UHGV virus genome: UHGV-0214148
Strand: one strand, 5' to 3'
DNA: 64,000 nt
DNA from: a virus
Part shown: positions 1 through 64,000 of the stretch, in pieces
Layout: every line of letters starts with the position of its first letter
How positions within the stretch are numbered: position 1 is the first letter of the stretch
The notes under the pieces: generated by a model
Seen by the model: only the letters and a program-made list of their open reading frames with translations
The model's database searches: none
What the model was told of the DNA's origin: nothing
Position numbers and translations under genes: made by a program

Positions 1-2
1 TT

Positions 3-371
3 GTGAATCTCATCTTAGACGATCCTCAAGCACACAAAGACTTGAAAACGGTAGACCGGCTGGGGTCTTTGCTTAACGACGTTGATAAACAAATCATTTC
101 CAAACGTCGCGTCGCTGCTGCACAGAAAAACAGCGAAGCTAACCAAGATTTGGCGAATGCACTTAATAGCATCCTCATGCAACGTGGCAATATCAAAATA
201 CGTCGTCACGATGAGGAAATCGAAGAAACCCAGGGCTACCAGCCCCCCGTTCCTGTTATTCCTGATGTTGAAGTAACAGAAGGGGAGCTGGCACCAGTAG
301 GTGAACAAATCGACGTTAAGTCCATTATGACGGCGGCGTTTGCACGTCCTGAACAGGGCGAGCAAGACTAA
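3..371 (+). CDS. hypothetical protein, probably 5'-truncated at window edge; acidic C-terminus
   Basis: Open frame running from the window start to a stop at 371; protein-like composition. The antisense ORF 15-467 looks like a shadow. Overlaps the convergent ORF 325-1047 by 47 bp. Confidence 0.4.
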   Translation: MNLILDDPQAHKDLKTVDRLGSLLNDVDKQIISKRRVAAAQKNSEANQDLANALNSILMQRGNIKIRRHDEEIEETQGYQPPVPVIPDVEVTEGELAPVGEQIDVKSIMTAAFARPEQGEQD

Positions 372-1047
372 ATAAAGCGGCATCTCGTGGGTCGACACCG
401 ACCCACTCTGCCATAAACCGGATATGTTCCTTAAACGGGTTAACGCCGTCTTGTTTGATTTGTTCAACCAACACTCCGGTCAGTTCTGGTGTGAGCATGG
501 CAGGGTGTGTGATGGTAAAGCTCGGAATCGGTTTTTTCAAGTGTGTGGCGTTAAGCTTAATCCACTCGAACCAATCGTACATTATCCAGCAATCCCACGC
601 CAATGACAATCTCCCCGGTGTGAGATCTTCTAACGACCAAGACACCAATTCAACTTGTACGTTATTGTAGTACATCCGAAACAGATTCAAAAAGGCTTGA
701 AGTTCTTCGCCTGTTAAATCCGTATAAGGCCACGTATTAATGGTAAGTGTGGGTTTTTCAATTGGCGAATGCATTTCGATTTCAAGCAACATACACTCGA
801 ATTCGTTTTTCATTGTTGCCAATAATTCAGTAGGCTGCGCATTAATCAACGCGCGCTTATCCCGCTTCCGCCACTCTTCATCCCATTTTTCAAATCCGAG
901 TACGCCAGCCCAAGCTTCTGTATAGCGACGACGATAAACGTCGTAGTCTAGCAATGCTAAGCTTTCAGGCTTAACGGCTTTTACCCAACCTAAACGCGTA
1001 TCAAATAACGTATCAATATCGATTAAGAAACGCCGAGATAATCTCAT
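325..1047 (-). CDS. hypothetical protein
   Basis: 240-aa ORF, stop/start-coupled (ATGA-type overlap) to the downstream minus ORF. The 3' end is uncertain because a hairpin at 386-409 lies inside the predicted C-terminus. Confidence 0.5.
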   Translation of the reverse strand: MRLSRRFLIDIDTLFDTRLGWVKAVKPESLALLDYDVYRRRYTEAWAGVLGFEKWDEEWRKRDKRALINAQPTELLATMKNEFECMLLEIEMHSPIEKPTLTINTWPYTDLTGEELQAFLNLFRMYYNNVQVELVSWSLEDLTPGRLSLAWDCWIMYDWFEWIKLNATHLKKPIPSFTITHPAMLTPELTGVLVEQIKQDGVNPFKEHIRFMAEWVGVDPRDAALFSLARPVQDVQTPPS

Positions 1048-1712
1048 GACGGATGGCCTATGTTGTTACCGATATGCATCGCTTTTAGGTACGCCGACCA
1101 CGTACGTGTTGCTTTAGAACTCGTTCGCTCCGCTCCAGGCAAATCAATACGCCCTTTACCGGTTTGGCGCAGTGATTGATAGAAAGCACGTTGTAGTGCG
1201 TCGTTACCACCACGCGCCCACAAGAACTCTTTCAGTGTCCAGTCGTGACCATCGGAATACATGATGTATGCTTCTGGGAAGGACACCCCGGATGCTTTGG
1301 AAGGTCCGACGACTTGACCGGAGAGTTTATCGCGAACTTTGTCGTTTTTCGCAACCGCCATTTTCTTTTCTTGCATCTGTGTCTGACGACGGACAGGCAA
1401 GCGTAAGACTAAGTGAGGGTAACGAGTACGGTGATAGACACCCGTTTTTGGTTCTGTTAACCAGAGTCGTTGCTCCAGGTTTACCCCGAGAATTTTGCAC
1501 ACCTCGATATTGCGCAGGTGGTCAATTTCGACTTTACTTCCCACCGGGTTGTAAATAGGCAAACCGTTACGAAGTCGGTTAAACTGTTCGTCGGTCATTC
1601 GCGCGAAGGCTTTCTTCGCGGCTTCGGCATTAATGCCAGAAGGGTCTACCAACTTTAAGATTTGTAAGGCGTAGGCTTCCGCCTTTTTACGCCGCGCTGG
1701 TTCGAGTTTCAT
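1044..1712 (-). CDS. hypothetical protein
   Basis: 222-aa ORF in a co-directional minus block; no motif recognised. Confidence 0.5.
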   Translation of the reverse strand: MKLEPARRKKAEAYALQILKLVDPSGINAEAAKKAFARMTDEQFNRLRNGLPIYNPVGSKVEIDHLRNIEVCKILGVNLEQRLWLTEPKTGVYHRTRYPHLVLRLPVRRQTQMQEKKMAVAKNDKVRDKLSGQVVGPSKASGVSFPEAYIMYSDGHDWTLKEFLWARGGNDALQRAFYQSLRQTGKGRIDLPGAERTSSKATRTWSAYLKAMHIGNNIGHPS

Positions 1713-1986
1713 TGTCTACCGCCTTACGTAAATTGGATAACGTTTCTGCTTCAAGCAGGTCAATCCAGTAGCTGATAGCTTCCGTGTTTTCAGGAAGTTC
1801 GGAACGTACTGGCGCATACCCGTAACGTACTAATAGATTCGAGTAATACTCAGCGACCTTTAAACAAAAGGATTCCAGATCGGGAAACGGGTGAGTGAAG
1901 GCTTCACGAAATTCGGCCGCTGTTTCTAAATTAACACTTGCCAATCCTTCACTTAAGCGTTCCACAATCTCCGTTTGATAACGCAT
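1687..1986 (-). CDS. hypothetical protein
   Basis: 99-aa ORF, acidic, overlapping the neighbouring minus ORF. Confidence 0.4.
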   Translation of the reverse strand: MRYQTEIVERLSEGLASVNLETAAEFREAFTHPFPDLESFCLKVAEYYSNLLVRYGYAPVRSELPENTEAISYWIDLLEAETLSNLRKAVDNETRTSAA

Positions 1987-2030
1987 GATGACTCCTTAGG
2001 TCGGGTAGGGTAAACCCTACCCGAGCCTAT

Positions 2031-3527
2031 TTATTTCTTTTTCGTCAGGAACTTCGGTTCTAGTCCATCGACAGCCATACCCAGAATAGTACGTGCAGTC
2101 AGTGTACGTTTACCACCTTTAGTTTCCTGGTCTTTAAACATCCAGTATTCTACCGTGTTGTCCAGAATTTCATTCCAGTCCCACTTCTCGTCAATCAGTT
2201 TGTAAATCTCACCCATGCTGAGATGATACTTCATTTCAAGACGATGGTAGTTGTTTTGCATATACGCAATTGCCGCAGTGATTTCTAAAGCGCGACGTAA
2301 GCGTGCGTTATCAGAAATCATGTCGCGGATTGTCGTGCGTTGGAATTTCACACCAGGTAGAATGTCCAGTTCTTTGATGGAGCCGCCACTACCGCTTGAT
2401 GTGAAACCAAAGTCTGACTTCTTCAGCGTGTCACTTAAATAGTGCCACAGGCTCAGGTGATATAACAGACCCATTTCCTGAGAGAAGATCATCTGAAATT
2501 TCACACCGGTGTGACCACCCTTCGCACGATACTGGGTAAAGGTGATAATCTTCAAGTCGTTTACCGACGCATTCATCGCTTTAGAACGTGACGTCGGATA
2601 AAGTTCTTCGTTAACACCGGTCTGTGCGTTATAGCTCTGGTCTTTCTTCAGTTCCCCTGATTTCGTCGCGACAATAAAAGAGTTTGTTAAGAAGCTAAGC
2701 TGACGGCGAGGAATACCTGCGAATTTTAGATCGTCGTTGGCGTCGTCGAGAATTTTCGCATTTGCTTTTTGTGCCTGTCGACCACCCGCCATCGCTTTCC
2801 CAGAGTCATCGGCCATCTGTGCCACGAAGCCCATGTAAAAACCGCCGCGTGCAAACGCAGACGGCCAGCGGCTCATCATATTCGATTTTTGCAGCGCATC
2901 GTGGGCGTTCAGGATGTTCTGATCAGAATCCCCGATATCCGTTTTTGCGTGCTTGTCTTCCAGCGAACTGGAATGCCATTCTGACAGGGAGTCGATAGAA
3001 TAAAGCCAGGGGTCCAGGATTTCTTTTAACTTGCGACGAACCGGATCGGGGAACGGTGTTACACGGGTTTTACCAGACATATACTGTTTGAAGCGTTTTT
3101 CAACTTCATCACGAATATAATCACTGTAATACTGTTCCCCAGGCATTACGTCAGAACCGACCAGGTTATAACGACCTTCGTGGATAAGCTCCAGTACAGA
3201 TGTTCCGTCGTCGATACCGTTGGCGTTCATGGCAGAGATGTACCCAGTTTCTAAACGATCGAGGGCAGCGGACACTTCTGTATCGTACTTAGAACCCCAC
3301 TCTGCTTTATAACGTTGCAGGATTTGGAAGATACAGAAATCTAACAAGGTGGATTTAAAAGTGTTACCGCGACCTGCGAAACCCATGATGTGGGCAAAAC
3401 CACCGTTAAGGTAGTACAAACCATCTTCACCTTTTTCGTAGTTACCTAAGGCATGATCCATGATGGTGTAAACGTTAAAACGTGGACGAATTACTTCACC
3501 GATAACTTGCTTAGTTGGGCCTGCCAT
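2031..3527 (-). CDS. P-loop NTPase, possible UvsX/RecA-like recombinase
   Basis: N-terminal GGFAHIMGFAGRGNTFKST (Walker A-like with FKS, as I recall for T4 UvsX GPSKSFKS) and a later LYSIDSLSEW (RecA-type Walker B-like IDSL). SD GGAGCGCTAA precedes the ATG. Family assignment is from memory, not from a search. Confidence 0.4.
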   Translation of the reverse strand: MAGPTKQVIGEVIRPRFNVYTIMDHALGNYEKGEDGLYYLNGGFAHIMGFAGRGNTFKSTLLDFCIFQILQRYKAEWGSKYDTEVSAALDRLETGYISAMNANGIDDGTSVLELIHEGRYNLVGSDVMPGEQYYSDYIRDEVEKRFKQYMSGKTRVTPFPDPVRRKLKEILDPWLYSIDSLSEWHSSSLEDKHAKTDIGDSDQNILNAHDALQKSNMMSRWPSAFARGGFYMGFVAQMADDSGKAMAGGRQAQKANAKILDDANDDLKFAGIPRRQLSFLTNSFIVATKSGELKKDQSYNAQTGVNEELYPTSRSKAMNASVNDLKIITFTQYRAKGGHTGVKFQMIFSQEMGLLYHLSLWHYLSDTLKKSDFGFTSSGSGGSIKELDILPGVKFQRTTIRDMISDNARLRRALEITAAIAYMQNNYHRLEMKYHLSMGEIYKLIDEKWDWNEILDNTVEYWMFKDQETKGGKRTLTARTILGMAVDGLEPKFLTKKK

Positions 3528-3542
3528 TTAGCGCTCCGATAA

Positions 3543-3842
3543 TTAACGATTCTTGGTCGGAAGAAGAAGACGGCGGTTGTGCCAGAATTCAAAGTAGGTC
3601 TCTACCCACTCAGTAACTTCTTCCGCATTTTCAGGATAAGGGTTTTCAATAGACTCGAAACGGCGTTTATTACGCTCGTCAATTTCCAGTTCCATAACAC
3701 GTTTACCGCTCGGGCACGACGTTACGCTCAAGACTTTTCCAACTTGAATAGGTTTACCGTTCTGACCTTTTTTAACAGGCGTCAGATAAATTTCCGGTTC
3801 TAAACGCGGTGTGGTGTTTCGAGTCAGTAATTTGATTTTCAT
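3543..3842 (-). CDS. hypothetical protein
   Basis: 99-aa ORF immediately downstream of the NTPase gene on the same strand. Confidence 0.45.
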   Translation of the reverse strand: MKIKLLTRNTTPRLEPEIYLTPVKKGQNGKPIQVGKVLSVTSCPSGKRVMELEIDERNKRRFESIENPYPENAEEVTEWVETYFEFWHNRRLLLPTKNR

Positions 3843-3940
3843 CGAGCTTTACCTTTATGGAAGAGTCTCGGTCATAAGGTTTGGGTGAACTGTAAAAAGA
3901 CTTTACTATGTAACCCTGACTTATAATCCGAGGTTTTAGA

Positions 3941-4696
3941 ATGAATGTAAATCCACTTGCAGCGTTATCTAGCTTCGCCGCTAAAGCGTCTGCAATCTTA
4001 CCGAAAGGGTTTAGCGGCCCTCAACAAGAGATTGCATTAACCACTTATGACGAGATGTCGGACGTTTCCAAGTGGATGCAACAAGAAAAATTCCTACACT
4101 TTGCGGGAATGTTGGTTATCGTTCCACCTGGGTTTAATACCTACGTGATGGATCATTTGAACCGCTTAGAATCCGTATGGAGTTCACTACAAAACATCTA
4201 TACGGGTATTCTGCTGCCGGTCGATAAACAACTTTCGGCCCTTACACATGATGTGGGGGTACTGTCATTACCGATTGGTTTCCGTTACAAAAACGTTAAT
4301 TTGCCGTTACGTAATGTTAACCCGAAAGACCTGGTTAACTTATTAGCGAAATCGTACACTAATAACGTTATTGACCAGCGACCAATTGAGAAGACGTACC
4401 ACAGCGCGTCTGAGATTGACGTTGCGTTCAATCGTGCTAAAGCCCTGAACGTTGAAATTACGAAACGTTTACGGACGAACATCGACAAGTCAATCGAGTC
4501 CATTCGCACTACGTCGGAAATCTTGTCTGAACAAAACATTCATCCGAATGTAGCAAAAGAACTGACGATGATGTTAGATTTTGCGTCCGATTGGGTGGAG
4601 CTGTTTGGTCTGTTCATGAAACAGGTTAACGAGTTAATCGAATGCCTGAACGTTACTGCCGAACGCTTAAAAGCGCTTAAGGCAAACAAAAAATAA
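3941..4696 (+). CDS. hypothetical protein
   Basis: 251-aa ORF with upstream SD; followed by a bidirectional terminator hairpin. Confidence 0.55.
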   Translation: MNVNPLAALSSFAAKASAILPKGFSGPQQEIALTTYDEMSDVSKWMQQEKFLHFAGMLVIVPPGFNTYVMDHLNRLESVWSSLQNIYTGILLPVDKQLSALTHDVGVLSLPIGFRYKNVNLPLRNVNPKDLVNLLAKSYTNNVIDQRPIEKTYHSASEIDVAFNRAKALNVEITKRLRTNIDKSIESIRTTSEILSEQNIHPNVAKELTMMLDFASDWVELFGLFMKQVNELIECLNVTAERLKALKANKK

Positions 4697-4702
4697 AAAA
4701 GT

Positions 4703-4750
4703 AAAGTTACCCCTAGACCACACGGTCTAGGGGTAAACTATTTATTTCCC
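4703..4750. terminator. bidirectional rho-independent terminator
   Basis: Perfect 13-bp inverted repeat TTACCCCTAGACC/GGTCTAGGGGTAA (4707-4736) flanked by an A-run upstream and a T-run downstream, between convergent genes. Confidence 0.7.
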
Positions 4751-5641
4751 ACGATAAAATCCAGAGATGTAACTCGGCGCTATCCATCGCCATTCGCGCC
4801 AGCGCATTTCTGACATTTTACCACACCATACACGCTTCCAATGCGCACGACGGATATGTGCGGCGCAATAAATCGCCAAACAAACCTCGTGTCCTTCCTT
4901 GCGTTGCTGCTCTATATCTTCCCATTGTACCGGACTTACATCTAAAACGACTGCTTCACTACGTGGGCGAATTTCTGTATCAGGAACATAACGAATGGAC
5001 CTTCCGCGAAATTCTTTCTTCTCGCGCTCAGTTCGTTTAATTCGTGACGAAAGATATAGCCCGATGTAGACCGCGTCGAGTAGTCGCTGATTCTCCTTAA
5101 CCGAAGTAAGGAGCGGCTTTAACTCCACGAAATCATCATTACTTTTATCGATCGTGTAAATCTCAAACTCCATGTATACCGACTCGCCATGTTCTTCGCA
5201 TGACATCACAAAGAGAACTTCTTCACCTTCGTAAAGACGTCTTCCGATAAATAACGTGATTGGACTTTCGTCGAGATTTACATTAACCGAGAAAGTAAAT
5301 GAAGGGATGGTTTCTATCCAGAAGTACGGGATATTTTTTAGTCTCTCAGTTTTTGCTAAGAGCGCCATCAGTTCTTCATCCGAGATGATTTCAACAGCAG
5401 CGTATTGCCATCCTAGTCCCAGAGACTGCTTAATCAGTCTGGGAATCTGTTCGGTAACACCATACTCACGATAGGTCGGATCTTTAACTGGCATAAACGT
5501 TACGGGTATTTGACGTTTATGCTCGTTAATGAACCGAATAAAACGACACTGATCTAATCCGTGAATTGTTTGGTGTGCCTTTTCTATTTGTTCACTCATG
5601 CGTCTTAGCGCTTTCCCGTAAAGTCTATTATTCGTTGTCAT
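4742..5641 (-). CDS. hypothetical protein, paralog of 5667-6593 (Arg/Trp-rich C-terminal motif)
   Basis: Start chosen at the internal ATG preceded by AGGAGTATTAAA. C-terminus IRRAHWKRVW...W..P....GFYRGK resembles that of the neighbouring ORF. Confidence 0.55.
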   Translation of the reverse strand: MTTNNRLYGKALRRMSEQIEKAHQTIHGLDQCRFIRFINEHKRQIPVTFMPVKDPTYREYGVTEQIPRLIKQSLGLGWQYAAVEIISDEELMALLAKTERLKNIPYFWIETIPSFTFSVNVNLDESPITLFIGRRLYEGEEVLFVMSCEEHGESVYMEFEIYTIDKSNDDFVELKPLLTSVKENQRLLDAVYIGLYLSSRIKRTEREKKEFRGRSIRYVPDTEIRPRSEAVVLDVSPVQWEDIEQQRKEGHEVCLAIYCAAHIRRAHWKRVWCGKMSEMRWREWRWIAPSYISGFYRGK

Positions 5642-5666
5642 TTTAATACTCCTAAACACTTTTAGC

Positions 5667-6593
5667 TTAATTGTGGGGTACGTAGCCACGGACAAATGTA
5701 GGTGGAATCCAACAAAGTTTTCTCTTTCTTTCACCATTTCTAGGGCCGACCCAATATCTGCGCCAGTGTGCGCGACGGATGTGGGCAGCCTTAGCATGTT
5801 TGATACCTTGCATGGTTTTCAAGTCAGTGTTAAACCCTTTTAGATAATTCACTTGTCCTGGCGTGATATCTATCTTAACATCGCGTTCACGAGGTTTAAC
5901 GTCGTAACTAATACTACCGTTCTTTTTGATTTCCTTGAACTTAATATCATTAAAAGACTCCCTGTAATTGGGCGGGATTAGCGTACACAGAAATATCATC
6001 GAAGTAGCGGCTTTGGCCAGAGATAACCATAGCATCTTTTCTTGTTCGGTCCGTACGCCAGTTGTATAATCGATTTCAACAAGCCCGTTTCCAACACTAC
6101 ATATCTCTAACGAGCAGGTGGCGATTGTGGTAACGCCTTCTGTTAACCCGTAATCAGTATTTGTAGCGATTATAATAAACCTTCTTTTCCCATTTTTTCG
6201 ATAGCCGAGAAAGAAAGTCTCATCCTCTTTACCTACGTCGATTGCTACAGTCCATGTGGGTATAAAGTCCAACCATTCTTCAGGGAATTTACTGGGCATC
6301 TCAGTCTCGAAAACAAGTTCTCTAAGTGCTTGGTTGGATATTAAGGAAGCACCACCGTATAGCCATCCAATTGCCAATGTTTGAGCGTGAAGGGAACGGG
6401 GATCTTTGAGACCTAACTCAGCGTCGTAAGGTATAAAGGCATTGGTTAAATGGTTACGATTCTTTTTTATCCATTTCGAGACAGGATTTTCCTTTATTCG
6501 GTTTTCTTCCATGACATTTTCAAGATGCTGAGACCCCATTTGTCTAAGGCAGTCTTTAATACCTTTTACTTTTTTACTTTTGTACAAATACAT
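5667..6593 (-). CDS. hypothetical protein, paralog of 4742-5641
   Basis: 308-aa ORF; C-terminus AAHIRRAHWRRYW...CWIPPTFVRGY shares the motif with the downstream gene; SD TAGGAGAATAAACC before the ATG. Confidence 0.55.
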   Translation of the reverse strand: MYLYKSKKVKGIKDCLRQMGSQHLENVMEENRIKENPVSKWIKKNRNHLTNAFIPYDAELGLKDPRSLHAQTLAIGWLYGGASLISNQALRELVFETEMPSKFPEEWLDFIPTWTVAIDVGKEDETFFLGYRKNGKRRFIIIATNTDYGLTEGVTTIATCSLEICSVGNGLVEIDYTTGVRTEQEKMLWLSLAKAATSMIFLCTLIPPNYRESFNDIKFKEIKKNGSISYDVKPRERDVKIDITPGQVNYLKGFNTDLKTMQGIKHAKAAHIRRAHWRRYWVGPRNGERKRKLCWIPPTFVRGYVPHN

Positions 6594-6625
6594 GGTTTAT
6601 TCTCCTAAAATGGTTAAAAACAAAG

Positions 6626-6650
6626 TAACCCTAGCCGAAGCTAGGGTGTC
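6626..6650 (-). terminator. rho-independent terminator
   Basis: Hairpin ACCCTAGC-CGAA-GCTAGGGT followed by a T-rich run on the minus strand, just downstream of the 6653-7141 stop. Confidence 0.55.
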
Positions 6651-6652
6651 TA

Positions 6653-7141
6653 TTAGTCGATTTTGACGTAATCAGGATAATTAGCTTTTAGCCACTCCCA
6701 TAGTTGCAGAGCAAGTTGGTTTTCGTTACGCTTGATGATTTCTACGATTTCGTTCAAGAGAGAGTCTTCAACCCAAATCCGGGTATAAAATTTTTCCCAT
6801 TCCGGTTCTGTATAAGGGACTAGCGGAGTAGGGAATCGACCCATGTGGTACGCATCAGAAACTTTCTTTAAGAACTCGTTGCGACCATGGCGTAGACGTT
6901 GCCGAACGTCTGTTTCTGTCATGCGCTTGCTTGATGGATCGAAGAAGTCAAGTATGATAAATATGTATCCAAATAAGCTCTGAGAAGAAAAGTAGGACGC
7001 GGCGTAGTCCGCCATCCAGGGAGTGTCTACAACCAACGGAGTCAACTTTTCTTCAATTTCTTTTCTTACACGTGTTCCGTTATTGAGAAATTCATGTACG
7101 AAATCGGTGTCACGAATATCGAAGTTATGATTTAAGTTCAT
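6653..7141 (-). CDS. hypothetical protein
   Basis: 162-aa ORF; 1-bp spacing to the upstream gene. Confidence 0.5.
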   Translation of the reverse strand: MNLNHNFDIRDTDFVHEFLNNGTRVRKEIEEKLTPLVVDTPWMADYAASYFSSQSLFGYIFIILDFFDPSSKRMTETDVRQRLRHGRNEFLKKVSDAYHMGRFPTPLVPYTEPEWEKFYTRIWVEDSLLNEIVEIIKRNENQLALQLWEWLKANYPDYVKID

Positions 7142-7142
7142 T

Positions 7143-7667
7143 TTATTGTCCTAAAATTGGGGAGAGTTTGTCTGCGGTGTTTAACAACGCTTTTGTAATT
7201 TCGTGGTTGGTCTCTTTTAGGATGACGCAGCAGAGAGTGGTATAAACCTCGATTGCTAACGTGATTTCTTGTTCAGTCAGACACGGTTCGGTACCGCCAA
7301 CCCCATAACGTTGCGCCGCATACTCAATTTCAAGTTTCAAACGTTTTCGTAGTGCCTCGTCATCAGTTAAACGCGTACACGCCCGATCGAAACGTCTATT
7401 GTAAGCCTCGATCTTGTGGACAATTTCGCGTCGCAGTTGGTCGACATTTACGTTATCATCAAGAGTGATGGTGACGTTGTCAACTAAACAGTAATGCACT
7501 GTGTGTCGTAAGTTGTGCAATGTGGCGACAGTAACGACCCGCTCCTGATGGTCGCTAAAGCCGTGAGCACCACAGAGCTTGCGTGCAACTGCGCCGGAGA
7601 TTTTCTCCTCTAGCGCTATCGGTGTGGCAATGGTTGTTTTCTTACGAAGCTGAATTAAAATATCCAC
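7143..7667 (-). CDS. hypothetical protein
   Basis: 174-aa ORF in a tightly packed operon. Confidence 0.5.
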   Translation of the reverse strand: MDILIQLRKKTTIATPIALEEKISGAVARKLCGAHGFSDHQERVVTVATLHNLRHTVHYCLVDNVTITLDDNVNVDQLRREIVHKIEAYNRRFDRACTRLTDDEALRKRLKLEIEYAAQRYGVGGTEPCLTEQEITLAIEVYTTLCCVILKETNHEITKALLNTADKLSPILGQ

Positions 7668-7669
7668 GA

Positions 7670-8212
7670 TTATACTCCTTTAGGTTGACCGTATTTTGAT
7701 GACAGGTAGATGAGCTCAGCATGGCAGATTTTCTCAACTAACCCGAGTGTCTCAAGGAAAATATCCCGGATACGGGACATTGTTTCGTTGGTAAGAATAT
7801 CGCTCCAACACGTTGTGTCTATTATATCCGTCGTTGAAGATTGTCGCTGCAGTATGGCGACATACACTTCGTCGAGGGTATCTGGAGCATTATTCTGTAA
7901 GTAATGCGCGGCATGTAGAAAGGCTTTCTCAAGAATCAGGTGAATATCCGTATCGGGATCAGTTACCCGCACCAAATGTGGGTATGTCATGGCCGAATGG
8001 ATTTTTCGCTCTAACTGTTCAATGAGATTATTCACCATCGCTTCTGAATCCAGGATAGTAATTTCGACCCCACTGTGTTCTTCAGAAATCTTGTTCTCAT
8101 GTACTGCTATCGCGTCGTGCAGTTCAAACGCAACGCGGCTACGCATCCCACTTAACAGTTTGTTTAATTTGCCCCGTGACTCGCTGAGTGAGAAATCGAT
8201 AAGTATTTTCAT
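7670..8212 (-). CDS. hypothetical protein
   Basis: 180-aa ORF in a tightly packed operon. Confidence 0.5.
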   Translation of the reverse strand: MKILIDFSLSESRGKLNKLLSGMRSRVAFELHDAIAVHENKISEEHSGVEITILDSEAMVNNLIEQLERKIHSAMTYPHLVRVTDPDTDIHLILEKAFLHAAHYLQNNAPDTLDEVYVAILQRQSSTTDIIDTTCWSDILTNETMSRIRDIFLETLGLVEKICHAELIYLSSKYGQPKGV

Positions 8213-8213
8213 G

Positions 8214-8951
8214 TTAATAGCCCTGATAAATGATGTCGTCGCGGTCTTTACGTAACTGGCAGTATGTTACGTCAGCACCGTTAGGGATTTGTACGCCAGC
8301 GTCTTCAAGATAAATAACACCAGTCTGATTACAGAAATAAAAAGACCACAAGTACGGATTGCCTTGACAACTGTTTTCACGATGATCGAAGGGCCAATAG
8401 CCTCGATACAATTCGTCGTAATCACCGCGCTCGATACCAAAAGCAATCATTTCTTTTTCCCACAATCTGCTTTCGGCGTCGTAAATCGAAAACCAGAAAC
8501 CGACGAGGTTCTTTGTCCGTTTAACGTTCATTAAGTCGTTATAAATGGGGTAGAGTGCTTTATTGAAACTTTCTAACAACTCTGGAGAGAGTAGAAAGTT
8601 CACGTAGTATTCTAGCCATTGATAAACGGCTTCCCAGACATCTTCAGAAGAGAAATGCTCGAATACGGCGTCATCACAATCGTAGTTATCGAAGACCCCT
8701 GAGAGATCTATTATGACGTCGCGAAGGTCAAAGTTTCGGTTGGTATTGACAGCCTCAATAACTTCGGAGATAAGGCGAGTAAAGACGTTTGTGCAGGCAG
8801 TCTGTGCGGTATAAAAGAATTCTCCTTGTACGGTTGACCACTTCGGGTCCTTCAAATGTTCATTGAAGTATTGTGGCCAAATTTTATAAAAGATTCCCTC
8901 GAACAACGAGGGGTTGATACGTTGTAATTGAGGGACATAAACTTTTAGCAT
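8214..8951 (-). CDS. hypothetical protein
   Basis: 245-aa ORF; SD GGAGTTATTAAA before the ATG. Confidence 0.5.
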   Translation of the reverse strand: MLKVYVPQLQRINPSLFEGIFYKIWPQYFNEHLKDPKWSTVQGEFFYTAQTACTNVFTRLISEVIEAVNTNRNFDLRDVIIDLSGVFDNYDCDDAVFEHFSSEDVWEAVYQWLEYYVNFLLSPELLESFNKALYPIYNDLMNVKRTKNLVGFWFSIYDAESRLWEKEMIAFGIERGDYDELYRGYWPFDHRENSCQGNPYLWSFYFCNQTGVIYLEDAGVQIPNGADVTYCQLRKDRDDIIYQGY

Positions 8952-8987
8952 TTTAATAACTCCAATGGTGTTACACCTGGATAATAT

Positions 8988-9656
8988 CTATCTAAGAATA
9001 TTTTTAGCGAAAAAAGGATCGACTATAAACTCCTTCACCTGTGAGTCATAACCCGAATGTATTTGATCGCTACTGAGCAAATACCCGTCTAAATCGTGTG
9101 GAAGAATCCAAGAATCCCCCTGTTTAAAAATACCATAATCTGTTGTTCCAGAGGAAAAAACGATTTCCTCTGGAGAGGAATAGATGTGGCGTAAGGCAAG
9201 ATCGGACGGCTTTAACACGATTAATCGAACGGGATGTTGACTGACTGCCTCTTTAATAAACTGTTCACGATTAAAGCAAATTATTTTTTCGGGGTAAGTT
9301 TCGAATTCAGCCCATGTCCGCCTGATAACTAATTTGGAAATCTTTCTCAATTCTTCAGAATGCTCTGCGTAGCCGATACACTCCTTGCGTACTTCATGAT
9401 TTTCTACCGATGCTGCGAATTTTTGGAATAGGTGTTGTTGGAAAAAGCCGTTCTCCGGGATATCACAACCTGCGTTGTATAGTGCAATGATCTCCCACAA
9501 CAACGAAAGAGAAAACACAAATGCTAACTTTTCCACCACTTCCCAATCTTCGGAGTAAGGGGCTTTAAAGCCCCAATACTGCCGTGCGTTATACATAAAG
9601 TGAGTTTGTAAAAACCGAGGGGCTTTTGACAAGACCTCACTATAAACGATCAGCAT
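8988..9656 (-). CDS. hypothetical protein
   Basis: 222-aa ORF overlapping the upstream RNase H gene by 7 bp. Confidence 0.5.
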   Translation of the reverse strand: MLIVYSEVLSKAPRFLQTHFMYNARQYWGFKAPYSEDWEVVEKLAFVFSLSLLWEIIALYNAGCDIPENGFFQQHLFQKFAASVENHEVRKECIGYAEHSEELRKISKLVIRRTWAEFETYPEKIICFNREQFIKEAVSQHPVRLIVLKPSDLALRHIYSSPEEIVFSSGTTDYGIFKQGDSWILPHDLDGYLLSSDQIHSGYDSQVKEFIVDPFFAKNILR

Positions 9657-11170
9657 TCAAGCTCCTTATCCGTCAATATTCGTTTGTTTGAATAATAGCC
9701 GCACCACAACCCATGATATTTTTCCCCGATATAAACCAACGCATATTCGATATACTGCCGTTCTGGACGCCGTACCGCCACGTAGAATCGTCCTTCTGGT
9801 TCTTTCATACGGTTGATTTCCGTACGCGTCGGTATGTCGATACCTCGAGTAAGGATAGTTTTAACCTTGTTTTTGCTACCAGGGATATGGATGGTTACGT
9901 CAAAACCTTTATCTACGTTACGATAAAAGTCTTTCTTCGGCTTACCTTTCTCATCGTAAAGCAGGTCAGTAATGTCGTTCATTACGACTGAGTTTTTCCC
10001 CTCCATGGCATCGCGTAACCAACCTGCAAGCTCATCACGAATCGTAATGCAGCGATAAGACAATAACGCGGGACGAAGAATTCGTGTAATCGAAAGATCT
10101 TCAAACATCCACAGGTTTTTGTCTTCGCTAAAATGCATCCGATCGATAGGAATACCGTTAGCTGCGGCTTCTGCGAACTTTTTACGCTTTACGAATAAGT
10201 TAAATACAACGGCGATGGGATCAAATTGACGTAAACGGGGCACCCCTTCCCACGCTTTCGCAGAGTGGGTATTTACTAACTCGTATACGTTATCCCACGG
10301 TTCTTTGGTAAACATTACGCAGAATTGTGCGTCTGGAATGTACTTACCAACGAAGACGATATCGTCCTTCTGTTTTGCATGGTTCCCACCGAACATGTAA
10401 TAAAGTTTATTACCGTTAACCGTAACCGTGGGATGGGGTTCGTTCACCATCGGGTAACAGAACTTCGTAACACAGATATCGGGAAAGGCAGACAAATTGA
10501 CACCTTCACCAACAACTTCTGGTTGCTGATCTTCCTCAGGCATCTCGTCTTTTGACCAATACGGTGTATAGTCTAGCCCATCGCCTCGTGCCGAGATACT
10601 TGAACCCTTCCGTGCTAACTCGTCGGCACGTTCGTTTCCATAGCGTCCTGAGTGCCCTTTAATTTTAAGGACACGAACACCTTTCCCTTCTTTCTTTAAC
10701 CGCTGTTTAACCTCCCACATCCGTTGGATTAATTCCAAGTTCGCAATAGGCGTACCGTCAGCACGACGCCAACCGCGTGCAGCCCAACCATCAATCCAAT
10801 CGTTATACGTGTTGACAACGTAAGATGCGTCGATATAGATAACATAGTTTTTGGCAACGAAAGGTGCGTGTTCGAAAACGGTCAGGAGAGCCACGAGTTC
10901 TGCAACGTCGGAGTGTGACATTTTTGGTACAGGCACAACACCGTCAATAAACTCCACGGTTTCAGGTAAAGGTGGAAGTTTTTCATCCTTGTTTATCTGG
11001 CGGTATCCTGACGTCGTAATCCCCTCGGGAATAGAGGGATGGCGATAAACCCGACCATCCTCAATCGCTTCACGATTAAATAAGTATCCATGAATCCCCG
11101 CTCCTGTACCGAGCGGGGAGGTCAAATGGCTACCATCCGTGTAAATTACTGCAACATCAACGTTCTTCAT
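9650..11170 (-). CDS. RNase HI-domain protein fused to a ~300-aa C-terminal domain of unknown function
   Basis: N-terminal ~190 aa carry RNase HI hallmarks: YTDGS near the start, then AELVAL, IDASY and GHSGRYGNERADELARKG. The C-terminal two thirds have no recognisable motif. Confidence 0.7.
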   Translation of the reverse strand: MKNVDVAVIYTDGSHLTSPLGTGAGIHGYLFNREAIEDGRVYRHPSIPEGITTSGYRQINKDEKLPPLPETVEFIDGVVPVPKMSHSDVAELVALLTVFEHAPFVAKNYVIYIDASYVVNTYNDWIDGWAARGWRRADGTPIANLELIQRMWEVKQRLKKEGKGVRVLKIKGHSGRYGNERADELARKGSSISARGDGLDYTPYWSKDEMPEEDQQPEVVGEGVNLSAFPDICVTKFCYPMVNEPHPTVTVNGNKLYYMFGGNHAKQKDDIVFVGKYIPDAQFCVMFTKEPWDNVYELVNTHSAKAWEGVPRLRQFDPIAVVFNLFVKRKKFAEAAANGIPIDRMHFSEDKNLWMFEDLSITRILRPALLSYRCITIRDELAGWLRDAMEGKNSVVMNDITDLLYDEKGKPKKDFYRNVDKGFDVTIHIPGSKNKVKTILTRGIDIPTRTEINRMKEPEGRFYVAVRRPERQYIEYALVYIGEKYHGLWCGYYSNKRILTDKELEC

Positions 11171-11172
11171 TC

Positions 11173-11907
11173 TTAATCCCTGGTTAATTGATCACGAATC
11201 TGCGGCGCAACATACTCGCCCGTTTTCAGTTCTTCGTGACAGGCTTTGGCGCGTTCAAACCCGTATTGGCGAGTGACCAAAGCGAGGTGGTAAATACGTG
11301 CCGTGGTGTAGGCTTCTTTTGCTGCATCCCACATTGCATGGTGCTCAAAAGCGGGCTTACCGCGTGTCCAGTAAATTTGCTCTACGGTTAGGTCAGGCTC
11401 GAACCCAAATGCAAAGGCTAAACGTTCTGCGGTACGATCGCTATCCAGTGCACTGAATTTACGGAACTTCCCTGGCGGAATATCACATTGTGCGAATGCG
11501 TTCATGAAAATCGGCGCATCGAAGTCAGGACCACGCATGGTAATAACAAACTCGTGTTTTGCGGTGATCTCCCCGAGCCATTTTTGCATCGCCCACAGCG
11601 CGTCTGGCAATGCTGTTGTCCCACCCCATGCCTCCGCATAAGCTTCACGAGACGGTGCGTATTCGGGTTCGCCTTTACCTTCCCACCAACCGACGGTTTG
11701 TGGGTCTTCGTGGAAAATGGCTTTTGCTTTAGGATCGTTAGGATCGATCCTGATGTATGAGGAACCGACCATTTTCAATGTAGGGACGTCAAAAGCCACT
11801 AAACCCGCACTTAACAGATAAGCATCGGGACGTAATGATTTGGTTTCAGCATCAGCGCCAATAACCAGCGTCGGAGTGTACGGGGTGACAATTTTTGGGT
11901 AGGTCAT
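11173..11907 (-). CDS. DEDDh-type 3'-5' exonuclease
   Basis: LVIGADAETKS (exo motif I D-x-E), RGPDFDAPI (motif II) and HHAMWDAA (motif III H-x4-D), in the order expected for the DnaQ/RNase T superfamily. Confidence 0.6.
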   Translation of the reverse strand: MTYPKIVTPYTPTLVIGADAETKSLRPDAYLLSAGLVAFDVPTLKMVGSSYIRIDPNDPKAKAIFHEDPQTVGWWEGKGEPEYAPSREAYAEAWGGTTALPDALWAMQKWLGEITAKHEFVITMRGPDFDAPIFMNAFAQCDIPPGKFRKFSALDSDRTAERLAFAFGFEPDLTVEQIYWTRGKPAFEHHAMWDAAKEAYTTARIYHLALVTRQYGFERAKACHEELKTGEYVAPQIRDQLTRD

Positions 11908-11959
11908 GTTGAATTCTCCTGTTAGTCTACATTAAAATAGTTACAAACGTTAAAAAGAA

Positions 11960-11996
11960 AGACCCTCCTGTACCACGAATGGGTACAGGAGGGGGT
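11960..11996 (-). terminator. rho-independent terminator
   Basis: 12-bp inverted repeat CCCTCCTGTACC/GGTACAGGAGGG with a T-run on the minus strand after the 11998-12456 stop. Confidence 0.65.
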
Positions 11997-11997
11997 G

Positions 11998-12456
11998 TCA
12001 GTACAAACACGATGTCAAGTATTGGTTGTACGAATCGAGTAGTGTCTGACGGTCGGAACGGTAATTCCACAACAAATTATTGAGTTTACGCGATAGGTCA
12101 CGGCTAATCTCCTGGGGCGTTAAAGAGCTTTCGTCAAGAGATAAGCGTTCAGGTACAACATGTAACTTCGGTAACTCATAACGCTCACAAAGTGGAGCCA
12201 GCATTGGTGGGCTCCAGCCACGTTTAACGGCTTGTTGGTTTAAATTTCGGGTGTAGACATAAACGTAGTAAGCATAGGTGTTGACATCCGCAACATACTC
12301 ACGCATTGCATTATTGTCAATTTTCCAATTCACCATTATCGGTGGTGTAGGAGGAAGTTCCAGTGGCCTATAAGCTGGACGTTTAACTTCGTCGCCGTAG
12401 CTATTACTCACCAACCCCATGAACACCATCATGATGAATAACAGCATTTTCATCAA
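11998..12456 (-). CDS. secreted protein with signal peptide (spanin-like candidate)
   Basis: N-terminal MMKMLLFIMMVFMGLVSNSYG is signal-peptide-like; gene abuts the upstream membrane-protein gene. No lipobox Cys. Confidence 0.45.
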   Translation of the reverse strand: MMKMLLFIMMVFMGLVSNSYGDEVKRPAYRPLELPPTPPIMVNWKIDNNAMREYVADVNTYAYYVYVYTRNLNQQAVKRGWSPPMLAPLCERYELPKLHVVPERLSLDESSLTPQEISRDLSRKLNNLLWNYRSDRQTLLDSYNQYLTSCLY

Positions 12457-12960
12457 TCACTCCTTAGAAGACGTTAGCGTCTTTATGATCTCCTGTCGAA
12501 AGCTGTTCGCATTTAAATTGCCAACAGGTCTCGCCGAAGCCTCTTTACGTTGTTCTGGTGTTGAAGCTGGATTAACAGGAGTTTCTGGTTTTGTCGAAGA
12601 CAGATCCTTCGCCGTACCGCTCGCTTTCGATGAATTAAACGTGCTTTCATATGGCGGTTTCTGGCCGAGGCAAACGAAGAGCCTGTCGTATAACTTCCCA
12701 TTATCTTCTTTTAGTTTATCTCGATCTTGTTTCATCTCTTGGTAAGACTGCGACATATAAGTGTCATGAGACTGCACTGCAACGAGCGCGTGAAACTGTT
12801 GTACATAGGCGTAGGAGACGAAGCCAGAATACGACAACAAGATCGTGATGATTAAAGTCATTATCTTGCTTGCTCTTGATACGTTTTCTCCTTCTCCTGG
12901 TTTAAATGCTTCCATTAACATCTGAAGGAAGAACGGAAGCACTTTAAAAAATGAACCCAT
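12457..12960 (-). CDS. membrane-anchored protein with coiled-coil region (i-spanin-like candidate)
   Basis: Hydrophobic segment IMTLIITILLSYSGFVSYAYV followed by charged coiled-coil-like sequence and a Pro/Thr-rich tail. Confidence 0.4.
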   Translation of the reverse strand: MGSFFKVLPFFLQMLMEAFKPGEGENVSRASKIMTLIITILLSYSGFVSYAYVQQFHALVAVQSHDTYMSQSYQEMKQDRDKLKEDNGKLYDRLFVCLGQKPPYESTFNSSKASGTAKDLSSTKPETPVNPASTPEQRKEASARPVGNLNANSFRQEIIKTLTSSKE

Positions 12961-12985
12961 TGCTCACCTCGGAGTATTTTTAATT

Positions 12986-14359
12986 ATGTTAGACTTACAA
13001 GGTTTTATTCAGATACCGGCACTGTTTGACAATCAGGACGGCGTCACCGCTCCGGTGGGCGAGCTGTCGGATTTGACACTCTCGTACGCGAAGAGTAAAC
13101 AGACGTTTACTAAAACCAATTTGCAAGTTCAATTGGTGACTTTTACGTCTAAACGAGAAAAACAGACGGTTGTTGTACCAGCCGAATTTTCTGATCATAT
13201 TCTAACCGTTTCTCAATGGATTTACCAGCAAGCCATCTTGGGGAATCTGAGAAATGACGAACTCGAATTCCAGCGCCTGTTATTAGGCCAATTCCAATCA
13301 ACCATTTCTGGTGTTCAGTCTGGTGCGATGATACAGACGAACAGTAACTGGTTCCCACGTTGGGTGAGCTGGAAATATGAAGTAACGGCAGATCAAGTAC
13401 AAGATGACACTGATGTAGATAATCAGATCATTGTTTGGTTCTCGGATGAAGACTTCGATCAAGATTACACAGGGTTCGAAATCGAAGTACAGATGCCGAT
13501 TTCACCAATCGACACATTTTTGTCGACCAAGTCAGTCGTTGAAAAGGCGATGGAAGGGTTTAACCTTACCGAACACCATAAGAAAATCAATGAGTTAATG
13601 GCAGGGTTTCCTTACACCGCTATCCAAACCAACTACTATACTTGGCACGATCAAGAAAACTACGAGTCTACCTTAGTTGTCCCCATGTCGGTTATTATCT
13701 ACGGACGTGCGGGAAAAAACCCAACGAAAATAAAGCAAGCGTTGCGTGAACATATTCTCGCTAATTCCAGCTTTACTGTCCCTATCGGGGTAAAAGTATT
13801 TCCCGAAATTTTCACTACCACGAAATTTACAATTGTCCCTGGATGGAAAATTCGTGGGATACCCAATGAGGAAGATGTGGCGGCGCTTTATTCCCCCATC
13901 CTTCCATATGATTTCTGGGTCAAAGCTATCAGTCGGTTTGGAGAATGGGCAGACCAGACGGTAGCAGAAAGAAATACTAAAACGATCAGTAAACCTACAA
14001 CAGACGTAACTGACTTACCAACAGTTTATAAATCATTAAACTGTGTTGTAATCAGTGGGCCGGAAAACGATACGCGGAAAGCGACCTTACACGAAACTAT
14101 CCCGGATTATGCGTTAATTGCGACGACTAACCCTGATATTGCGCGTATGTCGAAAACAACGACCGAATGGTTGGCGTTATTTTTCCAGGCACTTATTGCT
14201 GCGGAAGAATACCACCCGTATCAAACCAGCTTGGATATTGTAAAACTGGTCGATGAGGCTGACCCTGATAACTACTTCTGGGTGTTTGAATACGACAACG
14301 TAGAATATCGTATCCTGTCTCGGAAAGCGAAATGGTACACCGAGTTAGACGAGGAGTAA
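12986..14359 (+). CDS. hypothetical protein (possible virion protein)
   Basis: 457-aa ORF; tight 3-bp spacing to the next plus-strand ORF. Confidence 0.55.
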   Translation: MLDLQGFIQIPALFDNQDGVTAPVGELSDLTLSYAKSKQTFTKTNLQVQLVTFTSKREKQTVVVPAEFSDHILTVSQWIYQQAILGNLRNDELEFQRLLLGQFQSTISGVQSGAMIQTNSNWFPRWVSWKYEVTADQVQDDTDVDNQIIVWFSDEDFDQDYTGFEIEVQMPISPIDTFLSTKSVVEKAMEGFNLTEHHKKINELMAGFPYTAIQTNYYTWHDQENYESTLVVPMSVIIYGRAGKNPTKIKQALREHILANSSFTVPIGVKVFPEIFTTTKFTIVPGWKIRGIPNEEDVAALYSPILPYDFWVKAISRFGEWADQTVAERNTKTISKPTTDVTDLPTVYKSLNCVVISGPENDTRKATLHETIPDYALIATTNPDIARMSKTTTEWLALFFQALIAAEEYHPYQTSLDIVKLVDEADPDNYFWVFEYDNVEYRILSRKAKWYTELDEE

Positions 14360-14362
14360 TGA

Positions 14363-14986
14363 ATGGCTACGCGTTTACCACTCCAGGTACCAGTCAACAC
14401 CACGGGACTGTTCAAAGTAAAAACACCATTTACTTTAGCCGAGACGGTCATTTATACGGTAGAAGCGTCACGTACCTTCCCAGATTTAGTACGTCAGAAT
14501 ATTGACGTTTATAACTCGTATTACCAGCCAGTAGGGCTAGGACGTGAAGAATATTTAGCAGATGCGAATGTTAGTGCGTCGATCCTGACATTTAAATCTC
14601 GGGACGGTCAAGTTGTATACATACCTGACACCTACCTGGAATCATACCCAGGTTTATCCGGGATCACGTATCAACGAAATGTGTTAGTGGTAGATTTGGC
14701 ACTGGTACCGGATTACGTGAAAGTGTCGTCTATAACAAAAGACGTTTCAGATATTCTCACGCATACACTAGGGATTGAGCCGAAAGTTGAAATCACAACG
14801 CTCGAGTATGAAGGGAAGGTAACGGAGGAACAACACTTGCAGATGGAAGCGGCACGAAAAAATAAAATTCGTGAATCTATTCCATTAGGTGAGAAAGTTG
14901 CTGCGTTGACAGAAGAGAACAAAAAATTAAAAGAGTTAAACAACCAAATGTTAGAGATTCTTAAAGCTAACGGGTTAGTTAACTAA
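14363..14986 (+). CDS. hypothetical protein with C-terminal coiled coil
   Basis: 207-aa ORF; C-terminal EEQHLQMEAARKNKIRESIPLGEKVAALTEENKKLKELNNQMLEILK is heptad-like. Confidence 0.55.
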   Translation: MATRLPLQVPVNTTGLFKVKTPFTLAETVIYTVEASRTFPDLVRQNIDVYNSYYQPVGLGREEYLADANVSASILTFKSRDGQVVYIPDTYLESYPGLSGITYQRNVLVVDLALVPDYVKVSSITKDVSDILTHTLGIEPKVEITTLEYEGKVTEEQHLQMEAARKNKIRESIPLGEKVAALTEENKKLKELNNQMLEILKANGLVN

Positions 14987-14989
14987 AAA

Positions 14990-15030
14990 GATTACCCTAC
15001 TCCTTCGGGAGTAGGGTAGCTTTTATTTTA
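14990..15030. terminator. bidirectional rho-independent terminator
   Basis: Hairpin TACCCTACTCC-TTCG-GGAGTAGGGTA (14993-15018) followed by TTTTATTTT, between convergent genes. Confidence 0.7.
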
Positions 15031-15579
15031 AATGTCGACTTCTAGTTTACGGTAATCGATGACGCCTTGAGCAATCATAGCAGCAACATCGTTCCAGGTA
15101 CGAAAAATGAAGTAAACTGTGTCTCCGTTTAAAAAGATGTTAGATTCTTTATCCGGGAAATCATCTTCACTGAGGTAGTAGTAGGGTTTGTCGAATGGGA
15201 AGTCGCGCTCATCAGAGGAACCAAGTACCGCATAACGATTGCCACAATCAAACAGAATCTTCCAACCAGACATTTCACTATTAGCGTCAATACGATCGTC
15301 GATTTCAACGGTAATAGGAGAACGATCAAGAAAGCTGATTGTAACCTCCCCGTTATGCTGTCGTTTAAATCGACGAATATCTGTAGGCACAATTTCAGAT
15401 GCTGCTATAAGGGAATAAAGTTGTGTTACGGTGATCTTTTTGTAAACACTATCGCCATCCCACAAACGATCAAATAAGAAATTAGCCAGGAAATTTATAT
15501 CCTTTAAACGTGTGCGGAAAACAGAACCACGGCGAATACCGTAAGCCAGATGAGTTAAATATTCAGACGATGGAAACAT
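15028..15579 (-). CDS. hypothetical protein
   Basis: 183-aa ORF; SD TTAGGAGTATTAAA before the ATG. Confidence 0.5.
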   Translation of the reverse strand: MFPSSEYLTHLAYGIRRGSVFRTRLKDINFLANFLFDRLWDGDSVYKKITVTQLYSLIAASEIVPTDIRRFKRQHNGEVTISFLDRSPITVEIDDRIDANSEMSGWKILFDCGNRYAVLGSSDERDFPFDKPYYYLSEDDFPDKESNIFLNGDTVYFIFRTWNDVAAMIAQGVIDYRKLEVDI

Positions 15580-15604
15580 TTTAATACTCCTAAGGTGGAA
15601 AAAG

Positions 15605-15636
15605 AATTAACCCTACTCCCGGAGGAGTAGGGGATT
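15605..15636 (-). terminator. rho-independent terminator
   Basis: Hairpin CCCTACTCC-CGGA-GGAGTAGGG with a T-run on the minus strand downstream of the 15641-16573 stop. Confidence 0.6.
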
Positions 15637-15640
15637 TAAA

Positions 15641-16573
15641 TTACTTTTTGGTTTGACCAAGGTTTTCAAGAACCAGTTCACGAATGTACTTCTGAGTACG
15701 TTTTTTCGGCGGTAGAGCCATAAGAGTGTCAACGATTCCCTGGCCGCCGATAACCTTGCTGACGAGTTGTTGAACTTGGAAGAGTTCTGCTTCTTCGTCA
15801 CTGATCTCATTAGCTTGGTCTTTCTGACACAACGCTTCTACCAGGTCAGCTACGGATATTTCATTTTCGTCACCGGGGAAATCCAGGTTTAACGATTCGA
15901 AAACATCACGCTTAACGAGTACAGATTTCAGATCATCGTAGTTTTCACAAACGGCGACTTCTGTGCCAGGTACCGTTTCTTCTTCGTCTTGATCTTCATT
16001 CTCAGAGGCGAAGTAACTTACTTCTGTTGCGTGGAACGTTGCGTCAGCTTTTCTCAGTACGTAGCTCACATGCGACCAATTGCTCAGGATGAAGTAGACA
16101 ACACCCCCAATTAATCCGATGTTGCCCTGGCGAAGTTCGAGAGCAATTTCCAGGCGGCGTGAAATCTCACCCAAACCAAAGAAAGTCTCGTCGCAGGCCG
16201 CAACAACTTCGTACTGATTCACTCCTTGTTCTACAACAACGTACCAGTTATCCGGGAGAGGATACGGGTTGTGCATGAAAGAAAGTTCGTTCCCTGCGCC
16301 TGGGTCAACAGTAACGGATGTATGGCGCATTCCCATGGAGAAGTTGAACGTATCCCCGTTTTGAACCGCAATTGCACCGTCAATCGGAAGAATTTTGGTG
16401 GCACGATCAATAGAGAAAATCGCTTCCTGTGTAATTGAAGACTGATTACTGCCTAGGAAGTGATTACGCAGAAAAGCAGCGGTTTCACCTACAGTGGTTT
16501 GTAGCATATGGTAGTTATAACGACGACGCAGCGTGTTAGCCAGTTCGTAAATTACTTCAGATGGAAAAGTCAT
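15641..16573 (-). CDS. hypothetical protein
   Basis: 310-aa ORF, acidic C-terminal region. Confidence 0.5.
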   Translation of the reverse strand: MTFPSEVIYELANTLRRRYNYHMLQTTVGETAAFLRNHFLGSNQSSITQEAIFSIDRATKILPIDGAIAVQNGDTFNFSMGMRHTSVTVDPGAGNELSFMHNPYPLPDNWYVVVEQGVNQYEVVAACDETFFGLGEISRRLEIALELRQGNIGLIGGVVYFILSNWSHVSYVLRKADATFHATEVSYFASENEDQDEEETVPGTEVAVCENYDDLKSVLVKRDVFESLNLDFPGDENEISVADLVEALCQKDQANEISDEEAELFQVQQLVSKVIGGQGIVDTLMALPPKKRTQKYIRELVLENLGQTKK

Positions 16574-16626
16574 TTTAATAGTCCTCTTTTAGGTTTGTTC
16601 AAATCAACTAAGGGTTATGTAAAAAG

Positions 16627-17106
16627 TTAAAATAAAGGCAAGTTACGCCATTGTCCTACCGAGTAAAAAGCTTTTGGATGTTTACGGATATACGCTTTCG
16701 CTTCTTCTGGCAACCAACGATCGCCTGCCAGTTTTTGTTGTGCAACAATTACCGCCATCAACAAATAAGGGTTTTTCGCACCGGGGAACTTTGCATTGGT
16801 TTCTAGTGCAATATCCAACATTGACGACCAGCCCAGTAATTTATGTTGCGCCGGTAAACGTTCTTCAATATACATCAGCCATTTCATGATTTGTTTAGGC
16901 TTGTACGGACAGGTATAATTCGCCCAACACACCATGACGAACTTAATAACCTTCGCAATCACCCATACAGGGACAGTCACGAAAAGGCAGAAAATGGCCA
17001 ACTGTGAGGCGGGCGCTTCGACAAAAGTAACCGCTACAAGAACCATACACAGTTCAAGTACCACAAACCAAAAACGCGTTGGATAACGCCAAATGAATTT
17101 TATCAT
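16627..17106 (-). CDS. integral membrane protein
   Basis: Two to three hydrophobic helices in the N-terminal half (FWFVVLELCMVLVAVTFV, LAIFCLFVTVPVWVIAKVIKFVMV). Confidence 0.45.
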   Translation of the reverse strand: MIKFIWRYPTRFWFVVLELCMVLVAVTFVEAPASQLAIFCLFVTVPVWVIAKVIKFVMVCWANYTCPYKPKQIMKWLMYIEERLPAQHKLLGWSSMLDIALETNAKFPGAKNPYLLMAVIVAQQKLAGDRWLPEEAKAYIRKHPKAFYSVGQWRNLPLF

Positions 17107-17172
17107 AACTCTGTTCCTTTAGGGAATGAAAATAAAAGTACCCCTTACTCCGTATAGGGTAAGGGGTAGAAG

Positions 17173-17682
17173 TTAGAAGAACGGCTGATTTGGAATGACA
17201 GCGTACTCTAAAATGAACATATGTTCCGGGGCGTCTTCTTTACGCCAGACTTTGTGTGTCGACACAAGTTTTTCCAGAATCGTTAAGAAACTACGTTGGC
17301 AGTATGTGTTTTCACCAAGCAGTAGATTTTGAAGTTCTACAGTAGCGTCCATATACGCCTGTTTAAAGACTAAACTACGGTTATACTGCCCGGTAAAATT
17401 CCAAAGCAAGACCTTCCCTTCTTCGGTTTCTTTTACCGTTGGCCGTAAACCACAAATCCACAGTAAGGCAAGGTTGACGTTCCAGTCAAACTCTAAACCT
17501 TCTTCTTCGTCAACACCGAATGCTGTGGGTAAAGCATCGTAAAATTCGTGTTTCTCTGCGAATTCTTCATCCGACTTAATCTCGTCTTCGATACTGCTTC
17601 GGACGATACTGTAAACGTCTTTCGCGGTCAATTGTGCGGCTTTTGTAATGCCTTTATACCAATCGGTTACTACGATGCTCAA
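17173..17682 (-). CDS. hypothetical protein
   Basis: 169-aa ORF overlapping the upstream gene by 4 bp. Confidence 0.5.
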   Translation of the reverse strand: MSIVVTDWYKGITKAAQLTAKDVYSIVRSSIEDEIKSDEEFAEKHEFYDALPTAFGVDEEEGLEFDWNVNLALLWICGLRPTVKETEEGKVLLWNFTGQYNRSLVFKQAYMDATVELQNLLLGENTYCQRSFLTILEKLVSTHKVWRKEDAPEHMFILEYAVIPNQPFF

Positions 17683-18377
17683 AGGGTAACTCCTCTATTG
17701 ATTGGAAAACTCGTGTTTATCGTATCCCAAATTCTACTAACTTCCGCCAGTTGAATCTGACGTGGTGTTTTCTTCGCAAACGCAAGCTGACGTGGGGCCG
17801 AGCCCACAACAACAGGCACATCGATTTTCGCGCTATAGAACGCGGCGTCTTTCATAAAGCCTGCCATTTCTCGTTGTGCTGCTCGAGATTTGCTTTTGAT
17901 TCGCGTGTGAGCGCCACTTTCACCCCAGTGGTAAGCTAACGCAACTTCAGCCATGGTGGGCTTGCGTTTGAGTCGTTTGGTTAACCCCTTCTCAAGATGT
18001 TTAACATACGCAGTAGCCAGCAAAACAGCGTTACGCGGATTATACAAATCGGCATTCTGACTAAGACCTAATTCTTTTCCATAAAGCTTTAGCAGATTAC
18101 GCTTGGTACTTGGAAGCATCTGTACCAGGCTGTGTGCTCGTGAGCTTTTGTTGTAAGCCTTGGGATCAAAACGCGATTCACGATAAATCAGTGTAATCAT
18201 CAGCTTGGGATCAACGCCCTGCTTTCGTGAGATTTCCACAATTAACGGGCTGACTTTTTCGAACCGATGTTGGATTTGTGCAAACTCTCGCTGATGCTTA
18301 GAATGTGGCGTTGACGTTGACGCCTGTGCGTTAAACGCGAAAAGTGTTACCAGTAAAAGAAAGAAGATACGAAACAT
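17679..18377 (-). CDS. secreted lytic transglycosylase-like (SLT domain) protein
   Basis: Signal peptide MFRIFFLLLVTLFAFNAQA (start chosen at the ATG preceded by TGGAGAAACAAA), then an SLT-like core RESRFDPKAYNKSSRAHSLVQM and AYVKHL. Confidence 0.55.
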   Translation of the reverse strand: MFRIFFLLLVTLFAFNAQASTSTPHSKHQREFAQIQHRFEKVSPLIVEISRKQGVDPKLMITLIYRESRFDPKAYNKSSRAHSLVQMLPSTKRNLLKLYGKELGLSQNADLYNPRNAVLLATAYVKHLEKGLTKRLKRKPTMAEVALAYHWGESGAHTRIKSKSRAAQREMAGFMKDAAFYSAKIDVPVVVGSAPRQLAFAKKTPRQIQLAEVSRIWDTINTSFPINRGVTL

Positions 18378-18477
18378 TTTGTTTCTCCAGTTGGATTTAT
18401 ACATTTCCGTATTCCGTAAGACGAAATGACGGCGCGGACAGCTAATACTCCTTTGTTGTGTGCCCTAATGATAATAT

Positions 18478-19038
18478 CTATTTAAAAGAGTTTGGAATTA
18501 ATGACTCTGCTTCTTGGTACAGCTTATCAGGTAAGTATAACGTGTAGCGCTGCCTCCTCGGTTCAAGTTTTTTGTAAAGCCACAAAAAGATTTCTTGTCT
18601 TTCCCAGGAATCTAACCACCCATTTGCCATTCCCAACGGAGGGATAGCAACGCTGGTATCCAGATCCTCAACACAGTCTGCTAATGCGGTAATGCCCGCA
18701 GTAACATAAGAAACCTGGGATTTTAAACGCCAATGTGTTTTCGTGGGGAGCAAGATACACTTTTCGTCAGAGTAAACGTAAACGCTTCCAATCTTAATTT
18801 CGTCTTCACGACACCGCTTACGATAATCCTGATAAAGGTTGGGGTAGCGTTCACGACACGCGAGTGCAATACCGCGACCCATTGCTCCTACGCAGTTAAT
18901 GGTAACGACTTTATAGTCTTCGGGCGCATTAAAAAGATCGTTACCAATTTCAGATTCTTTACGTACCGTTAACATAACGAAACGCCCGGAGTTGATGTGT
19001 AGTATTAAAACGTGTACCGCCGATTGATAGCTCGACAA
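18478..19038 (-). CDS. putative macro-domain (ADP-ribose binding/processing) protein
   Basis: VVTINCVGAMGRGIALA resembles the macro-domain VxVNAAN...GGGVxxAI region. Weak, motif-only call. Confidence 0.35.
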   Translation of the reverse strand: MSSYQSAVHVLILHINSGRFVMLTVRKESEIGNDLFNAPEDYKVVTINCVGAMGRGIALACRERYPNLYQDYRKRCREDEIKIGSVYVYSDEKCILLPTKTHWRLKSQVSYVTAGITALADCVEDLDTSVAIPPLGMANGWLDSWERQEIFLWLYKKLEPRRQRYTLYLPDKLYQEAESLIPNSFK

Positions 19039-19062
19039 GTATAGCGATATATGTTTTACCCA

Positions 19063-19431
19063 TTATCGATTTTTCGTAATCCATTGCTTGACCGCCGCTT
19101 CTAAACCTTCGTGTTGTAAGCCCAGGCGCTGCATAGTCAGTGACAAGTTAAGCGTGTGGACGACCTGCTCACGGAACTGATGATCGTTCATACGGTCCCA
19201 GACATTCTCTACTGAAATATTGTGTTTCCAGAGCAAATAAGCTTCACGACACGATGCGCGACGAACTAAACTGGGTTTAACAAAAGGCAACTCGATTTCA
19301 GGCAAGTAACCTAAAAGCTTAACTAACGGCGTTACCTGCGTCTTACCGAAGTCACCACATTGATAACAAATTTGCAGAATATCAATTTCATTCAACGGTA
19401 TGCCGTAAATTGATGGGTTCTCTGTGAACAT
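19063..19431 (-). CDS. hypothetical protein
   Basis: 122-aa ORF; start preceded by GAGGAGAAT; overlaps the upstream ORF by 44 bp. Confidence 0.45.
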   Translation of the reverse strand: MFTENPSIYGIPLNEIDILQICYQCGDFGKTQVTPLVKLLGYLPEIELPFVKPSLVRRASCREAYLLWKHNISVENVWDRMNDHQFREQVVHTLNLSLTMQRLGLQHEGLEAAVKQWITKNR

Positions 19432-19633
19432 TCATATTCTCCTCAGGCTCGAAATGTGATTCGGGTGGCAACGTCCCTAAAGCCCCTTGGATACAAGCCG
19501 TCAGTGAAGGTTTGCCGAAACAGACCTTACCTATCGTCCCCACATTGGGATGCTGTAAGAACGCTTTCGCACGTTCGTATTCTTTCCAACAAATACTCGT
19601 ATCCAAACCACCCACTCCGTACGATTTTAACAT
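19388..19633 (-). CDS. hypothetical protein
   Basis: 81-aa ORF; low complexity; uncertain. Confidence 0.35.
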   Translation of the reverse strand: MLKSYGVGGLDTSICWKEYERAKAFLQHPNVGTIGKVCFGKPSLTACIQGALGTLPPESHFEPEENMNVHREPINLRHTVE

Positions 19634-19699
19634 AATTAGCTCTCCTGACGTAAATTTCTCACACTCATAGTGAGGTACGCCAAGAGAGCTTTATTGTTT

Positions 19700-20149
19700 T
19701 TAGAATGTTTTGCTAAAATCGACCCACTCACGATCGTGTGAGTAAACCGCTTGATAGCCGCGTCGGATGAAATACTCTTTTGCTTCTTTACATTTCGCAT
19801 ACATGCCAGTAACAATCTCGCCGAAAACTTCATCAGCTGCAATTGCTTTGAAAATCTCTTTCATTACACCCCGTTGACGATAGTCTGGGAGCACGTATAC
19901 CGAACGTATCTTAAGTGAACCGTTACGATTCCGATAACTACAGTATCCTACCGCGACATCATCCTGATACACCAGAACTATGCAGTTACCTTCGATCAGC
20001 TGTCGCGCATTTAACTTCGGCACCGACGTTTTGATTTTCAGTAACGTGGCCTGGTGGTCTAAGTAACGGTAGTGTAGTTTGAGTAAATCGGCAGCTTGAC
20101 GCTCACCGACTTTAGAAGATGCGTTCAACAAATAAATTTCCATTTGCAA
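19700..20149 (-). CDS. GNAT-family N-acetyltransferase
   Basis: Size (~149 aa) and YVLPDYRQRGVMKEIF, resembling GNAT motif A (acetyl-CoA binding R/Q-x-x-G-x-G/A). Confidence 0.5.
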   Translation of the reverse strand: MQMEIYLLNASSKVGERQAADLLKLHYRYLDHQATLLKIKTSVPKLNARQLIEGNCIVLVYQDDVAVGYCSYRNRNGSLKIRSVYVLPDYRQRGVMKEIFKAIAADEVFGEIVTGMYAKCKEAKEYFIRRGYQAVYSHDREWVDFSKTF

Positions 20150-20174
20150 ACCTTAGAGACGCAAAAAAGTAAAA

Positions 20175-20303
20175 TTAAAACCAACGCACGATGACGAATG
20201 CCGCAGCGGCTAATATGGCCGTGGTGATTATCAATCCACCCCATGAAAGTTCCGCGTCGTATAGTGCGGATATCGCTACATTCGTAGTGTTTATCGAGGT
20301 CAT
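20175..20303 (-). CDS. small hydrophobic peptide (42 aa)
   Basis: My own translation: MTSINTTNVAISALYDAELSWGGLIITTAILAAAAFVIVRWF, with SD AGGAGCAGAAA. Below the ORF-track size cutoff. Confidence 0.3.
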   Translation of the reverse strand: MTSINTTNVAISALYDAELSWGGLIITTAILAAAAFVIVRWF

Positions 20304-20470
20304 TTTCTGCTCCTAGTAATACCCTCACGTCGGAGGGTATTTTCCGGATTATTTGGGCGTTTAATCTTCAAACGCCCATCTGTGTTGTTTAACCAGCAAG
20401 TTTAAACCTTTACCGATTAACCACATCGCACCAAGTGTTAACAGAACCCCTTCAACCATATTCCCTTCTC

Positions 20471-20656
20471 CTAATTCCGCCATTCGCATTCGCGTTGACG
20501 CCAAATTGAACCCCACGATAGTTTAATCAGATAAGATGAAACTACCCATAAAATCATCACCACACAAAACATGACATAAAGAACCGCTAGAATGGACATG
20601 AAGCCAAACCCTGCCGCATCCACAATACGACGGAACCAATCAGTTTGCATAAACAA
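20471..20656 (-). CDS. small membrane protein (61 aa)
   Basis: Hydrophobic core GFGFMSILAVLYVMFCVVMILWVVSSYLI; overlaps the 3' end of the ATPase gene by 17 bp. Confidence 0.4.
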   Translation of the reverse strand: MFMQTDWFRRIVDAAGFGFMSILAVLYVMFCVVMILWVVSSYLIKLSWGSIWRQRECEWRN

Positions 20657-23144
20657 TTTTTACTCCTTCGTTATACACCGCAGGCAATGTCACCCCTTCC
20701 GGTTCGATGACACAGTACGATGCTTCATTAAGTTTAGAATGAACCTCGGCTTCGTGGGAGACTACCAACAGTTGGGAAAATTCTCCCGAGTTTGCTAACG
20801 TTTTAATAAAGCCGACCAGGTTGTTACGGTGCTCCTCATCCATGCCTTCCGAAGGCTCATCCAAAAGCAACGGAAACTGATGCAACTTCAGCGCTTTGTA
20901 CGCAGTCAGCCTGAACATCAGATTAAATATCGCACGCTGCGCCTTAGATCCTTTACGCACGTCAGGAACAGGCTCAGGATGCGTTTTTAGCTGGACAGGA
21001 AAAGTATAATCCAAATCGCCGTCAGTGAGGTCACAAGGCATAACGCGCATGGGGTACGTCCAGACTTGTTCGATATAACGCGTCATTAACTCTGTGATTC
21101 TAACGATAGCGTTGTAAAAATACTTTCTAAGTACACCCTTTTCTGGCGAGAAGGCTTGAATCATCAGTTTGTTATTGAACTGCTGGGCTTGTAAGTCAGC
21201 AAGTTCGCGTTCCAAACTGTTGAGCTGATTCAATTCATTTTCCATCTGACGATAACGTTCGCGTGCGGTTGTAAAAGCATCCAGCTTCCCTTCTCGAGCA
21301 CGTAAGAGTTCCTCGACGACTGTATTTGTCAACGTAACCTTAACATCACTCTCTAGCCGTTCGAATAACGCACTGAAATCATCTACAGCACGTTTAACAT
21401 TCACCAGATAGGTAAGTGTCGTGTTAGCCAGTTCGTGCTCTCTACGACGCATTGAGAGCATTTCTGTGGCTTTACCTAATCGCGACTGTTGGAAGGCGAT
21501 TTTCTGTTGTAAAGCGCCATCGACGTTACCAACGGCCGCTACGGCATCCTGCCATTCTTTTTCCGCCTTCACTAACCGTTGTCGGGTTTCATGATACTCA
21601 ATAGCAGAGTACAACTCGCTGTCAAACGCTGCGCATAGACTCCCGAACTGTTCACGTGATTCAGTGAAGACGTTACGTTCTTGCAAACGCTTAAAGAACA
21701 TGCTCAATACCGGGTCCTTTGAATACGTCAGTACAATCTCACGAACCTGCCGCATATAAGTTACATCAGATTCTAATTCAACACGATAGCGTAATAGGGC
21801 CTCTAACTGTGTTTGCAGTTCCGTGCGCTGCTGTTGTTGTCCGCGAATCGAAGACTCAAGTTCAGGTAAAGAACGCGTAACACCGGGCCGAAACTTAAAC
21901 CGACACTGCGGGCAATCCACTTCCGCTGTTTCTAAGTAGTGATTACGCTCGTGATTTAAATTCTGTAAAACGTTCTCCACTCGCTGGAGTCTATCCCGCA
22001 ACCCTGCGGTTTTTTGATCCATCACCAGAAGCCGTTCTTCCAAAACATTGAGTTTTTCGGTTGAATGAATTGCGTCCAGCGTTGTTCCTAACCGTTGCCC
22101 CCAGACACGCGCGTCGGTAGCCGCACGAAGTTGGTCTAAATTGACGTTGTCGTTAAATAGACCCGGAAAGAGATGCTCGGTGTCCCATTTGGTAAGTAAC
22201 TCACGTAAACGCGCCAATGTATTCTTGAGACCTTCGTGATTCCGCATCAGGTAGTCTTGTCGTGTTGACTCATCCATCAATAACGACAAGTCTTTATTCA
22301 ACATCGATACCTCTGTTTCAGTAGACACGACAGCTTCGCGGGCCGTCGCTTCGTTTTGTCGCGCGACCAGTATCTGTTCATCGGTAGGCAGGCCACCACG
22401 ATGTTGTAATATTGCGTCGATGGTTGGGCCCAAGCTGTTTAATAACGCTTGGATTGTTTCGATGGTGACGGCACGATTTAATCCTGGCAACTGTTCGATT
22501 TCTCGGTTCAATTCACGTAAATCCGATTCCAAACCTTTTAATCTCGTCGCTAACTGCTGCCGTTCTTCCTCGTTCTCAATAACACGCGTCCGTAATTCGG
22601 CGATCTTGCGGCTGGTGATTTCAATACCCCCATTTAAGGCAGTAAGGTTTTTACGTAAACGTTGATAAAACCCTAACGCGTAAGTGAGGTCAGAGGTACT
22701 TAAACGGTAAAACCATTTGCGGCGTAATTCGGTTCCCGCATCGGTTAACAACACCTCACCATTTAATAGTTCTTTAATCTCTTTCGTAATACCCGTGATT
22801 TCTTCAACACGGGAGTTGTAGACTTTCGCATTACCTTGCTCGACGATCTTTGTCCCCGTGGTCAGGTTCTCAATATCGCAAACCAAAGAGTTGCCTTTAC
22901 GGGCAACTTTGAATCGATAGCGTTGATCGCCAACTAAACAGTAGTTCGTGTAAGAACCGCCGTCCCTGAATTCAGTTTTAGCTGGTGCTAAGGGTAAGAA
23001 CACAGACAGTAGACTGGTTTTCCCGCAGCCGTTCCCACCCAGGATAATTGTTGTCGGAGACTGGATAGTGAAATCGAAGGTTTCAATTTCATGTAACCCC
23101 ATCCCCGTAAAACCTTTGAGTATAATGCGTTCAACTTTTAGCAT
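20640..23144 (-). CDS. Rad50/SbcC-like SMC-family ATPase
   Basis: N-terminal Walker A ILGGNGCGKTSLL, long coiled-coil middle with CPQCRF (possible zinc hook), C-terminal LLLDEPSEGMDEEHRN and VVSHEAEV (Walker B/D-loop/H-loop). Start placed at the ATG preceded by GGAGGTGGGT. Confidence 0.7.
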   Translation of the reverse strand: MLKVERIILKGFTGMGLHEIETFDFTIQSPTTIILGGNGCGKTSLLSVFLPLAPAKTEFRDGGSYTNYCLVGDQRYRFKVARKGNSLVCDIENLTTGTKIVEQGNAKVYNSRVEEITGITKEIKELLNGEVLLTDAGTELRRKWFYRLSTSDLTYALGFYQRLRKNLTALNGGIEITSRKIAELRTRVIENEEERQQLATRLKGLESDLRELNREIEQLPGLNRAVTIETIQALLNSLGPTIDAILQHRGGLPTDEQILVARQNEATAREAVVSTETEVSMLNKDLSLLMDESTRQDYLMRNHEGLKNTLARLRELLTKWDTEHLFPGLFNDNVNLDQLRAATDARVWGQRLGTTLDAIHSTEKLNVLEERLLVMDQKTAGLRDRLQRVENVLQNLNHERNHYLETAEVDCPQCRFKFRPGVTRSLPELESSIRGQQQQRTELQTQLEALLRYRVELESDVTYMRQVREIVLTYSKDPVLSMFFKRLQERNVFTESREQFGSLCAAFDSELYSAIEYHETRQRLVKAEKEWQDAVAAVGNVDGALQQKIAFQQSRLGKATEMLSMRRREHELANTTLTYLVNVKRAVDDFSALFERLESDVKVTLTNTVVEELLRAREGKLDAFTTARERYRQMENELNQLNSLERELADLQAQQFNNKLMIQAFSPEKGVLRKYFYNAIVRITELMTRYIEQVWTYPMRVMPCDLTDGDLDYTFPVQLKTHPEPVPDVRKGSKAQRAIFNLMFRLTAYKALKLHQFPLLLDEPSEGMDEEHRNNLVGFIKTLANSGEFSQLLVVSHEAEVHSKLNEASYCVIEPEGVTLPAVYNEGVKIVYAN

Positions 23145-23175
23145 ACCCACCTCCATAAAGACGGAGTGTGGTGTA

Positions 23176-23218
23176 AAAAGAAAAAAATAAAGAAAGGGAG
23201 AACCCGAAGGTTCTCCCT
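23176..23218 (-). terminator. rho-independent terminator
   Basis: GGGAGAACC-CGAA-GGTTCTCCC hairpin with a long T-run on the minus strand after the 23223-23831 stop. Confidence 0.65.
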
Positions 23219-23222
23219 AACG

Positions 23223-23831
23223 TTATTTGGTATACAGCTGATAACCCATTGAAGCCCAATAATCAATGTTCTTCGCGTTTTCTACCCAAACCTGTCCCGC
23301 CTTTGTGGCTAAGACTTCCATTGTCAATGTACAGATCAGATTTGTTACCTGGATACAATTTCCAGGTGTAACATCATCCAGATAAACCGGATATAAAAAC
23401 GGCGATTTAATGGATTGGTACGGGTAAGAATAGTGGCTACCGACTTTCCACCCTTCTTCTACAGGGCAGAGATTATAAGTGCGTGTTTCAGGAACTGCGT
23501 TTTCAGAGATCCAGTTAACAACATCGGCTTTGATTCGATCGTGGTCGATATAGTAGAACACAACACGTTGTGGGATACTTGTGGTACCAGCCGGGTCTAA
23601 AGCCTCCAACGCCTTAAAAGGCGACGTTAACAATGTTGTACTGTTCTCAAGTGCGTAAACCAACTTTTCGTAAGCGGTTGGCGTTTTGCGTTTAAAATAT
23701 TCCCGTAAGCGAGGGTACGCCAGGAAGCCCTCTACTTCTTCTTCCATTAAGTCAATGAATAAAGGCGTATGCGAAAATCGCTCTGCATTTTGCATCGCTT
23801 CAAGAAAACGAACTAATGTAATTTCGTTCAT
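23223..23831 (-). CDS. hypothetical protein
   Basis: 202-aa ORF; no metallophosphatase motifs, so not an obvious SbcD partner. Confidence 0.5.
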   Translation of the reverse strand: MNEITLVRFLEAMQNAERFSHTPLFIDLMEEEVEGFLAYPRLREYFKRKTPTAYEKLVYALENSTTLLTSPFKALEALDPAGTTSIPQRVVFYYIDHDRIKADVVNWISENAVPETRTYNLCPVEEGWKVGSHYSYPYQSIKSPFLYPVYLDDVTPGNCIQVTNLICTLTMEVLATKAGQVWVENAKNIDYWASMGYQLYTK

Positions 23832-23887
23832 CTGGTCTTTCCTTTTAGATCAAAAAAAGAAGCCCCGAGTAAACGGGGCCGGGCTAA

Positions 23888-24364
23888 TTACAGCCCTAAG
23901 TGCGTGAGTGATAAAATAGGTTGTGTTTCACCTTTAATCGTCGCGAAGGAACGATACATTTCTGCGTTACTTGAAAAAACTTCGTTAGCAACGATACATT
24001 CACCCGTCTCTAAAGAAAGGAGATAAATGTAGTCGCTCCATACGCTTTGTACCAACACCCACTCAAGTGCGGTATCATTTTCGCGTGTTGTTCGCAGGTG
24101 GTGAAAGTAAGGACGGATCGCATCAACTGCCGCATTAAAACGACGGTGATAAATTCGGGTTAAATCAAAGGTCCAGATTGTTTCCAGGTCGACTGGATGT
24201 AATGTGCGCACCGTTTCGATAATCGTCGACTGATCGTTAAGGCGCGAGGCTTCGGCGATACGTAGCAGTTTCCAGGCTACCGTTAAGTTGTGGCGAATTT
24301 GTTCAGGTTTAGCCGACAGGTCATGATGAAATTGCGCAGCTTGGTAAACGTTAGATAATTGCAT
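23888..24364 (-). CDS. hypothetical protein
   Basis: 158-aa ORF preceded by the recurring CCTAAAGGAGTATTAAAATG initiation context. Confidence 0.5.
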   Translation of the reverse strand: MQLSNVYQAAQFHHDLSAKPEQIRHNLTVAWKLLRIAEASRLNDQSTIIETVRTLHPVDLETIWTFDLTRIYHRRFNAAVDAIRPYFHHLRTTRENDTALEWVLVQSVWSDYIYLLSLETGECIVANEVFSSNAEMYRSFATIKGETQPILSLTHLGL

Positions 24365-24430
24365 TTTAATACTCCTTTAGGTAAATATGTCGTAAAAAGG
24401 ACCCCGGACGTACCGGGGCCAAGACTACAC

Positions 24431-24820
24431 TCAAAGATCTAATTCGATAGCACCAGCCATCTTGCCCCGTTCTTCTATAACGATCAGATAACGGTCGCGA
24501 GATTTGCTTTTAGCGAGAGTTAAGACAACGGTAGGGTCGCACGTTTTCGTGGTGATAGGAAGAACCTCTCTTGCGACGGAATCGAGCAGAAAGTAATAAC
24601 CTGCGGGACACATTGTGCCGCCATCAGCTTTTACCAGAATATAGCGCCCGTCTGCGCCGACTTCTTGGCAGATTGTTTCACCGACTTCGCAAACTTCAAA
24701 CCCCGGAGGATTGTACTGGTAATCGGTATTGTTGTTTGGGGTTAGCAGTAAATCGTTAACTTGAGTAGATGCTGCTACACTCAGGGAGAAGAAGAATGCT
24801 AAAACGCAGACGAGACGCAT
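24431..24820 (-). CDS. small secreted protein (signal peptide)
   Basis: MRLVCVLAFFFSLSVAAS signal-like N-terminus; 129 aa. Confidence 0.5.
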   Translation of the reverse strand: MRLVCVLAFFFSLSVAASTQVNDLLLTPNNNTDYQYNPPGFEVCEVGETICQEVGADGRYILVKADGGTMCPAGYYFLLDSVAREVLPITTKTCDPTVVLTLAKSKSRDRYLIVIEERGKMAGAIELDL

Positions 24821-24830
24821 GAGTTACTCC

Positions 24831-25241
24831 TTAAATTTTAAGTTTATCCATAGCTACAACGATAGGTTTTTCCGAAGTGTCTAATATCCCTACCATTGGC
24901 ACACCATCTACGACTTCGAAGAATGGTTTGTTATTACCAGAGCATAGACGTTTGTCGTTGTATTCGAGACGCTGAGCCTTCCACGTTTCGAGGTTGAGTA
25001 CGGACATTGGGCTGTCGTAGCACCAGGCACCACCTTGCTCAACGATGAATACGTATCTGCTACCTTTGTATTTAAACAGGCTCTTTGCCTGGCAGTACAA
25101 CCCGTCTATTTCCGTACAATAGAAATCATCGGTGCTATTGACGTACTTAATATTGTCTGGCAACTGTATTGTCTTTGCTGTAGCGTTGACAGAGAACAGA
25201 ACAGCCATTGCAATGAGAAGAGTATTAATGATAGTTTTCAT
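24831..25241 (-). CDS. small secreted protein (signal peptide)
   Basis: MKTIINTLLIAMAVLFSVNATA signal-like N-terminus; 136 aa. Confidence 0.5.
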   Translation of the reverse strand: MKTIINTLLIAMAVLFSVNATAKTIQLPDNIKYVNSTDDFYCTEIDGLYCQAKSLFKYKGSRYVFIVEQGGAWCYDSPMSVLNLETWKAQRLEYNDKRLCSGNNKPFFEVVDGVPMVGILDTSEKPIVVAMDKLKI

Positions 25242-25252
25242 GATAAAAGTCC

Positions 25253-25738
25253 TTAGTATTTAGATTGTTCTACGTACTTCTTAACCAGGTAAGCGAATTC
25301 GGCAACACCGATATCACCGAACCAAATCAGGTAACCGGGGTCGATGTTGTAGTAATAACCGACGAGTTTCTTGGTGTGTGGGTTGTATAGCGTTACGATG
25401 TATTCCCAACCACAAGCGTTAGCTTTACAACCGCCACTTTCAATCCAGATTTTGTTGTTGATGTTTACCGGATACATGTTACCGCCAGGGCCATCCATGT
25501 AACCTTTAGAGCCGAACATACCATCCAGTCCCACAGGGTCTAGTGTTTTATCAACAACGGCTTTAAACGACTTATCGGTATCGTACAAGTCGTTGATGTT
25601 TGGGCACGCATTTGGCTGGCCTTCCCAAGCGTTTCCATCACAGGTAAGCAATTCGTCTACGGAGGCCGCATCTACAGTTGGCGTGGCACCGATAAACAAG
25701 AAAACCAGAAAGAACATCAGTGTATGTAAACGTTTCAT
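25253..25738 (-). CDS. small secreted protein (signal peptide)
   Basis: MKRLHTLMFFLVFLFIGATPTVDA signal-like N-terminus; 161 aa. Confidence 0.5.
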   Translation of the reverse strand: MKRLHTLMFFLVFLFIGATPTVDAASVDELLTCDGNAWEGQPNACPNINDLYDTDKSFKAVVDKTLDPVGLDGMFGSKGYMDGPGGNMYPVNINNKIWIESGGCKANACGWEYIVTLYNPHTKKLVGYYYNIDPGYLIWFGDIGVAEFAYLVKKYVEQSKY

Positions 25739-25756
25739 TGTAACTACTCCTTTAGA

Positions 25757-26149
25757 TTATTCGGCAGGACGATTTAAGGTAACGCGTCCGATTAATTCAG
25801 CGTTGTGAAAGAAGTCCACAGCGGTATAGTTACCAACTGATAGCGGATGGATACTAACTGACATTACTTTTGGTTGTTCGCAGGCGATATCCGTCAGGCG
25901 TTGGTAGACTTGTGCACGAGTGTCAGCAATGAGTAATCCCGTACACGTTTCACCACGCACTAAACGATAAACTTGCAGTTTACCGAAACTGCGCATTAAC
26001 GTAGGCGTCTCATCCGGGTTGATAATCGGTGACTCAGGAGCCGGTTCGTAATAGCGGACATCCGAATCACCGAAAGCATAAGTGCCAGTAATTCCGACCG
26101 CACAGAAAACAATGATAGTATAAAGTATAGTTCTGATATTCATTTTCAC
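25757..26149 (-). CDS. small secreted protein (signal peptide)
   Basis: MKMNIRTILYTIIVFCAVGITGTYA signal-like N-terminus; 130 aa. Confidence 0.5.
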   Translation of the reverse strand: MKMNIRTILYTIIVFCAVGITGTYAFGDSDVRYYEPAPESPIINPDETPTLMRSFGKLQVYRLVRGETCTGLLIADTRAQVYQRLTDIACEQPKVMSVSIHPLSVGNYTAVDFFHNAELIGRVTLNRPAE

Positions 26150-26171
26150 GCACTCTAAAAAAGATTAATAC

Positions 26172-26633
26172 TTATTTGTTAGGACGGGTGTGTCCACAGT
26201 TCTGGAAGAAAGTTTCAGATAAACGATCGCCTTCTACGGTAAAGTTAGCGGCATCGTTACCATTGATACTCACACTGAAAGTTTTGGCATTACCGATAGC
26301 AATAACGAAAGCAACCCAAGCGTGTTCTGCCTTGTCGCTACCGTCCACGGTAGGGATGTTATAGGTTTTGCCGTTTACGACAATATCCATCGTGTTATCT
26401 TCAGCGTTAGTTGCACCTACGGGTTCCCCGTAATACCAAACCATGCGACCGTAAAATTTGCGATTCACAGTTTCTGTGTCACAGTTGATAGACAGTCCGT
26501 TTCCGGCGGTGTCTTCGATTTCGTAAACTGCCTGGCCAGGGTTTTGTATTTGTTCCCAACTATTGATTGCAGCGTATGCGCTATTGAGGCCGAAAGTTAA
26601 AATGGTTATTAAGAATGTGATAAAGGTTTTCAT
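26172..26633 (-). CDS. small secreted protein (signal peptide)
   Basis: MKTFITFLITILTFGLNSAYA signal-like N-terminus; 153 aa. Confidence 0.5.
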   Translation of the reverse strand: MKTFITFLITILTFGLNSAYAAINSWEQIQNPGQAVYEIEDTAGNGLSINCDTETVNRKFYGRMVWYYGEPVGATNAEDNTMDIVVNGKTYNIPTVDGSDKAEHAWVAFVIAIGNAKTFSVSINGNDAANFTVEGDRLSETFFQNCGHTRPNK

Positions 26634-26679
26634 TGAAATGCTCCTTCGAGTTATGGGGAAGCTCCCACAAATTATGAAA

Positions 26680-27051
26680 TTAAATAACTGTGTTGGGTAA
26701 TGCTTTAATCTGTGTATAACTATCTCCGATACCTCTTATCATTTCCAGACGCTCTTCTGTAGAAAGGCTTTGGTTAATGTCTTTGTCAAGATTGAACAGT
26801 GTCAAGAGTTTTGCAATTGCAACCGTCAAGTTGTCGGACAGCTCGTTGTTTTTACGCCATTCTTCGTTACGGAAAATAGAGATAAGGTCTTTCGCCTGGC
26901 CTTCAGCGTGCGGTTTGGCTAACTGCGCGTCACGCTGTTCGATAAGGTATGCTTCGTTAGTAAGTAAACGTTTCAGGTTTTCTGGGTTAGTGGCAGCGCG
27001 AGTAACGATCATTAATACAACAAACGGGTCTTTAAATAATTCGTTTTTCAT
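26680..27051 (-). CDS. hypothetical protein
   Basis: 123-aa ORF preceded on its sense strand by the conserved ~76-bp leader repeat. Confidence 0.5.
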   Translation of the reverse strand: MKNELFKDPFVVLMIVTRAATNPENLKRLLTNEAYLIEQRDAQLAKPHAEGQAKDLISIFRNEEWRKNNELSDNLTVAIAKLLTLFNLDKDINQSLSTEERLEMIRGIGDSYTQIKALPNTVI

Positions 27052-27057
27052 CTTTAG

Positions 27058-27133
27058 TTCTCCTAAAATGGTTTTCGTTAAGTGAGAGCTTTTGTACTCT
27101 CACCTAAGTAATATATATCTGAAATTATTTTTA
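27058..27133 (-). repeat. conserved ~76-bp 5' leader cassette, copy 1 (hairpin plus AT-rich 21-bp motif)
   Basis: Nearly identical to 63307-63383; contains the inverted repeat GTGAGAG/CTCTCAC (27082-27103) and TAAGTAATATATATCTGAAAT (27105-27125), directly upstream of the 26680-27051 start. Confidence 0.6.
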
Positions 27134-27144
27134 ATATTAACGAA

Positions 27145-27178
27145 CAAAAAAATAAAAGGTGGGGGTAAACCCCCACCG
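27145..27178 (-). terminator. rho-independent terminator
   Basis: GGTGGGGG-TAAA-CCCCCACC hairpin followed by a T-run on the minus strand after the 27182-27760 stop. Confidence 0.7.
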
Positions 27179-27181
27179 ATG

Positions 27182-27760
27182 TTATACATCGAACCGATAC
27201 TGCCGGGAGTTAATGAGGAATTCGGTATTCAGCTCAATCCATTCGAGTAAATCACCCAACGGTAATCGGTTTGGGTTTTCTAACTCAATAGACGCTACCG
27301 GATAAGAGTTTACTAATTCCGTAATTGTATCAATACCCTCTTGCGTTCCATCGTCTTCTAAGGTGATTGTAAACGGCATATCGGTACGATCCGCATTAGG
27401 ATTGTACAAACTGACTTTTGTTGCTTGGACAAACGCAGACAGGTCGTCACGTATAATGCGTGTATCAGGCGATAGAACTACCCAGAGATGCTGCCCTGGC
27501 TGGAGTTTACGTTTTGCGTAGTTTAAGAAAGGACTTGCCATCAAGTTTTCCAAACCACAACAGATGCTACGTAACTGTATTCCGCGCGGATCTCGGTAAT
27601 CCACATCGAAAATTCCCACAGGTTCATTCGCTGCCTGTTTTATCAGAAAGGCCAATACCGTGTCCGCTCTTTCTGGTAAGGAAAGCTCTATTCCCTCAAG
27701 CTCCCCATCGACGAGATTTTCTAACCAAACGTCTTTTCGCATTTCTATTAATCGGTACAC
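27182..27760 (-). CDS. hypothetical protein
   Basis: 192-aa ORF. Confidence 0.5.
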   Translation of the reverse strand: MYRLIEMRKDVWLENLVDGELEGIELSLPERADTVLAFLIKQAANEPVGIFDVDYRDPRGIQLRSICCGLENLMASPFLNYAKRKLQPGQHLWVVLSPDTRIIRDDLSAFVQATKVSLYNPNADRTDMPFTITLEDDGTQEGIDTITELVNSYPVASIELENPNRLPLGDLLEWIELNTEFLINSRQYRFDV

Positions 27761-27772
27761 GGTTCCACCTCA

Positions 27773-28546
27773 CTAATAATTAAGTTTTACATCGGCAATA
27801 AACAGCAATTGTTTACCATGTTGCTGCACTTCTTTCCAACCTAGTTTCATAGCAGCGTCAACAACATCTAACATGCTGTAACGGGACATCAAAGATTCTG
27901 ATTTTGTTCCTGACATTAAGTAAAGTGGCTCATTAGGGCTACGGTCACGTGCGTCAGGAAGTTCCCGAGAGACTGCTGATCCTTCGGGTACGGTAACAAC
28001 ATGAATCACGGTAAATGGTCTCTTGTGCGTCAGATAGATACGAAACCCAACGTGTTCAGATTCATGAAAGACTTTCTTCACAACCACATCTTTTAGTGTC
28101 GTCTGAACATCAGCCCCAGGTAATATCGTGGTTTCACGTGAAACGAAACAACGGCTATTTTCAATCGTGGAGAAATAATTACGTATCGGCAAACTAGCGT
28201 TATGATCGCGCAGTTTTTTGCTCAGTAGATCGAAGTTCAGTTCTTTAACCTTTTCTAGCCATTCTTTGGCTTGTTGAATGTAATAACTACCAACAGCGCG
28301 ATAAGTTAATACCTTACCTGTGCTCACTTGCCAGAGCTTGATGCTTAGTGAATTTGGCTTATAGCGACGATACTCACCACGCGTATAGTTGATGCGCTCG
28401 TAACGCTCTACACCGTCAACGGGTGCAGTTTCGACCGATTGTAATTGCAGCGTACGATCTAATCTATCGGCAAATAGTAGTGATGTTAGCGGGCCTTCGA
28501 TCATATACGGTTCGGTTTTAAAGATATCGTCTAAATGGACTTTCAT
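27773..28546 (-). CDS. hypothetical protein, member of tandem paralog family (conserved C-terminal GW...QLLF motif)
   Basis: C-terminus LGWKEVQQHGKQLLFIADVKLNY resembles the C-termini of the next upstream ORFs. Confidence 0.5.
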   Translation of the reverse strand: MKVHLDDIFKTEPYMIEGPLTSLLFADRLDRTLQLQSVETAPVDGVERYERINYTRGEYRRYKPNSLSIKLWQVSTGKVLTYRAVGSYYIQQAKEWLEKVKELNFDLLSKKLRDHNASLPIRNYFSTIENSRCFVSRETTILPGADVQTTLKDVVVKKVFHESEHVGFRIYLTHKRPFTVIHVVTVPEGSAVSRELPDARDRSPNEPLYLMSGTKSESLMSRYSMLDVVDAAMKLGWKEVQQHGKQLLFIADVKLNY

Positions 28547-28613
28547 TTCTATTTCCTTCTTAACAAAAGCCGCGACTAAAGCGCGGCAGTTAGAGAAAGT
28601 GTATTTTCACTTA

Positions 28614-29765
28614 TTAGAGGTCAGCAACAAACAACAGCTGACTGCCGTATTTTTGCACGTCAGCCCAACCGTAGTCTTTCCCGATTATAGGTAGATGTAA
28701 AATATCCAGCTTCTCGTCTTTCGCTTTTAGTTTCGCCATTAACGCATTGGACTCCTCAGCACTGAGGAGTAATGCTGGCTCTTTTTCAGTACGTCCTTCT
28801 GCGGTTGGGAAGAAATTGTAATAGCTGCGAGTAGGTAAATCGACAGAAAAACTACGATTGCCTATTCTGGCGATGAACGCAACTCCTTCACAGTTAGCAT
28901 CTACACTGCACGACCATCCCGCCTCCGTTAAAAGACCTTTTAACAGACACCACACTTTAAGTTGGTTCTTAGAAACTGTACGGTAAATAGCAAGATGTTC
29001 AGGAAGTAAATGTACGCCCATAACCACGTTTTCAGATTTCTCGTCAAGCAACTCTGGATGCTGTATCGGGAACAATAATTCAGTGATACCCACGTTATCA
29101 ATTTTGTTAACAAAATCAGTTAATTCATCTTTTAAGGTAGACACTTGATTTTCTCCTTTGTCTTCAATAATCAGGTGGGGTTCGCCGCTAATTAAAATGT
29201 GGTAAACGAGATCGTCAGTAGAACGGTAAGTGAGCTTGATTGCTTTATCACTTAATATTTCGTAGCGGAAGAAACTTTCGTACCAACTTGAGCCGAAATC
29301 GTTTTGTGTAAGCTCCTGCTCAACTTTGATGGTTTTTGCTTCAAAGCCGATTAACTCGCTTAATAACGCGAGTTCTTGTTTAGTTAAAATAGCTACACCG
29401 TGAAAGGGCACTTGTTCAAGCTGAAAACATAACTTAGTGACTTCACCATTTGGGAAGACCTTAAACATAATCTTCCGGTTGCTACTCTTTTCCCTAACAA
29501 CGAGTTTACGGTAATTTAGTCCACAATTTGTGTAAGCCGCGAACTGGTAACCTTCAATTTCTTCATCGGAAGTACAGACATCGACAGGCGCGATAATCTC
29601 ATCGTATTCACTAAGTACACAGCAGCCCAATTTATAACCAAACAACGTATGTTGTAAAAAATAGTCGAGGGTTAAGCTTGGTAGTGGCCAAGCCCGATTA
29701 TAGCATCTGTCCATCAGTTCTTTTAGGTACTTGGCATGTCTTGGTTTAGAAATAATATTTCGCAT
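28614..29765 (-). CDS. hypothetical protein, member of tandem paralog family
   Basis: C-terminus YGWADVQKYGSQLLFVADL. Confidence 0.5.
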   Translation of the reverse strand: MRNIISKPRHAKYLKELMDRCYNRAWPLPSLTLDYFLQHTLFGYKLGCCVLSEYDEIIAPVDVCTSDEEIEGYQFAAYTNCGLNYRKLVVREKSSNRKIMFKVFPNGEVTKLCFQLEQVPFHGVAILTKQELALLSELIGFEAKTIKVEQELTQNDFGSSWYESFFRYEILSDKAIKLTYRSTDDLVYHILISGEPHLIIEDKGENQVSTLKDELTDFVNKIDNVGITELLFPIQHPELLDEKSENVVMGVHLLPEHLAIYRTVSKNQLKVWCLLKGLLTEAGWSCSVDANCEGVAFIARIGNRSFSVDLPTRSYYNFFPTAEGRTEKEPALLLSAEESNALMAKLKAKDEKLDILHLPIIGKDYGWADVQKYGSQLLFVADL

Positions 29766-29796
29766 TTTTACTCTCCTTTAGGGGTTTTTTCGTTAC

Positions 29797-30351
29797 TTAA
29801 GCAGGGCAAGCTAAGAACAACAACTGCTGACCGATTTTACGTACGGTATACCAACCGTGGGCTTTAGCGACCGCGATCAACGTTTCCCAGTCATCAACAT
29901 CACATTGCTCGTTCCGAAGTTTTGTAAAGAGTGCTTCGGCTTCGTCTTGGTTTAATAACTTACCTGGATTATCAGGGGTGGTGCCAGAAGGGGTTGGAAA
30001 GAAATCGTATTGACACGCTAAGAGAAAATCAACCAGATACTTGGTGTTCTCTTTATAAACCAGCGTGGAAGTCTTCCCTTCGTGGAAGAAGCTGCCTGTT
30101 TTCCAAACGCTATCTTTCAGTAAGCTCTGAAGGTAATCTGTAAAGCCCGTTCTAAATGGGATATGCGTTTTACGCGTGATGTTGCGACGCAGCGGGGTTT
30201 CCTCTACAGCTTGTACACTTACCCCTACTATCATCGCACCTGGCTGGATAATGGTATTGGTCAGTACGGTATAAGGACGGACAAAGAAATGTTCGCCTAC
30301 GCCTTTTTCAAGGGTTTGGATAATTTCATTTTTCAGTTCAGTTTGAAACAT
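29797..30351 (-). CDS. hypothetical protein, member of tandem paralog family
   Basis: C-terminus HGWYTVRKIGQQLLFLACPA. Confidence 0.5.
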   Translation of the reverse strand: MFQTELKNEIIQTLEKGVGEHFFVRPYTVLTNTIIQPGAMIVGVSVQAVEETPLRRNITRKTHIPFRTGFTDYLQSLLKDSVWKTGSFFHEGKTSTLVYKENTKYLVDFLLACQYDFFPTPSGTTPDNPGKLLNQDEAEALFTKLRNEQCDVDDWETLIAVAKAHGWYTVRKIGQQLLFLACPA

Positions 30352-30377
30352 GGTATATTCTCCTTTTAGGTTTTTAC

Positions 30378-31112
30378 TTACGCGGTTTTAATTAGCAGCA
30401 GATAGCCCTTCGTAATCTCAGCACAACTCCACCCTTTTACGGCAGCGACACCACGAAGGTAATTTTCTGTGTGATACTGTAAAAACGGATCGTCTGGATT
30501 AATCTCAACTAGGTGAGTGGCTTTAGAAATCGTTTCCGCCTCTGGGATTTGTTTTGTTAAGCCTGATGCAATCAGTTCAATAACGCGGTATCCCTCTAAC
30601 CAAGAAACATAGATACGTAAACCGTATAACTTACCGTTATCTTTTAAGGGATAAAGACTGATGCCCCGGCCGAGCAACGTTAATTCTACATCAGTGGGAA
30701 GGTTTTCTACATGCTTGATTAACCCTACCCCATGTCTAAACAGTGGGAAGTAAGAGTATAGCGTCAGCATACTGCTTCCTCCAATAAACGTAACATCGGA
30801 AACGGTAGGCGTGCTGGCAATGAGGCGAACATGTTCCGCTACGACTTCAAGTTCGGCGTCACTGATCAATTTATAGAATAAAATGACGCTGGTTTCGGTA
30901 TTAAGAACAAAGAAGAACCGGTTGGCGTGACTGCTTATCGTGTATTCGTCAACCATGCTGTCGATAACGTCACTGTCTGGATAATCTTCGGGTTTAATTG
31001 TTTCAGCAGAGACTAACTTAGCAGGTTGGGATTGCCCTATTAGTTCATTAACCACCGTAGAAGAAAGTTCTAAACTGGTGTTAGTAAAGATATCGTCTAA
31101 TAATTCACTCAT
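30378..31112 (-). CDS. hypothetical protein, possible distant member of the same paralog family
   Basis: C-terminus KGWSCAEITKGYLLLIKTA is similar to the GW...QLLF motif. Confidence 0.45.
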   Translation of the reverse strand: MSELLDDIFTNTSLELSSTVVNELIGQSQPAKLVSAETIKPEDYPDSDVIDSMVDEYTISSHANRFFFVLNTETSVILFYKLISDAELEVVAEHVRLIASTPTVSDVTFIGGSSMLTLYSYFPLFRHGVGLIKHVENLPTDVELTLLGRGISLYPLKDNGKLYGLRIYVSWLEGYRVIELIASGLTKQIPEAETISKATHLVEINPDDPFLQYHTENYLRGVAAVKGWSCAEITKGYLLLIKTA

Positions 31113-31487
31113 GATTTACTCGCTAATCTCAATAAAGGGGAGTCTATTATTATGGATTGTAAAAGAGGTATAAGGAAGTCACTACGTTCCTCTGGGAAGA
31201 GTATGTCGGTATACTACGTATACCTCCGCTATTTATATCCGTATACATAATGCCCCCTACCCCCTACCGGTATCCCGAGTAGCAGAATAAAGGGGCAGAC
31301 TGTAAAATTTTAGTACCTGTTATCGGAAGGTACTAAATGGAGTGTAGTCTTTAAGCCGTTTGAGCAGCTCATTGAGACTTTCTTTCTTTTTAGTAGACAT
31401 GATCTGTCTCCCCAAATGGTTTAATCAATCCGTTTCGAATGAAACGTGTCCGTAGGGGCTGAACTGGCACTTCAGCCCCTATTCACT

Positions 31488-31508
31488 TAAGTAATATATA
31501 TCTGAAAT
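31488..31508 (+). promoter_or_regulatory. third copy of 21-bp AT-rich motif TAAGTAATATATATCTGAAAT, upstream of 31534 start
   Basis: Exact 21-bp match to the motif inside the two leader repeats, 25 bp upstream of a plus-strand ATG; preceded by the hairpin GGGGCTGAA/TTCAGCCCC. Confidence 0.4.
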
Positions 31509-31533
31509 CAATTCCGATCTAAGGAACGTCCCG

Positions 31534-32499
31534 ATGGAGAAATCCAGTGTTGATTTTTTCTCAATTGGTATCGTCGCGGAAGACAAACCCCGTGGTACAG
31601 ATCGGGTAAAAGTGATACCAATTGAAACCAACTTTGCTAACCCTACCGTGGTGCAATCTGTTTCTTCAGCAACTGAAAAGACGCATGAAACGTCTGGCGC
31701 AACAGATAACCTAACCATTAAGACGGGTAACACGATAACAGCAAAGTGGTGGAAGTTTAACTCCAACCGAATTAATTCCCCTGACGTTAAACGAGAAGAC
31801 TACGTTATCTTGTTACGTTTGGGGAAAACCGATATTTATTTTTGGATTGATCTGAACTTCGCTAACGTTAAGCGATTAGAAGATGCGGTTTATGCGTGGT
31901 CGGCTGACCCTGAAAACCAAATGGCGGATGACTTGTCCAATGCGTATGTGTTGAACGTTTCGACGATTGACAAACATATCACGCTAAGAACAAGTATGGT
32001 GAACGGTGAGAAAGCGGCGTGGTTATTTCAGTTTGATAATGCAAATGGCACGTGGCAGTGTGTTGACCACAAAGGGAATAAGTATTACATTAACTCGGTG
32101 GAAGATGATCTCGGGTTTGAGAATGCGATGCTCTCAAAAGTGAACATCAACAAAGAAGATGCGTTCATTTATTCAAAGCGTTCTATTAACCTGGAAACGA
32201 AAACAATTAATGAAAAATGCGAAGTTCGCAATACGGAAGCAGCGAAATCCGTTACGTTTAAAACGCAAACCTGGTTAACGGAAGCAGGGAGTTCGACAAC
32301 ATTTAAAACGCCGAACTTTAAACAAGAAGGGAATGAAGCGATGTTCACCGGTAATCTGGAAATCGCTAAGAACTTCAAATACGGCGGTACGGGTGAAGGC
32401 GTGGGTGTCTTTACGGTTAAAGATGCCGTTATTTCTGGTATTACCTTTAGCGTTCACATTCACCAAGGTAAACATGGCCCGACATCACCTCCGCAATAA
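31534..32499 (+). CDS. hypothetical protein (possible virion protein)
   Basis: 321-aa ORF with SD AAGGAA; Thr/Asn-rich beta-like composition. Confidence 0.5.
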   Translation: MEKSSVDFFSIGIVAEDKPRGTDRVKVIPIETNFANPTVVQSVSSATEKTHETSGATDNLTIKTGNTITAKWWKFNSNRINSPDVKREDYVILLRLGKTDIYFWIDLNFANVKRLEDAVYAWSADPENQMADDLSNAYVLNVSTIDKHITLRTSMVNGEKAAWLFQFDNANGTWQCVDHKGNKYYINSVEDDLGFENAMLSKVNINKEDAFIYSKRSINLETKTINEKCEVRNTEAAKSVTFKTQTWLTEAGSSTTFKTPNFKQEGNEAMFTGNLEIAKNFKYGGTGEGVGVFTVKDAVISGITFSVHIHQGKHGPTSPPQ

Positions 32500-32704
32500 T
32501 TCCCCTTTTTCTTACGTTGTTTTTATATATTGTGACCTGACGTTGGTAAAACTTTTTATCAACACTTTTCTTAAACCCATCGTTTAGTTAAGCAGGCCAC
32601 TTTTTCGCGCACTCTACTCCTCCCTACGGGGAGGAGCTATCTTATGCTTCGGTTGTAACACACGTCGGTCTTAGACCACTAACCTTTTGAAATGGAGAGC
32701 TGTT

Positions 32705-32914
32705 ATGTCTATTAAAGAGTTCTCTTCTGCTGAGCATATTCCAGAAGAGTTTAAGAAAATCGGTAACGTCAGCGCTTTCGGCGATACCGTTGATCATGTA
32801 ACTGGTAAACTGGCTGCTGAAGCCGAAAAAATTGGCGGCGACGCATTCAAAGTTATCGGTATTTCCGGCAACAACAAACTGCACGGTAACGCGATTGTCT
32901 ACAAAAAAGACTAA
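32705..32914 (+). CDS. DUF1471 (BhsA/YdgH/McbA-like) domain protein lacking a signal peptide
   Basis: 69 aa; EEFKKIGNVSAFGDTVDHVTGKLAAEAEKIGGDAFKVIGISGNNKLHGNAIVYKK matches the enterobacterial DUF1471 pattern. Start at the ATG preceded by GGAGAG. Confidence 0.6.
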   Translation: MSIKEFSSAEHIPEEFKKIGNVSAFGDTVDHVTGKLAAEAEKIGGDAFKVIGISGNNKLHGNAIVYKKD

Positions 32915-32976
32915 GCGAAAAAAAAAACGTGCTACTCCTACCCTCTAAGAGGGTAGGAGGTTACTTTATTTTTTTC
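32909..32976. terminator. bidirectional rho-independent terminator
   Basis: A10 run, hairpin CTCCTACCCTC-TAA-GAGGGTAGGAG (32935-32959), then a T-run; lies between convergent genes. Confidence 0.75.
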
Positions 32977-34228
32977 GTGCTTTAAAGCGATGCATTTCTA
33001 AATACACTTTTTCCCAGGGACCGAATGGACCAACGATTGCTTGAGCATCGTTAATCTTCTTCTGATTATACCACCGGGCTTCACGAAAGACGTAGTTTTG
33101 ACTGTCGAATTCGGTAGTGTTAAATACCCACTCACCTTCCTCCCACGTAGGCCAATAACCTACCGTCTTACCAAATCGATTATTTAAGTACCCTAATGGT
33201 TTTTCAGAATCAGGATCGTTGGGGTCCTTGAGGTAACAGCGTCCCCAAACGGCGTTATGCGAAACACCCACGACTTCTTCTTCTAAATACGGATTATCTA
33301 CCGTAAAGATAAAAGAGGATTCGTGGAGTAAAAGTGCCTTTAATGTTTCGGGGTTGCGAATACGTTGGACATTAGTAGGTGTTGATAAATCCCCCACACC
33401 GATGGCGTCCCAGTCGTAATAGCGACGGGTTTCCAGAACGGTCCGTGCAAGATCAAAATTCGGTAAAGAAATCATGATCGCACGGTCGGAGAAATAACCC
33501 CCCGGAGGCAACCAACGTAACAGTCCACCGATGACGAAACCCACCGTTTTTCCCGTGATAGATTCGGGCAGCGAAATCATTAACGTGGAGTAATAGTCAC
33601 GTGTAGTGTCGAGCTTGTTTAGGGTAAGGTTGGCAATGGGGTAAGTTTTAACATTCCCTAACTGACCAAAAACCATACAGCCGATATCTGGCGTACAGGC
33701 TCTCCGTACGATTTTACCGGCCCCGGGTAATCGGACACCTACGGTATCTGTCTGGTGCGGTACCCATTGACCGTTAATGTTGTACAGTACACTATTACGG
33801 TATTTGTCCTTCCACTTGTCCTCACAAACGATGACAACGTCATCAGCATCATCTAAGCTGAAATCTTGACTGTGGTGGTACCCAGGCGGACACAGGTACG
33901 TTTCAACGGGTACGTCGGCATTAATCGATTGGTAATGTGCCCAACCGAATTCGAGTTTCGGCAATCCGGCTTTTAGAGTGGGGATGACGTTTCCGGCTTT
34001 TTCATTTAACCAATCTTGTAAAGTGTCTGTTCGGTTTTGTAGTTCGGCAAGATGATATTGGCTGACTAACGTATAGTCTTTACCAAGTGCACTTAAACCG
34101 ATCTCAAAGGTGTGGTAGTCTGAACACAACGTAGTTAAGGGTTGCGTGACATCGATGGCTCCCCAGGTACGGGACTCTCGAGAGAAGCCAAAAGCGCTGT
34201 CGGGCCGCACTTGATAAGCAGTAGTCAC
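32966..34228 (-). CDS. hypothetical protein (possible virion/tail-associated)
   Basis: 420-aa ORF, divergent from the fiber operon. Confidence 0.5.
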   Translation of the reverse strand: MTTAYQVRPDSAFGFSRESRTWGAIDVTQPLTTLCSDYHTFEIGLSALGKDYTLVSQYHLAELQNRTDTLQDWLNEKAGNVIPTLKAGLPKLEFGWAHYQSINADVPVETYLCPPGYHHSQDFSLDDADDVVIVCEDKWKDKYRNSVLYNINGQWVPHQTDTVGVRLPGAGKIVRRACTPDIGCMVFGQLGNVKTYPIANLTLNKLDTTRDYYSTLMISLPESITGKTVGFVIGGLLRWLPPGGYFSDRAIMISLPNFDLARTVLETRRYYDWDAIGVGDLSTPTNVQRIRNPETLKALLLHESSFIFTVDNPYLEEEVVGVSHNAVWGRCYLKDPNDPDSEKPLGYLNNRFGKTVGYWPTWEEGEWVFNTTEFDSQNYVFREARWYNQKKINDAQAIVGPFGPWEKVYLEMHRFKARKK

Positions 34229-34296
34229 AGCTCTTTTCCTCTATAGATTCAAGTCATAGTATGAACTTCGACGCCCACGGATTATAGGAGTAGAGA

Positions 34297-37200
34297 ATGG
34301 CTGTCGTCTTAGACCCACACTTCAAAAAACCGGGGAATAAAATAACCGGTGAAGCGGTCGCCGTCATTGGTACGAAATACCGAATGTTGGTACCTGCCCA
34401 CGCCCCTTTTTTCACCACATCCCTGGTGGTCAAGAGCGGCGGCAAAACACTGACCTTAGGCGACGATTACATTATTACACACCCGTACGAGACCGGTATG
34501 TTGCGCACAGCCTATCTCATTCACGGGATGATTTGGATTGTTAATGACAAATACAAATCGAATTTTACGGTAGATTACCACGCCGTTGGTTGTGGTCAGG
34601 CTACCCAACAACAGATTACCGCAGAACGCGAACTCAATAAAGATAAATACCCGACTACGTGTCAGTGGGACACCGTCATCGGGGACGTTTACTTTCCGCC
34701 GGTCGATATCCAGTTCGATTGGGAGAATTGGAAAGGTGAACTGGAATTAATGCAGGCTATTGCTGGATTAGGCGATTCGTTAGGGGAAGTCGTGAGTCGA
34801 CTTAACCCCATCGCACGCAATACCCTGGATTTAGAATACCGTGCTAACAGCAAGGTTATCACTTCCGAGCAGTATGCCGCATACGACAATAAAGGTGGGT
34901 TCACCTACAACACTACCCGTCATCGTTATAGCTTGAGTTATAAAACTGCAACCTTTAACAACTACGCCCTGTCAGTGAAACATAGAATTCCTGCTATTCT
35001 GCCAGACATGACGAAATTGAATCCAAACGAACAGATCGATTGGATGCTCTGTTATGCTAACGGCGGGGCAAGTATTCTACGGCTGCAGCTAAAACAGCGC
35101 AAAATCTCACTGGTCTTAACGGTCGCTATTGGTAGCGGTTCAACAAACTACGATTATACGTTAATCAACGGTTTAACTGACGATGAGTTAAAAAACGATA
35201 TCGATTTTAGTGTAACCCGTCAACCCGGAAACGGTGTTTACGTCATCGTAGTAAAAACAAATAAACAGACCATGGATTATACATTCAATGTCGATACGCC
35301 ACCTGATGAGTTCTCGGCAGGGTATTCGAAAACGGATGTTGCTAAATGGTTGAAGTCTAAAACGAACATTAACCTGAACTGGTATGCTGGACAAAAAGAT
35401 TATGTTCAAATTCGTTCTTTACCCGGTGCACCAGAACCTGACGTCGATAACGATGTTTACCAGTTAATAGTTAAATACCATCAATTAGTTGAGCAGCTGT
35501 ATCGTAACGCGCCTGCACACGAACACGTTACACGTAAGGACAACCCGCACACCGATACGTGGGGCCCGATCCGTGCGTTACAGCTGAATGGTATTGCGTC
35601 GGATGCCGCGTTAGCTTACGGGAAAACGAAACAACAGTTAACGGATTATGTTAATGCTAAGTACCCAACACAAGCAACGTTAACCGCACAGAAAAAACTG
35701 CTTCGTGAATCGGCGAACAAGAACGTTAACGGCACGATTACCACACTTCCGGGTTTTACTTCGTTCACGACGGAAGTTGATCCGGTTTCGATGTCGAAAT
35801 ACGTGAGTCCTCGTTTTAGCGAAAGCTACGTTAGTAATGGTCACAGGTATCACGGTGCGCTTCGTTACACAGGAACGAAGAGTGGATTCGCCACTTCTTT
35901 TAATGCGGTACCTGCCAACCTGCAAGATATTGACTTTATTGTTACCGGACGTAAAACAGCGTCTGGTAATGAAGCTGTCGGTACGGTTAGCCTACGTTTC
36001 TATCAGAAACCTGGTACTAACTCTGGAAAATTTATCCAGCTTACAGGTGAAATTTCTGCGGGTAAAGTCGGCGTTAAGTTGGAACTGAACGGTTTTTCGA
36101 ATACCACACCGGAAGTTCAGTATCTTTCCCAAGCCCCTAATCCAGCAATACCGGATGGGGATTTTACTCTGCGTTTTCAACTGAAACGCACAGGGAACGT
36201 GTTTGATGTCGTTATTACCATAAACGGCAAGACATACAGTGCACGTGTTAACTTCACTAACATGGACGCTGCACTAGAAGCATTGGAGAATAGCCACCAC
36301 TTTAAATCATTGATCAGTAATGTTGCTGACAACGTCACTATTAGCTCGGGGAATAAAGGTAACACGGTTACCATTAAGAAAGCGCCCGACGTCGTTGACG
36401 GGACCCGTTTAGGTGCCCAGTTTGTCGTTGACCCGAAATCCATTAAGTTTATTGGACAAGGTTCAACCGAGGTTAATGCGGGGAATAACCCTGTAACGTT
36501 TCAAGCAGGTACTAACCAACTTATATTGTATCCTGATGATCGTGGGTTACAGTGGCGTGGTAAGAAACTCTTAGACCCCACTACCGTGGCTCCGTATCTG
36601 CCAGGCAATACCGCGGGCGGTACGGGATTATTCTACGGTACATCTACAACCACGGTAGAGCTTACCGGTAGCGGGATAAAAGCATCGCCGTTCGTAGCGA
36701 CTTTTATTCTCCCTACCGCGACCGATACAACAGCCCTGGCAGCTTGGCAGTTGACCGATGAGTTTGGTACCGCTGAAAACCTTGCAGCAACGCCAGCACT
36801 GATTGAAAAACTCGATGCGGAGTTCACCGGTAAATTAGTTGCGGTTAAATCGTACATTAACGACATGCAACTTACCAGCTCGGTCACTATCGACAAAATT
36901 ACCTTTGGTTTAGGTAACGTTGCGAATACACCCGATGTCAATTTACCGATTTCTACAGCACAACGTGCGGAGTTAGATAAATACTCGCCTAAAGTTCACC
37001 AACACCCGTTTACCGCTTTTGGTACTGGGAACGCAACCACAGCGAAACGTGGTCTGATTAAATTTGGTCTGGATGTGGATGATGCGACTTTAGCACTCGA
37101 TGGGAGTGTGGTAATGGCGCAGACTACCCAGATTGAAAAATTGGAAAGTGCTGTCGGGGGTGTTGACTCGGAGGCACGTCTCGACATTATACGTTTTGGT

Positions 37201-38619
37201 AAGTCTGGTAACGACTTAATTGATGTTACGGTCAAAGACAAAATACTGGTTACACTTCCAGCATCAACGTATTTTATCGGTGGCGAAACATACACCGTGC
37301 CGTTGACGACGATTAACGTCAGTGAACGTTTTCCGAAGTTGAATACAGAAATCTACGCGGGGATTTTTGTTGATATTGTTGACAACAAAGCGAAGTACAT
37401 TATTCACGACAGCTACAGTCAAGCTGAAACGGATACCATGACGCGTGTGGGATTAATCGGCGTCAATGACCTTTCTGAAGTGTTCGTTACAGAGATGCGT
37501 AACGTCACACGGCTGGACGATTTCCGTGAACTGAAAGATCACGCTGCTGACGATAACGCGCATATTCACCGCTCCACGACACGTGCAGTGCTTGGGTTAG
37601 CTAACTTAACGGTAGGTGCGCCCTGCTGGGCTTCGGGACTCCAGGCAGTAGTACGTGGTGAAGCAGATTGGCGTTATGTCGTCGGTGGACAGTATAGAGC
37701 CTTAGACGGGGTGAAATACGACCAGCTCGCATCAAAGTGGGTTTTCGATGCGAAAGGGGTAAGTGATAACCTTCATGGTTTTATTCACAACTTATTCCCG
37801 ACTTTCAAAAACGCAGGAATGCGGGTAAGTTGGGAAACAGAAAGCAACGCAAAAACCGGAACAGTGTTAGAAACTGTTTTAGGTTGTTGGAAGAACACCG
37901 ACGGCGAGTTTATGCGGTTGTCATTACTCATCACTCGCGGTTATCGTTTAACTGACAGTAACGGTGAATATTGTTACGCAGGGTTCGGTTTGAACTTCGG
38001 TAGCGGGAAATCGGTAGTGGTAGGTTTCACACCAACGAAGCGTGTTACAGCTGCACCGTGGAGTTCATTACAACCTGACGTAACGTTTACCCACACCCGT
38101 GGTGCAAACAACGCAATAACGTTTAATGCATCGCTGACTTTAGCTGGCACTGTGTATACTATCGTGGTGTTTTTATCCGCGACAGATAAATACGTAAGCT
38201 GTACGGCAGCAGGGGGAACTACGCAGAAAATCCCATTAGCCGACCGTTTAACCGGGTTCAATATCGAACCTATCGTTAACGATCCGTATACCCCTATTTA
38301 CTACGGTTTAGGGGGACTTTATGAGGATGAGGTTCGTGCCAACATCCGCTCTACAGCAGACAGCGCAACTGCGAACAAAGTCTACGGTACGTTGTTGGAC
38401 TATGTTAGCAACTATTCCTCATTAAATCGAGTACGCGTCATGGAATTGGCCGGTGTCAGCTCAGACCCCGAAACGCTTAATGCGTTAGTGGCAACTGAAT
38501 TTAATAACAGCCTGGCGGATTACGCTGCGTTACCGATACCTCCTTATCTTAACAAGGAGCGCGTAATGTCGTTTATCGACACCAACAATAAAGTGCAGGC
38601 GGTAATCATTCGCGATTAA
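34297..38619 (+). CDS. large fiber-like virion protein 1 (putative tail fiber)
   Basis: 1440 aa, Thr/Gly/Asn/Val-rich. Shares with the next three genes an N-terminal pattern PF[FY]...V....G.DY..[LI]. SD TAGGAG precedes the ATG. Confidence 0.55.
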   Translation: MAVVLDPHFKKPGNKITGEAVAVIGTKYRMLVPAHAPFFTTSLVVKSGGKTLTLGDDYIITHPYETGMLRTAYLIHGMIWIVNDKYKSNFTVDYHAVGCGQATQQQITAERELNKDKYPTTCQWDTVIGDVYFPPVDIQFDWENWKGELELMQAIAGLGDSLGEVVSRLNPIARNTLDLEYRANSKVITSEQYAAYDNKGGFTYNTTRHRYSLSYKTATFNNYALSVKHRIPAILPDMTKLNPNEQIDWMLCYANGGASILRLQLKQRKISLVLTVAIGSGSTNYDYTLINGLTDDELKNDIDFSVTRQPGNGVYVIVVKTNKQTMDYTFNVDTPPDEFSAGYSKTDVAKWLKSKTNINLNWYAGQKDYVQIRSLPGAPEPDVDNDVYQLIVKYHQLVEQLYRNAPAHEHVTRKDNPHTDTWGPIRALQLNGIASDAALAYGKTKQQLTDYVNAKYPTQATLTAQKKLLRESANKNVNGTITTLPGFTSFTTEVDPVSMSKYVSPRFSESYVSNGHRYHGALRYTGTKSGFATSFNAVPANLQDIDFIVTGRKTASGNEAVGTVSLRFYQKPGTNSGKFIQLTGEISAGKVGVKLELNGFSNTTPEVQYLSQAPNPAIPDGDFTLRFQLKRTGNVFDVVITINGKTYSARVNFTNMDAALEALENSHHFKSLISNVADNVTISSGNKGNTVTIKKAPDVVDGTRLGAQFVVDPKSIKFIGQGSTEVNAGNNPVTFQAGTNQLILYPDDRGLQWRGKKLLDPTTVAPYLPGNTAGGTGLFYGTSTTTVELTGSGIKASPFVATFILPTATDTTALAAWQLTDEFGTAENLAATPALIEKLDAEFTGKLVAVKSYINDMQLTSSVTIDKITFGLGNVANTPDVNLPISTAQRAELDKYSPKVHQHPFTAFGTGNATTAKRGLIKFGLDVDDATLALDGSVVMAQTTQIEKLESAVGGVDSEARLDIIRFGKSGNDLIDVTVKDKILVTLPASTYFIGGETYTVPLTTINVSERFPKLNTEIYAGIFVDIVDNKAKYIIHDSYSQAETDTMTRVGLIGVNDLSEVFVTEMRNVTRLDDFRELKDHAADDNAHIHRSTTRAVLGLANLTVGAPCWASGLQAVVRGEADWRYVVGGQYRALDGVKYDQLASKWVFDAKGVSDNLHGFIHNLFPTFKNAGMRVSWETESNAKTGTVLETVLGCWKNTDGEFMRLSLLITRGYRLTDSNGEYCYAGFGLNFGSGKSVVVGFTPTKRVTAAPWSSLQPDVTFTHTRGANNAITFNASLTLAGTVYTIVVFLSATDKYVSCTAAGGTTQKIPLADRLTGFNIEPIVNDPYTPIYYGLGGLYEDEVRANIRSTADSATANKVYGTLLDYVSNYSSLNRVRVMELAGVSSDPETLNALVATEFNNSLADYAALPIPPYLNKERVMSFIDTNNKVQAVIIRD

Positions 38620-38632
38620 GGAGAATTTTTTG

Positions 38633-41600
38633 ATGAAAGCGTATCCTTACGATCCTCGGGGGACGAAAACCGAGAATCACTTCTTAGAGGAGCGTATCAT
38701 CGGGTCAGAAAACAACAACGATCGGGTGGTGATTCTAGACCATCGCCCGTTTTTTGAAGATTTAGTCGTCAGACAACCAGGTTCAACCACCCCACTGAGT
38801 CGTGGGGTGGACTACGAACTGCAATATCAGCTGACGGAACTGGATGACTCGGTAGCAGCCAACGTGTATTGTGGGGTACACCTTATCAACCCTTCCATCA
38901 AAGGCATCGTAACCTTTGAAGGACAAATGCTCGGCGGTACGTTCTACGACCCGTTTGTTGATATTCTCGATGAACTGGTGAAATATTTGAATAACCCAGT
39001 CAGTGCTGACTGGTTGTTATTAGAAGGCAGACCGTCGTTATACCCGGCTACGCCTGCGGCAACGTCCTGGGCGGATTTGCTGAACAAAAAATATTTAGCG
39101 TCGGCAGTTCACGATATTGAATTGAAAACCGACGACGCTAACCAGTTAATTAAAGACAAATTAGCTGAAGTTAAAGCGTTAGTCGCCGCGCTGGGTAAAG
39201 AAATCGAGGCATTTAACTACCCGGCACACATCGCGGAAACCAACCCGCACCAAACTACTTCTGCACAGATTAGCGCACATCCTGTTAACTTGAAAACACC
39301 CGACACCTTTATGGCGTACGGGTTAAAGTTGAAAGCACTGACGGATGAACTGAAAGCGTTTCGTTTACCACAGTCAGTTATTGACACGTATATCTCCCAC
39401 TGGATTTCTTCAGAAGTACGGGGTGTGTTTAACTGTACGGTGTCAGGAAACCGTGCACAATTCCGCTCAAAAAACGGTGAGTCAGAAATCATTTTTGCGA
39501 ATGATGGCTTTACGTTAAAATCCAACGGTTCTGTGGTGTTGGCGGTAGGGCATCTGGAGGGAACGGGTGCAGGACGTTACATTAACTGGCGTGCTGGTAA
39601 AAACACCTTACGTATCGAGTCAACAGGCGATGCTTTAGGGATGAACAAACTCACCCTAAACGGTAACCCGTTACTGACTACCACGGCGTTGATGGAATAC
39701 CAACAAGATCCTGATGCTGGCGGGAGCGGCGGCGGTGACCCTGATGACTCGAAGGTGTACATCGAAGGCCGTAATGGGATTAGCTTCACCGGTAAAGGCT
39801 CTCGGACCGATCCTATCGTGGGTACTATCGACCCGACGAAAGCGACAACCGCTGAAAAAGGTGTTGTTAAGCTTAAAACTGGTAAAGGTACAGAAACGGT
39901 TGGGGTTGCAGCAACGCCAGCGTCATTAACACCTTATTCGACCGACCTATCAGGGTATGTGGCTAAAACGACCATGATTAACGGTAAGCCAATGAATGAC
40001 GGCTCCAGGACAATCACGAAAGCTGACCTGGGGTTAGGGCAAGCGGATAACACCGCAGACCTTGACAAACCGTTGTCAACCGAGTTAACTAAGGCGGTTA
40101 GCGGTCTAGCAGATGTAGGCCATCATCACGATTGGTCGGAGTTAGGCATTTATAAAGCTTCTCAATCTGTTTACGGTATTGGACGTTATGCAACTAACCA
40201 GAACGGTTTGGTTGAAAACCGTGCAGTGGTACCGAACATCTTAAAAGAGCTTTCGGCACGTTTAAGTGTGGTCGCTGCGGCAATTGCAAATGCGAAAGAA
40301 GGAACAGTAACGGATTTCGCTGCTGTAAAAGGCGCAGACTGGCGATTTAATAGCCAGGGTACGGCAATCTCCGTTCAGGATTTGAAATATTTCTATTTGC
40401 TGGACGGCACGAAAGGTGACAGTACCGTTACCGGTGCGATTGACCTGCAAACCACCCCGATGTTTAACTGGTTCTCACCGAATAACCAACTTGAGCTGAC
40501 TTGGGCTACGGGTAAGGTGAGTAACGGTACGGGAATCAACTGGACGGGTATTGAAGAACCGCCATTGATGGGGTTCCAGTCTGTCCCGGTAGGTAAAACC
40601 GCTACGCAGATGGGTGACCAGTCAGTTGTTACTGTATTGGCAAAAACGCGTGTAAAAGCATACCAACCGAAGCTCTGGGTTTATGCTGCTGGGGGTGGTC
40701 CGGTTACGGTTTACATTAACGGTATCCAGGCCGCTTCAGGCGAGTCCCCACTCGTTGCGGTGTACGAAACGTCGTCAGACGTTGAAAATTACACAGTGGC
40801 GGTTAAAGCCGAGTGCAGCGACACGACTAAATCCGCAGCGGTACAGTTCGAAGTTTACGATGGTGACTACCCCGTTTATTTCAGTGGTCCTGAAACGCGC
40901 GTAGAGCTTCTCCAGGAGTTTGTTACAACGCACGTAGGGGTTCGTCACTATTTGTACGTTAACATGCTCACAGGCTCTTTGTATTCGCGTGCTGAACCGA
41001 TTCAGAGTATTGCCGTTGACCCAGAGCGCGGTTATATCGGATATGTTGATATCGTTCCTGGTCAGTCTTACGCGAATAAAACTGTGGGGTTTGAAACCAC
41101 GTTTGATTTCGGGAAAAGTGCGGAAGTTAGCGAGCACATCAGCACTCGTAAGGCACACGGACTCAGCGCTGTTGACTGGGCGTTAACGGATAACCCACGG
41201 CTGCCGTTATTAAACCGTGCTATTGCTGAACCAAGAGCGTGTATCTTTAGGAAACCGTTAGCAACCGCTACAGGGGATGTTTTCCATCTTGTCAGTCGCG
41301 GCCTTTATACCTACGCACACAACCAAAACGTGAAGTCGAGTCTTCAATACGTTGTGATACCTGAAGGTGCTACGCCGTATTGTTGGTTTACACCATTTAA
41401 CCCGAAAGAAAACAACGCACCGACATTCGAAGGCTCGTTTGCGTTCGATGTTGACGATGTTGGTGGAACGCAAGCCCTTGCTGCTGCGCCGGATTTGGTT
41501 CTATGCACGTCAACGCAAGGTAGCAGCGTTAAACGTCGCTATCTGCGCATTGACCTAACTACCAAAACCTGTAAGTTGGGGATTGGTTCCCGTTCAGATT

Positions 41601-42814
41601 CTGCTGTTACGGATATTCCGTTAGTGATGGAGGAGTCTGGGGAAACGGCAGTGGCCGCAACGTTTAAGGATGTGTTGTTCAACGGTGAGGAAACCAACCC
41701 CGCGACGCTCGACTTGATAGGTTGGGGTGCCAGCCGAGATAAAATTTCTGCAAACCATGCACCTCGTGGCATGATTCGGTATCGTTACAACGTAAACACA
41801 CGGGTATTACGTTTAGCACTGACGTTCTCACAGTTCGGAACGACAACAGTTAAACATCGACAGCTGGAGATTCAATTCCCGTTCGATTTAGTGGATTATT
41901 TCACTGGCGACGGTGTGGGATTGTCGTTTAAAGAACTGTCTGCGAAATGTCGTGTAACGATTAGTCACGCGCTGATTGATCCGGCTACGAGTAACGTCGA
42001 CATTGATAAGTACCATTACTTACGTTCGTTGTTCGAATCGTATCTGGATTCTTCCGTTGGGTATTTGGCTGATACCAAAGACGTTGATTTTAGTCAGTCT
42101 GTGATTGACCCTGCGACTTACGAGGTTAGTCAAAAATACCGCGTTACAGAAAGCATCGCGCTGCCAACCGGCCAGGGAAGTGTTGCTGTTTCCCATGACG
42201 GCCAGTTGCCTGCGCAGTTCTTTGACCGTAAGCTGTCTCGTGGTGCCTTGATGGCCAAGAAAGGTGAACTCAACGCTTCCTGGAATAATGAGTGGAGCAC
42301 GACTAAAGCTGCTGCGAGTCGTTATCGCCATAAACTCATTCTACGCTTTGCACAAGGTGCTGATAAACAGCAGTATCGCGTTGCAAAAGTGGCCGGGACG
42401 GTGAAGTCTAACTGGCCGGGTAAAGTGATTATTGGTGATGCCGGGAAGGACCCGTATGTATCGGCTATTGATAGCGTATCTTTTGCGCTTTCGACCGCCT
42501 CTGATACAGGTAAAGCGATTACTCTTACGCCAAAGGACTTACGTGTAGGTCAGGACATTTATATTGTCTTAGAACCACCCGGCAATAATCCAGAAGGTTA
42601 TGAACTTAACTTCACTTGTTCGTTAGATGTCACTGACGAGAAAAGTGTCCGTCAAGATCAACTCAATGCACAGAGTTTCGAACTCCGTAGCGGCGAAAGT
42701 CAGTTCTTAATGGAGAAACGCAACCCGTACCACATCACGAGTAAAGCGTGGAAGTGGATTTTGGCTGTACTGAAACGTGAACTTAACGGGAAGCAGTTAG
42801 GGGATCGTACTTAG
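38633..42814 (+). CDS. large fiber-like virion protein 2 (putative tail fiber)
   Basis: ~1393 aa; N-terminal RPFFEDLVV...RGVDYEL pattern; SD AGGAG 10 nt upstream; abuts fiber 1. Confidence 0.55.
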   Translation: MKAYPYDPRGTKTENHFLEERIIGSENNNDRVVILDHRPFFEDLVVRQPGSTTPLSRGVDYELQYQLTELDDSVAANVYCGVHLINPSIKGIVTFEGQMLGGTFYDPFVDILDELVKYLNNPVSADWLLLEGRPSLYPATPAATSWADLLNKKYLASAVHDIELKTDDANQLIKDKLAEVKALVAALGKEIEAFNYPAHIAETNPHQTTSAQISAHPVNLKTPDTFMAYGLKLKALTDELKAFRLPQSVIDTYISHWISSEVRGVFNCTVSGNRAQFRSKNGESEIIFANDGFTLKSNGSVVLAVGHLEGTGAGRYINWRAGKNTLRIESTGDALGMNKLTLNGNPLLTTTALMEYQQDPDAGGSGGGDPDDSKVYIEGRNGISFTGKGSRTDPIVGTIDPTKATTAEKGVVKLKTGKGTETVGVAATPASLTPYSTDLSGYVAKTTMINGKPMNDGSRTITKADLGLGQADNTADLDKPLSTELTKAVSGLADVGHHHDWSELGIYKASQSVYGIGRYATNQNGLVENRAVVPNILKELSARLSVVAAAIANAKEGTVTDFAAVKGADWRFNSQGTAISVQDLKYFYLLDGTKGDSTVTGAIDLQTTPMFNWFSPNNQLELTWATGKVSNGTGINWTGIEEPPLMGFQSVPVGKTATQMGDQSVVTVLAKTRVKAYQPKLWVYAAGGGPVTVYINGIQAASGESPLVAVYETSSDVENYTVAVKAECSDTTKSAAVQFEVYDGDYPVYFSGPETRVELLQEFVTTHVGVRHYLYVNMLTGSLYSRAEPIQSIAVDPERGYIGYVDIVPGQSYANKTVGFETTFDFGKSAEVSEHISTRKAHGLSAVDWALTDNPRLPLLNRAIAEPRACIFRKPLATATGDVFHLVSRGLYTYAHNQNVKSSLQYVVIPEGATPYCWFTPFNPKENNAPTFEGSFAFDVDDVGGTQALAAAPDLVLCTSTQGSSVKRRYLRIDLTTKTCKLGIGSRSDSAVTDIPLVMEESGETAVAATFKDVLFNGEETNPATLDLIGWGASRDKISANHAPRGMIRYRYNVNTRVLRLALTFSQFGTTTVKHRQLEIQFPFDLVDYFTGDGVGLSFKELSAKCRVTISHALIDPATSNVDIDKYHYLRSLFESYLDSSVGYLADTKDVDFSQSVIDPATYEVSQKYRVTESIALPTGQGSVAVSHDGQLPAQFFDRKLSRGALMAKKGELNASWNNEWSTTKAAASRYRHKLILRFAQGADKQQYRVAKVAGTVKSNWPGKVIIGDAGKDPYVSAIDSVSFALSTASDTGKAITLTPKDLRVGQDIYIVLEPPGNNPEGYELNFTCSLDVTDEKSVRQDQLNAQSFELRSGESQFLMEKRNPYHITSKAWKWILAVLKRELNGKQLGDRT

Positions 42815-42900
42815 GACAGACTGCCTGCGGGCAGTTGTGTGTCCGTAGGTAACCCCTCCCTGTAATGGGGAGGGGTATCCATTTTATTTAAAAGTAGGAG
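42815..42900 (+). terminator. intra-operon hairpin/terminator-like element
   Basis: CCCCTCCC-TGTAATG-GGGAGGGG hairpin followed by TATCCATTTTATTT between fiber genes 2 and 3. Confidence 0.45.
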
Positions 42901-42908
42901 TCTTTACG

Positions 42909-45900
42909 ATGCCGAGAGAAGACGCGGCGCAGTTTAACGGTACGCTAAGCACAGCGACGTACCCTAACCGATTTAACGTGGTCATTCCGCCTGAAGGACC
43001 TTTTTATCGTATCGGATTAAAACTCACAGTAGCCGACGATACCGCGCCTAACGGACGTCGTACTCTGATTGAGGGGCTGGACTACTATTTAGGCTATTAC
43101 TTTAAAGAACTCGCCGAAGCTGAACAAGATCAGATTTATGGCGGGTTTATGTTGCTTACTGCAACAGAAATCGAATATGAGATTTTAGGGGTAGCACGGC
43201 AGTATCGTGTACCGCAATCTGAAATCGGGAAGTTCTTAGTTCGTACTGACCTGAAAGACCCACGTAACGTGGACTGGTCGGAGTTAATGGCGTACGCGCC
43301 GGTTATTCAACCAATCGACCCCCCTGCTAACTTAGAAGAAGCTATTCTGAGGGACGAGGTCGTTAAAGCGTTGAACGATATCCGCAAGAAAATCATTCAG
43401 CGTTCAACAGAGTTAGATGCGGCCTTCACCGAAGTCACTAACCTTATTTACGAGAACGGTAAAAAGATTTTCGATGAAGAACTATACCAACACCACCTTA
43501 ATCCTAACGCTCACCAGTATACGACCAATGACGTTGGGGCCCTTCCGGTTTTAGGACGTGCTGTTGACGCTACAAAAGCGTTTGGGTTGACAATTGACCA
43601 ACTGGCTACGCTGATGGGTTCGGCGGGCATTGAGCAATCAGACGTTGAACAGCTAATGGGTGAAGCCCTCGGTACCGTTTACGGTCGTTGGGGCACCACG
43701 AACGGTAACGAACTAACGTTTAAAACACCGGGTGGACACATCATCAGCATCCGTGGTGATAAGTGGTTAATTACCTCCCCGCAACCGTTAGTGATTAAAG
43801 CAGACCAAGACAACAACGAATCCGGTTTGGCGGTTGAGTTTAGTGCGGGACTGAATACGCTTTGGGTACACTCTGGGTCAGAACAGGATGTATTAGCACC
43901 GGTCTATAACTCTGTGTATCTCGTTACACCAGAAATGGTGAACATGTACCTGACGTCTGTAACGTTACTTGAAGCGAATGCCTATTTCAAACCGTCAGAC
44001 ACCGTAAAACCGTACGGTACAGCGAAGCAGTCTAACCCACTAACGTTGAACGCGAATATTCCCACAGCAACCGAGTCGGTTTATGGGGTGTTTTCGATTA
44101 CGAATATCGCAACCTCTGTAGCGCTAGGCACTGCTATTTCCCAAAAGGCTGTGACCGAGTTAAAAAACCGGTTGGACTTGTACGTTGACGACGACTACAC
44201 GGTTAACGGTAGAGGGTTTGTTAAGACAGGCGACAACATGGTGTTAACCTTAACGAAGGCCGATTTCGGTATCGATAAGATGAATAACACCACACCCATC
44301 GCTAAACCGGTAACAAAAGCATTAGCGAACGTGCTGAAAAATAAAAGTTTGAAGGTACACACGCACACTACCGCTGATTTGGATAATGTCCCGATTGGTA
44401 GCGCAACAGTGGACGGTATCTTACAGCTGTGGGATGCGATTGATACCACGAATGATAAAGCCGTCACATCACGCCAAGGGTGGCTGTTCGCAAAAGAGAT
44501 TAAGAAGGTCTCTGATAAACTGAATACCCTCTTGCCCGCATGGACAACGGCCGGGAGCAAATATACCAACAATTCGATATTGCCGATCTTGTCGATGGGT
44601 AATTACGAAGGTTATGGTAAAAACATGGATGCGCTCCAGATGGTTATAGGGGTACAACAAGGTAAGCTTTATGCTTTAATTAGCTCTAAATCCGCCCTTC
44701 CGGGAACCGAGGGTATTTATTACGCCGTTGCCGGGTTAAAAAACGACAAAAGTCTTGGTGAAATTTACAAAACAACGTTCCGTTATAAGCCGAAAGGGTT
44801 AGAGACGAATTATCCTGGGGTGGAACTAAAAGAAATTACCGTTACGGGTACCGAAGCATTTATAGCGAAAGGCAGCGACGATAATTACTATTTAGTTAAA
44901 CTGAACGGTTCAATGGATTACACCAAACATACCGATGTCAGGTTGGTAACTTTCTCAGAATTTGTTTCAGAAACAACATGGGAATTTGTGCCGAATATGT
45001 TCATGGATCGTGTGGTCATAGCCGATAACGGCGTCTATGTTTTGCGTACGATGCTAATGGCCGATCTGAAAAACAATAGTCTGGTGGACTACATTAAGGA
45101 TACTCCGCAACCTATGTTCCGTGTTGGGTTATTGCGACTTAATAAAACCGATCGGTTTGAACAGGTTGATTTAAGCTCTACACGAAAAATCGGTAAGTGT
45201 GCCGATTTGGTTGAACCTGGCGCGTTCGATGTAGATAATCCGAATACGAAGCGTCTTGCCTACTTCACTGCGGAAGGCAAAGCGTTGTGGACAGTGAATT
45301 TACAATTAACTAGAGGGGTGTCAAGATGGATAACGCCCGTTGTTAAGGACGGTAATCTGTTAACCGTCGGCGTGTCTGGCGTTTGTCTTGGTTTTTCTTC
45401 AACGAAAGGTACCACATTCGGGCCATGGAATGGTGCTTATCGTCTCGACCTATTAACCGGGGAGGTTGGGTTAGAGACAACTAACATCTTCCCAATCAAA
45501 ATCGATACTACAGGTTGCTACTTAAAAGACGGAACAAAAATAGAGCTGAAATGGAAATGGGCTACTCGAAGTTCTGGCTATATGGCCGACAATAGAATCT
45601 GTGTCGGTGATATGGTTTATTCTTGCTGCTGTTCGACAGAAAAACAACTTGCACCGTCTCTCCATTACCAGAAACTCCCAGAAGGAGTTAGTTATCTGGA
45701 CTATGTTAAGTTGAGTGCGGGGTATGAGGGGCAATCTACGTTTGAAAATCGGATAAACCCTGTGGTGGGTTCGGTGTGGAAACCGTCTATGACTCTACCA
45801 TTGTTCTTCCCAGGAACAAACAAAGTATGGCTTAAACATCAAAAAACGGCTTATTTCATTGAAGCCGAATATGATAAAGATACGACTTATGGTTATCCTG

Positions 45901-48095
45901 GATACGGCGGGTTTGGACCAACATCCCGCCGTGTTGAAAAAAAAGCGAACGAATACGGCGTATTGACAAATATACCGCTGGTTGTTACGCCAGACATACC
46001 GAAAGGTCTACTAGATGGGGCTTACTTTATCGGTGCTGAAAGTAAACCATGTAAAGTTGTTTACGGTACCACTACGGTGGCTAGTGATCGGTTGTCTATC
46101 GATGCGGCAGAATGGGCGAAGTTGACTAATATTGTTCAGTCCAGCCAGTTCTCTGGGGCTTCTAACGGCAACGCCTATGAGCGGATTAGCGTAGCTAAGA
46201 CCAAAAAGAACAACTACAGTTTGTCCTTTTGGGTGCTTGGTCAAACGATGTCTGGTGGTCCGCTTTGTATCGCGATAGTGAGTCTTATCTATAAAGACAC
46301 TGACGGGGTAAATAAGTTTGCTTTTTACTTCTTTCAGGTAAAACCGACTATAACCAACGGGGTCATAAGGTTCGTTAGTTCGGAAGCGAGAATGATGACG
46401 TTCAGGGAAAAAATGGCCAGTAACGCCATTAATCTCTCACCCACAGCTTTTAATGGTGAACTTAAACAACGCTCCGGTCAAGTTTTCCTTTATTCGCAAG
46501 ACGGACAAAAGTTCAGATTCTCAATACATAACCTGGTTGGCGGGAATCTTGTAGGATCAGAGATTTCTTTTGCTTTTGGGATAAACTTGACTAAAAAAGG
46601 AGAATGGTTTACCGGCGAAATTCATCGGGCGTGGGGCTATACGTATACGCTGAATAATACATCTGAAGTCTATATACCCGATCTCTCGGGCATCGCGCTA
46701 TTGACTTGTAACTCGGAAGATTTAAACGAGTTGTATCTCGGTGGCGAACAGTATAGAATCTCTGATTTGTTTAACAAAAAATATACTGTTATCGATAAGA
46801 TTATTATTGGCGGCGTACAAACACAGAGCGGTTGGAATTTCTATCTGACGGAGGAAACCGAGTTAAGTTTTGGAAATAAAAGATATACCGTTCCAAGATG
46901 GTCCGTTGATTTAAGCGATGAATTCCCGACTAATCACGCTAACCAGACATTCTACGTTTATGCTGAAGTGGTCGGTTCTACTGCCCAATACCGCATCGGT
47001 TTAGAGCAGTTAGCTGATACCTCGTCGAGACTGTTTGTTGGGACAGTAACCACTGATTCGAACCGTATTACGGATATCAGTATCGATAAAGTAAAACGGT
47101 TAGGTCGTGTAAAAGAGCTGGAAAATCATGCCTCGGTTGTTGATCAGCACGATGTGGCGCAGGCGTTCGACAGGAAAACTGGTCCACTATTAACAGTGGT
47201 TAATAAACCCGTTAAAGCCATTACAGCATCTGCGAGCAAGGGTGCTGGGTATGTCGATGGCCAGAAATGGAATACGTTGTCCGGGATTGCAACGCGGCCC
47301 AGGTTGCCGGTACAGGAAACCTATTCAGGTTATAAAAGTATCAGCAGGGTGGCGTATGAGAACTGCGCTGACCAGTTCTGGCAGAAAGCGGTTGCTGCGA
47401 ACGTTGCAGCGGCTACTGCTTCTGAGAACAAACAAGCAGCAACCGCGAACATGAAGTGGCTGGGCGCGTATACGAGACCGACTACCGGTGCGAGTGTGTG
47501 TCTGGTACTAAGTCTACGTGTTAAAGTACCTGGTAATCCCGGCACCGCTAATCGTAGACTGAAAATCAGGCTTGCGGCTCCGACAGGTATAACTGAAGTT
47601 CGTTACGGGTTAAATCAGTCTGGCGGTACGATGGCTGAACAGACAGTAACGTTGACTGCCAACAGTTATCTGGAAAAAGAGCACGCCGGATTTAAGCCAG
47701 CCGAAGAAGTTCGTGTTCATGCTACCTTTGTCATTCCAAAAAATGAATACGAGAGTTACCGTACGAAGTTCGGTGCGGTTCAGTTGATTGACGTTGAATC
47801 GAACACTGTCATTAAACAGACAGATATCGACACACCGTTTTTCGTGTACACCGCCACGGAGCAAGCGGCACAATCTGGTTTGGTGTATAAAGCGGTTAAG
47901 AGTCAGTTTCGTCAACTCCCGGCTCAACCTGTCGTCATTGTAACTGATGGACAGACAGGGACTACGCCACCGGTGAAAACCTCGTTTGCTGACGGGACAT
48001 TAACGGTCTACGTGGCAACCACGTACGACGCGGTTAACCCAGCACAAACACGCGATATCGACAAGCTCCAGTTCAATCTTATGTTTACATCTTAA
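42909..48095 (+). CDS. large fiber-like virion protein 3 (putative tail fiber)
   Basis: 1728 aa; N-terminal GPFYRIGLKLTV...LIEGLDYYLG pattern; SD AGGAG precedes the ATG. Confidence 0.55.
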   Translation: MPREDAAQFNGTLSTATYPNRFNVVIPPEGPFYRIGLKLTVADDTAPNGRRTLIEGLDYYLGYYFKELAEAEQDQIYGGFMLLTATEIEYEILGVARQYRVPQSEIGKFLVRTDLKDPRNVDWSELMAYAPVIQPIDPPANLEEAILRDEVVKALNDIRKKIIQRSTELDAAFTEVTNLIYENGKKIFDEELYQHHLNPNAHQYTTNDVGALPVLGRAVDATKAFGLTIDQLATLMGSAGIEQSDVEQLMGEALGTVYGRWGTTNGNELTFKTPGGHIISIRGDKWLITSPQPLVIKADQDNNESGLAVEFSAGLNTLWVHSGSEQDVLAPVYNSVYLVTPEMVNMYLTSVTLLEANAYFKPSDTVKPYGTAKQSNPLTLNANIPTATESVYGVFSITNIATSVALGTAISQKAVTELKNRLDLYVDDDYTVNGRGFVKTGDNMVLTLTKADFGIDKMNNTTPIAKPVTKALANVLKNKSLKVHTHTTADLDNVPIGSATVDGILQLWDAIDTTNDKAVTSRQGWLFAKEIKKVSDKLNTLLPAWTTAGSKYTNNSILPILSMGNYEGYGKNMDALQMVIGVQQGKLYALISSKSALPGTEGIYYAVAGLKNDKSLGEIYKTTFRYKPKGLETNYPGVELKEITVTGTEAFIAKGSDDNYYLVKLNGSMDYTKHTDVRLVTFSEFVSETTWEFVPNMFMDRVVIADNGVYVLRTMLMADLKNNSLVDYIKDTPQPMFRVGLLRLNKTDRFEQVDLSSTRKIGKCADLVEPGAFDVDNPNTKRLAYFTAEGKALWTVNLQLTRGVSRWITPVVKDGNLLTVGVSGVCLGFSSTKGTTFGPWNGAYRLDLLTGEVGLETTNIFPIKIDTTGCYLKDGTKIELKWKWATRSSGYMADNRICVGDMVYSCCCSTEKQLAPSLHYQKLPEGVSYLDYVKLSAGYEGQSTFENRINPVVGSVWKPSMTLPLFFPGTNKVWLKHQKTAYFIEAEYDKDTTYGYPGYGGFGPTSRRVEKKANEYGVLTNIPLVVTPDIPKGLLDGAYFIGAESKPCKVVYGTTTVASDRLSIDAAEWAKLTNIVQSSQFSGASNGNAYERISVAKTKKNNYSLSFWVLGQTMSGGPLCIAIVSLIYKDTDGVNKFAFYFFQVKPTITNGVIRFVSSEARMMTFREKMASNAINLSPTAFNGELKQRSGQVFLYSQDGQKFRFSIHNLVGGNLVGSEISFAFGINLTKKGEWFTGEIHRAWGYTYTLNNTSEVYIPDLSGIALLTCNSEDLNELYLGGEQYRISDLFNKKYTVIDKIIIGGVQTQSGWNFYLTEETELSFGNKRYTVPRWSVDLSDEFPTNHANQTFYVYAEVVGSTAQYRIGLEQLADTSSRLFVGTVTTDSNRITDISIDKVKRLGRVKELENHASVVDQHDVAQAFDRKTGPLLTVVNKPVKAITASASKGAGYVDGQKWNTLSGIATRPRLPVQETYSGYKSISRVAYENCADQFWQKAVAANVAAATASENKQAATANMKWLGAYTRPTTGASVCLVLSLRVKVPGNPGTANRRLKIRLAAPTGITEVRYGLNQSGGTMAEQTVTLTANSYLEKEHAGFKPAEEVRVHATFVIPKNEYESYRTKFGAVQLIDVESNTVIKQTDIDTPFFVYTATEQAAQSGLVYKAVKSQFRQLPAQPVVIVTDGQTGTTPPVKTSFADGTLTVYVATTYDAVNPAQTRDIDKLQFNLMFTS

Positions 48096-48135
48096 CGCCA
48101 CGGGACAAGGACGTCTCGGATTAAGGAGAGTGGCC

Positions 48136-49335
48136 ATGGCCTCCATTGTATACCAATACCCTTTAGATTTAACGGGAAGCCTAACCTCTAACGCCGTGGA
48201 GCGTCAGGTTACGTTAGGTACAGGTAAAGTTAACCGTGCGTTTGCTTTTCCTGATGGACCGTTTTATGCTGATACGTTCCGCTTGCGGGTTGCTAACCGA
48301 CCCGATGCGACGTATGAGCGCGGAACGGACTATGAGTTGATTTTTGCACACCCGGCTTACGAGAAATTGACGAAGAACCGGGAAGTGGTAATGGCGGTTG
48401 TTGTAACGAACACCGCGATTCCGACCGATATCACGGTATCGGCGCAAGTAGTCGGGGGCCCGCAGTCGGCAAACGTGACTGCGATAGAACAGGCGATTGC
48501 TGAGTTGAATCTCGATAATCGAACTGTTGGCTTTAAAGACTTGCGAAATGTTCCTGATACATTTCCGTCGGCACCGACGTATAAAGACGTCGGCGATATT
48601 TACGGCTTCGAATATATCATTACAGTGCTCGCTGGCATTAAAGATGCGATAACGGCGGGCGATGCTGTACAGCTTGAGAACATCAAAGCGATTCTCGAAA
48701 GCCTGAAAAACGATTTCCTGGACGCACTGAACGCGCACATTAACGCCACGGGTAACGTCCACCATCTGGACATTCATCAGGTTAACGGGTTAACGGAAAC
48801 GGAGATCCGTGCACTGATTCGTGACGTACAGTCTGCCATCGATGCAACGATTGCCGATATCAATGCATTGAAGAAAGCGGACGAAGCGTTAGGAAAACGT
48901 ATTGATGCTGTTGTCAAATCTTTGGAAGCGTGGAACGACCAACTTAACGTCGTTGCACAAAACTACCAGAAAATGGCACTGGCAATGGCGAACCTAAACT
49001 CGTTAGTGTTACAGTTACAGAAAAATATCAACGATCTGAGCACCAAACTCAACCAAGCGATTCAACGTATTGCTGCGTTAGAACAGCGGGGTAATGAGTC
49101 CGATCAGAAAATTGATAAACTGCAACAAAACCTGGATGCGCTTAAACAGCAGGTTAATAATAACACGAACGCAATCAGTCAGGCGAACCAGAACCTGCAA
49201 AACCATATTGCGGCAGATAACCCACACACAGGCTATCTCCACAAGAAATACGGTGGTGTGGTTCAGGCTCCAGTACACGTTAACGCTAACTTGACGTCCC
49301 GTGATGACGTTCAGGCAGAAGCGGGTACGAAATAA
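48136..49335 (+). CDS. fiber-like protein 4 with long coiled coil
   Basis: ~400 aa; N-terminal GPFYADTFRLRV...RGTDYELIF pattern; central Gln/Asn/Leu heptad-rich region (residues ~230-360). Confidence 0.55.
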   Translation: MASIVYQYPLDLTGSLTSNAVERQVTLGTGKVNRAFAFPDGPFYADTFRLRVANRPDATYERGTDYELIFAHPAYEKLTKNREVVMAVVVTNTAIPTDITVSAQVVGGPQSANVTAIEQAIAELNLDNRTVGFKDLRNVPDTFPSAPTYKDVGDIYGFEYIITVLAGIKDAITAGDAVQLENIKAILESLKNDFLDALNAHINATGNVHHLDIHQVNGLTETEIRALIRDVQSAIDATIADINALKKADEALGKRIDAVVKSLEAWNDQLNVVAQNYQKMALAMANLNSLVLQLQKNINDLSTKLNQAIQRIAALEQRGNESDQKIDKLQQNLDALKQQVNNNTNAISQANQNLQNHIAADNPHTGYLHKKYGGVVQAPVHVNANLTSRDDVQAEAGTK

Positions 49336-49345
49336 CTTTATTACA

Positions 49346-49391
49346 GGAGGAACTATGCTTATGGGCGTAGTCCTCCATTCTTTTTTATTTT
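49346..49391 (+). terminator. rho-independent terminator between fiber gene and peptide genes
   Basis: GGAGGA...TCCTCC stem followed by ATTCTTTTTTATTTT, ending 9 bp before the first precursor-peptide start. Confidence 0.65.
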
Positions 49392-49399
49392 AAGGATAC

Positions 49400-49798
49400 G
49401 TGATGGCGATCAGTGTTAAAAATGTACGTGACCGAATCACCAACGTAGAGAACCAAATGGCAACTGGCCCACGTGTTGATCCGCAAGTTGCGTCGAAAGC
49501 ACATAATGCCGCCGACACTTTTTCGGGTTGGACGCCAAGTCGGTTAGACTGCGGGGGAAGTTGCAGCTGGACGTGCTCAAACGGCTGTACGCACGGCTGT
49601 ACGAGTTGTTCGGGCACCTGTACGTCAGTATGTGTAGGTAGCTGCTCCTCTGCGTGCGGTAACCAGTGTACTGGATGTAGTTCAACATGTTCCGGCGGCT
49701 GTTCAGGTTGCAGTGGGACCTGTGGGGGTGCTTGCTCGGGCCGTTGTTCTACGGGTTGTTCTGGTGCTTGCTCTGGTGGCTGTTCTGGCCCAACCTAA
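49400..49798 (+). CDS. Cys-rich precursor-like peptide A (leader plus CxxxC-repeat core)
   Basis: 132 aa. ~49-aa leader (AISVKNVRDRITNVENQ...SRLD), then a core starting CGGSCSWTCS with ~21 Cys, mostly at 4-residue spacing and separated by Gly/Ser/Thr. SD AAGGA upstream. Confidence 0.65.
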   Translation: MMAISVKNVRDRITNVENQMATGPRVDPQVASKAHNAADTFSGWTPSRLDCGGSCSWTCSNGCTHGCTSCSGTCTSVCVGSCSSACGNQCTGCSSTCSGGCSGCSGTCGGACSGRCSTGCSGACSGGCSGPT

Positions 49799-49808
49799 GA
49801 GGTGAAAA

Positions 49809-50207
49809 ATGGCAATTGGATTACCTGCGCTACAAGCGCGGCTAAATAACATTGACAACACTGCATTGAAGAATACGGGTGCAGTGCAAAACTATATTCG
49901 TGGGAAAGCGACGAACAACGCAGACTTATTCGGTGGACAAGCTCGCAACCATTACGACTGTGGTGGGAGCTGTAGCTGGACCTGTTCGAGCTGTTCTGGT
50001 GGTTGTACAGGGAACGCATCAGGCGGCTGTGGTTCTTCGTGTTCTGCAAACTGTGTATCAGGTTGCAGCGCAGGCTGTAGCGGATGTTCGAATACATGTT
50101 CTGGTGGCTGCTCAGGAAGCTGTACGGGGAGTTGTTCTAACTCGTGTGTGGGAAACTGTTCTTCAGGCTGTTCGGGCAGTTGTTCTGGTGGGTGTTCTGG
50201 GAGGTAA
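49809..50207 (+). CDS. Cys-rich precursor-like peptide B (paralog of A)
   Basis: 132 aa; leader ends ...NHYD; core begins CGGSCSWTCS and carries ~20 Cys in CxxxC spacing. SD AAGAGGTG upstream. Confidence 0.65.
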   Translation: MAIGLPALQARLNNIDNTALKNTGAVQNYIRGKATNNADLFGGQARNHYDCGGSCSWTCSSCSGGCTGNASGGCGSSCSANCVSGCSAGCSGCSNTCSGGCSGSCTGSCSNSCVGNCSSGCSGSCSGGCSGR

Positions 50208-50209
50208 TT

Positions 50210-50416
50210 GTGATTAGCCTTAAGAACCTTCGTGATCGATTAGTAACAGCGGAAGGGTATATTACGACCGCTAACGCAAACAACTATATTGCAAACCAGG
50301 GCACCGTGTCTTCAACCAATAACCTTGCCGGTTTACCTTTAAGCCATTATAACTGTAACGGCGGATGTAGCTGGTCGTGTAGCGGTAGCTGTAGTAAAGG
50401 TGCGGGGGGAAGGTAA
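50210..50416 (+). CDS. Cys-rich precursor-like peptide C (short-core paralog)
   Basis: GTG start 2 bp after the peptide B stop, with GGGAGG inside the end of gene B as SD. 68 aa: leader VISLKNLRDRLV...SHYN, then core CNGGCSWSCSGSCSKGAGGR. Confidence 0.55.
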   Translation: MISLKNLRDRLVTAEGYITTANANNYIANQGTVSSTNNLAGLPLSHYNCNGGCSWSCSGSCSKGAGGR

Positions 50417-50565
50417 CTAAGCCCTCCAGTGGTAGTATGTCTATTACGCAATAACCGAGTTAATCGTACGGGTTTACTGCTGAGTTTCAAGTTACCGGTA
50501 GGCAATGGCGCGGTGGGTTCTATACCCTGAATGTCCGTTTGACCGTGAAATAATTGGAGCAATCA

Positions 50566-51453
50566 ATGAAGAATGATTTACATTTAGCGTACAAAACAAT
50601 TTTCAATCATCCACTTCACATTTCTTCCCCTGATTCCGTACGTGCACACTTAGCAGATGAAGTTCGTCTGCTGACTCAGTTGCCGGGCGAATGGCCTAAA
50701 GTGCGCGGACGTTTCTTTACCGATCGTAAAAACTATCGTGTAGAAAATACGTTTAAGATTCGTGATCTGACGGCAGAAAGTGTGGTGGTCTTTACCGGTG
50801 ACTCCGAGTTGCGTGGTAAACTGGTTGCGGGTAAATATTTCTTTAGTGACGGGATTTTGAATAACTCCGTAGATATGGAATTGTTCTTTACCCCATTTGA
50901 AGAAATGGGCGCAAAACCGGTTGCCCGTCGTTGGTGGTCACCGGATTACTTAGGCTCGTTCCCGTATTTCTTTACCCTGGTAACACCAGAAACGAAGAAC
51001 TATTTCGATACGGAATCGTATATCGAAATTGAAGGGTACGAAGCGTTAGGGATTAATTGCTTAGCGGATTTAATGGCGTATAGCTATAAGTTCGTGTGGG
51101 ATCGTGAACGTTCCGTGTGGGTTGCCCTGACAGATGAACACGAAATCACAAAACGCATCCGTAAGCCTTGGATGCAGCATTTGATTCAAACACGTGTTGG
51201 CGAGCATCCGTCAACAGAAGCGGATCTGGCAAAACTCGTTAGTTTCTTAATGACGAAAGTCACGTTAACTAACGAAGAGAAAGCAGCAGTGTCGGCGGTG
51301 TTGGACCGTAACGTAACGTTGGCGGATTTAGAACGTTTAAATGTCCGTTATAAAGACCTTAACCGTATTTTGGAAGCGTATAACTCTCCATTCTTGTTAA
51401 CCCCTGGTGCTAACGTAGACGACGATCCTTTGTTCGCCATTGATTATATTTAA
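50566..51453 (+). CDS. hypothetical protein in peptide/radical-SAM operon (accessory candidate)
   Basis: ~295-aa ORF between the peptide genes and the radical-SAM genes; SD TGGAG; no motif recognised. Confidence 0.55.
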   Translation: MKNDLHLAYKTIFNHPLHISSPDSVRAHLADEVRLLTQLPGEWPKVRGRFFTDRKNYRVENTFKIRDLTAESVVVFTGDSELRGKLVAGKYFFSDGILNNSVDMELFFTPFEEMGAKPVARRWWSPDYLGSFPYFFTLVTPETKNYFDTESYIEIEGYEALGINCLADLMAYSYKFVWDRERSVWVALTDEHEITKRIRKPWMQHLIQTRVGEHPSTEADLAKLVSFLMTKVTLTNEEKAAVSAVLDRNVTLADLERLNVRYKDLNRILEAYNSPFLLTPGANVDDDPLFAIDYI

Positions 51454-51474
51454 AAACGACCGGAGTCACCTGCA

Positions 51475-52398
51475 ATGACAACCAATGCAGAACCAAGGTT
51501 ATCGAATCGTTTATACGATAAACCCACCGTATTGTCCGTAGTCGCTACGTCCAAGTGCAACCTGGATTGTAGCTTCTGCGGTGGAGCCTATTACATGAAT
51601 CGTGAAGATTCTCCGCGAGAGTTTCAACGTGAGCGAATTTTGGAAGCGCTGGAAGCTAATCCAACCATTACCGAAATTCAGTGGACGGGTGGTGAGCCAT
51701 TACTGGCAACCCGTAAAATTGAGGCGTTTGTTGACGAATTAAAAGTGATTCGTCCAGAACTCAAACACCAGTTGTATACCAATGGCTTAAAGATGCGTAA
51801 ATCGCATCTCCCGTTGCTAAAACAGTTTGACAATGTCTACGTTAGCATCGATGGGTTTAAGTCGTCTGAGCGCCCGTTTATGCGCTTTATTGACGAAGGC
51901 TGTTACGAAGCACTGGAAACGATCTACGAGCTGGATAATGTCCAGACTTGGGGTGTCCTGACACGGGACCGTTTAGGGGACAAACGCTGGCACGAAGATA
52001 TTATTCAGCTGCACAGCGCGATTTACCATTACGGTTTCCGTGCAATGACGTTACTCTTAGATGCGAAAATGCCAAAACCTTTATCGCCCGACCACGTCAT
52101 GAACTTTATTTACGGCTACTATCAGGTTCAGGATAACATTGAACGACTGAATGTAGTAAATAGTCGTGAATGCGGCTTTACGGTAAGTAAAGTGTTTGAA
52201 GAAGGGTGTAACGTTTGCAGCGAAAGTCTTTGGATTAATGCAGACGGTGGTGAGCACCAACTCCAGAATGCACCTAACGTTCTGGAATCGGGATGTAACC
52301 AACTGGCCTTCTCTATCGGTGTAGAGGCGTACGAATATATTCGTCGCGTAGTGATGGCAGGGCGTAATAGAGGGGCGGCAAATGAGTCAAGTAAATGA
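51475..52398 (+). CDS. radical SAM enzyme with C-terminal Cys cluster (SPASM/twitch-like)
   Basis: CNLDCSFC at residues 28-35 (CxxxCxxC), GGEPLL glycine-rich motif, and C-terminal cysteines CGF...EGCNVCSES...SGCNQ. Confidence 0.75.
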   Translation: MTTNAEPRLSNRLYDKPTVLSVVATSKCNLDCSFCGGAYYMNREDSPREFQRERILEALEANPTITEIQWTGGEPLLATRKIEAFVDELKVIRPELKHQLYTNGLKMRKSHLPLLKQFDNVYVSIDGFKSSERPFMRFIDEGCYEALETIYELDNVQTWGVLTRDRLGDKRWHEDIIQLHSAIYHYGFRAMTLLLDAKMPKPLSPDHVMNFIYGYYQVQDNIERLNVVNSRECGFTVSKVFEEGCNVCSESLWINADGGEHQLQNAPNVLESGCNQLAFSIGVEAYEYIRRVVMAGRNRGAANESSK

Positions 52399-53704
52399 AT
52401 TCCCTAAGCAGTTAACGTATCAGATCGTAACCAACCTTTCGTGTAACCTGGACTGCGAATATTGTTACGAACGTAAGTACCCGCGTAACAACAAAGCGGC
52501 GGATATTGTTGATTTCTTACACGCCTGTTTTGAACGTGATAAAAACGAACCGAATGTTGAAGTTATTATCGACATTATCGGTGGTGAGCCGTTCATGCAG
52601 CCTAAACTGCTGCTGGCTGCGTTTGAAACCGCTGAGCAGTTGTGTAAAGAACACAACCGACCGTTTATGTTTAGTATCTCCACGAACGGAACGCTGTTAG
52701 ATCGTCCGTTGAACCGTGAGATTGTAGAACGTTGGAAAGACAAACTTTCGGTTGGGGTTTCGATTGACGGCTTACCTGAGTCCCATGACCGTTATCGTAT
52801 CTTCACAACAACACGCCAGGGTTCTTACGAAGCCGCAGTACGTGGCTATAACTACTTAAAAGAGGTTGGCATTGCAGAGCTCGGCGTAAAAGCAACCTTT
52901 ACGTTAGAAACGCTGCCGTTCTATGCTGCGGGGATGAAGTCATTAATTGACATTACTGGCGGTGGGACAATTTCTGGAAACGTAACTTTCGAAGACGTTA
53001 TGCCACGTAGCATGGCGACGTCAATCGCTTTACAGATGATGGATGTGATAGATTACTGGGTTGAGAAAGGATTACACACCAACCCACGTAATATCTTATC
53101 GCACATCATTCCAGAAGGGTTGGATTTCGATACGATTTGGGAACCGAACTGGCGTGACCAGTTACTGTATAATGACACCGTACGGTTGAACCCAGAACGT
53201 TTACGTCCGTTCTGTGGGACGTTAACGCACATGACGTGCTTAGGGTTTGACCGTAAGATCTTTGGCTGTAACCGCTTTATGTCAACGGTAACGTCGCGTT
53301 CTGCGGTGTTTGAGTTGGTAGGTCGGGAATTCGTCAGTCTGGACAACGGTAAATTGTTAGAAGAGATTCAAACGCAATATACCAACTACCCAGAGACCTG
53401 TTTAGGTTGTCCGATGAAACACGCTTGTGGTAGCTGCGCGGCTGCTTCTTACGAGAACGGGGAAGGAACGTTAGAAGACCGTAAAGCGTATCACGCTGAA
53501 CGACGTCAGTGCGGCTGGACGACAGCGAAACTGATGGTGGCGGAATACTGGAAACAGAAGATGGGTACGACGTCAGCAAAAGCGTTCCATGACACGAGCA
53601 TGTGTTATTGCCCACGCTGTGTTCGTGAACGTGCCCAAAAGGAAAAATTATTAAGAGAAGCCAAAGATGAAACCAATTCTGATCAACAATATTACGAAGC
53701 GTAG
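52382..53704 (+). CDS. radical SAM / SPASM-domain enzyme (peptide-maturase-like)
   Basis: CNLDCEYC at residues 21-28, GGEPF, and a C-terminal canonical SPASM pattern CLGCPMKHACGSC (CxxCx5CxxxC) plus further Cys pairs. Overlaps the preceding radical-SAM gene by 17 bp. Confidence 0.8.
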   Translation: MSQVNEFPKQLTYQIVTNLSCNLDCEYCYERKYPRNNKAADIVDFLHACFERDKNEPNVEVIIDIIGGEPFMQPKLLLAAFETAEQLCKEHNRPFMFSISTNGTLLDRPLNREIVERWKDKLSVGVSIDGLPESHDRYRIFTTTRQGSYEAAVRGYNYLKEVGIAELGVKATFTLETLPFYAAGMKSLIDITGGGTISGNVTFEDVMPRSMATSIALQMMDVIDYWVEKGLHTNPRNILSHIIPEGLDFDTIWEPNWRDQLLYNDTVRLNPERLRPFCGTLTHMTCLGFDRKIFGCNRFMSTVTSRSAVFELVGREFVSLDNGKLLEEIQTQYTNYPETCLGCPMKHACGSCAAASYENGEGTLEDRKAYHAERRQCGWTTAKLMVAEYWKQKMGTTSAKAFHDTSMCYCPRCVRERAQKEKLLREAKDETNSDQQYYEA

Positions 53705-54239
53705 AATTCGACTTCTGGATAAGTTTCTGGAAAACAGTAAGCTATTCGGTTGTTATGTGGTGATTAACGGTGAAGATTTTACCGATGACGTAAAACGCTT
53801 ACTGATTCGTCACGGCGTGACTGTAATCATCCCAATGTACTGCACCGAACTTACTGACCTGTCGGTCGCGGAAATTGAAAAACGTAACCCAGGGTTTGAA
53901 GAACGGGTATTGGATTTCCCACGTCACAAAATTGCGTTTCTACGCCGCTCTTTAAGCGAACCCAGCGCAGAATCTATCACTGTGTTGGCATTGTCCTTCC
54001 CCGGCATTACTATCTTCGCAACACGTAACCCGAACTCACCGATTGATGGGTTTTACGATGAGCGGGAGAAATTTAATAGCGTGATTTTTCCTGAGCTAAC
54101 GCCAGAAGAATGCCAGGGTATCCGTATCGATTGGGAATCTGACTTCGACACAAGATTCCGTCATATCGATTTTGAACTGTTAATCGAATTAGGGTTGATT
54201 AAAGGAGACGATGAATGTCTGCTACTGGTGAAGGCTTAA
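53667..54239 (+). CDS. hypothetical protein (operon member)
   Basis: 190-aa ORF overlapping the radical-SAM gene end by 38 bp. Confidence 0.5.
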   Translation: MKPILINNITKRRIRLLDKFLENSKLFGCYVVINGEDFTDDVKRLLIRHGVTVIIPMYCTELTDLSVAEIEKRNPGFEERVLDFPRHKIAFLRRSLSEPSAESITVLALSFPGITIFATRNPNSPIDGFYDEREKFNSVIFPELTPEECQGIRIDWESDFDTRFRHIDFELLIELGLIKGDDECLLLVKA

Positions 54240-54886
54240 CGAAAGAAGAAATCCGTCGCCGTTATTTTGCGCACGATTTACCGATCGACCGTCATGGTAA
54301 CTACATGGAGAAAATCGGTAGCGAAGATCACGGCCGTACAGGGTTTTGTGCGTTACTGCACTATAAGCTGATTGATGGGATGTCTGATCGCGAAGCATTG
54401 GAACAAATGCGTAACTACGACATGTCTGAAATCGAAGCACGGTTTACGCTACAGAAAGCGAAAGACTTTGTTAACGACACGTTGGGGATTGACCTGGAAG
54501 AAATTCGTGCAGGTTTACGTTCCACGGTGCGGTACATCTTTACCGATGTTCAGAAAATTCTAAGCGCTTTGGAATTCCGTTATCAGGATGCACGCTATGC
54601 TGAGATTCAGGTAGGTGATTTCACTTTCCAGGCAGATGAGAAGTCACAGGTAGCACTGAGTCGTTATATCCAGTCAGAAACTGCGCCAGCGTATTGGTTA
54701 ACGGCTAACAACACCCGTATCGAACCGTTTACGTTAGAACAGTGCAAGACGTTGCTGGCAGCAATCGTTGAGCGTGATCAAAGACTACACCACGCAATGT
54801 CTGAGCAGAAAAGAGAAGTCAGGGCTTGGGCTGAAGCACGTGATTACGATTCGATAAAAGCGTTTGCGTTAGAGCAAGGGCTGTAA
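54215..54886 (+). CDS. hypothetical protein (operon member)
   Basis: 223-aa ORF; SD GGAG 7 nt upstream; overlaps the previous ORF by 25 bp. Confidence 0.5.
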   Translation: MSATGEGLTKEEIRRRYFAHDLPIDRHGNYMEKIGSEDHGRTGFCALLHYKLIDGMSDREALEQMRNYDMSEIEARFTLQKAKDFVNDTLGIDLEEIRAGLRSTVRYIFTDVQKILSALEFRYQDARYAEIQVGDFTFQADEKSQVALSRYIQSETAPAYWLTANNTRIEPFTLEQCKTLLAAIVERDQRLHHAMSEQKREVRAWAEARDYDSIKAFALEQGL

Positions 54887-54894
54887 TCGACAGC

Positions 54895-54955
54895 GAAAAA
54901 AAAAAACAGTATACCTACCTCCCGTAATAGGAGGTAGGTATTTTTATTTTTTCTT
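54895..54955. terminator. bidirectional rho-independent terminator
   Basis: A-run, hairpin ATACCTACCTCC-CGTAAT-AGGAGGTAGGTAT (54911-54941), then TTTTTATTTTTT; between convergent genes. Confidence 0.75.
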
Positions 54956-55484
54956 AGGACGTAAAACCGTCCAGCTCACCGTTGGTGGTGGCCAGGTCAA
55001 TACGATTATCAACAACCTTCGGCGTAATTACGAAAGTTGCCATTACACCTGGCTTATAACGGAGGTTCTTTTCAGTAACGGTACACGTTACCGTACGCAG
55101 AGTGACGCTATCGTGTTCGTCTTTCTGGTCTTCGGTGGTGTACTCAACGTCACCAGGTGCGATAGAGTCGTCAGGTTTTACTTTATTGATGTAAAACTGT
55201 AATCGGTCGCGTAGTTCGTTTTCTCCAGTCCAGAGAGCCAAATCGTCCGTTACCTCAATGCGTCCGACAACGCCAGGTTCCAGACGATCGTAATGCAGTT
55301 CGATTGCGCCTTTAAAATTTTCAGACTCTGTACGTGCGGTCATGGTAACTTTGGTATTTTTATCGCCCTTTTCAAGAGCGACAGGTTGACCAAAAGTTAC
55401 CTCTTTATCAGTGACCTGATGCGGTAGCTCTGTGTTAGCAGCATTATAAAGCGCAACTAACATCATCTGGTTAGTAGCTGCCAT
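54954..55484 (-). CDS. hypothetical protein, paralog of 55552-56083 (conserved C-terminal GELDGFT)
   Basis: 176 aa; shares KITLTAKAES-NFKG and the C-terminal LDGFT motif with its neighbour. Confidence 0.5.
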   Translation of the reverse strand: MAATNQMMLVALYNAANTELPHQVTDKEVTFGQPVALEKGDKNTKVTMTARTESENFKGAIELHYDRLEPGVVGRIEVTDDLALWTGENELRDRLQFYINKVKPDDSIAPGDVEYTTEDQKDEHDSVTLRTVTCTVTEKNLRYKPGVMATFVITPKVVDNRIDLATTNGELDGFTS

Positions 55485-55551
55485 TATCTTAAATCCTTAA
55501 AATGAAAGTTAAAGAAATATCGGGGGAGGTTACCACCCCCCCCCGAATCAA

Positions 55552-56083
55552 TTACTCTTTAGGCGCTGGTGCGGTGAAGCCATCCAGTTCACCTTCCAAA
55601 CCGTTCAGTGCTACTTTCTCAATAGCTGGAGGGGTAACTTTATACGTCGCAACAGTACCTGGCAGGAACTTCAAGTGGCCAGCCACAACCGTTACCACGT
55701 AAATGGTTTTGCCTTCTTCTTCACGAGAGATAGTTTGCAGGTCGTTTTCACCGAACTCGTCATCGGTGTACCCTTTCTCAGCCATGGCTGCGTTAACTTT
55801 CGCCAGGATTTTCGTCGGTGAATCGAAATCGGTAGTAGGTGCAGTTACTTCAACTTCACCAACGATGTCGCAGGAAAGACGAGTATAGTGGAATTCTTTC
55901 TCGCCTTTGAAGTTCTGGCTTTCTGCCTTGGCGGTCAGAGTAATTTTAGTGTTGCGGCCAGCTTCTCCGGTGAACTCAGCGACAGCACTAAAATTAACAT
56001 CATTTACAGTCAGCTTAGAAGCAGTTTGGTTGTTTTTAGCAATTACAATCTCGATAAGCTGCTGTTGAAAAGTTTTAGCCATT
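55552..56083 (-). CDS. hypothetical protein, paralog of 54954-55484
   Basis: Start placed at the ATG preceded by GAGGTAAAAACA; ~177 aa; C-terminal GELDGFT. Confidence 0.5.
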
Positions 56084-56222
56084 GTTTTTACCTCGTAAGT
56101 AGTATGGGTGGTTTGCATAGTATTGTTCGGATTATAGAAGTGTTGTTAATAGTTATGACAGACAGCAGTAAGGGTTGTCTGTAAAATTATTATTTTTTAA
56201 CTTTTTATAGAAGGGTGAAAAC

Positions 56223-56705
56223 ATGCTAAAACGTTTTCTATTTGTTGTAACTGCAGCACTTTCGTTGGCAAGCTGTGCCCTACAACCCACCGCTAACGGT
56301 CAATTCTCGACTGTACCCGTAGAGCCACACGACATGGTTATTTACACCTGTATGGGTGTAGAGCAAGATTTTGTAAATTATAAACCTGTCGTCAATTCGA
56401 CTAACCTAATGTTAGGCTCAGTAACTGTAATCGATACTGGTGCTAACTGGGTAGCCACCTGGCCAAATGGTAAGATTGAGTCACCCCAACTTTATAAAGA
56501 TCTATTAGGTAAAGTTAATGGAAATATCGATCCTATCACGGGACAACGTTACTACCGTGTAAATGGGTTACTTTCAAAAACACCAACATTTGCGTATTCT
56601 ACTTTAGAATATAAAACGGGTGATGGTAAAGGCATTACTTTCTTCCACTGTAAAGAAGGTGTAGCGTCTGACACTGGAACAATGCTCCATCCTGCGGAAC
56701 AATAA
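56223..56705 (+). CDS. putative lipoprotein
   Basis: MLKRFLFVVTAALSLASCALQP carries a lipobox-like LASC after a hydrophobic signal sequence. Confidence 0.5.
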   Translation: MLKRFLFVVTAALSLASCALQPTANGQFSTVPVEPHDMVIYTCMGVEQDFVNYKPVVNSTNLMLGSVTVIDTGANWVATWPNGKIESPQLYKDLLGKVNGNIDPITGQRYYRVNGLLSKTPTFAYSTLEYKTGDGKGITFFHCKEGVASDTGTMLHPAEQ

Positions 56706-56707
56706 AA

Positions 56708-56748
56708 ACTACCCTACTCCTTAACGGGAGTAGGGTATAGTCATTTTA
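56708..56748 (+). terminator. rho-independent terminator
   Basis: ACCCTACTCC-TTAACG-GGAGTAGGGT hairpin followed by a T-rich run. Confidence 0.65.
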
Positions 56749-56820
56749 ACCGCCAAATCGTGCGTAGAACGCATTCTAAGCGCCTTTATACAAAATAAGG
56801 TATAAACGCCTTAGAAATAA

Positions 56821-57336
56821 TTAAATCTCGACTAAGGCGCTCCAATCGATTGGTTTTTGCTTAACAACCTTCACAGTACCTCGATTTGGTGACCAGAAAG
56901 TAATGTTAGGCTGGTTACGAACGTCGATGTGTAACCAACTGATGTCACATTCAATAAAGTGAATGAACGGAAACTCGTCAGGGTTAGCAGCGATATAGTC
57001 GTGGACCTGTTTTACGGTGCTATCCAGCAACGTTGCATCAATGGCGTTACCGAATTTGTGTTGACTTCCTGAATCGGCGTAAAGCTGCAACGCACGTTGT
57101 TTATAACTACCGCCCTTAGGCTTTTCTTGATTAATAAAGAAGTCTAAGGTTCTTAGTCCGCGTTGTTGTGCAGCGGTTGAGTTAATGACCATTCTACCGA
57201 AACGATTACGAATCTGCTGTAGCGAAATCATTAACAACGGATTCATAAACCGAATTGCAGAATCGCCGTATTTGGCAATATAAGACTGTGGTACTAACTC
57301 TTTGAGTTTAAAGTTACTCGGATTTGGATGAAACAT
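56821..57336 (-). CDS. peptidase M15-like (VanY/DD-peptidase fold) protein
   Basis: SQHKFGNAIDA fits the S-x-H-x-x-G-x-A-x-D zinc-binding motif, with a later WLHID His/Asp. Confidence 0.5.
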   Translation of the reverse strand: MFHPNPSNFKLKELVPQSYIAKYGDSAIRFMNPLLMISLQQIRNRFGRMVINSTAAQQRGLRTLDFFINQEKPKGGSYKQRALQLYADSGSQHKFGNAIDATLLDSTVKQVHDYIAANPDEFPFIHFIECDISWLHIDVRNQPNITFWSPNRGTVKVVKQKPIDWSALVEI

Positions 57337-57979
57337 CTTCCCTCCCAGACAGAAAAGCCCGTTTGATGTTCAGGTATTTGACATTAACGGGACATTCTGT
57401 GGTGATATCAATACGTTCGTGGTCAGGGATTGCAGGTTCCTTAAACTCGCGAACGAATAAATAGTTTCGATTGTAATCTAACGTACGAAACGCGTTAGTG
57501 CTGTAGGATGGCTTTGCATTAGGATCTGCGTAGGCATCCCAGCCGAATTCAACAACGGCCTTATAAAATGTTTGGCAGATATAAGGCGAGATTTCCAACG
57601 ACTGCATAATACGCAGGAAAGTTAAGTCAGAGAACTCTTTATCGATGAAACGCGAAACGTTACCACCCGGTGTCATGGGATAGCTACGCTCCGTGTTGCA
57701 TTTTTGATAGAGTAAGTCGTGAATACAGGCCGCAGGTGCCCACGGTCCGTCAGGATGGAAAATTCCCTGGAGGTGTTCAGGAATTGACGCTAAATCAGTA
57801 ACGAACCCTTTCGGTGCTGTTAACCACAGTTGTGTGTCAGGCAATACACCCGTTAAATAAACCGCACGGTCTAAGTGTACGTGGTCGTGATATATCTCAC
57901 GTAACGTAAACGGATAATGGTAATCCTCCGTTAATACAAACCACTTATTGTCTAAACGTTTATATTGAAGCTTCTCCAT
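57314..57979 (-). CDS. DUF1353-like protein
   Basis: GFVTDLASIP and AACIHDLLY resemble the TDGAS-P / HD-LY signatures I recall for DUF1353. Start at the internal ATG after GGGAAGG. Confidence 0.4.
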   Translation of the reverse strand: MEKLQYKRLDNKWFVLTEDYHYPFTLREIYHDHVHLDRAVYLTGVLPDTQLWLTAPKGFVTDLASIPEHLQGIFHPDGPWAPAACIHDLLYQKCNTERSYPMTPGGNVSRFIDKEFSDLTFLRIMQSLEISPYICQTFYKAVVEFGWDAYADPNAKPSYSTNAFRTLDYNRNYLFVREFKEPAIPDHERIDITTECPVNVKYLNIKRAFLSGREDVSSKSE

Positions 57980-57994
57980 TACCCACACCTTCCC

Positions 57995-58099
57995 TTATAG
58001 AAACCAGAAAAATTCGTATCCACGCTTTTCGTCTTTACGTTTCCGCCCAGACGTTAACGCTTTCCACAATAGTGCTAAGAGTTTAGCAAACCAGTTCAT
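57995..58099 (-). CDS. small peptide (34 aa) translationally coupled to endolysin
   Basis: My own translation: MNWFAKLLALLWKALTSGRKRKDEKRGYEFFWFL. Its ATG overlaps the endolysin TGA stop (ATGA). Below the ORF-track cutoff. Confidence 0.3.
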   Translation of the reverse strand: MNWFAKLLALLWKALTSGRKRKDEKRGYEFFWFL

Positions 58100-58686
58100 T
58101 TTACTAACCCCGCCTTCACTACATAATCCGGCATTTCCCTGAACACACGTGCATACCAACCGTAAGCGAATTTTTCATTCTTCTTACGCTTTTCGGAGAT
58201 TTCTGTGTAGTAAGTTACCTGGTGTGAGATTAACGCAAAGATTAAAATGCCTAATCCCTCGCCTTTACGGTAATTCAGATAAGCATTCAGAGCACCTAGC
58301 GTTTTAGGCCCCATACCGCCGTCGGTGTCAATATCTGCGTAAAGTTTCCCTTCGTTATTTAAAACGTTGAGAATACGTTGTAACGATTTCACACAATTAA
58401 CGCGGCCAGAGTTAATAGCAAAATCAAACATCCGGTCGGCGAGTATCGGCGAGATAGCGAAAATCTCATCGAGTTTAAGTTTCTTCCACCAACCACGATC
58501 GTAAATGTCAAACGCTTGCGCACGGGTCAGATCTTTCATTCTTCCTTTGTACCCGTATTCGCGTGCAGTTGTCAGTGTTACCCCGTGACAGGTTTCCCCA
58601 CCTTTATCGTCAGGGTCGTTCACGTACCCGCCTTCTAAATCTGTTTTCGAAGCAATAATACCTTCTTTAGTCCAACGTTCGGCCAT
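58096..58686 (-). CDS. endolysin, glycoside hydrolase family 108-like with peptidoglycan-binding domain
   Basis: N-terminal LEGGYVNDPDDKGGETCHGVT matches the GH108 signature EGGY-NDP-D-GG-T; C-terminal half resembles PG_binding_3. Confidence 0.75.
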   Translation of the reverse strand: MAERWTKEGIIASKTDLEGGYVNDPDDKGGETCHGVTLTTAREYGYKGRMKDLTRAQAFDIYDRGWWKKLKLDEIFAISPILADRMFDFAINSGRVNCVKSLQRILNVLNNEGKLYADIDTDGGMGPKTLGALNAYLNYRKGEGLGILIFALISHQVTYYTEISEKRKKNEKFAYGWYARVFREMPDYVVKAGLVK

Positions 58687-58709
58687 TTTGTTTAACTCCT
58701 CTTTTACAC

Positions 58710-58745
58710 AAAAAAAGAAAAGAGGGTGGGATTACCCCACCCTGT
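58710..58745 (-). terminator. rho-independent terminator
   Basis: GGGTGGG-ATTA-CCCCACCC hairpin with a T-run on the minus strand after the 58758-59222 stop. Confidence 0.65.
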
Positions 58746-58757
58746 AGTTATTTCTTC

Positions 58758-59222
58758 TTAGCGAGATGGCTTGGCTGGCGCTGCGGCGACAGCCGGTTTA
58801 CGCGCAACGCGTACTGTAAAACCACCGACCCAGGTTAGGCACTCAGGACGGAAGAAAATACCGTGCTCGATTGCACTGCCGTCTAGCGGTAACGCACCAA
58901 CCTGCTCTACCCATACATCGTCTTCTGTAAGGGTTAAGCCATACTGCTCGTTAATTACAGGCAGCAAGTCCGCAGTCGTGGTTGCTGCCTCAACTAACAG
59001 TTTCGGCAATACGTTGAGGAAATACAAACCTGCATCAATGCGGTTATACTGGAACGTTTGCTTATTAACATAACCGAGATTCTTAACCGGCACAACCGTA
59101 ATTTCGGTGTTGTACGTACCGGTACTTACGACGGGCTCACCCAATGTGACTTTGGCGGTGTCGAGCTCGGCGTCTGGGTTAGCCTTTTTAATAAGGTCGA
59201 AGATAGTTTCTTGACTGGTCAT
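58758..59222 (-). CDS. hypothetical protein (possible structural)
   Basis: 154-aa ORF with Ala/Pro-rich C-terminus. Confidence 0.5.
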   Translation of the reverse strand: MTSQETIFDLIKKANPDAELDTAKVTLGEPVVSTGTYNTEITVVPVKNLGYVNKQTFQYNRIDAGLYFLNVLPKLLVEAATTTADLLPVINEQYGLTLTEDDVWVEQVGALPLDGSAIEHGIFFRPECLTWVGGFTVRVARKPAVAAAPAKPSR

Positions 59223-59235
59223 TACTGTAATCCTC

Positions 59236-60084
59236 TTAATCTAAGAATCCCGGTAAGACCGAATTAGTCTTGGCTAATTCAATCTTCGACTTCGGACGAT
59301 CGGTTCCGTTAAAGTGAATTAACAGTTTACCGGTCAGGTTAGAACACATACCGCTTAGGGCGAGTACCAGCACACGCGTGTACTTCGCATTTGCGCCTTC
59401 GAAACCTGCGGTAGGGCCATCGTAGATAACCTTAGCACCGAACAAGTTATTAGCAGCGTTCTTAGGTACGCTTACCCATTTCTCATCAACAACGTTAGTC
59501 AGTTTAGTAGCTAACTCTACTAAGTCTACGGTGCCGTTGATGGTAATTGGATCAAGGTAATCTTTTTCTGCGGTGAAGTCAATTGGGTAAGAATAAACCG
59601 CAGCGTTACCTTTCTTAGTGGACGGATACTCTACCAGGTTTTCTAATTGAGTAACAGGTAACAGTTTAGCCAGATCAATAGGGTCGCGTAGCGTGAGTGT
59701 CACCTCGCCACACCACTCGTAGGATTTCTCGTTAGCGGTAAGCTGATGGGTTTCACCTTCAACTTTCGCATCAACGATATCCGACGGTAGAATATTTAAA
59801 TCGTATTTTGCGTTGATTGCATTAAGCAAATCTGCAGCGGTTACAACACCGTCGTTACCGAATACCAACTCACCTGTTAGGTATTCGGGCAAATTACGAC
59901 GATGGTAAGTCACGGTTAAAGTAGTAGACTCATCGCCTTTGAGTTTAGAAGTCAGAACCACCTGGGTATCAACCCCAGTACCAGTAGGTTCGCCGATATC
60001 AACATCACTGAAAGTCAATGGCGGAACAATATTGTTTTCAGTGTTGATGAGTTTTAGCAGTTTCTGTTTTGACGTAAGAGACAT
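59236..60084 (-). CDS. hypothetical protein (possible structural)
   Basis: 282-aa ORF. Confidence 0.5.
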   Translation of the reverse strand: MSLTSKQKLLKLINTENNIVPPLTFSDVDIGEPTGTGVDTQVVLTSKLKGDESTTLTVTYHRRNLPEYLTGELVFGNDGVVTAADLLNAINAKYDLNILPSDIVDAKVEGETHQLTANEKSYEWCGEVTLTLRDPIDLAKLLPVTQLENLVEYPSTKKGNAAVYSYPIDFTAEKDYLDPITINGTVDLVELATKLTNVVDEKWVSVPKNAANNLFGAKVIYDGPTAGFEGANAKYTRVLVLALSGMCSNLTGKLLIHFNGTDRPKSKIELAKTNSVLPGFLD

Positions 60085-60251
60085 CGCGTTAACTCACAAT
60101 AAGTAAAAAGGTTTAAGAGGTCGTTTTACATCCCTCAGCCAGCATAGGAATAGTCGAGTAGAGGGTAAGCAAAGTAGTGTCAAAATAACAAAAAAAGAAA
60201 AGGGAAAGAAAATTAATTCCGCTATAGACCGAAGCCTATAGCGGAGTGAGA

Positions 60252-60683
60252 TTAACGAACGTTGTGTGCTAAGTACATCAGGGTACGGGTGTCGATATCA
60301 CGAGAAGTTTGTGACATCTGACTCAGTAGAGCGCTGGCAGTAGGGTCATTGTAAACGCGACTTAACCACTCGTCAACCATTTCTGGTACAGTGTCGACCA
60401 GAAGCGGATAGTTAAGATTTTCCAGCGTGTATTCAACGAATTCGTGCATCAGATTCTGGTCACGATGCATAGTGTCACCTAACTCACCTACAGGGTACTC
60501 TTCGCGAGGACGTTTGCCCCAGCTACAGATGTGCATGTAGTTAGTATTCACAATTTCCTGATATTCTTCTAACTTAACTAAATCGAAATCAGTATTTGGA
60601 CGACAGAAACCTGCTAAAACGCCCAGAGCAATAGGGTTGTTACGAATGTAGTTACGGATATCATCTTTTAATACGAAAAACAT
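60252..60683 (-). CDS. hypothetical protein, paralog of 61550-61978
   Basis: 143 aa; shares DIRNYIRNNP vs DLRDYIRKYP and VxEWxxRxxNDP with the paralog. Confidence 0.5.
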   Translation of the reverse strand: MFFVLKDDIRNYIRNNPIALGVLAGFCRPNTDFDLVKLEEYQEIVNTNYMHICSWGKRPREEYPVGELGDTMHRDQNLMHEFVEYTLENLNYPLLVDTVPEMVDEWLSRVYNDPTASALLSQMSQTSRDIDTRTLMYLAHNVR

Positions 60684-60759
60684 TTTAATACTCCTTTAGG
60701 TAAATACAATAATAGAGGGGTGGTTTACCACCCCTTAGATGAATCTAGAACGTCGTTAA

Positions 60760-61527
60760 TTAACGACGTTTTTGACAATTAGGACAATCGCAATCTTTGT
60801 TGTAAATATCAAAAATCTTTTCGAGAACCATGGCACGTGCTTTTTCGATATAAGAATCCGTTGAAACTATTCGCATAAAGTTCGTTAATGATTTGAAAAC
60901 CTCAACATCGTTGTCGATCAAAACGGTGAGCGTTTCACCTTTGTAAACGGATTGATGAATTTTCTCCTTGTGTTCGTGAACAGCCACACGCATGAGTTCA
61001 TCAGCGGTATCTTTTCCGATACCATGAATCGAAATAAGTCGAACAGCGTCGTTATCGATCAGCTTAACGATAGAACGAATATCTTCCATGAGGTTACGAT
61101 CGTCTTTCTTCAATCGAACGAGGAGCTTGCTGTTATCCCAGTAAATGCCTAAATCGTCGTGATAGAGGGTCTCTAACGCTTCTTTAATTTCCTTAATCTT
61201 CTTACCTTCGTACCAGAGGACGTGCGGTTCGTCTTTCTGCTGTTTTTCGGCCTCGGCTTTCGGTTGTTCAGTCTCGGTCGTTTCTACCCAGGCGTTCGTG
61301 GTACCTTCTGCTGGGTTGAGTAACTCACCGATTTCTTTCGCAATAGTGTCACAAAGATAATCGTTGCTGTGAGTCCAGTAGAACACGATGCTTTCATCAT
61401 TGAGTTGTTCTACACGGAAATGCACACCTTTATCCAGGAATATGCGATAAAGTTGATCGAGTAACTGTGCTTCAGGAACCGGACGGATTTCAGTTTTAAC
61501 GAGCGGGGTAATTTCGATACTAAACAT
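60760..61527 (-). CDS. hypothetical protein
   Basis: 255-aa ORF; C-terminal CDCPNCQKRR. Confidence 0.5.
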   Translation of the reverse strand: MFSIEITPLVKTEIRPVPEAQLLDQLYRIFLDKGVHFRVEQLNDESIVFYWTHSNDYLCDTIAKEIGELLNPAEGTTNAWVETTETEQPKAEAEKQQKDEPHVLWYEGKKIKEIKEALETLYHDDLGIYWDNSKLLVRLKKDDRNLMEDIRSIVKLIDNDAVRLISIHGIGKDTADELMRVAVHEHKEKIHQSVYKGETLTVLIDNDVEVFKSLTNFMRIVSTDSYIEKARAMVLEKIFDIYNKDCDCPNCQKRR

Positions 61528-61549
61528 GTCATTTTTTCCTTTTGGTAAA

Positions 61550-61978
61550 TTAACTGTAATTGTGCTTAAAGAACTCTAAAGCACGCTGGTCGTTTGTAAT
61601 CGCCGTTGTGGACATTCGTTTTAACGCCTGGCGACAGTAAGGGTCATTAAGAATACGTTGCTGCCAAGCATTGACTATTTCCGTCACTGTTTCCCCTTCT
61701 ACAGCAGTGTTAAGTTTATCGAGGCAGTGTCGGCCTAACAGAAACGCAACCGCATAATCTGTAAACATCTCTGTGCCGAAAGGACCATCAGGATAATCGC
61801 AACGTTTACGTACTGAGGTTGCGGTAATGGAGTTATATGCGGTTTTTATTATCTCGTGAAATTGTTCCACAGTTAAGACGTTAACGTCAGTACCTGAAAG
61901 CGTAAGTGATGCCAGTACAGGAATACTGGCTGGGTACTTACGGATATAATCACGCAAATCTGAATTGAGCGTCTTCAT
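61550..61978 (-). CDS. hypothetical protein, paralog of 60252-60683
   Basis: 142 aa; shared N-terminal and central motifs with 60252-60683. Confidence 0.5.
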   Translation of the reverse strand: MKTLNSDLRDYIRKYPASIPVLASLTLSGTDVNVLTVEQFHEIIKTAYNSITATSVRKRCDYPDGPFGTEMFTDYAVAFLLGRHCLDKLNTAVEGETVTEIVNAWQQRILNDPYCRQALKRMSTTAITNDQRALEFFKHNYS

Positions 61979-62726
61979 TCTTGAACCCCTTTGTTTTTAT
62001 CCAATATAAGCAATTTGTACCAACCTGAACTGGTTCGATCCTATCGAGTTCTTCCATCAAAGCCAGATAAGTCTGCCAAACGATTTGACGTTCGAGGAAA
62101 AATGATGTTGTGCCATTAGACCTAACACAAGCACGTACCAGGTGCTCGGTTTGTGAAAACTGTATATTAACGTTGTTCAGGACACGTTGAATAGTATCAG
62201 AATCGTAATGCGCGAAACGATCTTTGTGTACCAGAACCAACTCTATAGGCGTGGAATCGTCATTGACTGAAAAAGGTTCGTCAATACGAATAAGGTTATT
62301 CCGGTGAGGTACCCCATCATAACCGAGCGTATAAACATCCATACCTTCCCCTGGGTTACAGTCGAAATACTCCAGAAGTTTATCAGCGTTTTTCTCCGCC
62401 GAACGTTTAAAGTAAACAATATAAACGCCATGACTAACCTTCTCAACTTCGTATACTTTTTCGGAGAGTGCCCTGAAGATTGCCATGACGTTTAATCTTC
62501 CTTTGTCTTTAGCAACGTAACTTGCAACTAAACACGTTGCTTCACCACGAAGAACATCGTCAATGAACTCTTTTGCTCGTTTTAATTCATCCTCGTTAAA
62601 ACCACCGATAGTGAGCTCATTCCCACAAATCTGATAAGCAAGATGTGGAGTAACGTTTTTCAGGAAACTCGTAATGATGTGCGTGTATGCCCAAAGACTA
62701 CTATTCTTAAACTCGATAGTTTTCAT
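61950..62726 (-). CDS. hypothetical protein
   Basis: 258-aa ORF overlapping the downstream paralog gene by 29 bp. Confidence 0.5.
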   Translation of the reverse strand: MKTIEFKNSSLWAYTHIITSFLKNVTPHLAYQICGNELTIGGFNEDELKRAKEFIDDVLRGEATCLVASYVAKDKGRLNVMAIFRALSEKVYEVEKVSHGVYIVYFKRSAEKNADKLLEYFDCNPGEGMDVYTLGYDGVPHRNNLIRIDEPFSVNDDSTPIELVLVHKDRFAHYDSDTIQRVLNNVNIQFSQTEHLVRACVRSNGTTSFFLERQIVWQTYLALMEELDRIEPVQVGTNCLYWIKTKGFKNEDAQFRFA

Positions 62727-62793
62727 TTTATTTTCCTTTTGGTTTTACAAGTCGAAATAATAGGGTAAGGGAATCCCTTACCCTATAGCGTAA

Positions 62794-63300
62794 TTAAACG
62801 TTGAAGTTAAAACGTACGTCTAAGATATTGGATATAAGATTGAAAAGTTCAACTTTGGTAGCTAAACCGGCTCTTAAGTAAACGTCAAAGCTATCCTTAC
62901 GGAAACTAAATTTAACCGAACTACCTAGCTCCTTTCTGAATTCGTCATAAAGTTCGTACTTATCGACATCCGTTAAGTCTTTATCGAATTCTACCGTGAA
63001 GCGATATTTTTCTTTGGCTTCCATTCCTTTAGTGTAAACCGCACATTTAGCGGTGGTGGTACCGACGATTTCGCACACCATATTGAACATTTCCTCATCG
63101 GTACGTACTGCGGCGGTGTAACCAATATCGATGGAGTCTTTACGGAAACCCATAAAGAACAACGCACCGAAGTGTTTGCGGAAAGCTTTATACAGCGCAT
63201 CTTTTTCATCTTCGGTTAATACGTAGTCCAGTTCAACAGTAAACTTGTAATCTTCTTTAGAAACGAATTCTTTAGCATAATCAACTTTAGTGAAGTTCAT
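62794..63300 (-). CDS. hypothetical protein with internal tandem repeat
   Basis: 168 aa; two ~60-aa internal repeats (YKFTVELDYVLTEDEKDALYKAFRKHFG... and YRFTVEFDKDLTDVDKYELYDEFRKELG...). Preceded by leader repeat copy 2. Confidence 0.5.
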   Translation of the reverse strand: MNFTKVDYAKEFVSKEDYKFTVELDYVLTEDEKDALYKAFRKHFGALFFMGFRKDSIDIGYTAAVRTDEEMFNMVCEIVGTTTAKCAVYTKGMEAKEKYRFTVEFDKDLTDVDKYELYDEFRKELGSSVKFSFRKDSFDVYLRAGLATKVELFNLISNILDVRFNFNV

Positions 63301-63306
63301 GGTATA

Positions 63307-63383
63307 TTCTCCTAAAATGGTTTTTCGTTAAGTGAGAGCTTTTGTACCCTCACCTAAGTAATATATATCTGAAATTATTTTTA
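63307..63383 (-). repeat. conserved ~76-bp 5' leader cassette, copy 2
   Basis: Near-identical to 27058-27133 (one substitution in the hairpin arm, one extra T), directly upstream of the 62794-63300 start. Confidence 0.6.
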
Positions 63384-63686
63384 TTAAAACCCCGCAATAA
63401 AACTACCTAGCGAGACACGCTGTAGGTATTTTGGTTTGCGTGCCAGGTAACAGTTCTTAGGATTACCTATTGCCATCTGCGCAACTGCACGTTCTAAACG
63501 CGGTGCTTCTAAGATGGCGCGATAGTTCCCTTCGTAATGCATTAACCACGCACACTCTTCAACGAAACGTTTTGCTTCGCGATAATCTAACGTACGAATT
63601 AACTTCTTGCCCCGGTATTGTTTTACATCACCGTTTTGACAAAATACAATAGTTTCACGATTCATTGATAATCTCCCAGAATTCAC
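63384..63686 (-). CDS. hypothetical protein
   Basis: 100-aa ORF. Confidence 0.45.
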   Translation of the reverse strand: MNSGRLSMNRETIVFCQNGDVKQYRGKKLIRTLDYREAKRFVEECAWLMHYEGNYRAILEAPRLERAVAQMAIGNPKNCYLARKPKYLQRVSLGSFIAGF

Positions 63687-63792
63687 GTACTAAATTACTT
63701 TTATATCCTTCAACCTCGGCACGACAACCTTTTGAGATTTTCTCAAGCACTGTCAGCCCACCCTCTTTAGATAGCTTACCTTCGCAGATCAA

Positions 63793-63984
63793 TTAAGATA
63801 TTGCACAGAGCTTGTAATAAAGTTCCCATTGTTCGGTGATTGATTTCGACTGTACCTTGATCAGTTCATCTTGCGTAGCAATAAGTTTTTCGCTGATCTC
63901 ACAGACATCGCATTTCTTACGTTTAAAGAATTCGATTAGTTTAAAAACCACTGTTACCTCCTCTGGCAATCCAGGTCGCCACAC
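63793..63984 (-). CDS. hypothetical protein (start possibly beyond window or at GTG)
   Basis: 63-aa ORF at the window edge with a Cys pair (CDVCE); uncertain. Confidence 0.3.
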   Translation of the reverse strand: MWRPGLPEEVTVVFKLIEFFKRKKCDVCEISEKLIATQDELIKVQSKSITEQWELYYKLCAIS

Positions 63985-64000
63985 GCATATGGGCGTCTTG

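What the first reader, a model, noticed from the sequence alone, without database searches (positions are those of the whole stretch)
51475..53704. Two distinct radical-SAM enzymes encoded in tandem with overlapping reading frames
Both ORFs have an N-terminal CxxxCxxC cluster and GGEP motif, but their C-terminal Cys-rich auxiliary domains differ (a shorter Cys cluster in the first, a canonical SPASM CxxCx5CxxxC in the second). The genes overlap by 17 bp. Two maturases could install different crosslink types, or act on different precursors (long-core A/B versus short-core C). Radical SAM enzymes need anaerobic Fe-S assembly, implying function in an anaerobically growing host.
Basis: partly seen in the sequence, partly recalled or inferred. 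Interest (0 to 1): 0.75.

Follow-up and report, generated by a model that had tools for sequence, protein, structure and literature searches.

The report
Radical-SAM enzyme pair for tail-fibre tips
Two overlapping genes in a giant Salmonella-type phage encode different radical-SAM enzymes that, by comparison with many other phages, most likely modify cysteine-rich tail-fibre ends rather than make a free antibiotic-like peptide.

Summary
ORFs 51475-52398 (307 aa) and 52382-53704 (440 aa) overlap by 17 bp. Both are radical-SAM enzymes with CX3CX2C and GGEP motifs, and their C-terminal domains are unrelated.

The long enzyme has eight conserved auxiliary cysteines, a full SPASM domain. It is a sister of the PapB and TIGR04115 peptide maturases but scores below both family cut-offs. 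The short enzyme has three conserved auxiliary cysteines.

The window is a relative of jumbo phage SPN3US. The pair belongs to a conserved module:
- a (Cys-X3)n-tailed protein;
- a 250-300 aa unknown protein (gp165-like);
- usually the short enzyme;
- the long enzyme.

In unrelated phages and prophages (P2-like, lambda-like, another jumbo phage) the Cys-rich stretch is the C-terminal tail of a recognisable tail-fibre protein, and the module sits among tail genes. The window's ORFs A, B and C are free-standing copies of that fibre tail.

The most likely function is covalent maturation of a fibre-tip domain, probably by thioether cross-links. The chemistry and virion incorporation are inferred, not shown.

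I found no published description. I class it as a new variant of a known kind.

The parts
42909..48095 (+). Large baseplate or tail-fibre protein (SPN3US gp168 homologue). This is context: it starts the co-directional tail-fibre block.
   Evidence: ORF, syntenic with SPN3US gp168. gp168 is a tail protein found in virions (PMC5105663; PMC5694885 Suppl. Table 1).
48130..49335 (+). Coiled-coil virion protein (SPN3US gp167 homologue), a candidate fibre shaft that precedes the Cys-rich ORFs.
   Evidence: phrog_2163 'virion structural protein', E 5e-103, plus weak tail-fibre PHROG hits. gp167 was detected in SPN3US virions at SC/M 1.90 and is not marked as a head protein. A tail-fibre protein of the same PHROG precedes the Cys-repeat protein in locus L118.
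49403..49798 (+). Cys-rich ORF A (131 aa): a roughly 50-aa N-terminal segment followed by 21 Cys, mostly at C-x3 spacing. Likely substrate.
   Evidence: - phrog_6085 E 1.6e-40 and weak TIGR04114.
- Spacing counts.
- Under purifying selection against SPN3US: pN 0.22, pS 0.75.
- Aligns to the C-terminal tails of fibre proteins in L004, L101, L104 and L106.
49809..50207 (+). Cys-rich ORF B (132 aa, 20 Cys), a paralogue of ORF A. Likely substrate.
   Evidence: phrog_6085 E 1.4e-39. TIGR04114 scores 19.4 bits, just under its cut-off of 20. pN 0.22, pS 0.78.
50210..50416 (+). Short Cys-rich ORF C (68 aa, GTG start). It has the same N-terminal segment and CSWSC junction but only 4 Cys.
   Evidence: It is 90% identical in protein to an unannotated SPN3US ORF, with pN 0.10 and pS 0.79.
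50566..51453 (+). gp165-like protein of unknown function, the invariable fourth member of the module. The ORF finder starts it at a TTG at 50554, but homologues start at the ATG at 50566.
   Evidence: - phrog_8030 E 1.9e-141.
- An iterative HMM finds it in all 23 close loci.
- Searching from this family leads back to fibre plus long radical-SAM loci.
- No match to Pfam or NCBIfam, and nothing significant among PDB sequences (best E 0.91). All homologues are 'hypothetical'.
51475..52398 (+). Short radical-SAM enzyme (307 aa): a CX3CX2C core plus a C-terminal Cx2C...x25...GC motif with three conserved Cys.
   Evidence: AlphaFold model pLDDT 89.9. Best fold matches are CteB, SuiB and anSME, with viperin-like enzymes close behind. 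Best PDB sequence match is SkfB.
52382..53704 (+). Long radical-SAM/SPASM enzyme (440 aa): a CX3CX2C core plus eight conserved auxiliary Cys, and a clade-specific C-terminal CxCxxC.
   Evidence: AlphaFold model pLDDT 88.7. Foldseek best match is CteB 5wgg (E 2.6e-15, TM 0.62), followed by ChlB, anSME and SuiB.
53667..54239 (+). gp162-like protein of unknown function (190 aa). It overlaps the end of the long enzyme and is specific to the jumbo-phage clade.
   Evidence: phrog_7988 E 2e-55. Found only in the window and its 11 jumbo-phage relatives. Not detected in SPN3US virions.
54215..54886 (+). DUF4376 protein (gp161-like), possibly a tail-fibre-assembly-type protein.
   Evidence: Pfam DUF4376, 43.5 bits against a cut-off of 25. 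Weak tail-fibre PHROG hits. The tail-fibre-assembly reading and the resemblance of an ORF beside collar-type fibre genes in L098 are my own reading of the sequences and were not scanned.
54911..54941 (.). Bidirectional terminator-like hairpin that closes the + strand block.
   Evidence: The scan finds it on both strands, with 12-13 bp stems followed by T-runs.

Best explanation
The two overlapping genes encode a cooperating pair of radical-SAM enzymes that post-translationally mature a cysteine-rich tail-fibre domain.

**The substrates.** They are (Cys-X3)n stretches rich in Gly, Ser and Thr. In most phages that carry the module, this stretch is the C-terminal tail of a tail-fibre protein. In the window's jumbo-phage lineage it is split off as three small proteins (ORFs A, B, C). 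These keep the last roughly 50 residues of fibre sequence, including the NAD-x-L-x-G...Y-x-C-x2/3-CSW(T/S)C junction, ahead of the repeats.

**The enzymes.** The long enzyme has one SAM cluster and two auxiliary [4Fe-4S] clusters and is a sister of PapB and TIGR04115. It most likely abstracts a hydrogen atom from a residue next to each cysteine and joins the cysteine sulfur to that carbon. The result would be a ladder of small thioether rings that makes the fibre tip covalently stapled and resistant to reduction and proteolysis. The short enzyme has one SAM cluster and one three-Cys auxiliary site. It acts on the same substrate, either installing a second kind of modification or working as part of a complex. 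The gp165-like protein is an obligatory partner, perhaps presenting the substrate, since neither enzyme has an RRE domain.

**Shown:** the enzyme classes, the conserved cysteines, the conserved module, the fusion of the repeat to fibre proteins, and the tail-gene context.

**Inferred:** the thioether chemistry, the division of labour between the enzymes, the role of gp165, and incorporation of ORFs A-C into the virion.
For: **Enzyme class**
- Pfam and NCBIfam matches.
- Eight conserved auxiliary Cys in the long enzyme and three in the short one.
- High-confidence models whose best structural matches are the thioether-forming CteB, then ChlB, anSME and SuiB.

**Link to the substrate**
- A Cys-X(1-4) repeat ORF lies on the same strand, within roughly 3 kb by the listed coordinates, in 79 of 80 viral loci. 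The one exception (L157) is cut off upstream.
- None is found in 71 loci around unrelated SPASM enzymes (about 0.9 Mb). In the 64-kb window only ORFs A and B match.

**Module**
- The gp165-like gene is in 23 of 23 close loci.
- The short enzyme is in 20 of them and fused to the long one in L105.
- Searching from gp165-like alone recovers three further loci carrying gp165-like and the long enzyme, two of them with a clear Cys-tailed fibre.

**Tail-fibre identity**
- L005: the Cys-tailed protein carries the Pfam Phage_tail_fib N-terminal domain (E 1.8e-40). It lies between the P2-type baseplate genes J and I and the sheath gene.
- L100 and L105: the Cys-tailed proteins hit many tail-fibre PHROGs.
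- L100, L101 and L004: a GpJ-like central tail fibre lies directly or shortly upstream.
- L106: the module sits between the baseplate and fibre genes and the sheath gene.
- phrog_6085, the family of ORFs A and B, matches the C-terminal parts of these fibres. The alignment shows a shared junction motif.

**Other support**
- ORFs A, B and C are under purifying selection.
- gp161-gp165 are absent from SPN3US virions while gp167-gp173 are present, as expected if the enzymes are assembly factors.
Against: - No chemistry was observed, so thioether formation rests only on family resemblance. The long enzyme scores far below the PapB and TIGR04115 cut-offs (117 against 340, and 115 against 350).
- The cores lack the Asp/Glu acceptors that PapB uses (PMC9413430 abstract as listed).
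- In the window's lineage the Cys-rich proteins are free-standing and small (68-132 aa), which is also what a RiPP precursor looks like.
- They were not reported in SPN3US virions. This is weak evidence. The true ORFs are not annotated in the reference record, so they would be missing from a search database built from that annotation; the paper's database was not checked. Their cores hold at most one Lys or Arg.
- The short enzyme is missing from L098 and L100, and no second radical-SAM gene was called in L167, L168 or L169. It is therefore not essential to the basic reaction.
- Pairwise similarity between gp167 and fibre proteins from other loci is not significant.
Confidence: 0.55

Rival explanations
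1. Classical RiPP pathway. ORFs A, B and C are leader-plus-core precursors. The two enzymes cross-link the cores, and the products are released at lysis as free bioactive peptides (antibacterial, metal-binding or signalling) that are not part of the virion.
For: - The ORFs are small, with a leader-like N-terminal 50 residues.
- The long enzyme's nearest families are RiPP maturases.
- Bacterial TIGR04115 loci pair the enzyme with short peptides, for example a 73-aa ORF in L009.
- The proteins were not reported in SPN3US virions.
Against: - No peptidase, transporter or immunity family was recognised in gp165, the two enzymes, gp162 or gp161.
- The 'leader' is homologous to the fibre sequence that precedes the repeats in fused fibre proteins.
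- The module always sits in tail-gene clusters. In at least eight separate lineages the repeat is the C-terminus of a 250-480 aa fibre-like protein, which cannot be a diffusible peptide without processing.
- The proteomic absence is uninformative, because the reference annotation has the wrong frame.
Confidence: 0.2
2. The substrates are the same but the chemistry differs. The enzymes do not make thioethers. They might instead oxidise Cys to formylglycine as anSME does, epimerise residues, form C-C or C-O links, or methylate.
For: - anSME is among the best structural and sequence matches.
- The epimerase EpeE and other classes appear in the fold lists.
- All family scores are below cut-off.
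- The core lacks PapB-type acidic acceptors.
Against: - The two top-scoring NCBIfam families are PapB (thioether-forming) and TIGR04115, which is defined by Cys-repeat targets. The thioether-forming SCIFF and CcpM models score lower (59.5 and 56.9 bits).
- The substrate is defined by evenly spaced cysteines. This is the hallmark of Cys-donor cross-linking in the PapB system (PMC9413430 abstract) and, from general knowledge, in SCIFF.
- From general knowledge, the anSME target motif C/S-x-P/A-x-R is absent from the cores, which hold at most one Arg.
Confidence: 0.15
3. The short enzyme is not an independent catalyst. It is a structural or substrate-binding partner of the long enzyme, in effect a replacement for an RRE.
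For: - It is fused to the long enzyme in L105, and that copy has lost the C-terminal Cys motif.
- It is dispensable in several lineages.
- Neither enzyme has an RRE.
Against: - CX3CX2C, GGE and other core residues are invariant across 24 homologues.
- They are also kept in the distant Deferribacter and Campylobacter copies and in the L105 fusion. This argues for retained SAM cleavage.
Confidence: 0.1
4. The Cys-rich stretches are metal-binding or disulfide-forming modules that need no enzymatic modification, and the two enzymes act on something else, such as another fibre protein, a nucleotide or a cofactor.
For: Cys-rich Gly/Ser repeats could bind metals, and the chemistry has not been shown. 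The short enzyme has partial low-scoring hits to MoaA, QueE, NrdG and viperin models.
Against: - The enzyme and the repeat co-occur almost perfectly across very different phages and gene orders.
- The hits to non-peptide families cover only the common N-terminal core.
- The long enzyme aligns over its full length with TIGR04115.
Confidence: 0.05

Closest known systems
TIGR04115 / TIGR04114 (and Pfam tSAM_targ_Cxxx_rpt): CXXX-repeat peptide and its radical-SAM/SPASM maturase. To my knowledge this system is defined by comparative genomics and has no published biochemistry.
   Same: - A SPASM radical-SAM enzyme sits next to a protein with tandem Cys-X3 repeats.
- The long enzyme aligns with the model over its full length, residues 10-371 against model positions 3-345 of 359.
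- ORF B reaches 19.4 bits on the repeat model, whose cut-off is 20.
- True members of the family occur in many phage contigs (L109 scores 434 bits), also beside tail genes.
   Different: - It scores 115 bits against a cut-off of 350, so it is a sister clade and not a member.
- It carries two extra partners, the short radical-SAM enzyme and the gp165-like protein, which the HMM search did not find in the 60 TIGR04115-type viral loci, apart from a second short radical-SAM ORF in L120, L136 and L161.
- Its substrate is a fibre tail or a free-standing fibre-tail copy.
PapB / PapA (freyrasin), a ranthipeptide maturase
   Same: It is the best NCBIfam match (117 bits). Like PapB it has a SPASM domain, has no N-terminal RRE-sized extension, and its substrate has cysteines at regular x3 spacing.
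   Different: - It falls below the cut-off of 340.
- PapB links Cys to Asp or Glu in CX3D/E motifs (PMC9413430 abstract as listed). The cores here have no acidic residues.
- PapA is, from general knowledge, a short precursor peptide, not a virion protein.
CteB (SCIFF/thermocellin thioether maturase, PDB 5wgg)
   Same: It is the best match among solved structures for both enzymes, by sequence for the long one and by fold for both. It has a SPASM domain with two auxiliary clusters.
   Different: CteB carries an N-terminal RRE of about 100 residues. The alignment starts at CteB residue 105 against residue 19 here. Identity is only 15-20%.
HxsB / HxsC / HxsD / HxsA (His-Xaa-Ser repeat system)
   Same: The architecture is parallel: a tandem short-repeat substrate, a long SPASM radical-SAM enzyme, a short radical-SAM enzyme and a fourth protein of unknown role. 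This description of the system is from general knowledge. The long enzyme hits HxsB (75 bits) and the short one hits HxsC (39 bits).
   Different: All scores are far below the cut-offs of 370 and 268. The repeat is HXS rather than CXXX. gp165 shows no match to any NCBIfam model, including HxsD. The Hxs system is not phage-associated as far as I know.
SkfB (sporulation killing factor maturase, PDB 6efn)
   Same: It is the best PDB sequence match of the short enzyme (E 3e-6). From general knowledge, it is a thioether-forming radical-SAM enzyme with a single-cluster 'twitch' auxiliary domain, which fits the three conserved C-terminal Cys of the short enzyme.
   Different: The match covers only the core (residues 20-156). 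SkfB has an N-terminal extension. Homology of the C-terminal domains was not demonstrated.

Membership tests
Radical SAM superfamily (PF04055) | A CX3CX2C motif that binds the SAM-cleaving [4Fe-4S] cluster | tested here: met
   C28/C32/C35 in the short enzyme and C21/C25/C28 in the long one. Both sets are invariant in the family alignments.
Radical SAM superfamily (PF04055) | Pfam score above the gathering threshold | tested here: met
   53.0 and 57.0 bits against a threshold of 29.5.
Radical SAM superfamily (PF04055) | Partial TIM-barrel fold with a GGE SAM-binding motif | tested here: met
   GGEP at residues 72 and 67. AlphaFold models have pLDDT 89.9 and 88.7, and all their top matches are radical-SAM structures.
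SPASM-domain radical SAM enzymes (TIGR04085-type) | Seven or eight C-terminal Cys, including Cx2Cx5Cx3C, that ligate two auxiliary [4Fe-4S] clusters | tested here: met
   This applies to the long enzyme only. Eight Cys are conserved: C278, C286, C296, C340, C343, C349, C352 and C377. The central motif is one residue shorter (Cx2Cx5Cx2C) throughout the clade. Cluster binding itself was not tested.
SPASM-domain radical SAM enzymes (TIGR04085-type) | The same feature, tested in the short enzyme | tested here: not met
   Only three C-terminal Cys are conserved: C245 or C246, C248 and C274. The C-terminal domain does not align with that of the long enzyme. This is compatible with a one-cluster, twitch-like domain, which was not demonstrated.
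TIGR04115 CXXX-repeat-target maturase | NCBIfam score at or above the curated cut-off of 350 bits | tested here: not met
   114.7 bits. For comparison, phage locus L109 scores 434 bits and bacterial locus L009 scores 505 bits.
TIGR04115 CXXX-repeat-target maturase | Encoded next to a protein with tandem CXXX repeats | tested here: met
   ORFs A, B and C lie 1.1-2.1 kb upstream of the short enzyme's start, on the same strand. The association holds in 79 of 80 viral loci and in 0 of 71 controls.
PapB-family ranthipeptide maturase (NF047865) | NCBIfam score at or above the cut-off of 340 bits | tested here: not met
   116.8 bits.
PapB-family ranthipeptide maturase (NF047865) | A substrate with Cys-X3-Asp/Glu acceptor motifs | tested here: not met
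   There is no Asp or Glu in the Cys-rich cores of ORFs A, B or C.
RiPP biosynthetic gene cluster (generic) | A short precursor with a leader and a core | tested here: inconclusive
   ORFs A-C are 68-132 aa with a 50-aa N-terminal part. That part is homologous to the fibre sequence preceding the repeats in 250-480 aa fibre proteins elsewhere.
RiPP biosynthetic gene cluster (generic) | A RiPP recognition element (PqqD-like RRE) in the maturase or as a separate protein | tested here: not met
   Both enzymes start 20-28 residues before the cluster motif. CteB aligns only from its residue 105 onward. No Pfam or NCBIfam RRE hit was found in any protein of the block. Whether gp165 is a divergent RRE could not be tested.
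RiPP biosynthetic gene cluster (generic) | A leader peptidase and/or an export or immunity gene | tested here: not met
   No such family was detected in gp165, the two enzymes, gp162 or gp161 by Pfam, NCBIfam or PHROGs. gp165 and gp162 have no recognised family beyond a PHROG of unknown function, so a novel peptidase cannot be excluded.
Phage tail-fibre protein (for the Cys-rich substrates) | Recognisable fibre domains on the same polypeptide | tested here: not met
   This holds for the window's ORFs A-C, which carry only the last roughly 50 fibre-like residues. It is met in relatives: L005 has Phage_tail_fib (E 1.8e-40), and L100, L105, L098 and L106 hit tail-fibre PHROGs.
Phage tail-fibre protein (for the Cys-rich substrates) | Location in a tail or baseplate gene cluster | tested here: met
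   In the window the ORFs lie directly after the gp168 and gp167 tail proteins. In relatives they lie in P2-like, lambda-like and other tail modules.
Phage tail-fibre protein (for the Cys-rich substrates) | Physical presence in the virion | not testable with these tools
   Published SPN3US proteomics lists gp167-gp173 but none of gp161-gp166. The real ORFs A-C are not in the reference annotation, and their cores are almost free of tryptic sites.
HxsB/HxsC paired radical-SAM system | NCBIfam scores above the cut-offs (370 and 268 bits) | tested here: not met
   75.3 bits for the long enzyme and 38.9 bits for the short one. This is an analogy in architecture only.

The most novel reading that the evidence does not exclude
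Radical-SAM 'RiPP chemistry' is used by many unrelated tailed phages to cross-link the tips of their own tail fibres covalently. These include jumbo phiKZ-like, P2-like and lambda-like phages, and a large set of uncultured phages carrying true TIGR04115 enzymes. The CXXX-repeat/maturase system known only from comparative genomics would then largely be a maturation system for virion structural proteins. The window's lineage would show a split form, with free-standing fibre-tail subunits, and an expanded enzyme set: the long SPASM enzyme, the short enzyme and the gp165-like partner.
Probability: 0.45. Interest if true: 0.85.

Novelty: new variant of a known kind. Interest (0 to 1): 0.66.

Why it matters
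**New type of modification on a virus particle.** To my knowledge, radical-SAM cross-linking has been studied on small secreted peptides and a few enzymes, and has not been described as a modification of virus particles. If these enzymes staple tail-fibre tips, that would be new for virion proteins. It would bear on fibre stability, receptor binding and host range.

**A function for an orphan system.** It would give a biological role to the CXXX-repeat/maturase system.

**Practical consequences for phage work.**
- Engineering or heterologous production of such fibres would need the enzymes, gp165 and working Fe-S supply.
- Current reference annotations are wrong here. In SPN3US, gp166 is called in the wrong frame and gp164 is truncated. 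Proteomic searches built on that annotation would miss the true substrates.

**Directly testable.** SPN3US is a genetic model phage with amber-mutant and proteomics pipelines already in place.

Tried and rejected
1. **Genome-contig scan with the long-enzyme alignment.** The pattern chosen was the generic CNLxCxYC motif, so about 70 of the 80 loci were unrelated SPASM enzymes. I used them only as a negative control.
2. **Profile search of PDB sequences with the gp165-like alignment.** Nothing significant; the best E-value was 0.9.
3. **Pfam and NCBIfam on gp165 and gp162.** No match.
4. **Profile search for gp165 relatives.** Only 52 clusters were found, all 'hypothetical' and none with a Pfam domain.
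5. **Pairwise comparison of gp167 with fibre proteins of L004 and L118.** Only short motif matches with E above 0.1. The link rests on the shared phrog_2163 alone.
7. **Sigma-70 promoter scan.** No more hits than in shuffled sequence, and from general knowledge of little use for a phiKZ-like phage with its own RNA polymerases. Only the terminator at 54911-54941 was kept.
8. **SPN3US proteomics papers.** They list gp167-gp173 but not gp161-gp166. I rejected this as evidence against virion incorporation of ORFs A-C, because those ORFs are not annotated in the reference record.
9. **Ten literature searches.** No paper links radical-SAM enzymes or CXXX repeats with tail fibres. The library lacks most subscription journals, so prior work cannot be excluded.
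10. **"ORF C is a decaying pseudogene."** Considered and rejected. It is 90% identical in protein to the SPN3US copy while synonymous sites are saturated.

Full report
**1. Observation**

The ORF list shows 51475..52398 (+, 307 aa) and 52382..53704 (+, 440 aa). They share the 17 bases ATGAGTCAAGTAAATGA.

- **Motifs.** The short protein has CNLDCSFC at 28-35 and GGEP at 72. The long one has CNLDCEYC at 21-28 and GGEP at 67.
- **Significance.** Both pass the Pfam Radical_SAM threshold (53 and 57 bits against 29.5) and Fer4_12.
- **Start codons.** Both are backed by homologues. M1 of the short enzyme is nearly invariant in 24 relatives of 291-320 aa. The homologues above 90% identity to the long enzyme are all 440 aa.
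- **Distinctness.** They are 25% identical over about 150 residues. A profile-profile comparison aligns only the catalytic cores, 14-206 against 8-214 (probability 98.2%), and leaves the C-terminal domains unaligned.
- **Correction.** The SPASM motif is Cx2Cx5Cx2C (CLGCPMKHACGSC), not ...Cx3C. This spacing is constant across the 29 aligned homologues.

**2. Where the window comes from**

The region is about 72-74% identical in DNA to Salmonella jumbo phage SPN3US and its relatives in the genus Seoulvirus. Over the 15-kb stretch fetched around the long enzyme it matches IMG/VR contig UViG_3300029126_000001 (225 kb), with 100% protein identity for that enzyme.

Gene order matches SPN3US gp168 to gp161:

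| Window coordinates | Product | SPN3US gene |
|---|---|---|
| 42909-48095 | large baseplate/fibre protein | gp168 |
| 48130-49335 | coiled-coil virion protein | gp167 |
| 49403-50416 | three Cys-rich ORFs (A, B, C) | (mis-annotated, see section 5) |
| 50566-51453 | unknown protein | gp165 |
| 51475-52398 | short radical-SAM enzyme | gp164 |
| 52382-53704 | long radical-SAM enzyme | gp163 |
| 53667-54239 | unknown protein | gp162 |
| 54215-54886 | DUF4376 protein | gp161 |

A bidirectional terminator-like hairpin at 54911-54941 closes the block.

**3. The long enzyme**

- **Conserved cysteines.** In an alignment of 29 homologues down to 27% identity, the three SAM-cluster cysteines are invariant. 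Eight further cysteines are invariant or nearly so: C278, C286, C296, C340, C343, C349, C352 and C377. This is the pattern of a full SPASM domain with two auxiliary clusters.
- **Family matches.** The best NCBIfam matches are PapB (117 bits, cut-off 340) and TIGR04115, the 'CXXX-repeat target' maturase (115 bits, cut-off 350, aligned over nearly the whole model). Next come other peptide maturases, including the geopeptide maturase, HxsB, YhhB, QhpD, SCIFF and CcpM, together with the anaerobic sulfatase maturase.
- **Structure.** The AlphaFold model is confident (pLDDT 88.7). Its best matches among solved structures are CteB (E 2.6e-15, TM 0.62), ChlB, anSME and SuiB.
- **No RRE.** The cluster motif starts at residue 21, and CteB aligns only from its residue 105.

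**4. The short enzyme**

- **Homologues.** At the sensitivity of the word-indexed search it has homologues only in jumbo phages (40 clusters).
- **Conserved residues.** C28/C32/C35, GGE, C248 and C274 are invariant, and C245 or C246 is always present. The auxiliary site is therefore a three-Cys motif, Cx(1-2)C...x25...GC.
- **Distant copies.** The same motif appears in the copies from Deferribacter and Campylobacter prophages, which align along the core or the full length.
- **Structure.** The model has pLDDT 89.9. Its best fold matches are again CteB, SuiB and anSME, but viperin-like enzymes follow closely. The best PDB sequence match is SkfB.
- **Assignment.** It is a peptide-modifying radical-SAM candidate with a single auxiliary site. 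The class assignment is weaker than for the long enzyme.

**5. The Cys-rich ORFs are real genes and are mis-annotated in the reference phage**

- ORFs A and B have 21 and 20 cysteines, mostly at C-x3 spacing. The residues between them are almost only Gly, Ser and Thr, with no Asp or Glu and one Arg each. ORF C has four cysteines.
- Against SPN3US, synonymous sites are saturated (pS 0.75-0.79) while pN is 0.22, 0.22 and 0.10. All three are therefore under purifying selection in the Cys frame.
- In the SPN3US records the annotated gp166 is an out-of-frame ORF over ORF B that translates to Val/Ala/Arg-rich sequence. The three true ORFs are not annotated.
- The annotated gp164 starts 40 codons too late and so lacks the CX3CX2C motif.

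**6. A conserved module**

*Association with the substrate.* A scan of IMG/VR with the long-enzyme alignment returned 80 loci.

- A regular expression for seven or more cysteines spaced by 1-4 residues found such an ORF on the same strand in 79 of them, within roughly 3 kb by the listed coordinates. The exception is truncated upstream.
- The same expression hit only ORFs A and B in the whole 64-kb window.
- It hit none of 71 loci (about 0.9 Mb) around unrelated SPASM enzymes.

*Two groups.*

- **Group I** comprises the window, its eleven jumbo-phage relatives, and the loci at 31-40% identity (L004, L005, L098-L106). It always carries a gp165-like gene (23 of 23 by iterative HMM). It usually carries the short enzyme: 20 of 23, plus a fusion of the short and long enzymes in the 686-aa protein of L105.
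- **Independent check.** Searching from the gp165-like family led back to three further loci carrying gp165-like and the long enzyme. Two of them (L168, L169) have a clear Cys-tailed fibre. In L167 the fibre's C-terminus looks frameshifted or mis-called.
- **Gene order varies.** It is short-long in the window and L004, long-short in L005, and short, gp165-like, long in L106.
- **Group II** comprises 60 loci at 24-28% identity. It has a single enzyme that is TIGR04115 proper or nearly so (L109 scores 434 bits, L118 scores 304 bits). Its Cys-repeat proteins carry up to 363 residues of repeats.

**7. The link to tail fibres**

In Group I outside the jumbo phages, the Cys repeat is the C-terminal tail of a longer protein.

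| Locus | Phage type | Evidence |
|---|---|---|
| L005 | Campylobacter P2-like prophage | A 384-aa protein with the Pfam Phage_tail_fib N-terminal domain (E 1.8e-40) ends in ...GCNGCSGSCSGSCSSGCTACSGCSGSCSG.... It lies after baseplate genes J and I and before the sheath and tube genes. |
| L004 | Deferribacter prophage with a GpJ-like central fibre | A 302-aa protein with fibre-type H-x-H/YYTE repeats ends in ...NADQLGGQAGSYYRCSDCSWTCSSSCTGSC.... |
| L100, L105 | L100: GpJ directly upstream; L105: a 284-kb jumbo contig | Both carry classic fibre repeats and hit many tail-fibre PHROGs. |
| L098, L106 | L106: myovirus-like | Several tail-fibre or tail PHROG hits. |
| L101 | lambda-like | GpJ lies shortly upstream. 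|
| L106 | myovirus-like | The module sits between the baseplate-wedge and fibre genes and the sheath gene. |

- phrog_6085, the family of ORFs A and B, matches the C-terminal parts of these fibres.
- An alignment shows that ORFs A, B and C correspond to the last 90-160 residues of the L004, L101, L104 and L106 fibres. They share the junction N-A-D-x-L-x-G-Q...Y-Y-x-C-x2/3-C-S-W-(T/S)-C.
- In Group II the Cys-repeat protein also follows baseplate and fibre genes. In L118 the preceding fibre protein hits phrog_2163, the family of the window's gp167.

**8. Most likely mechanism**

*Shown:* two different radical-SAM enzymes with intact catalytic and auxiliary motifs; a strict genomic association with Cys-X3 repeats and with a gp165-like protein; and the placement of that repeat at the C-terminus of tail fibres in tail-gene clusters of unrelated phages.

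*Inferred:* the enzymes act on the repeat; the reaction is Cys-to-carbon thioether formation as in PapB, CteB and SCIFF; the product is a covalently stapled fibre tip; and in Seoulvirus-type phages the tip is supplied as separate small subunits that join a fibre such as gp167.

The SPN3US virion proteome fits enzymes that are assembly factors, because gp161-gp165 are absent while gp167-gp173 are present. It says nothing about ORFs A-C.

**9.

- The description of the enzymes is right.
- The idea that they modify the Cys-rich ORFs is well supported.
- The suggestion that two enzymes serve long-core and short-core precursors is contradicted by loci with one substrate and both enzymes, and by the fusion protein.
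- The inference of an anaerobic host gains no support. The long enzyme is present in 65 isolated phages of Erwinia, Salmonella, E. coli, Cronobacter and Proteus. From general knowledge, such hosts are routinely grown in air, and many radical-SAM enzymes are active in aerobically grown enterobacteria.
For the short one there are only partial core hits to MoaA, QueE, NrdG and viperin.

**10. Rivals**

- **Classical RiPP product.** This remains possible for the free-standing ORFs A-C (about 0.2).
- **Other chemistry on the same substrate.** This cannot be excluded (about 0.15).
- **A non-catalytic short enzyme.** This is unlikely given its invariant motifs.
- **Enzymes acting on an unrelated substrate.** This is unlikely given the co-occurrence statistics.

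**11. Comparison with what is known, and novelty**

The nearest defined system is the CXXX-repeat/maturase pair (TIGR04114/TIGR04115, and Pfam tSAM_targ_Cxxx_rpt as seen). The window's enzyme fails that family's score cut-off but shares its defining genomic association. PapB and CteB are the nearest characterised enzymes. HxsB/HxsC is an architectural analogue with paired enzymes.

New here are the second enzyme, the gp165-like partner, and above all the tail-fibre identity of the substrate. Ten full-text searches found no paper connecting these systems with tail fibres. The library is incomplete, so this is absence of evidence only.

**12. Limits**

- No biochemistry was done, and virion incorporation has not been shown.
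- Viral loci are partly redundant. There are roughly eleven independent Group I lineages.
- gp165 has no recognisable fold or family.

Noticed in passing
L001 (SPN3US NC_027402) 6950-7979; window 49403-50416: The annotated SPN3US gp166 (L001 7426-7761) is an out-of-frame ORF that translates to Val/Ala/Arg-rich sequence. The three real Cys-rich ORFs (6950-7342, 7353-7757, 7773-7979) are not annotated. The window has the same kind of spurious alternative-frame ORFs over this region, for example 49879-50217.
   Followed up: yes
L001 8911-9825 (SPN3US gp164): The annotated start of SPN3US gp164 (264 aa) lies 40 codons downstream of an in-frame ATG at 8911. It therefore removes the CX3CX2C cluster motif. 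Homologues support a protein of about 305 aa.
   Followed up: yes
window 53603-53620 (long enzyme residues 408-413): An extra C-x-C-x2-C motif (CYCPRC) lies in the C-terminal extension of the long enzyme. It is conserved in the eleven closest aligned sequences (46-85% identity) and absent from the more distant homologues. It may be an additional metal site.
   Followed up: partly
L105 6131-8188 (IMGVR_UViG_3300028886_000034, 284 kb): The short and long radical-SAM enzymes are fused into one 686-aa protein. The short half keeps CX3CX2C and GGEP but has lost the C-terminal Cys motif.
   Followed up: partly
L107-L166 (IMG/VR), e.g. L109 4786-6225, L113 3587-4669: Many uncultured phages, several from sample 3300045988 with contigs of 140-260 kb, carry a TIGR04115-type enzyme next to proteins with 50-363 residues of Cys-X(1-4) repeats. 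Many of the proteins examined share an N-terminal '...DF..LK..V..E..RR...' domain. A 180-280 aa ORF that is not gp165-like lies between the two genes.
   Followed up: partly
L134/L138 and L147/L155: Two pairs of loci come from the two ends of the same contigs (254,709 and 258,965 bp). Each end carries a long-enzyme copy with its own Cys-repeat ORF, so there are either two cassettes per genome or a terminal repeat in the assembly.
   Followed up: no
window 54954-55484 (-) and 55552-56118 (-): Two adjacent paralogous genes on the opposite strand both end in ...GELDGFT. In SPN3US the gene at this position is gp160, a very abundant head protein of paralogue family B. A G-rich terminator-like hairpin lies between them at 55520-55546.
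   Followed up: no
window 54215-54886; L098 4638-5336; L005 10068-10433: A DUF4376 protein lies two genes after the enzymes in the window. By eye, a similar ORF sits next to collar-type fibre genes in L098. In the Campylobacter prophage a DUF1353 protein follows the enzymes. These may be further fibre-assembly factors.
   Followed up: no
L167 4805-6013: The called fibre gene upstream of the gp165-like gene ends in Ala/Val/Leu/Arg-rich sequence instead of Cys repeats. This looks like a frameshift or a wrong-frame gene call across a Cys-repeat region, the same annotation hazard as in SPN3US.
   Followed up: no
P0121 and P0012-P0037: Near-identical copies of both enzymes are deposited as proteins of Salmonella enterica, E. 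coli and '[Curtobacterium] plantarum' assemblies, on contigs of about 240 kb. These are probably jumbo-phage genomes carried along in bacterial assemblies.
   Followed up: no

Follow-up and report, generated by a model that had tools for sequence, protein, structure and literature searches.

Four genes lie closely packed between two terminator-like hairpins in the window, the 64,000 nucleotides of UHGV virus genome UHGV-0214148 that were analyzed here (Table 1). All four ORFs of the original prediction were present at their coordinates and on the minus strand, and the claim that the GH108, micro-ORF, DUF1353 and M15-like genes form one compact unit was supported by their tight spacing, their overlaps (23 nt between the M15-like and DUF1353 genes) and the hairpin on either side. 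The cluster is probably a late operon. One hairpin sits between a DUF7941 virion-protein gene upstream and the endolysin start codon about 36 nt downstream, and the two genes upstream of the cluster (58758-59222 and 59236-60084) were identified as DUF7941 or PHROG "virion structural protein" genes. The hairpin at the other end terminates both the cluster and a convergent lipoprotein gene (56223-56705).

Table 1 Genes and hairpins of the cluster, with the basis of each assignment
Feature	Position	Strand	Basis
Terminator-like hairpin, bidirectional, 11-12 bp stem	56710..56737	.	Scan
Divergent LAS / M15A-like zinc peptidase, 171 aa, homolog of SPN3US gp158	56821..57336	-	Invariant metal ligands, fold
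DUF1353 protein, 221 aa, predicted TtaP-class phospholipase A2, homolog of SPN3US gp157	57314..57979	-	Pfam, invariant residues, fold
Micro-ORF, 34 aa, MNWFAKLLALLWKALTSGRKRKDEKRGYEFFWFL	57995..58099	-	Homologous ORFs at same junction; synonymous codon bias
GH108 muramidase with PG_binding_3, 196 aa, homolog of SPN3US gp156	58096..58686	-	Pfam, PHROG, PDB matches
Terminator-like hairpin	58723..58743	-	Scan; AGGGTGGGGTAATCCCACCCT then T-run

Protein identities of 58-78% to the Salmonella giant phage SPN3US make the phage an uncultured relative of SPN3US, within the phiKZ-related giant phage lineage. Megablast against GenBank phages gave a single 408-bp match at 75% identity, to SPAsTU/STsAS, and near-identical DNA was absent there; the phage is known from metagenomes only, as IMG/VR contigs of 151-225 kb and Logan assemblies. 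The cluster genes are the counterparts of SPN3US gp156-gp158. Two hydrolase types are indeed present in one cassette, as had been claimed, but this is not peculiar to the window, since gp156-gp158 are conserved across SPN3US-like phages; a unique dual-hydrolase arrangement was rejected on its conservation in Seoulvirus.

The first gene of the cluster encodes an endolysin with matches to Glyco_hydro_108 (E 1.6e-23, 83.5 bits, cut-off 21.2) and PG_binding_3 (E 3.2e-16, 59.7 bits, cut-off 24.6), Pfam membership being judged by gathering scores. It also matches the endolysin family PHROG 315 (4.1e-43), is 60.7% identical to the SPN3US endolysin, and carries an EGGY motif at residues 18-21. Among PDB entries it matched 6V40 across residues 6-179, nearly its full length (E 1.1e-43), and 6V3Z (E 6.1e-43), which are the structures of TtsA and Sen1395, respectively (PMC6996933). 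The Pfam, PHROG and PDB matches bear out the prediction of an endolysin-type muramidase, and homology identifies it as a soluble TtsA-type GH108 enzyme predicted to cleave the glycan strands of peptidoglycan. A sequence scan found no signal sequence, SAR sequence or TMD, so that a membrane lesion from another agent would be needed for it to reach its substrate.

The 34-codon micro-ORF starts at an ATG that shares bases with the endolysin stop codon (AAATGA), and a purine-rich GAAGG stretch lies upstream. Equivalent ORFs with the same overlap occur at this junction in SPN3US, SPAsTU, phiEaH2 and Asesino, and the annotations of the latter two phages list it as a CDS. The overlap recurs together with an NWF...RRKR pattern across three related genera, and an NWF...AL...R/K-K pattern is retained between genera. 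Among six close relatives the length is constant and 9 of the 12 variable codons differ purely synonymously. An exhaustive phmmer search of the 34-mer against 1.84 billion representatives returned one match, a 34-aa protein that is 97% identical and belongs to its own cluster; more distant relatives were found by synteny alone. The conserved position, conserved overlap and purifying selection uphold the earlier claim of a translationally coupled gene, and this comparative evidence identifies the micro-ORF as a real gene whose translation would be coupled to endolysin termination. It is improbable that it is instead a coupling or spacer ORF setting downstream translation, or a C-terminal endolysin extension made by a -1 slip on A-AAA-TGA. 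The overlap is its most conserved feature, the peptide is just ~30% identical to the SPN3US version, and the A AAA TGA of the window and Erskinevirus would let tRNA-Lys re-pair in the -1 frame; however, SPN3US has C AAA TGA, where perfect -1 re-pairing is impossible, and both the synonymous bias at constant length and the residue pattern maintained across genera speak for a selected peptide. In Machina-type phages, moreover, the micro-ORF has been swapped for a TMD peptide and the slot has not been lost.

The peptide has a net charge of +5 and consists of a hydrophobic and aromatic N-terminal 16-mer, an RKRK cluster and an aromatic C-terminus. The 16-residue hydrophobic stretch is broken by two Lys, and no TMD was found, no 19-residue window reaching a Kyte-Doolittle mean of at least 1.6; the micro-ORF was rejected as a holin on this ground. 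The original prediction had also called the peptide amphipathic. Its best 16-residue hydrophobic moment (0.47) was equalled by 831 of 2000 shuffles, and we dropped the label because this is not significant. What occupies the slot after the endolysin differs among relatives: one cationic ORF in the window group, two in Erskinevirus, two plus one TMD ORF in SPN3US (in a 290-bp gap, compared to 108 bp for the one ORF of the window), and one TMD ORF in the Machina, Huxley, Caitlin and Wellington types. At least one TMD, the criterion for a holin, would be present in the TMD-type ORFs of SPN3US and of the Machina- and Wellington-type relatives. That the slot is filled by one to three tiny ORFs, either cationic or with a single TMD, suggests that these are interchangeable membrane-active parts.

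The DUF1353 gene follows. Its ORF begins mechanically at GTG 57988, but ATG 57979 (MEKLQYK...) is the likely start, because it is preceded by a GGGAAGG Shine-Dalgarno sequence and gives a length that agrees with the 221-aa nearest homolog. The family assignment of the original prediction stands: residues 56-145 match Pfam DUF1353 (E 1.2e-14, 54.1 bits, cut-off 22.5), and hhalign against the DUF1353 protein of Salmonella phage Segz_1 gave a probability of 98.8% (E 5e-17). The catalytic residues and fold extend the label to a predicted TtaP-class phospholipase A2 (PLA2). H90, D91 and D121, which are the same in all 27 homologs of alignment A1, form the His-Asp...Asp set of PLA2, equivalent to H70, D71 and D85 of TtaP; they also align to the HD and D of what we take to be the reference PLA2 sequence of Streptomyces violaceoruber. 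The protein has a PLA2-like helical core fold, with a fungal PLA2 as the top fold match, and extra N- and C-terminal beta-rich extensions. It has no signal peptide and no N-terminal hydrophobic segment, and no Cys is invariant among the homologs of alignment A1. Assignment to the group XIV secreted PLA2 enzymes proper was rejected, since both the secretion signal and the conserved disulfide cysteines are absent, and the protein was filed under the TtaP class for the same reasons. We know of no enzymatic or lysis phenotype reported for a phage DUF1353 protein. TtaP, the DUF1353 protein on which the class is founded, was proven in 2024 to have phospholipase A2 activity, which is abolished in the D85A mutant (PMC11525133). 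From fold and catalytic residues, we infer that the protein of the window has this activity as well.

PHROG 1158, RefSeq and GenBank label the DUF1353 protein a "tail assembly chaperone", and DUF4376 and tail-fiber families are common near DUF1353 genes. It is nevertheless very unlikely that the protein is a tail (fiber) assembly chaperone unrelated to lipids or lysis. A literature search found no experimental basis for the label, which is at odds with the invariant His-Asp...Asp set, the PLA2 as best fold match and the demonstrated activity of the family member TtaP (PMC11525133), and the gene comes after the endolysin rather than within a tail tube or tape-measure region. Lysis cassettes commonly abut tail-fiber genes, which would account for both the neighbors and the propagation of the label. 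The label is a mislabel of the DUF1353 protein.

Several unrelated phages have a DUF1353 gene within their lysis cassette. The gene order is lysozyme, 2-TMD protein, i-spanin-like protein and DUF1353 in Segz_1; M15 peptidase, proline-rich lipoprotein and DUF1353 in Caulobacter phage DMCA; and M15 endolysin, three small genes, DUF1353 and holin in Fusobacterium phage FNU_1P. At 14 IMG/VR loci an Amidase_3 or M15 endolysin lies at -2 of DUF1353, and in 10 of these Phage_holin_4_1 occupies -1; the lysis-associated IMG/VR loci are largely one related group and thus represent a handful of independent lineages. Among 92 neighbors at 31 non-redundant DUF1353 loci, Pfam identified holins (five), M15_4 (three), and SLT, lysozyme, Amidase_2 and Amidase_3 (one each), and PHROG identified five holins and endolysin families with 4, 3, 3 and 3 members. 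Not every phage DUF1353 gene has lysis genes nearby: in Campylobacter phage CPX it comes after thymidine kinase, and Klebsiella phage Eowyn and Pseudomonas phage Lu11 have unknowns beside it. At 65 bacterial genome loci, where ORF calling was crude in high-GC contigs, no lysis genes were found near DUF1353 homologs, which were accompanied by caspase-like peptidases instead. The association with lysis is restricted to phage contexts.

These neighborhoods also bear on whether the PLA2-like enzyme serves the phage-nucleus cycle and not lysis, for instance by dismantling the vesicle around injected DNA, or by remodeling host membranes. In chimalliviruses a membrane (EPI) vesicle first encloses the injected DNA; the window belongs to the phiKZ-related giant phage lineage, and an enzyme without a signal peptide would be cytoplasmic. 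We consider such a role scarcely probable, as the gene lies close to that of the endolysin in the same orientation and the family also occurs in lysis cassettes of small phages without a nucleus.

The last gene of the cluster encodes a protein that is 78% identical to SPN3US gp158, has a Hedgehog / DD-peptidase fold and lacks a signal peptide. Six residues do not vary among 24 homologs: R62, S91, H93, D100, H136 and D138, the last four of which supply the zinc ligands (H-x6-D and a distal H) and the H-x-D acid. The protein matched no Pfam family (Peptidase_M15_3, M15_4, VanY) even at E<=1, hhalign against an annotated M15 endolysin gave a probability of 6.8%, and a precomputed PF08291 hit was present in one homolog only (P0047). 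Since there is no Pfam M15 match at threshold, we call it M15-like, a divergent subfamily. The gene is not adjacent to DUF1353 in phiEaH2, Asesino and Machina, phages that are not among the matches listed for it, and is, as judged from gene content, dispensable in the clade.

The M15-like protein may act in lysis or in entry. Virion association, which the original prediction took to speak against a part in lysis, has been suggested for SPN3US gp158, for which tailed virions gave 2-3 spectra and tailless particles none (PMC5105663), but the same group later judged this detection to be probably non-specific (PMC5694885). The signal would suit a mixed cluster in which GH108, and perhaps the micro-ORF, serve lysis while the DUF1353 and M15-like proteins are low-copy tail or baseplate enzymes that, as the genome is delivered, break down outer-membrane lipid and peptidoglycan locally. 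The position of the cluster, with a run of DUF7941 virion structural paralogs immediately upstream, points the same way, as do compact M15-like relatives among the head and tail genes of Vibrio phages VP5 and K385 and the DUF1353-M15 pair of Phobos and CR5, which has no neighboring endolysin. We regard this division of labor as rather unlikely, because a terminator-like hairpin lies between the cluster and the structural genes and because DUF1353 lies beside holins, endolysins and spanin-like genes in small phages. In addition, gp157 is unmentioned in the main texts of the SPN3US proteomics papers (PMC5105663, PMC5694885) and in two supplementary files of PMC5105663. The endolysin homolog gp156 is not named there either.

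A TMD scan found no TMD-bearing holin within or next to the cluster, in agreement with the original prediction that no canonical holin is nearby. The candidate spanin-like pair that it placed at 11998-12960 is homologous to an i-spanin-like protein and lipoprotein pair of relatives, and its first protein is i-spanin-like, with an N-terminal TMD and a helical periplasmic domain, but the second protein lacks a lipobox cysteine; the lipobox is LLTGC in SPN3US, LLVGC in phiEaH2, LLTAC in Machina and LLAAC in pEa_SNUABM_6, and there is none in the window copy. DUF1353 as a stand-in for missing spanins was rejected, as relatives have a spanin-like pair, and for the same reason the PLA2 and the peptide are not required to fill a known gap.

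We lean towards reading the region as a compact lysis module of four genes, for a muramidase, a cationic peptide, a PLA2 and a zinc peptidase, in a giant phage of the SPN3US-like type. The endolysin would cut the glycan strands of peptidoglycan once another agent has opened the membrane. The cationic peptide may bind membranes and aid permeabilization. It could act from the cytoplasm, timing lysis as a holin or antiholin does, or on the outer membrane in the manner of a disruptin. The PLA2 would be made in the cytoplasm and be harmless there, possibly through low Ca2+ or lack of access. After the envelope is breached, it would hydrolyze phospholipids both in the inner membrane and in the outer membrane's inner leaflet and, with the spanin-like pair that is encoded elsewhere, hasten or complete the collapse of the envelope. 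The zinc peptidase would complement the muramidase by cutting peptide stems or cross-links of peptidoglycan; instead, or also, it may be a low-copy tail-associated lysin.

Lysis by phages of Gram-negative hosts is explained by holin, endolysin and spanin, with the disruptin as a rare spanin alternative. More tentatively, and with less confidence than in the module itself, we suggest that DUF1353 is an unrecognized class of lysis phospholipase A2, set free at lysis to break down envelope phospholipids and widespread in phages of diderm hosts, that TtsA-TtaP is a domesticated copy of the phage pair of muramidase and phospholipase, and that the SPN3US-like micro-proteins (cationic or single-TMD, 28-52 aa) are interchangeable minimal permeabilizers, holin- or disruptin-like. 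If this is true, a lipid-hydrolyzing enzyme as a recurrent cassette member would be a new functional class in phage lysis. The conserved micro-ORFs of SPN3US-like phages are mostly unannotated, and a set of muramidase, peptidase, PLA2 and cationic peptide is of practical interest for enzybiotics that cross the outer membrane. Lysis in SPN3US-like giant phages has otherwise not been described, and that of phiKZ had no defined cassette until 2026 (PMC12894885).

Among the closest known arrangements is gp156-gp157-gp158 of SPN3US, which are orthologous and syntenic with the genes of the window (61% identity for the endolysin, 58% for DUF1353 and 78% for the M15-like protein). Corresponding orthologous, syntenic genes are found in phiEaH2, Asesino, Machina, Phobos and CR5. 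Unlike the window, Erskinevirus and Machinavirus have no M15-like gene beside DUF1353, and Phobos and CR5 have no endolysin adjacent to the pair. A literature search found no published function for these genes or their counterparts. A lipid-ester hydrolase encoded beside a peptidoglycan hydrolase gene is also known from mycobacteriophages, namely LysB, which carries out an extra lysis step on the outer lipid layer. It is unrelated to the DUF1353 protein in fold (LysB being a serine esterase / cutinase), substrate (mycolyl-arabinogalactan) and host envelope.

The disruptin gp28 of coliphage phiKT resembles the window peptide in being small, cationic and TMD-less and in lying within a lysis cassette. 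It has 56 aa and a charge of +7 (bioRxiv 10.1101/515445), compared to 34 aa and +5 here. phiKT lacks spanins, whereas the SPN3US-like clade has a spanin-like pair.

The phiKZ cassette comprises gp141 (i-spanin), gp141.1 (o-spanin), gp142 (class III holin), gp143 (regulator) and gp144 (endolysin) (PMC12894885). As in the window, this giant-phage lysis cluster comes after a block of virion structural paralogs and has a soluble endolysin that requires a holin (PMC12894885). However, the phiKZ endolysin is a transglycosylase and not a GH108 enzyme, and its holin and spanins are adjacent, whereas the window has no recognizable holin and its spanin-like pair lies about 45 kb away. A PLA2 or micro-peptide has not been described for phiKZ.

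Compared to the group XIV secreted PLA2 enzymes (Streptomyces violaceoruber 1LWB, Tuber borchii 4AUP), the DUF1353 protein has no signal peptide and has large extra domains. The disulfide cysteines of the group are not conserved in it, and TtaP lacks them as well (PMC11525133). TtaP, encoded with the muramidase TtsA in the typhoid-toxin islet of Salmonella Typhi (PMC11525133), provides a close parallel in enzymology: the same two families, GH108 muramidase and DUF1353, are encoded together in islet and window, neither protein has a signal peptide, and TtaP and the window protein have the H/D/D catalytic set in common. TtsA, which is specific for LD-cross-linked polar peptidoglycan (PMC6996933), resembles a soluble endolysin in needing a separate membrane perturbation to act. 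The two systems differ in that TtaP has 125 aa and the window protein 221 aa, with ~55 extra N-terminal and ~70 extra C-terminal residues and an insertion of ~15 residues after the HD motif and before the distal Asp. Toxin release by the islet is non-lytic, and neither a micro-ORF nor an M15 gene is reported there. Deletion of TtaP in S. Typhi gave no envelope or secretion phenotype (PMC11525133). For TtaP, whose biochemical activity is known and for which a role in typhoid-toxin release was not found (PMC11525133), the phage module would give a concrete hypothesis.

All four open reading frames of the original prediction were present on the minus strand, encoding a GH108 endolysin, a micro-ORF product, a DUF1353 protein and an M15-like protein. 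The ATG of the micro-ORF overlaps the endolysin stop codon (AAATGA). The most likely start of the DUF1353 gene, ATG 57979, is preceded by a GGGAAGG Shine-Dalgarno sequence and agrees with the 221-aa nearest homolog. The M15-like gene, preceded by GGGAGG, starts 23 nt ahead of the DUF1353 stop. Only ~36 nt separate the endolysin start from a terminator-like hairpin, upstream of which are two DUF7941 "virion structural protein" paralogs. The short gaps, overlaps and flanking hairpins therefore define a compact, operon-like unit, probably expressed by read-through or attenuation of the late structural transcript.

Coordinates of the cluster and of other features discussed
Feature	Coordinates	Strand	Description
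Terminator-like hairpin	58743-58723		Between endolysin gene and DUF7941 paralogs
GH108 endolysin	58686..58096	minus	196 aa; Pfam Glyco_hydro_108 1.6e-23, PG_binding_3 3.2e-16
Micro-ORF	58099..57995	minus	34 aa, MNWFAKLLALLWKALTSGRKRKDEKRGYEFFWFL
DUF1353 protein	57988/57979..57314	minus	Pfam DUF1353 1.2e-14
M15-like protein	57336..56821	minus	171 aa; PHROG 894 "endolysin" 3.6e-28; no Pfam hit
Bidirectional hairpin	56737-56710		End of cluster and of convergent lipoprotein gene
Predicted outer-membrane lipoprotein	56223-56705	plus	160 aa; lipobox LSLASC, Ala at +2; PHROG 9559 (function unknown)
Five tandem genes	24431-26633	minus	129-161 aa, N-terminal signal peptide in each
One-TMD protein	20471-20656		61 aa, one strong TMD
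SLT transglycosylase	17679-18404	minus	241 aa; Pfam 4.9e-15
Two-TMD protein	16627-17106		159 aa
Spanin-like pair	12960-11998	minus	First protein 167 aa, TMD and coiled-coil; second 152 aa
Slot ORFs, SPN3US (comparison locus L015)	3703-3993 (local)
Slot ORFs, phiEaH2 and Asesino-like (L012/L013)	3821-3993 (local)
Slot ORFs, further loci (L016-L022)

No close relative of the window was found among GenBank phages by megablast, and protein searches placed it among the SPN3US-like, phiKZ-related giant phages. Identity to SPN3US-like phages was ~61% for the endolysin, 58-62% for the DUF1353 protein and 78% for the M15-like protein (SPN3US orthologs gp156, gp157 and gp158, respectively), and copies 94-98% identical occur in IMG/VR contigs of 151-225 kb and in Logan assemblies. 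The cluster is already in public SPN3US-like genomes, where it is partly mis-annotated.

The assignment of the endolysin as a GH108 muramidase was borne out by its Pfam match and by nearly full-length alignment (E 1e-43) to PDB 6V40 and 6V3Z, which are the typhoid-toxin secretion muramidase TtsA and its S. Enteritidis homolog Sen1395 (PMC6996933). The protein contains an EGGY motif and lacks a hydrophobic segment at the N terminus; it is therefore soluble and can reach the wall only through a membrane lesion. Its best GenBank phage match was Cronobacter phage CR9, a 152-kb non-jumbo phage, at 64.8% identity. This slightly exceeds the SPN3US match (60.7%), which hints that the endolysin may have been exchanged between unrelated phages of enterobacteria.

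The DUF1353 protein carries the database label "tail assembly chaperone." The DUF1353 assignment itself stood, and catalytic residues further place the protein in the phospholipase A2 (PLA2) class of TtaP, a 125-aa DUF1353 protein encoded alongside TtsA in the typhoid-toxin islet. TtaP was identified in 2024 as a genuine PLA2 that uses H70, D71 and D85 and is a distant relative of the group XIV secreted PLA2s (PMC11525133). Across 27 DUF1353 homologs, H90, D91, Y94 and D121 were among the invariant residues, along with a GFVTDxASIP loop. Profile alignment with the PLA2 of S. violaceoruber matched the two HD motifs to each other and D121 to the distal Asp (E 1.4e-4). Together with a confident AlphaFold2 model (pLDDT 90.5), these features predict that the window protein shares the chemistry of TtaP. 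It differs from TtaP in having ~55 N-terminal and ~70 C-terminal extra residues, which are beta-rich, and no signal peptide was found in it.

An ORF beginning in the endolysin stop codon is also present in SPN3US (MKQNWFAALMKAIWRALVFAARRKRNDPPSNSA), SPAsTU, phiEaH2 (MKSNWFITLMRAVGRALLAAMRRKRHDKPESGFKA) and Asesino, and is annotated as a hypothetical protein in phiEaH2 and Asesino. Positions N, W, F, L, A, L and R/K-K are invariant across relatives. In six genomes of 83-97% identity its length is constant and 9 of 12 variable codons are purely synonymous, the other three changing a residue (A9V, S17F, Y28Q), a pattern that marks the gene as translated and under constraint. The peptide has a net charge of +5 (+6 to +7 in relatives), and no segment passes the TMD threshold. 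Its description as amphipathic did not hold up, as the hydrophobic moment was not above that of shuffled controls. When 1.84 billion representatives were searched exhaustively, no homologs of the 34-aa peptide were recovered beyond its own cluster.

Across the relatives compared, the slot between endolysin and DUF1353 genes always holds tiny ORFs of two kinds, cationic or TMD. There is one cationic ORF in the window group, two in Erskinevirus (an NWF type and a ...GFFKLLRAIF.RRV type), and both of these plus a 30-aa single-TMD ORF (MQYDNDDWPKGLMPILLGLMVLTMLVRYMT) in SPN3US, where the three occupy an unannotated 290-bp "gap." Machina, Huxley and Caitlin each have a single ORF of 38-52 aa in which a TMD comes after an acidic DDDPPP stretch, and Wellington-type phages have one 37-aa TMD ORF. 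Most of these ORFs (28-52 aa; cationic NWF, cationic GFFK and single-TMD types) lack RefSeq annotation in SPN3US-like phages. They may be interchangeable small membrane-active components.

The M15-like protein retains the LAS zinc-site pattern as invariant residues (R62, H93-x6-D100, H136-x-D138) and has a confident predicted model (pLDDT 94.1). Every Pfam M15 model failed to match it, so it represents a divergent subfamily. It could act as a second endolysin or as an entry lysin. In SPN3US, gp158 was detected by 2-3 spectra in tailed virions and by none in tailless particles, a signal later judged probably non-specific, and compact relatives in Vibrio podophages lie amid structural genes. In phiEaH2, Asesino and Machina the DUF1353 gene lacks this neighbor. 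Phobos and CR5 carry the two genes as a pair that has no endolysin gene beside it.

Outside the SPN3US-like clade, DUF1353 lies repeatedly within lysis cassettes of differing endolysin types. It follows a lysozyme, a two-TMD protein and an i-spanin-like protein in Salmonella phage Segz_1, and an M15 peptidase and a proline-rich lipoprotein in Caulobacter phage DMCA. In Fusobacterium phage FNU_1P it lies between an M15 endolysin with three small genes and a holin. In 14 IMG/VR loci, position -2 relative to DUF1353 holds an Amidase_3 or M15 endolysin gene, and in 10 of them Phage_holin_4_1 occupies -1. Among 92 neighbors (genes ≤2 from DUF1353 in 31 non-redundant IMG/VR loci), Pfam identified five holins, three M15_4 and one each of SLT, lysozyme, Amidase_2 and Amidase_3, and PHROG annotation agreed. 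However, DUF1353 lies in a DNA-metabolism region in Campylobacter CPX and beside genes of no known function in Klebsiella Eowyn and Pseudomonas Lu11. Because independent lineages are few, the association is suggestive, not proven. No lysis genes adjoined DUF1353 in 65 non-redundant bacterial chromosome loci (among L088-L160). Peptidase_C14 (caspase-like) flanked the homolog in eight of these, and in bacteria the PLA2 fold may serve to destroy membranes, as an effector of cell-suicide or defense systems.

As in the original prediction, no canonical holin was apparent, with no TMD protein in or adjoining the cluster. The candidate spanin pair is homologous to SPN3US gp204 (TMD, helical and proline-rich regions) and gp205. 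Relatives of the second protein have lipoboxes (SPN3US LLTGC, phiEaH2 LLVGC, Machina LLTAC, pEa_SNUABM_6 LLAAC), and the two therefore resemble a separated i-/o-spanin pair. In the window copy the signal peptide (MKMLLFIMMVFMGLVSNSYG followed by DE) contains no cysteine, so the protein is either non-lipidated and o-spanin-like or defective. A third peptidoglycan hydrolase, an SLT transglycosylase whose N terminus has a hydrophobic stretch resembling a signal or SAR sequence, lies near two small TMD genes; together these could be a further or alternative set of lysis or holin genes. The lipoprotein gene convergent to the cluster shares its bidirectional terminator and resembles SPN3US gp159, phiEaH2 gp078, Asesino gp174 and Machina gp166 in size, position and orientation. 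Having no C-terminal TMD, its product is not a unimolecular spanin, and may be a superinfection-exclusion protein. Among the five tandem genes elsewhere, the one checked matches PHROG 8968 (function unknown).

Gene anatomy, family and fold assignments, catalytic-residue conservation, micro-ORF constraint and the cross-lineage neighborhood pattern are established here, and we lean modestly toward a late lysis module. The TtsA-type muramidase and LAS peptidase would degrade the wall, while the coupled cationic micro-protein and TtaP-class PLA2 would attack membranes during or after the breach of the envelope; activities, timing, topology and contribution to lysis are all predicted. The cluster is organized differently from the recently defined phiKZ cassette of i-spanin, o-spanin, class III holin, regulator and endolysin (PMC12894885). 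What is new here is its reading as a muramidase, micro-protein and phospholipase (plus peptidase) cassette, a counterpart to the TtsA/TtaP pair of Salmonella Typhi.
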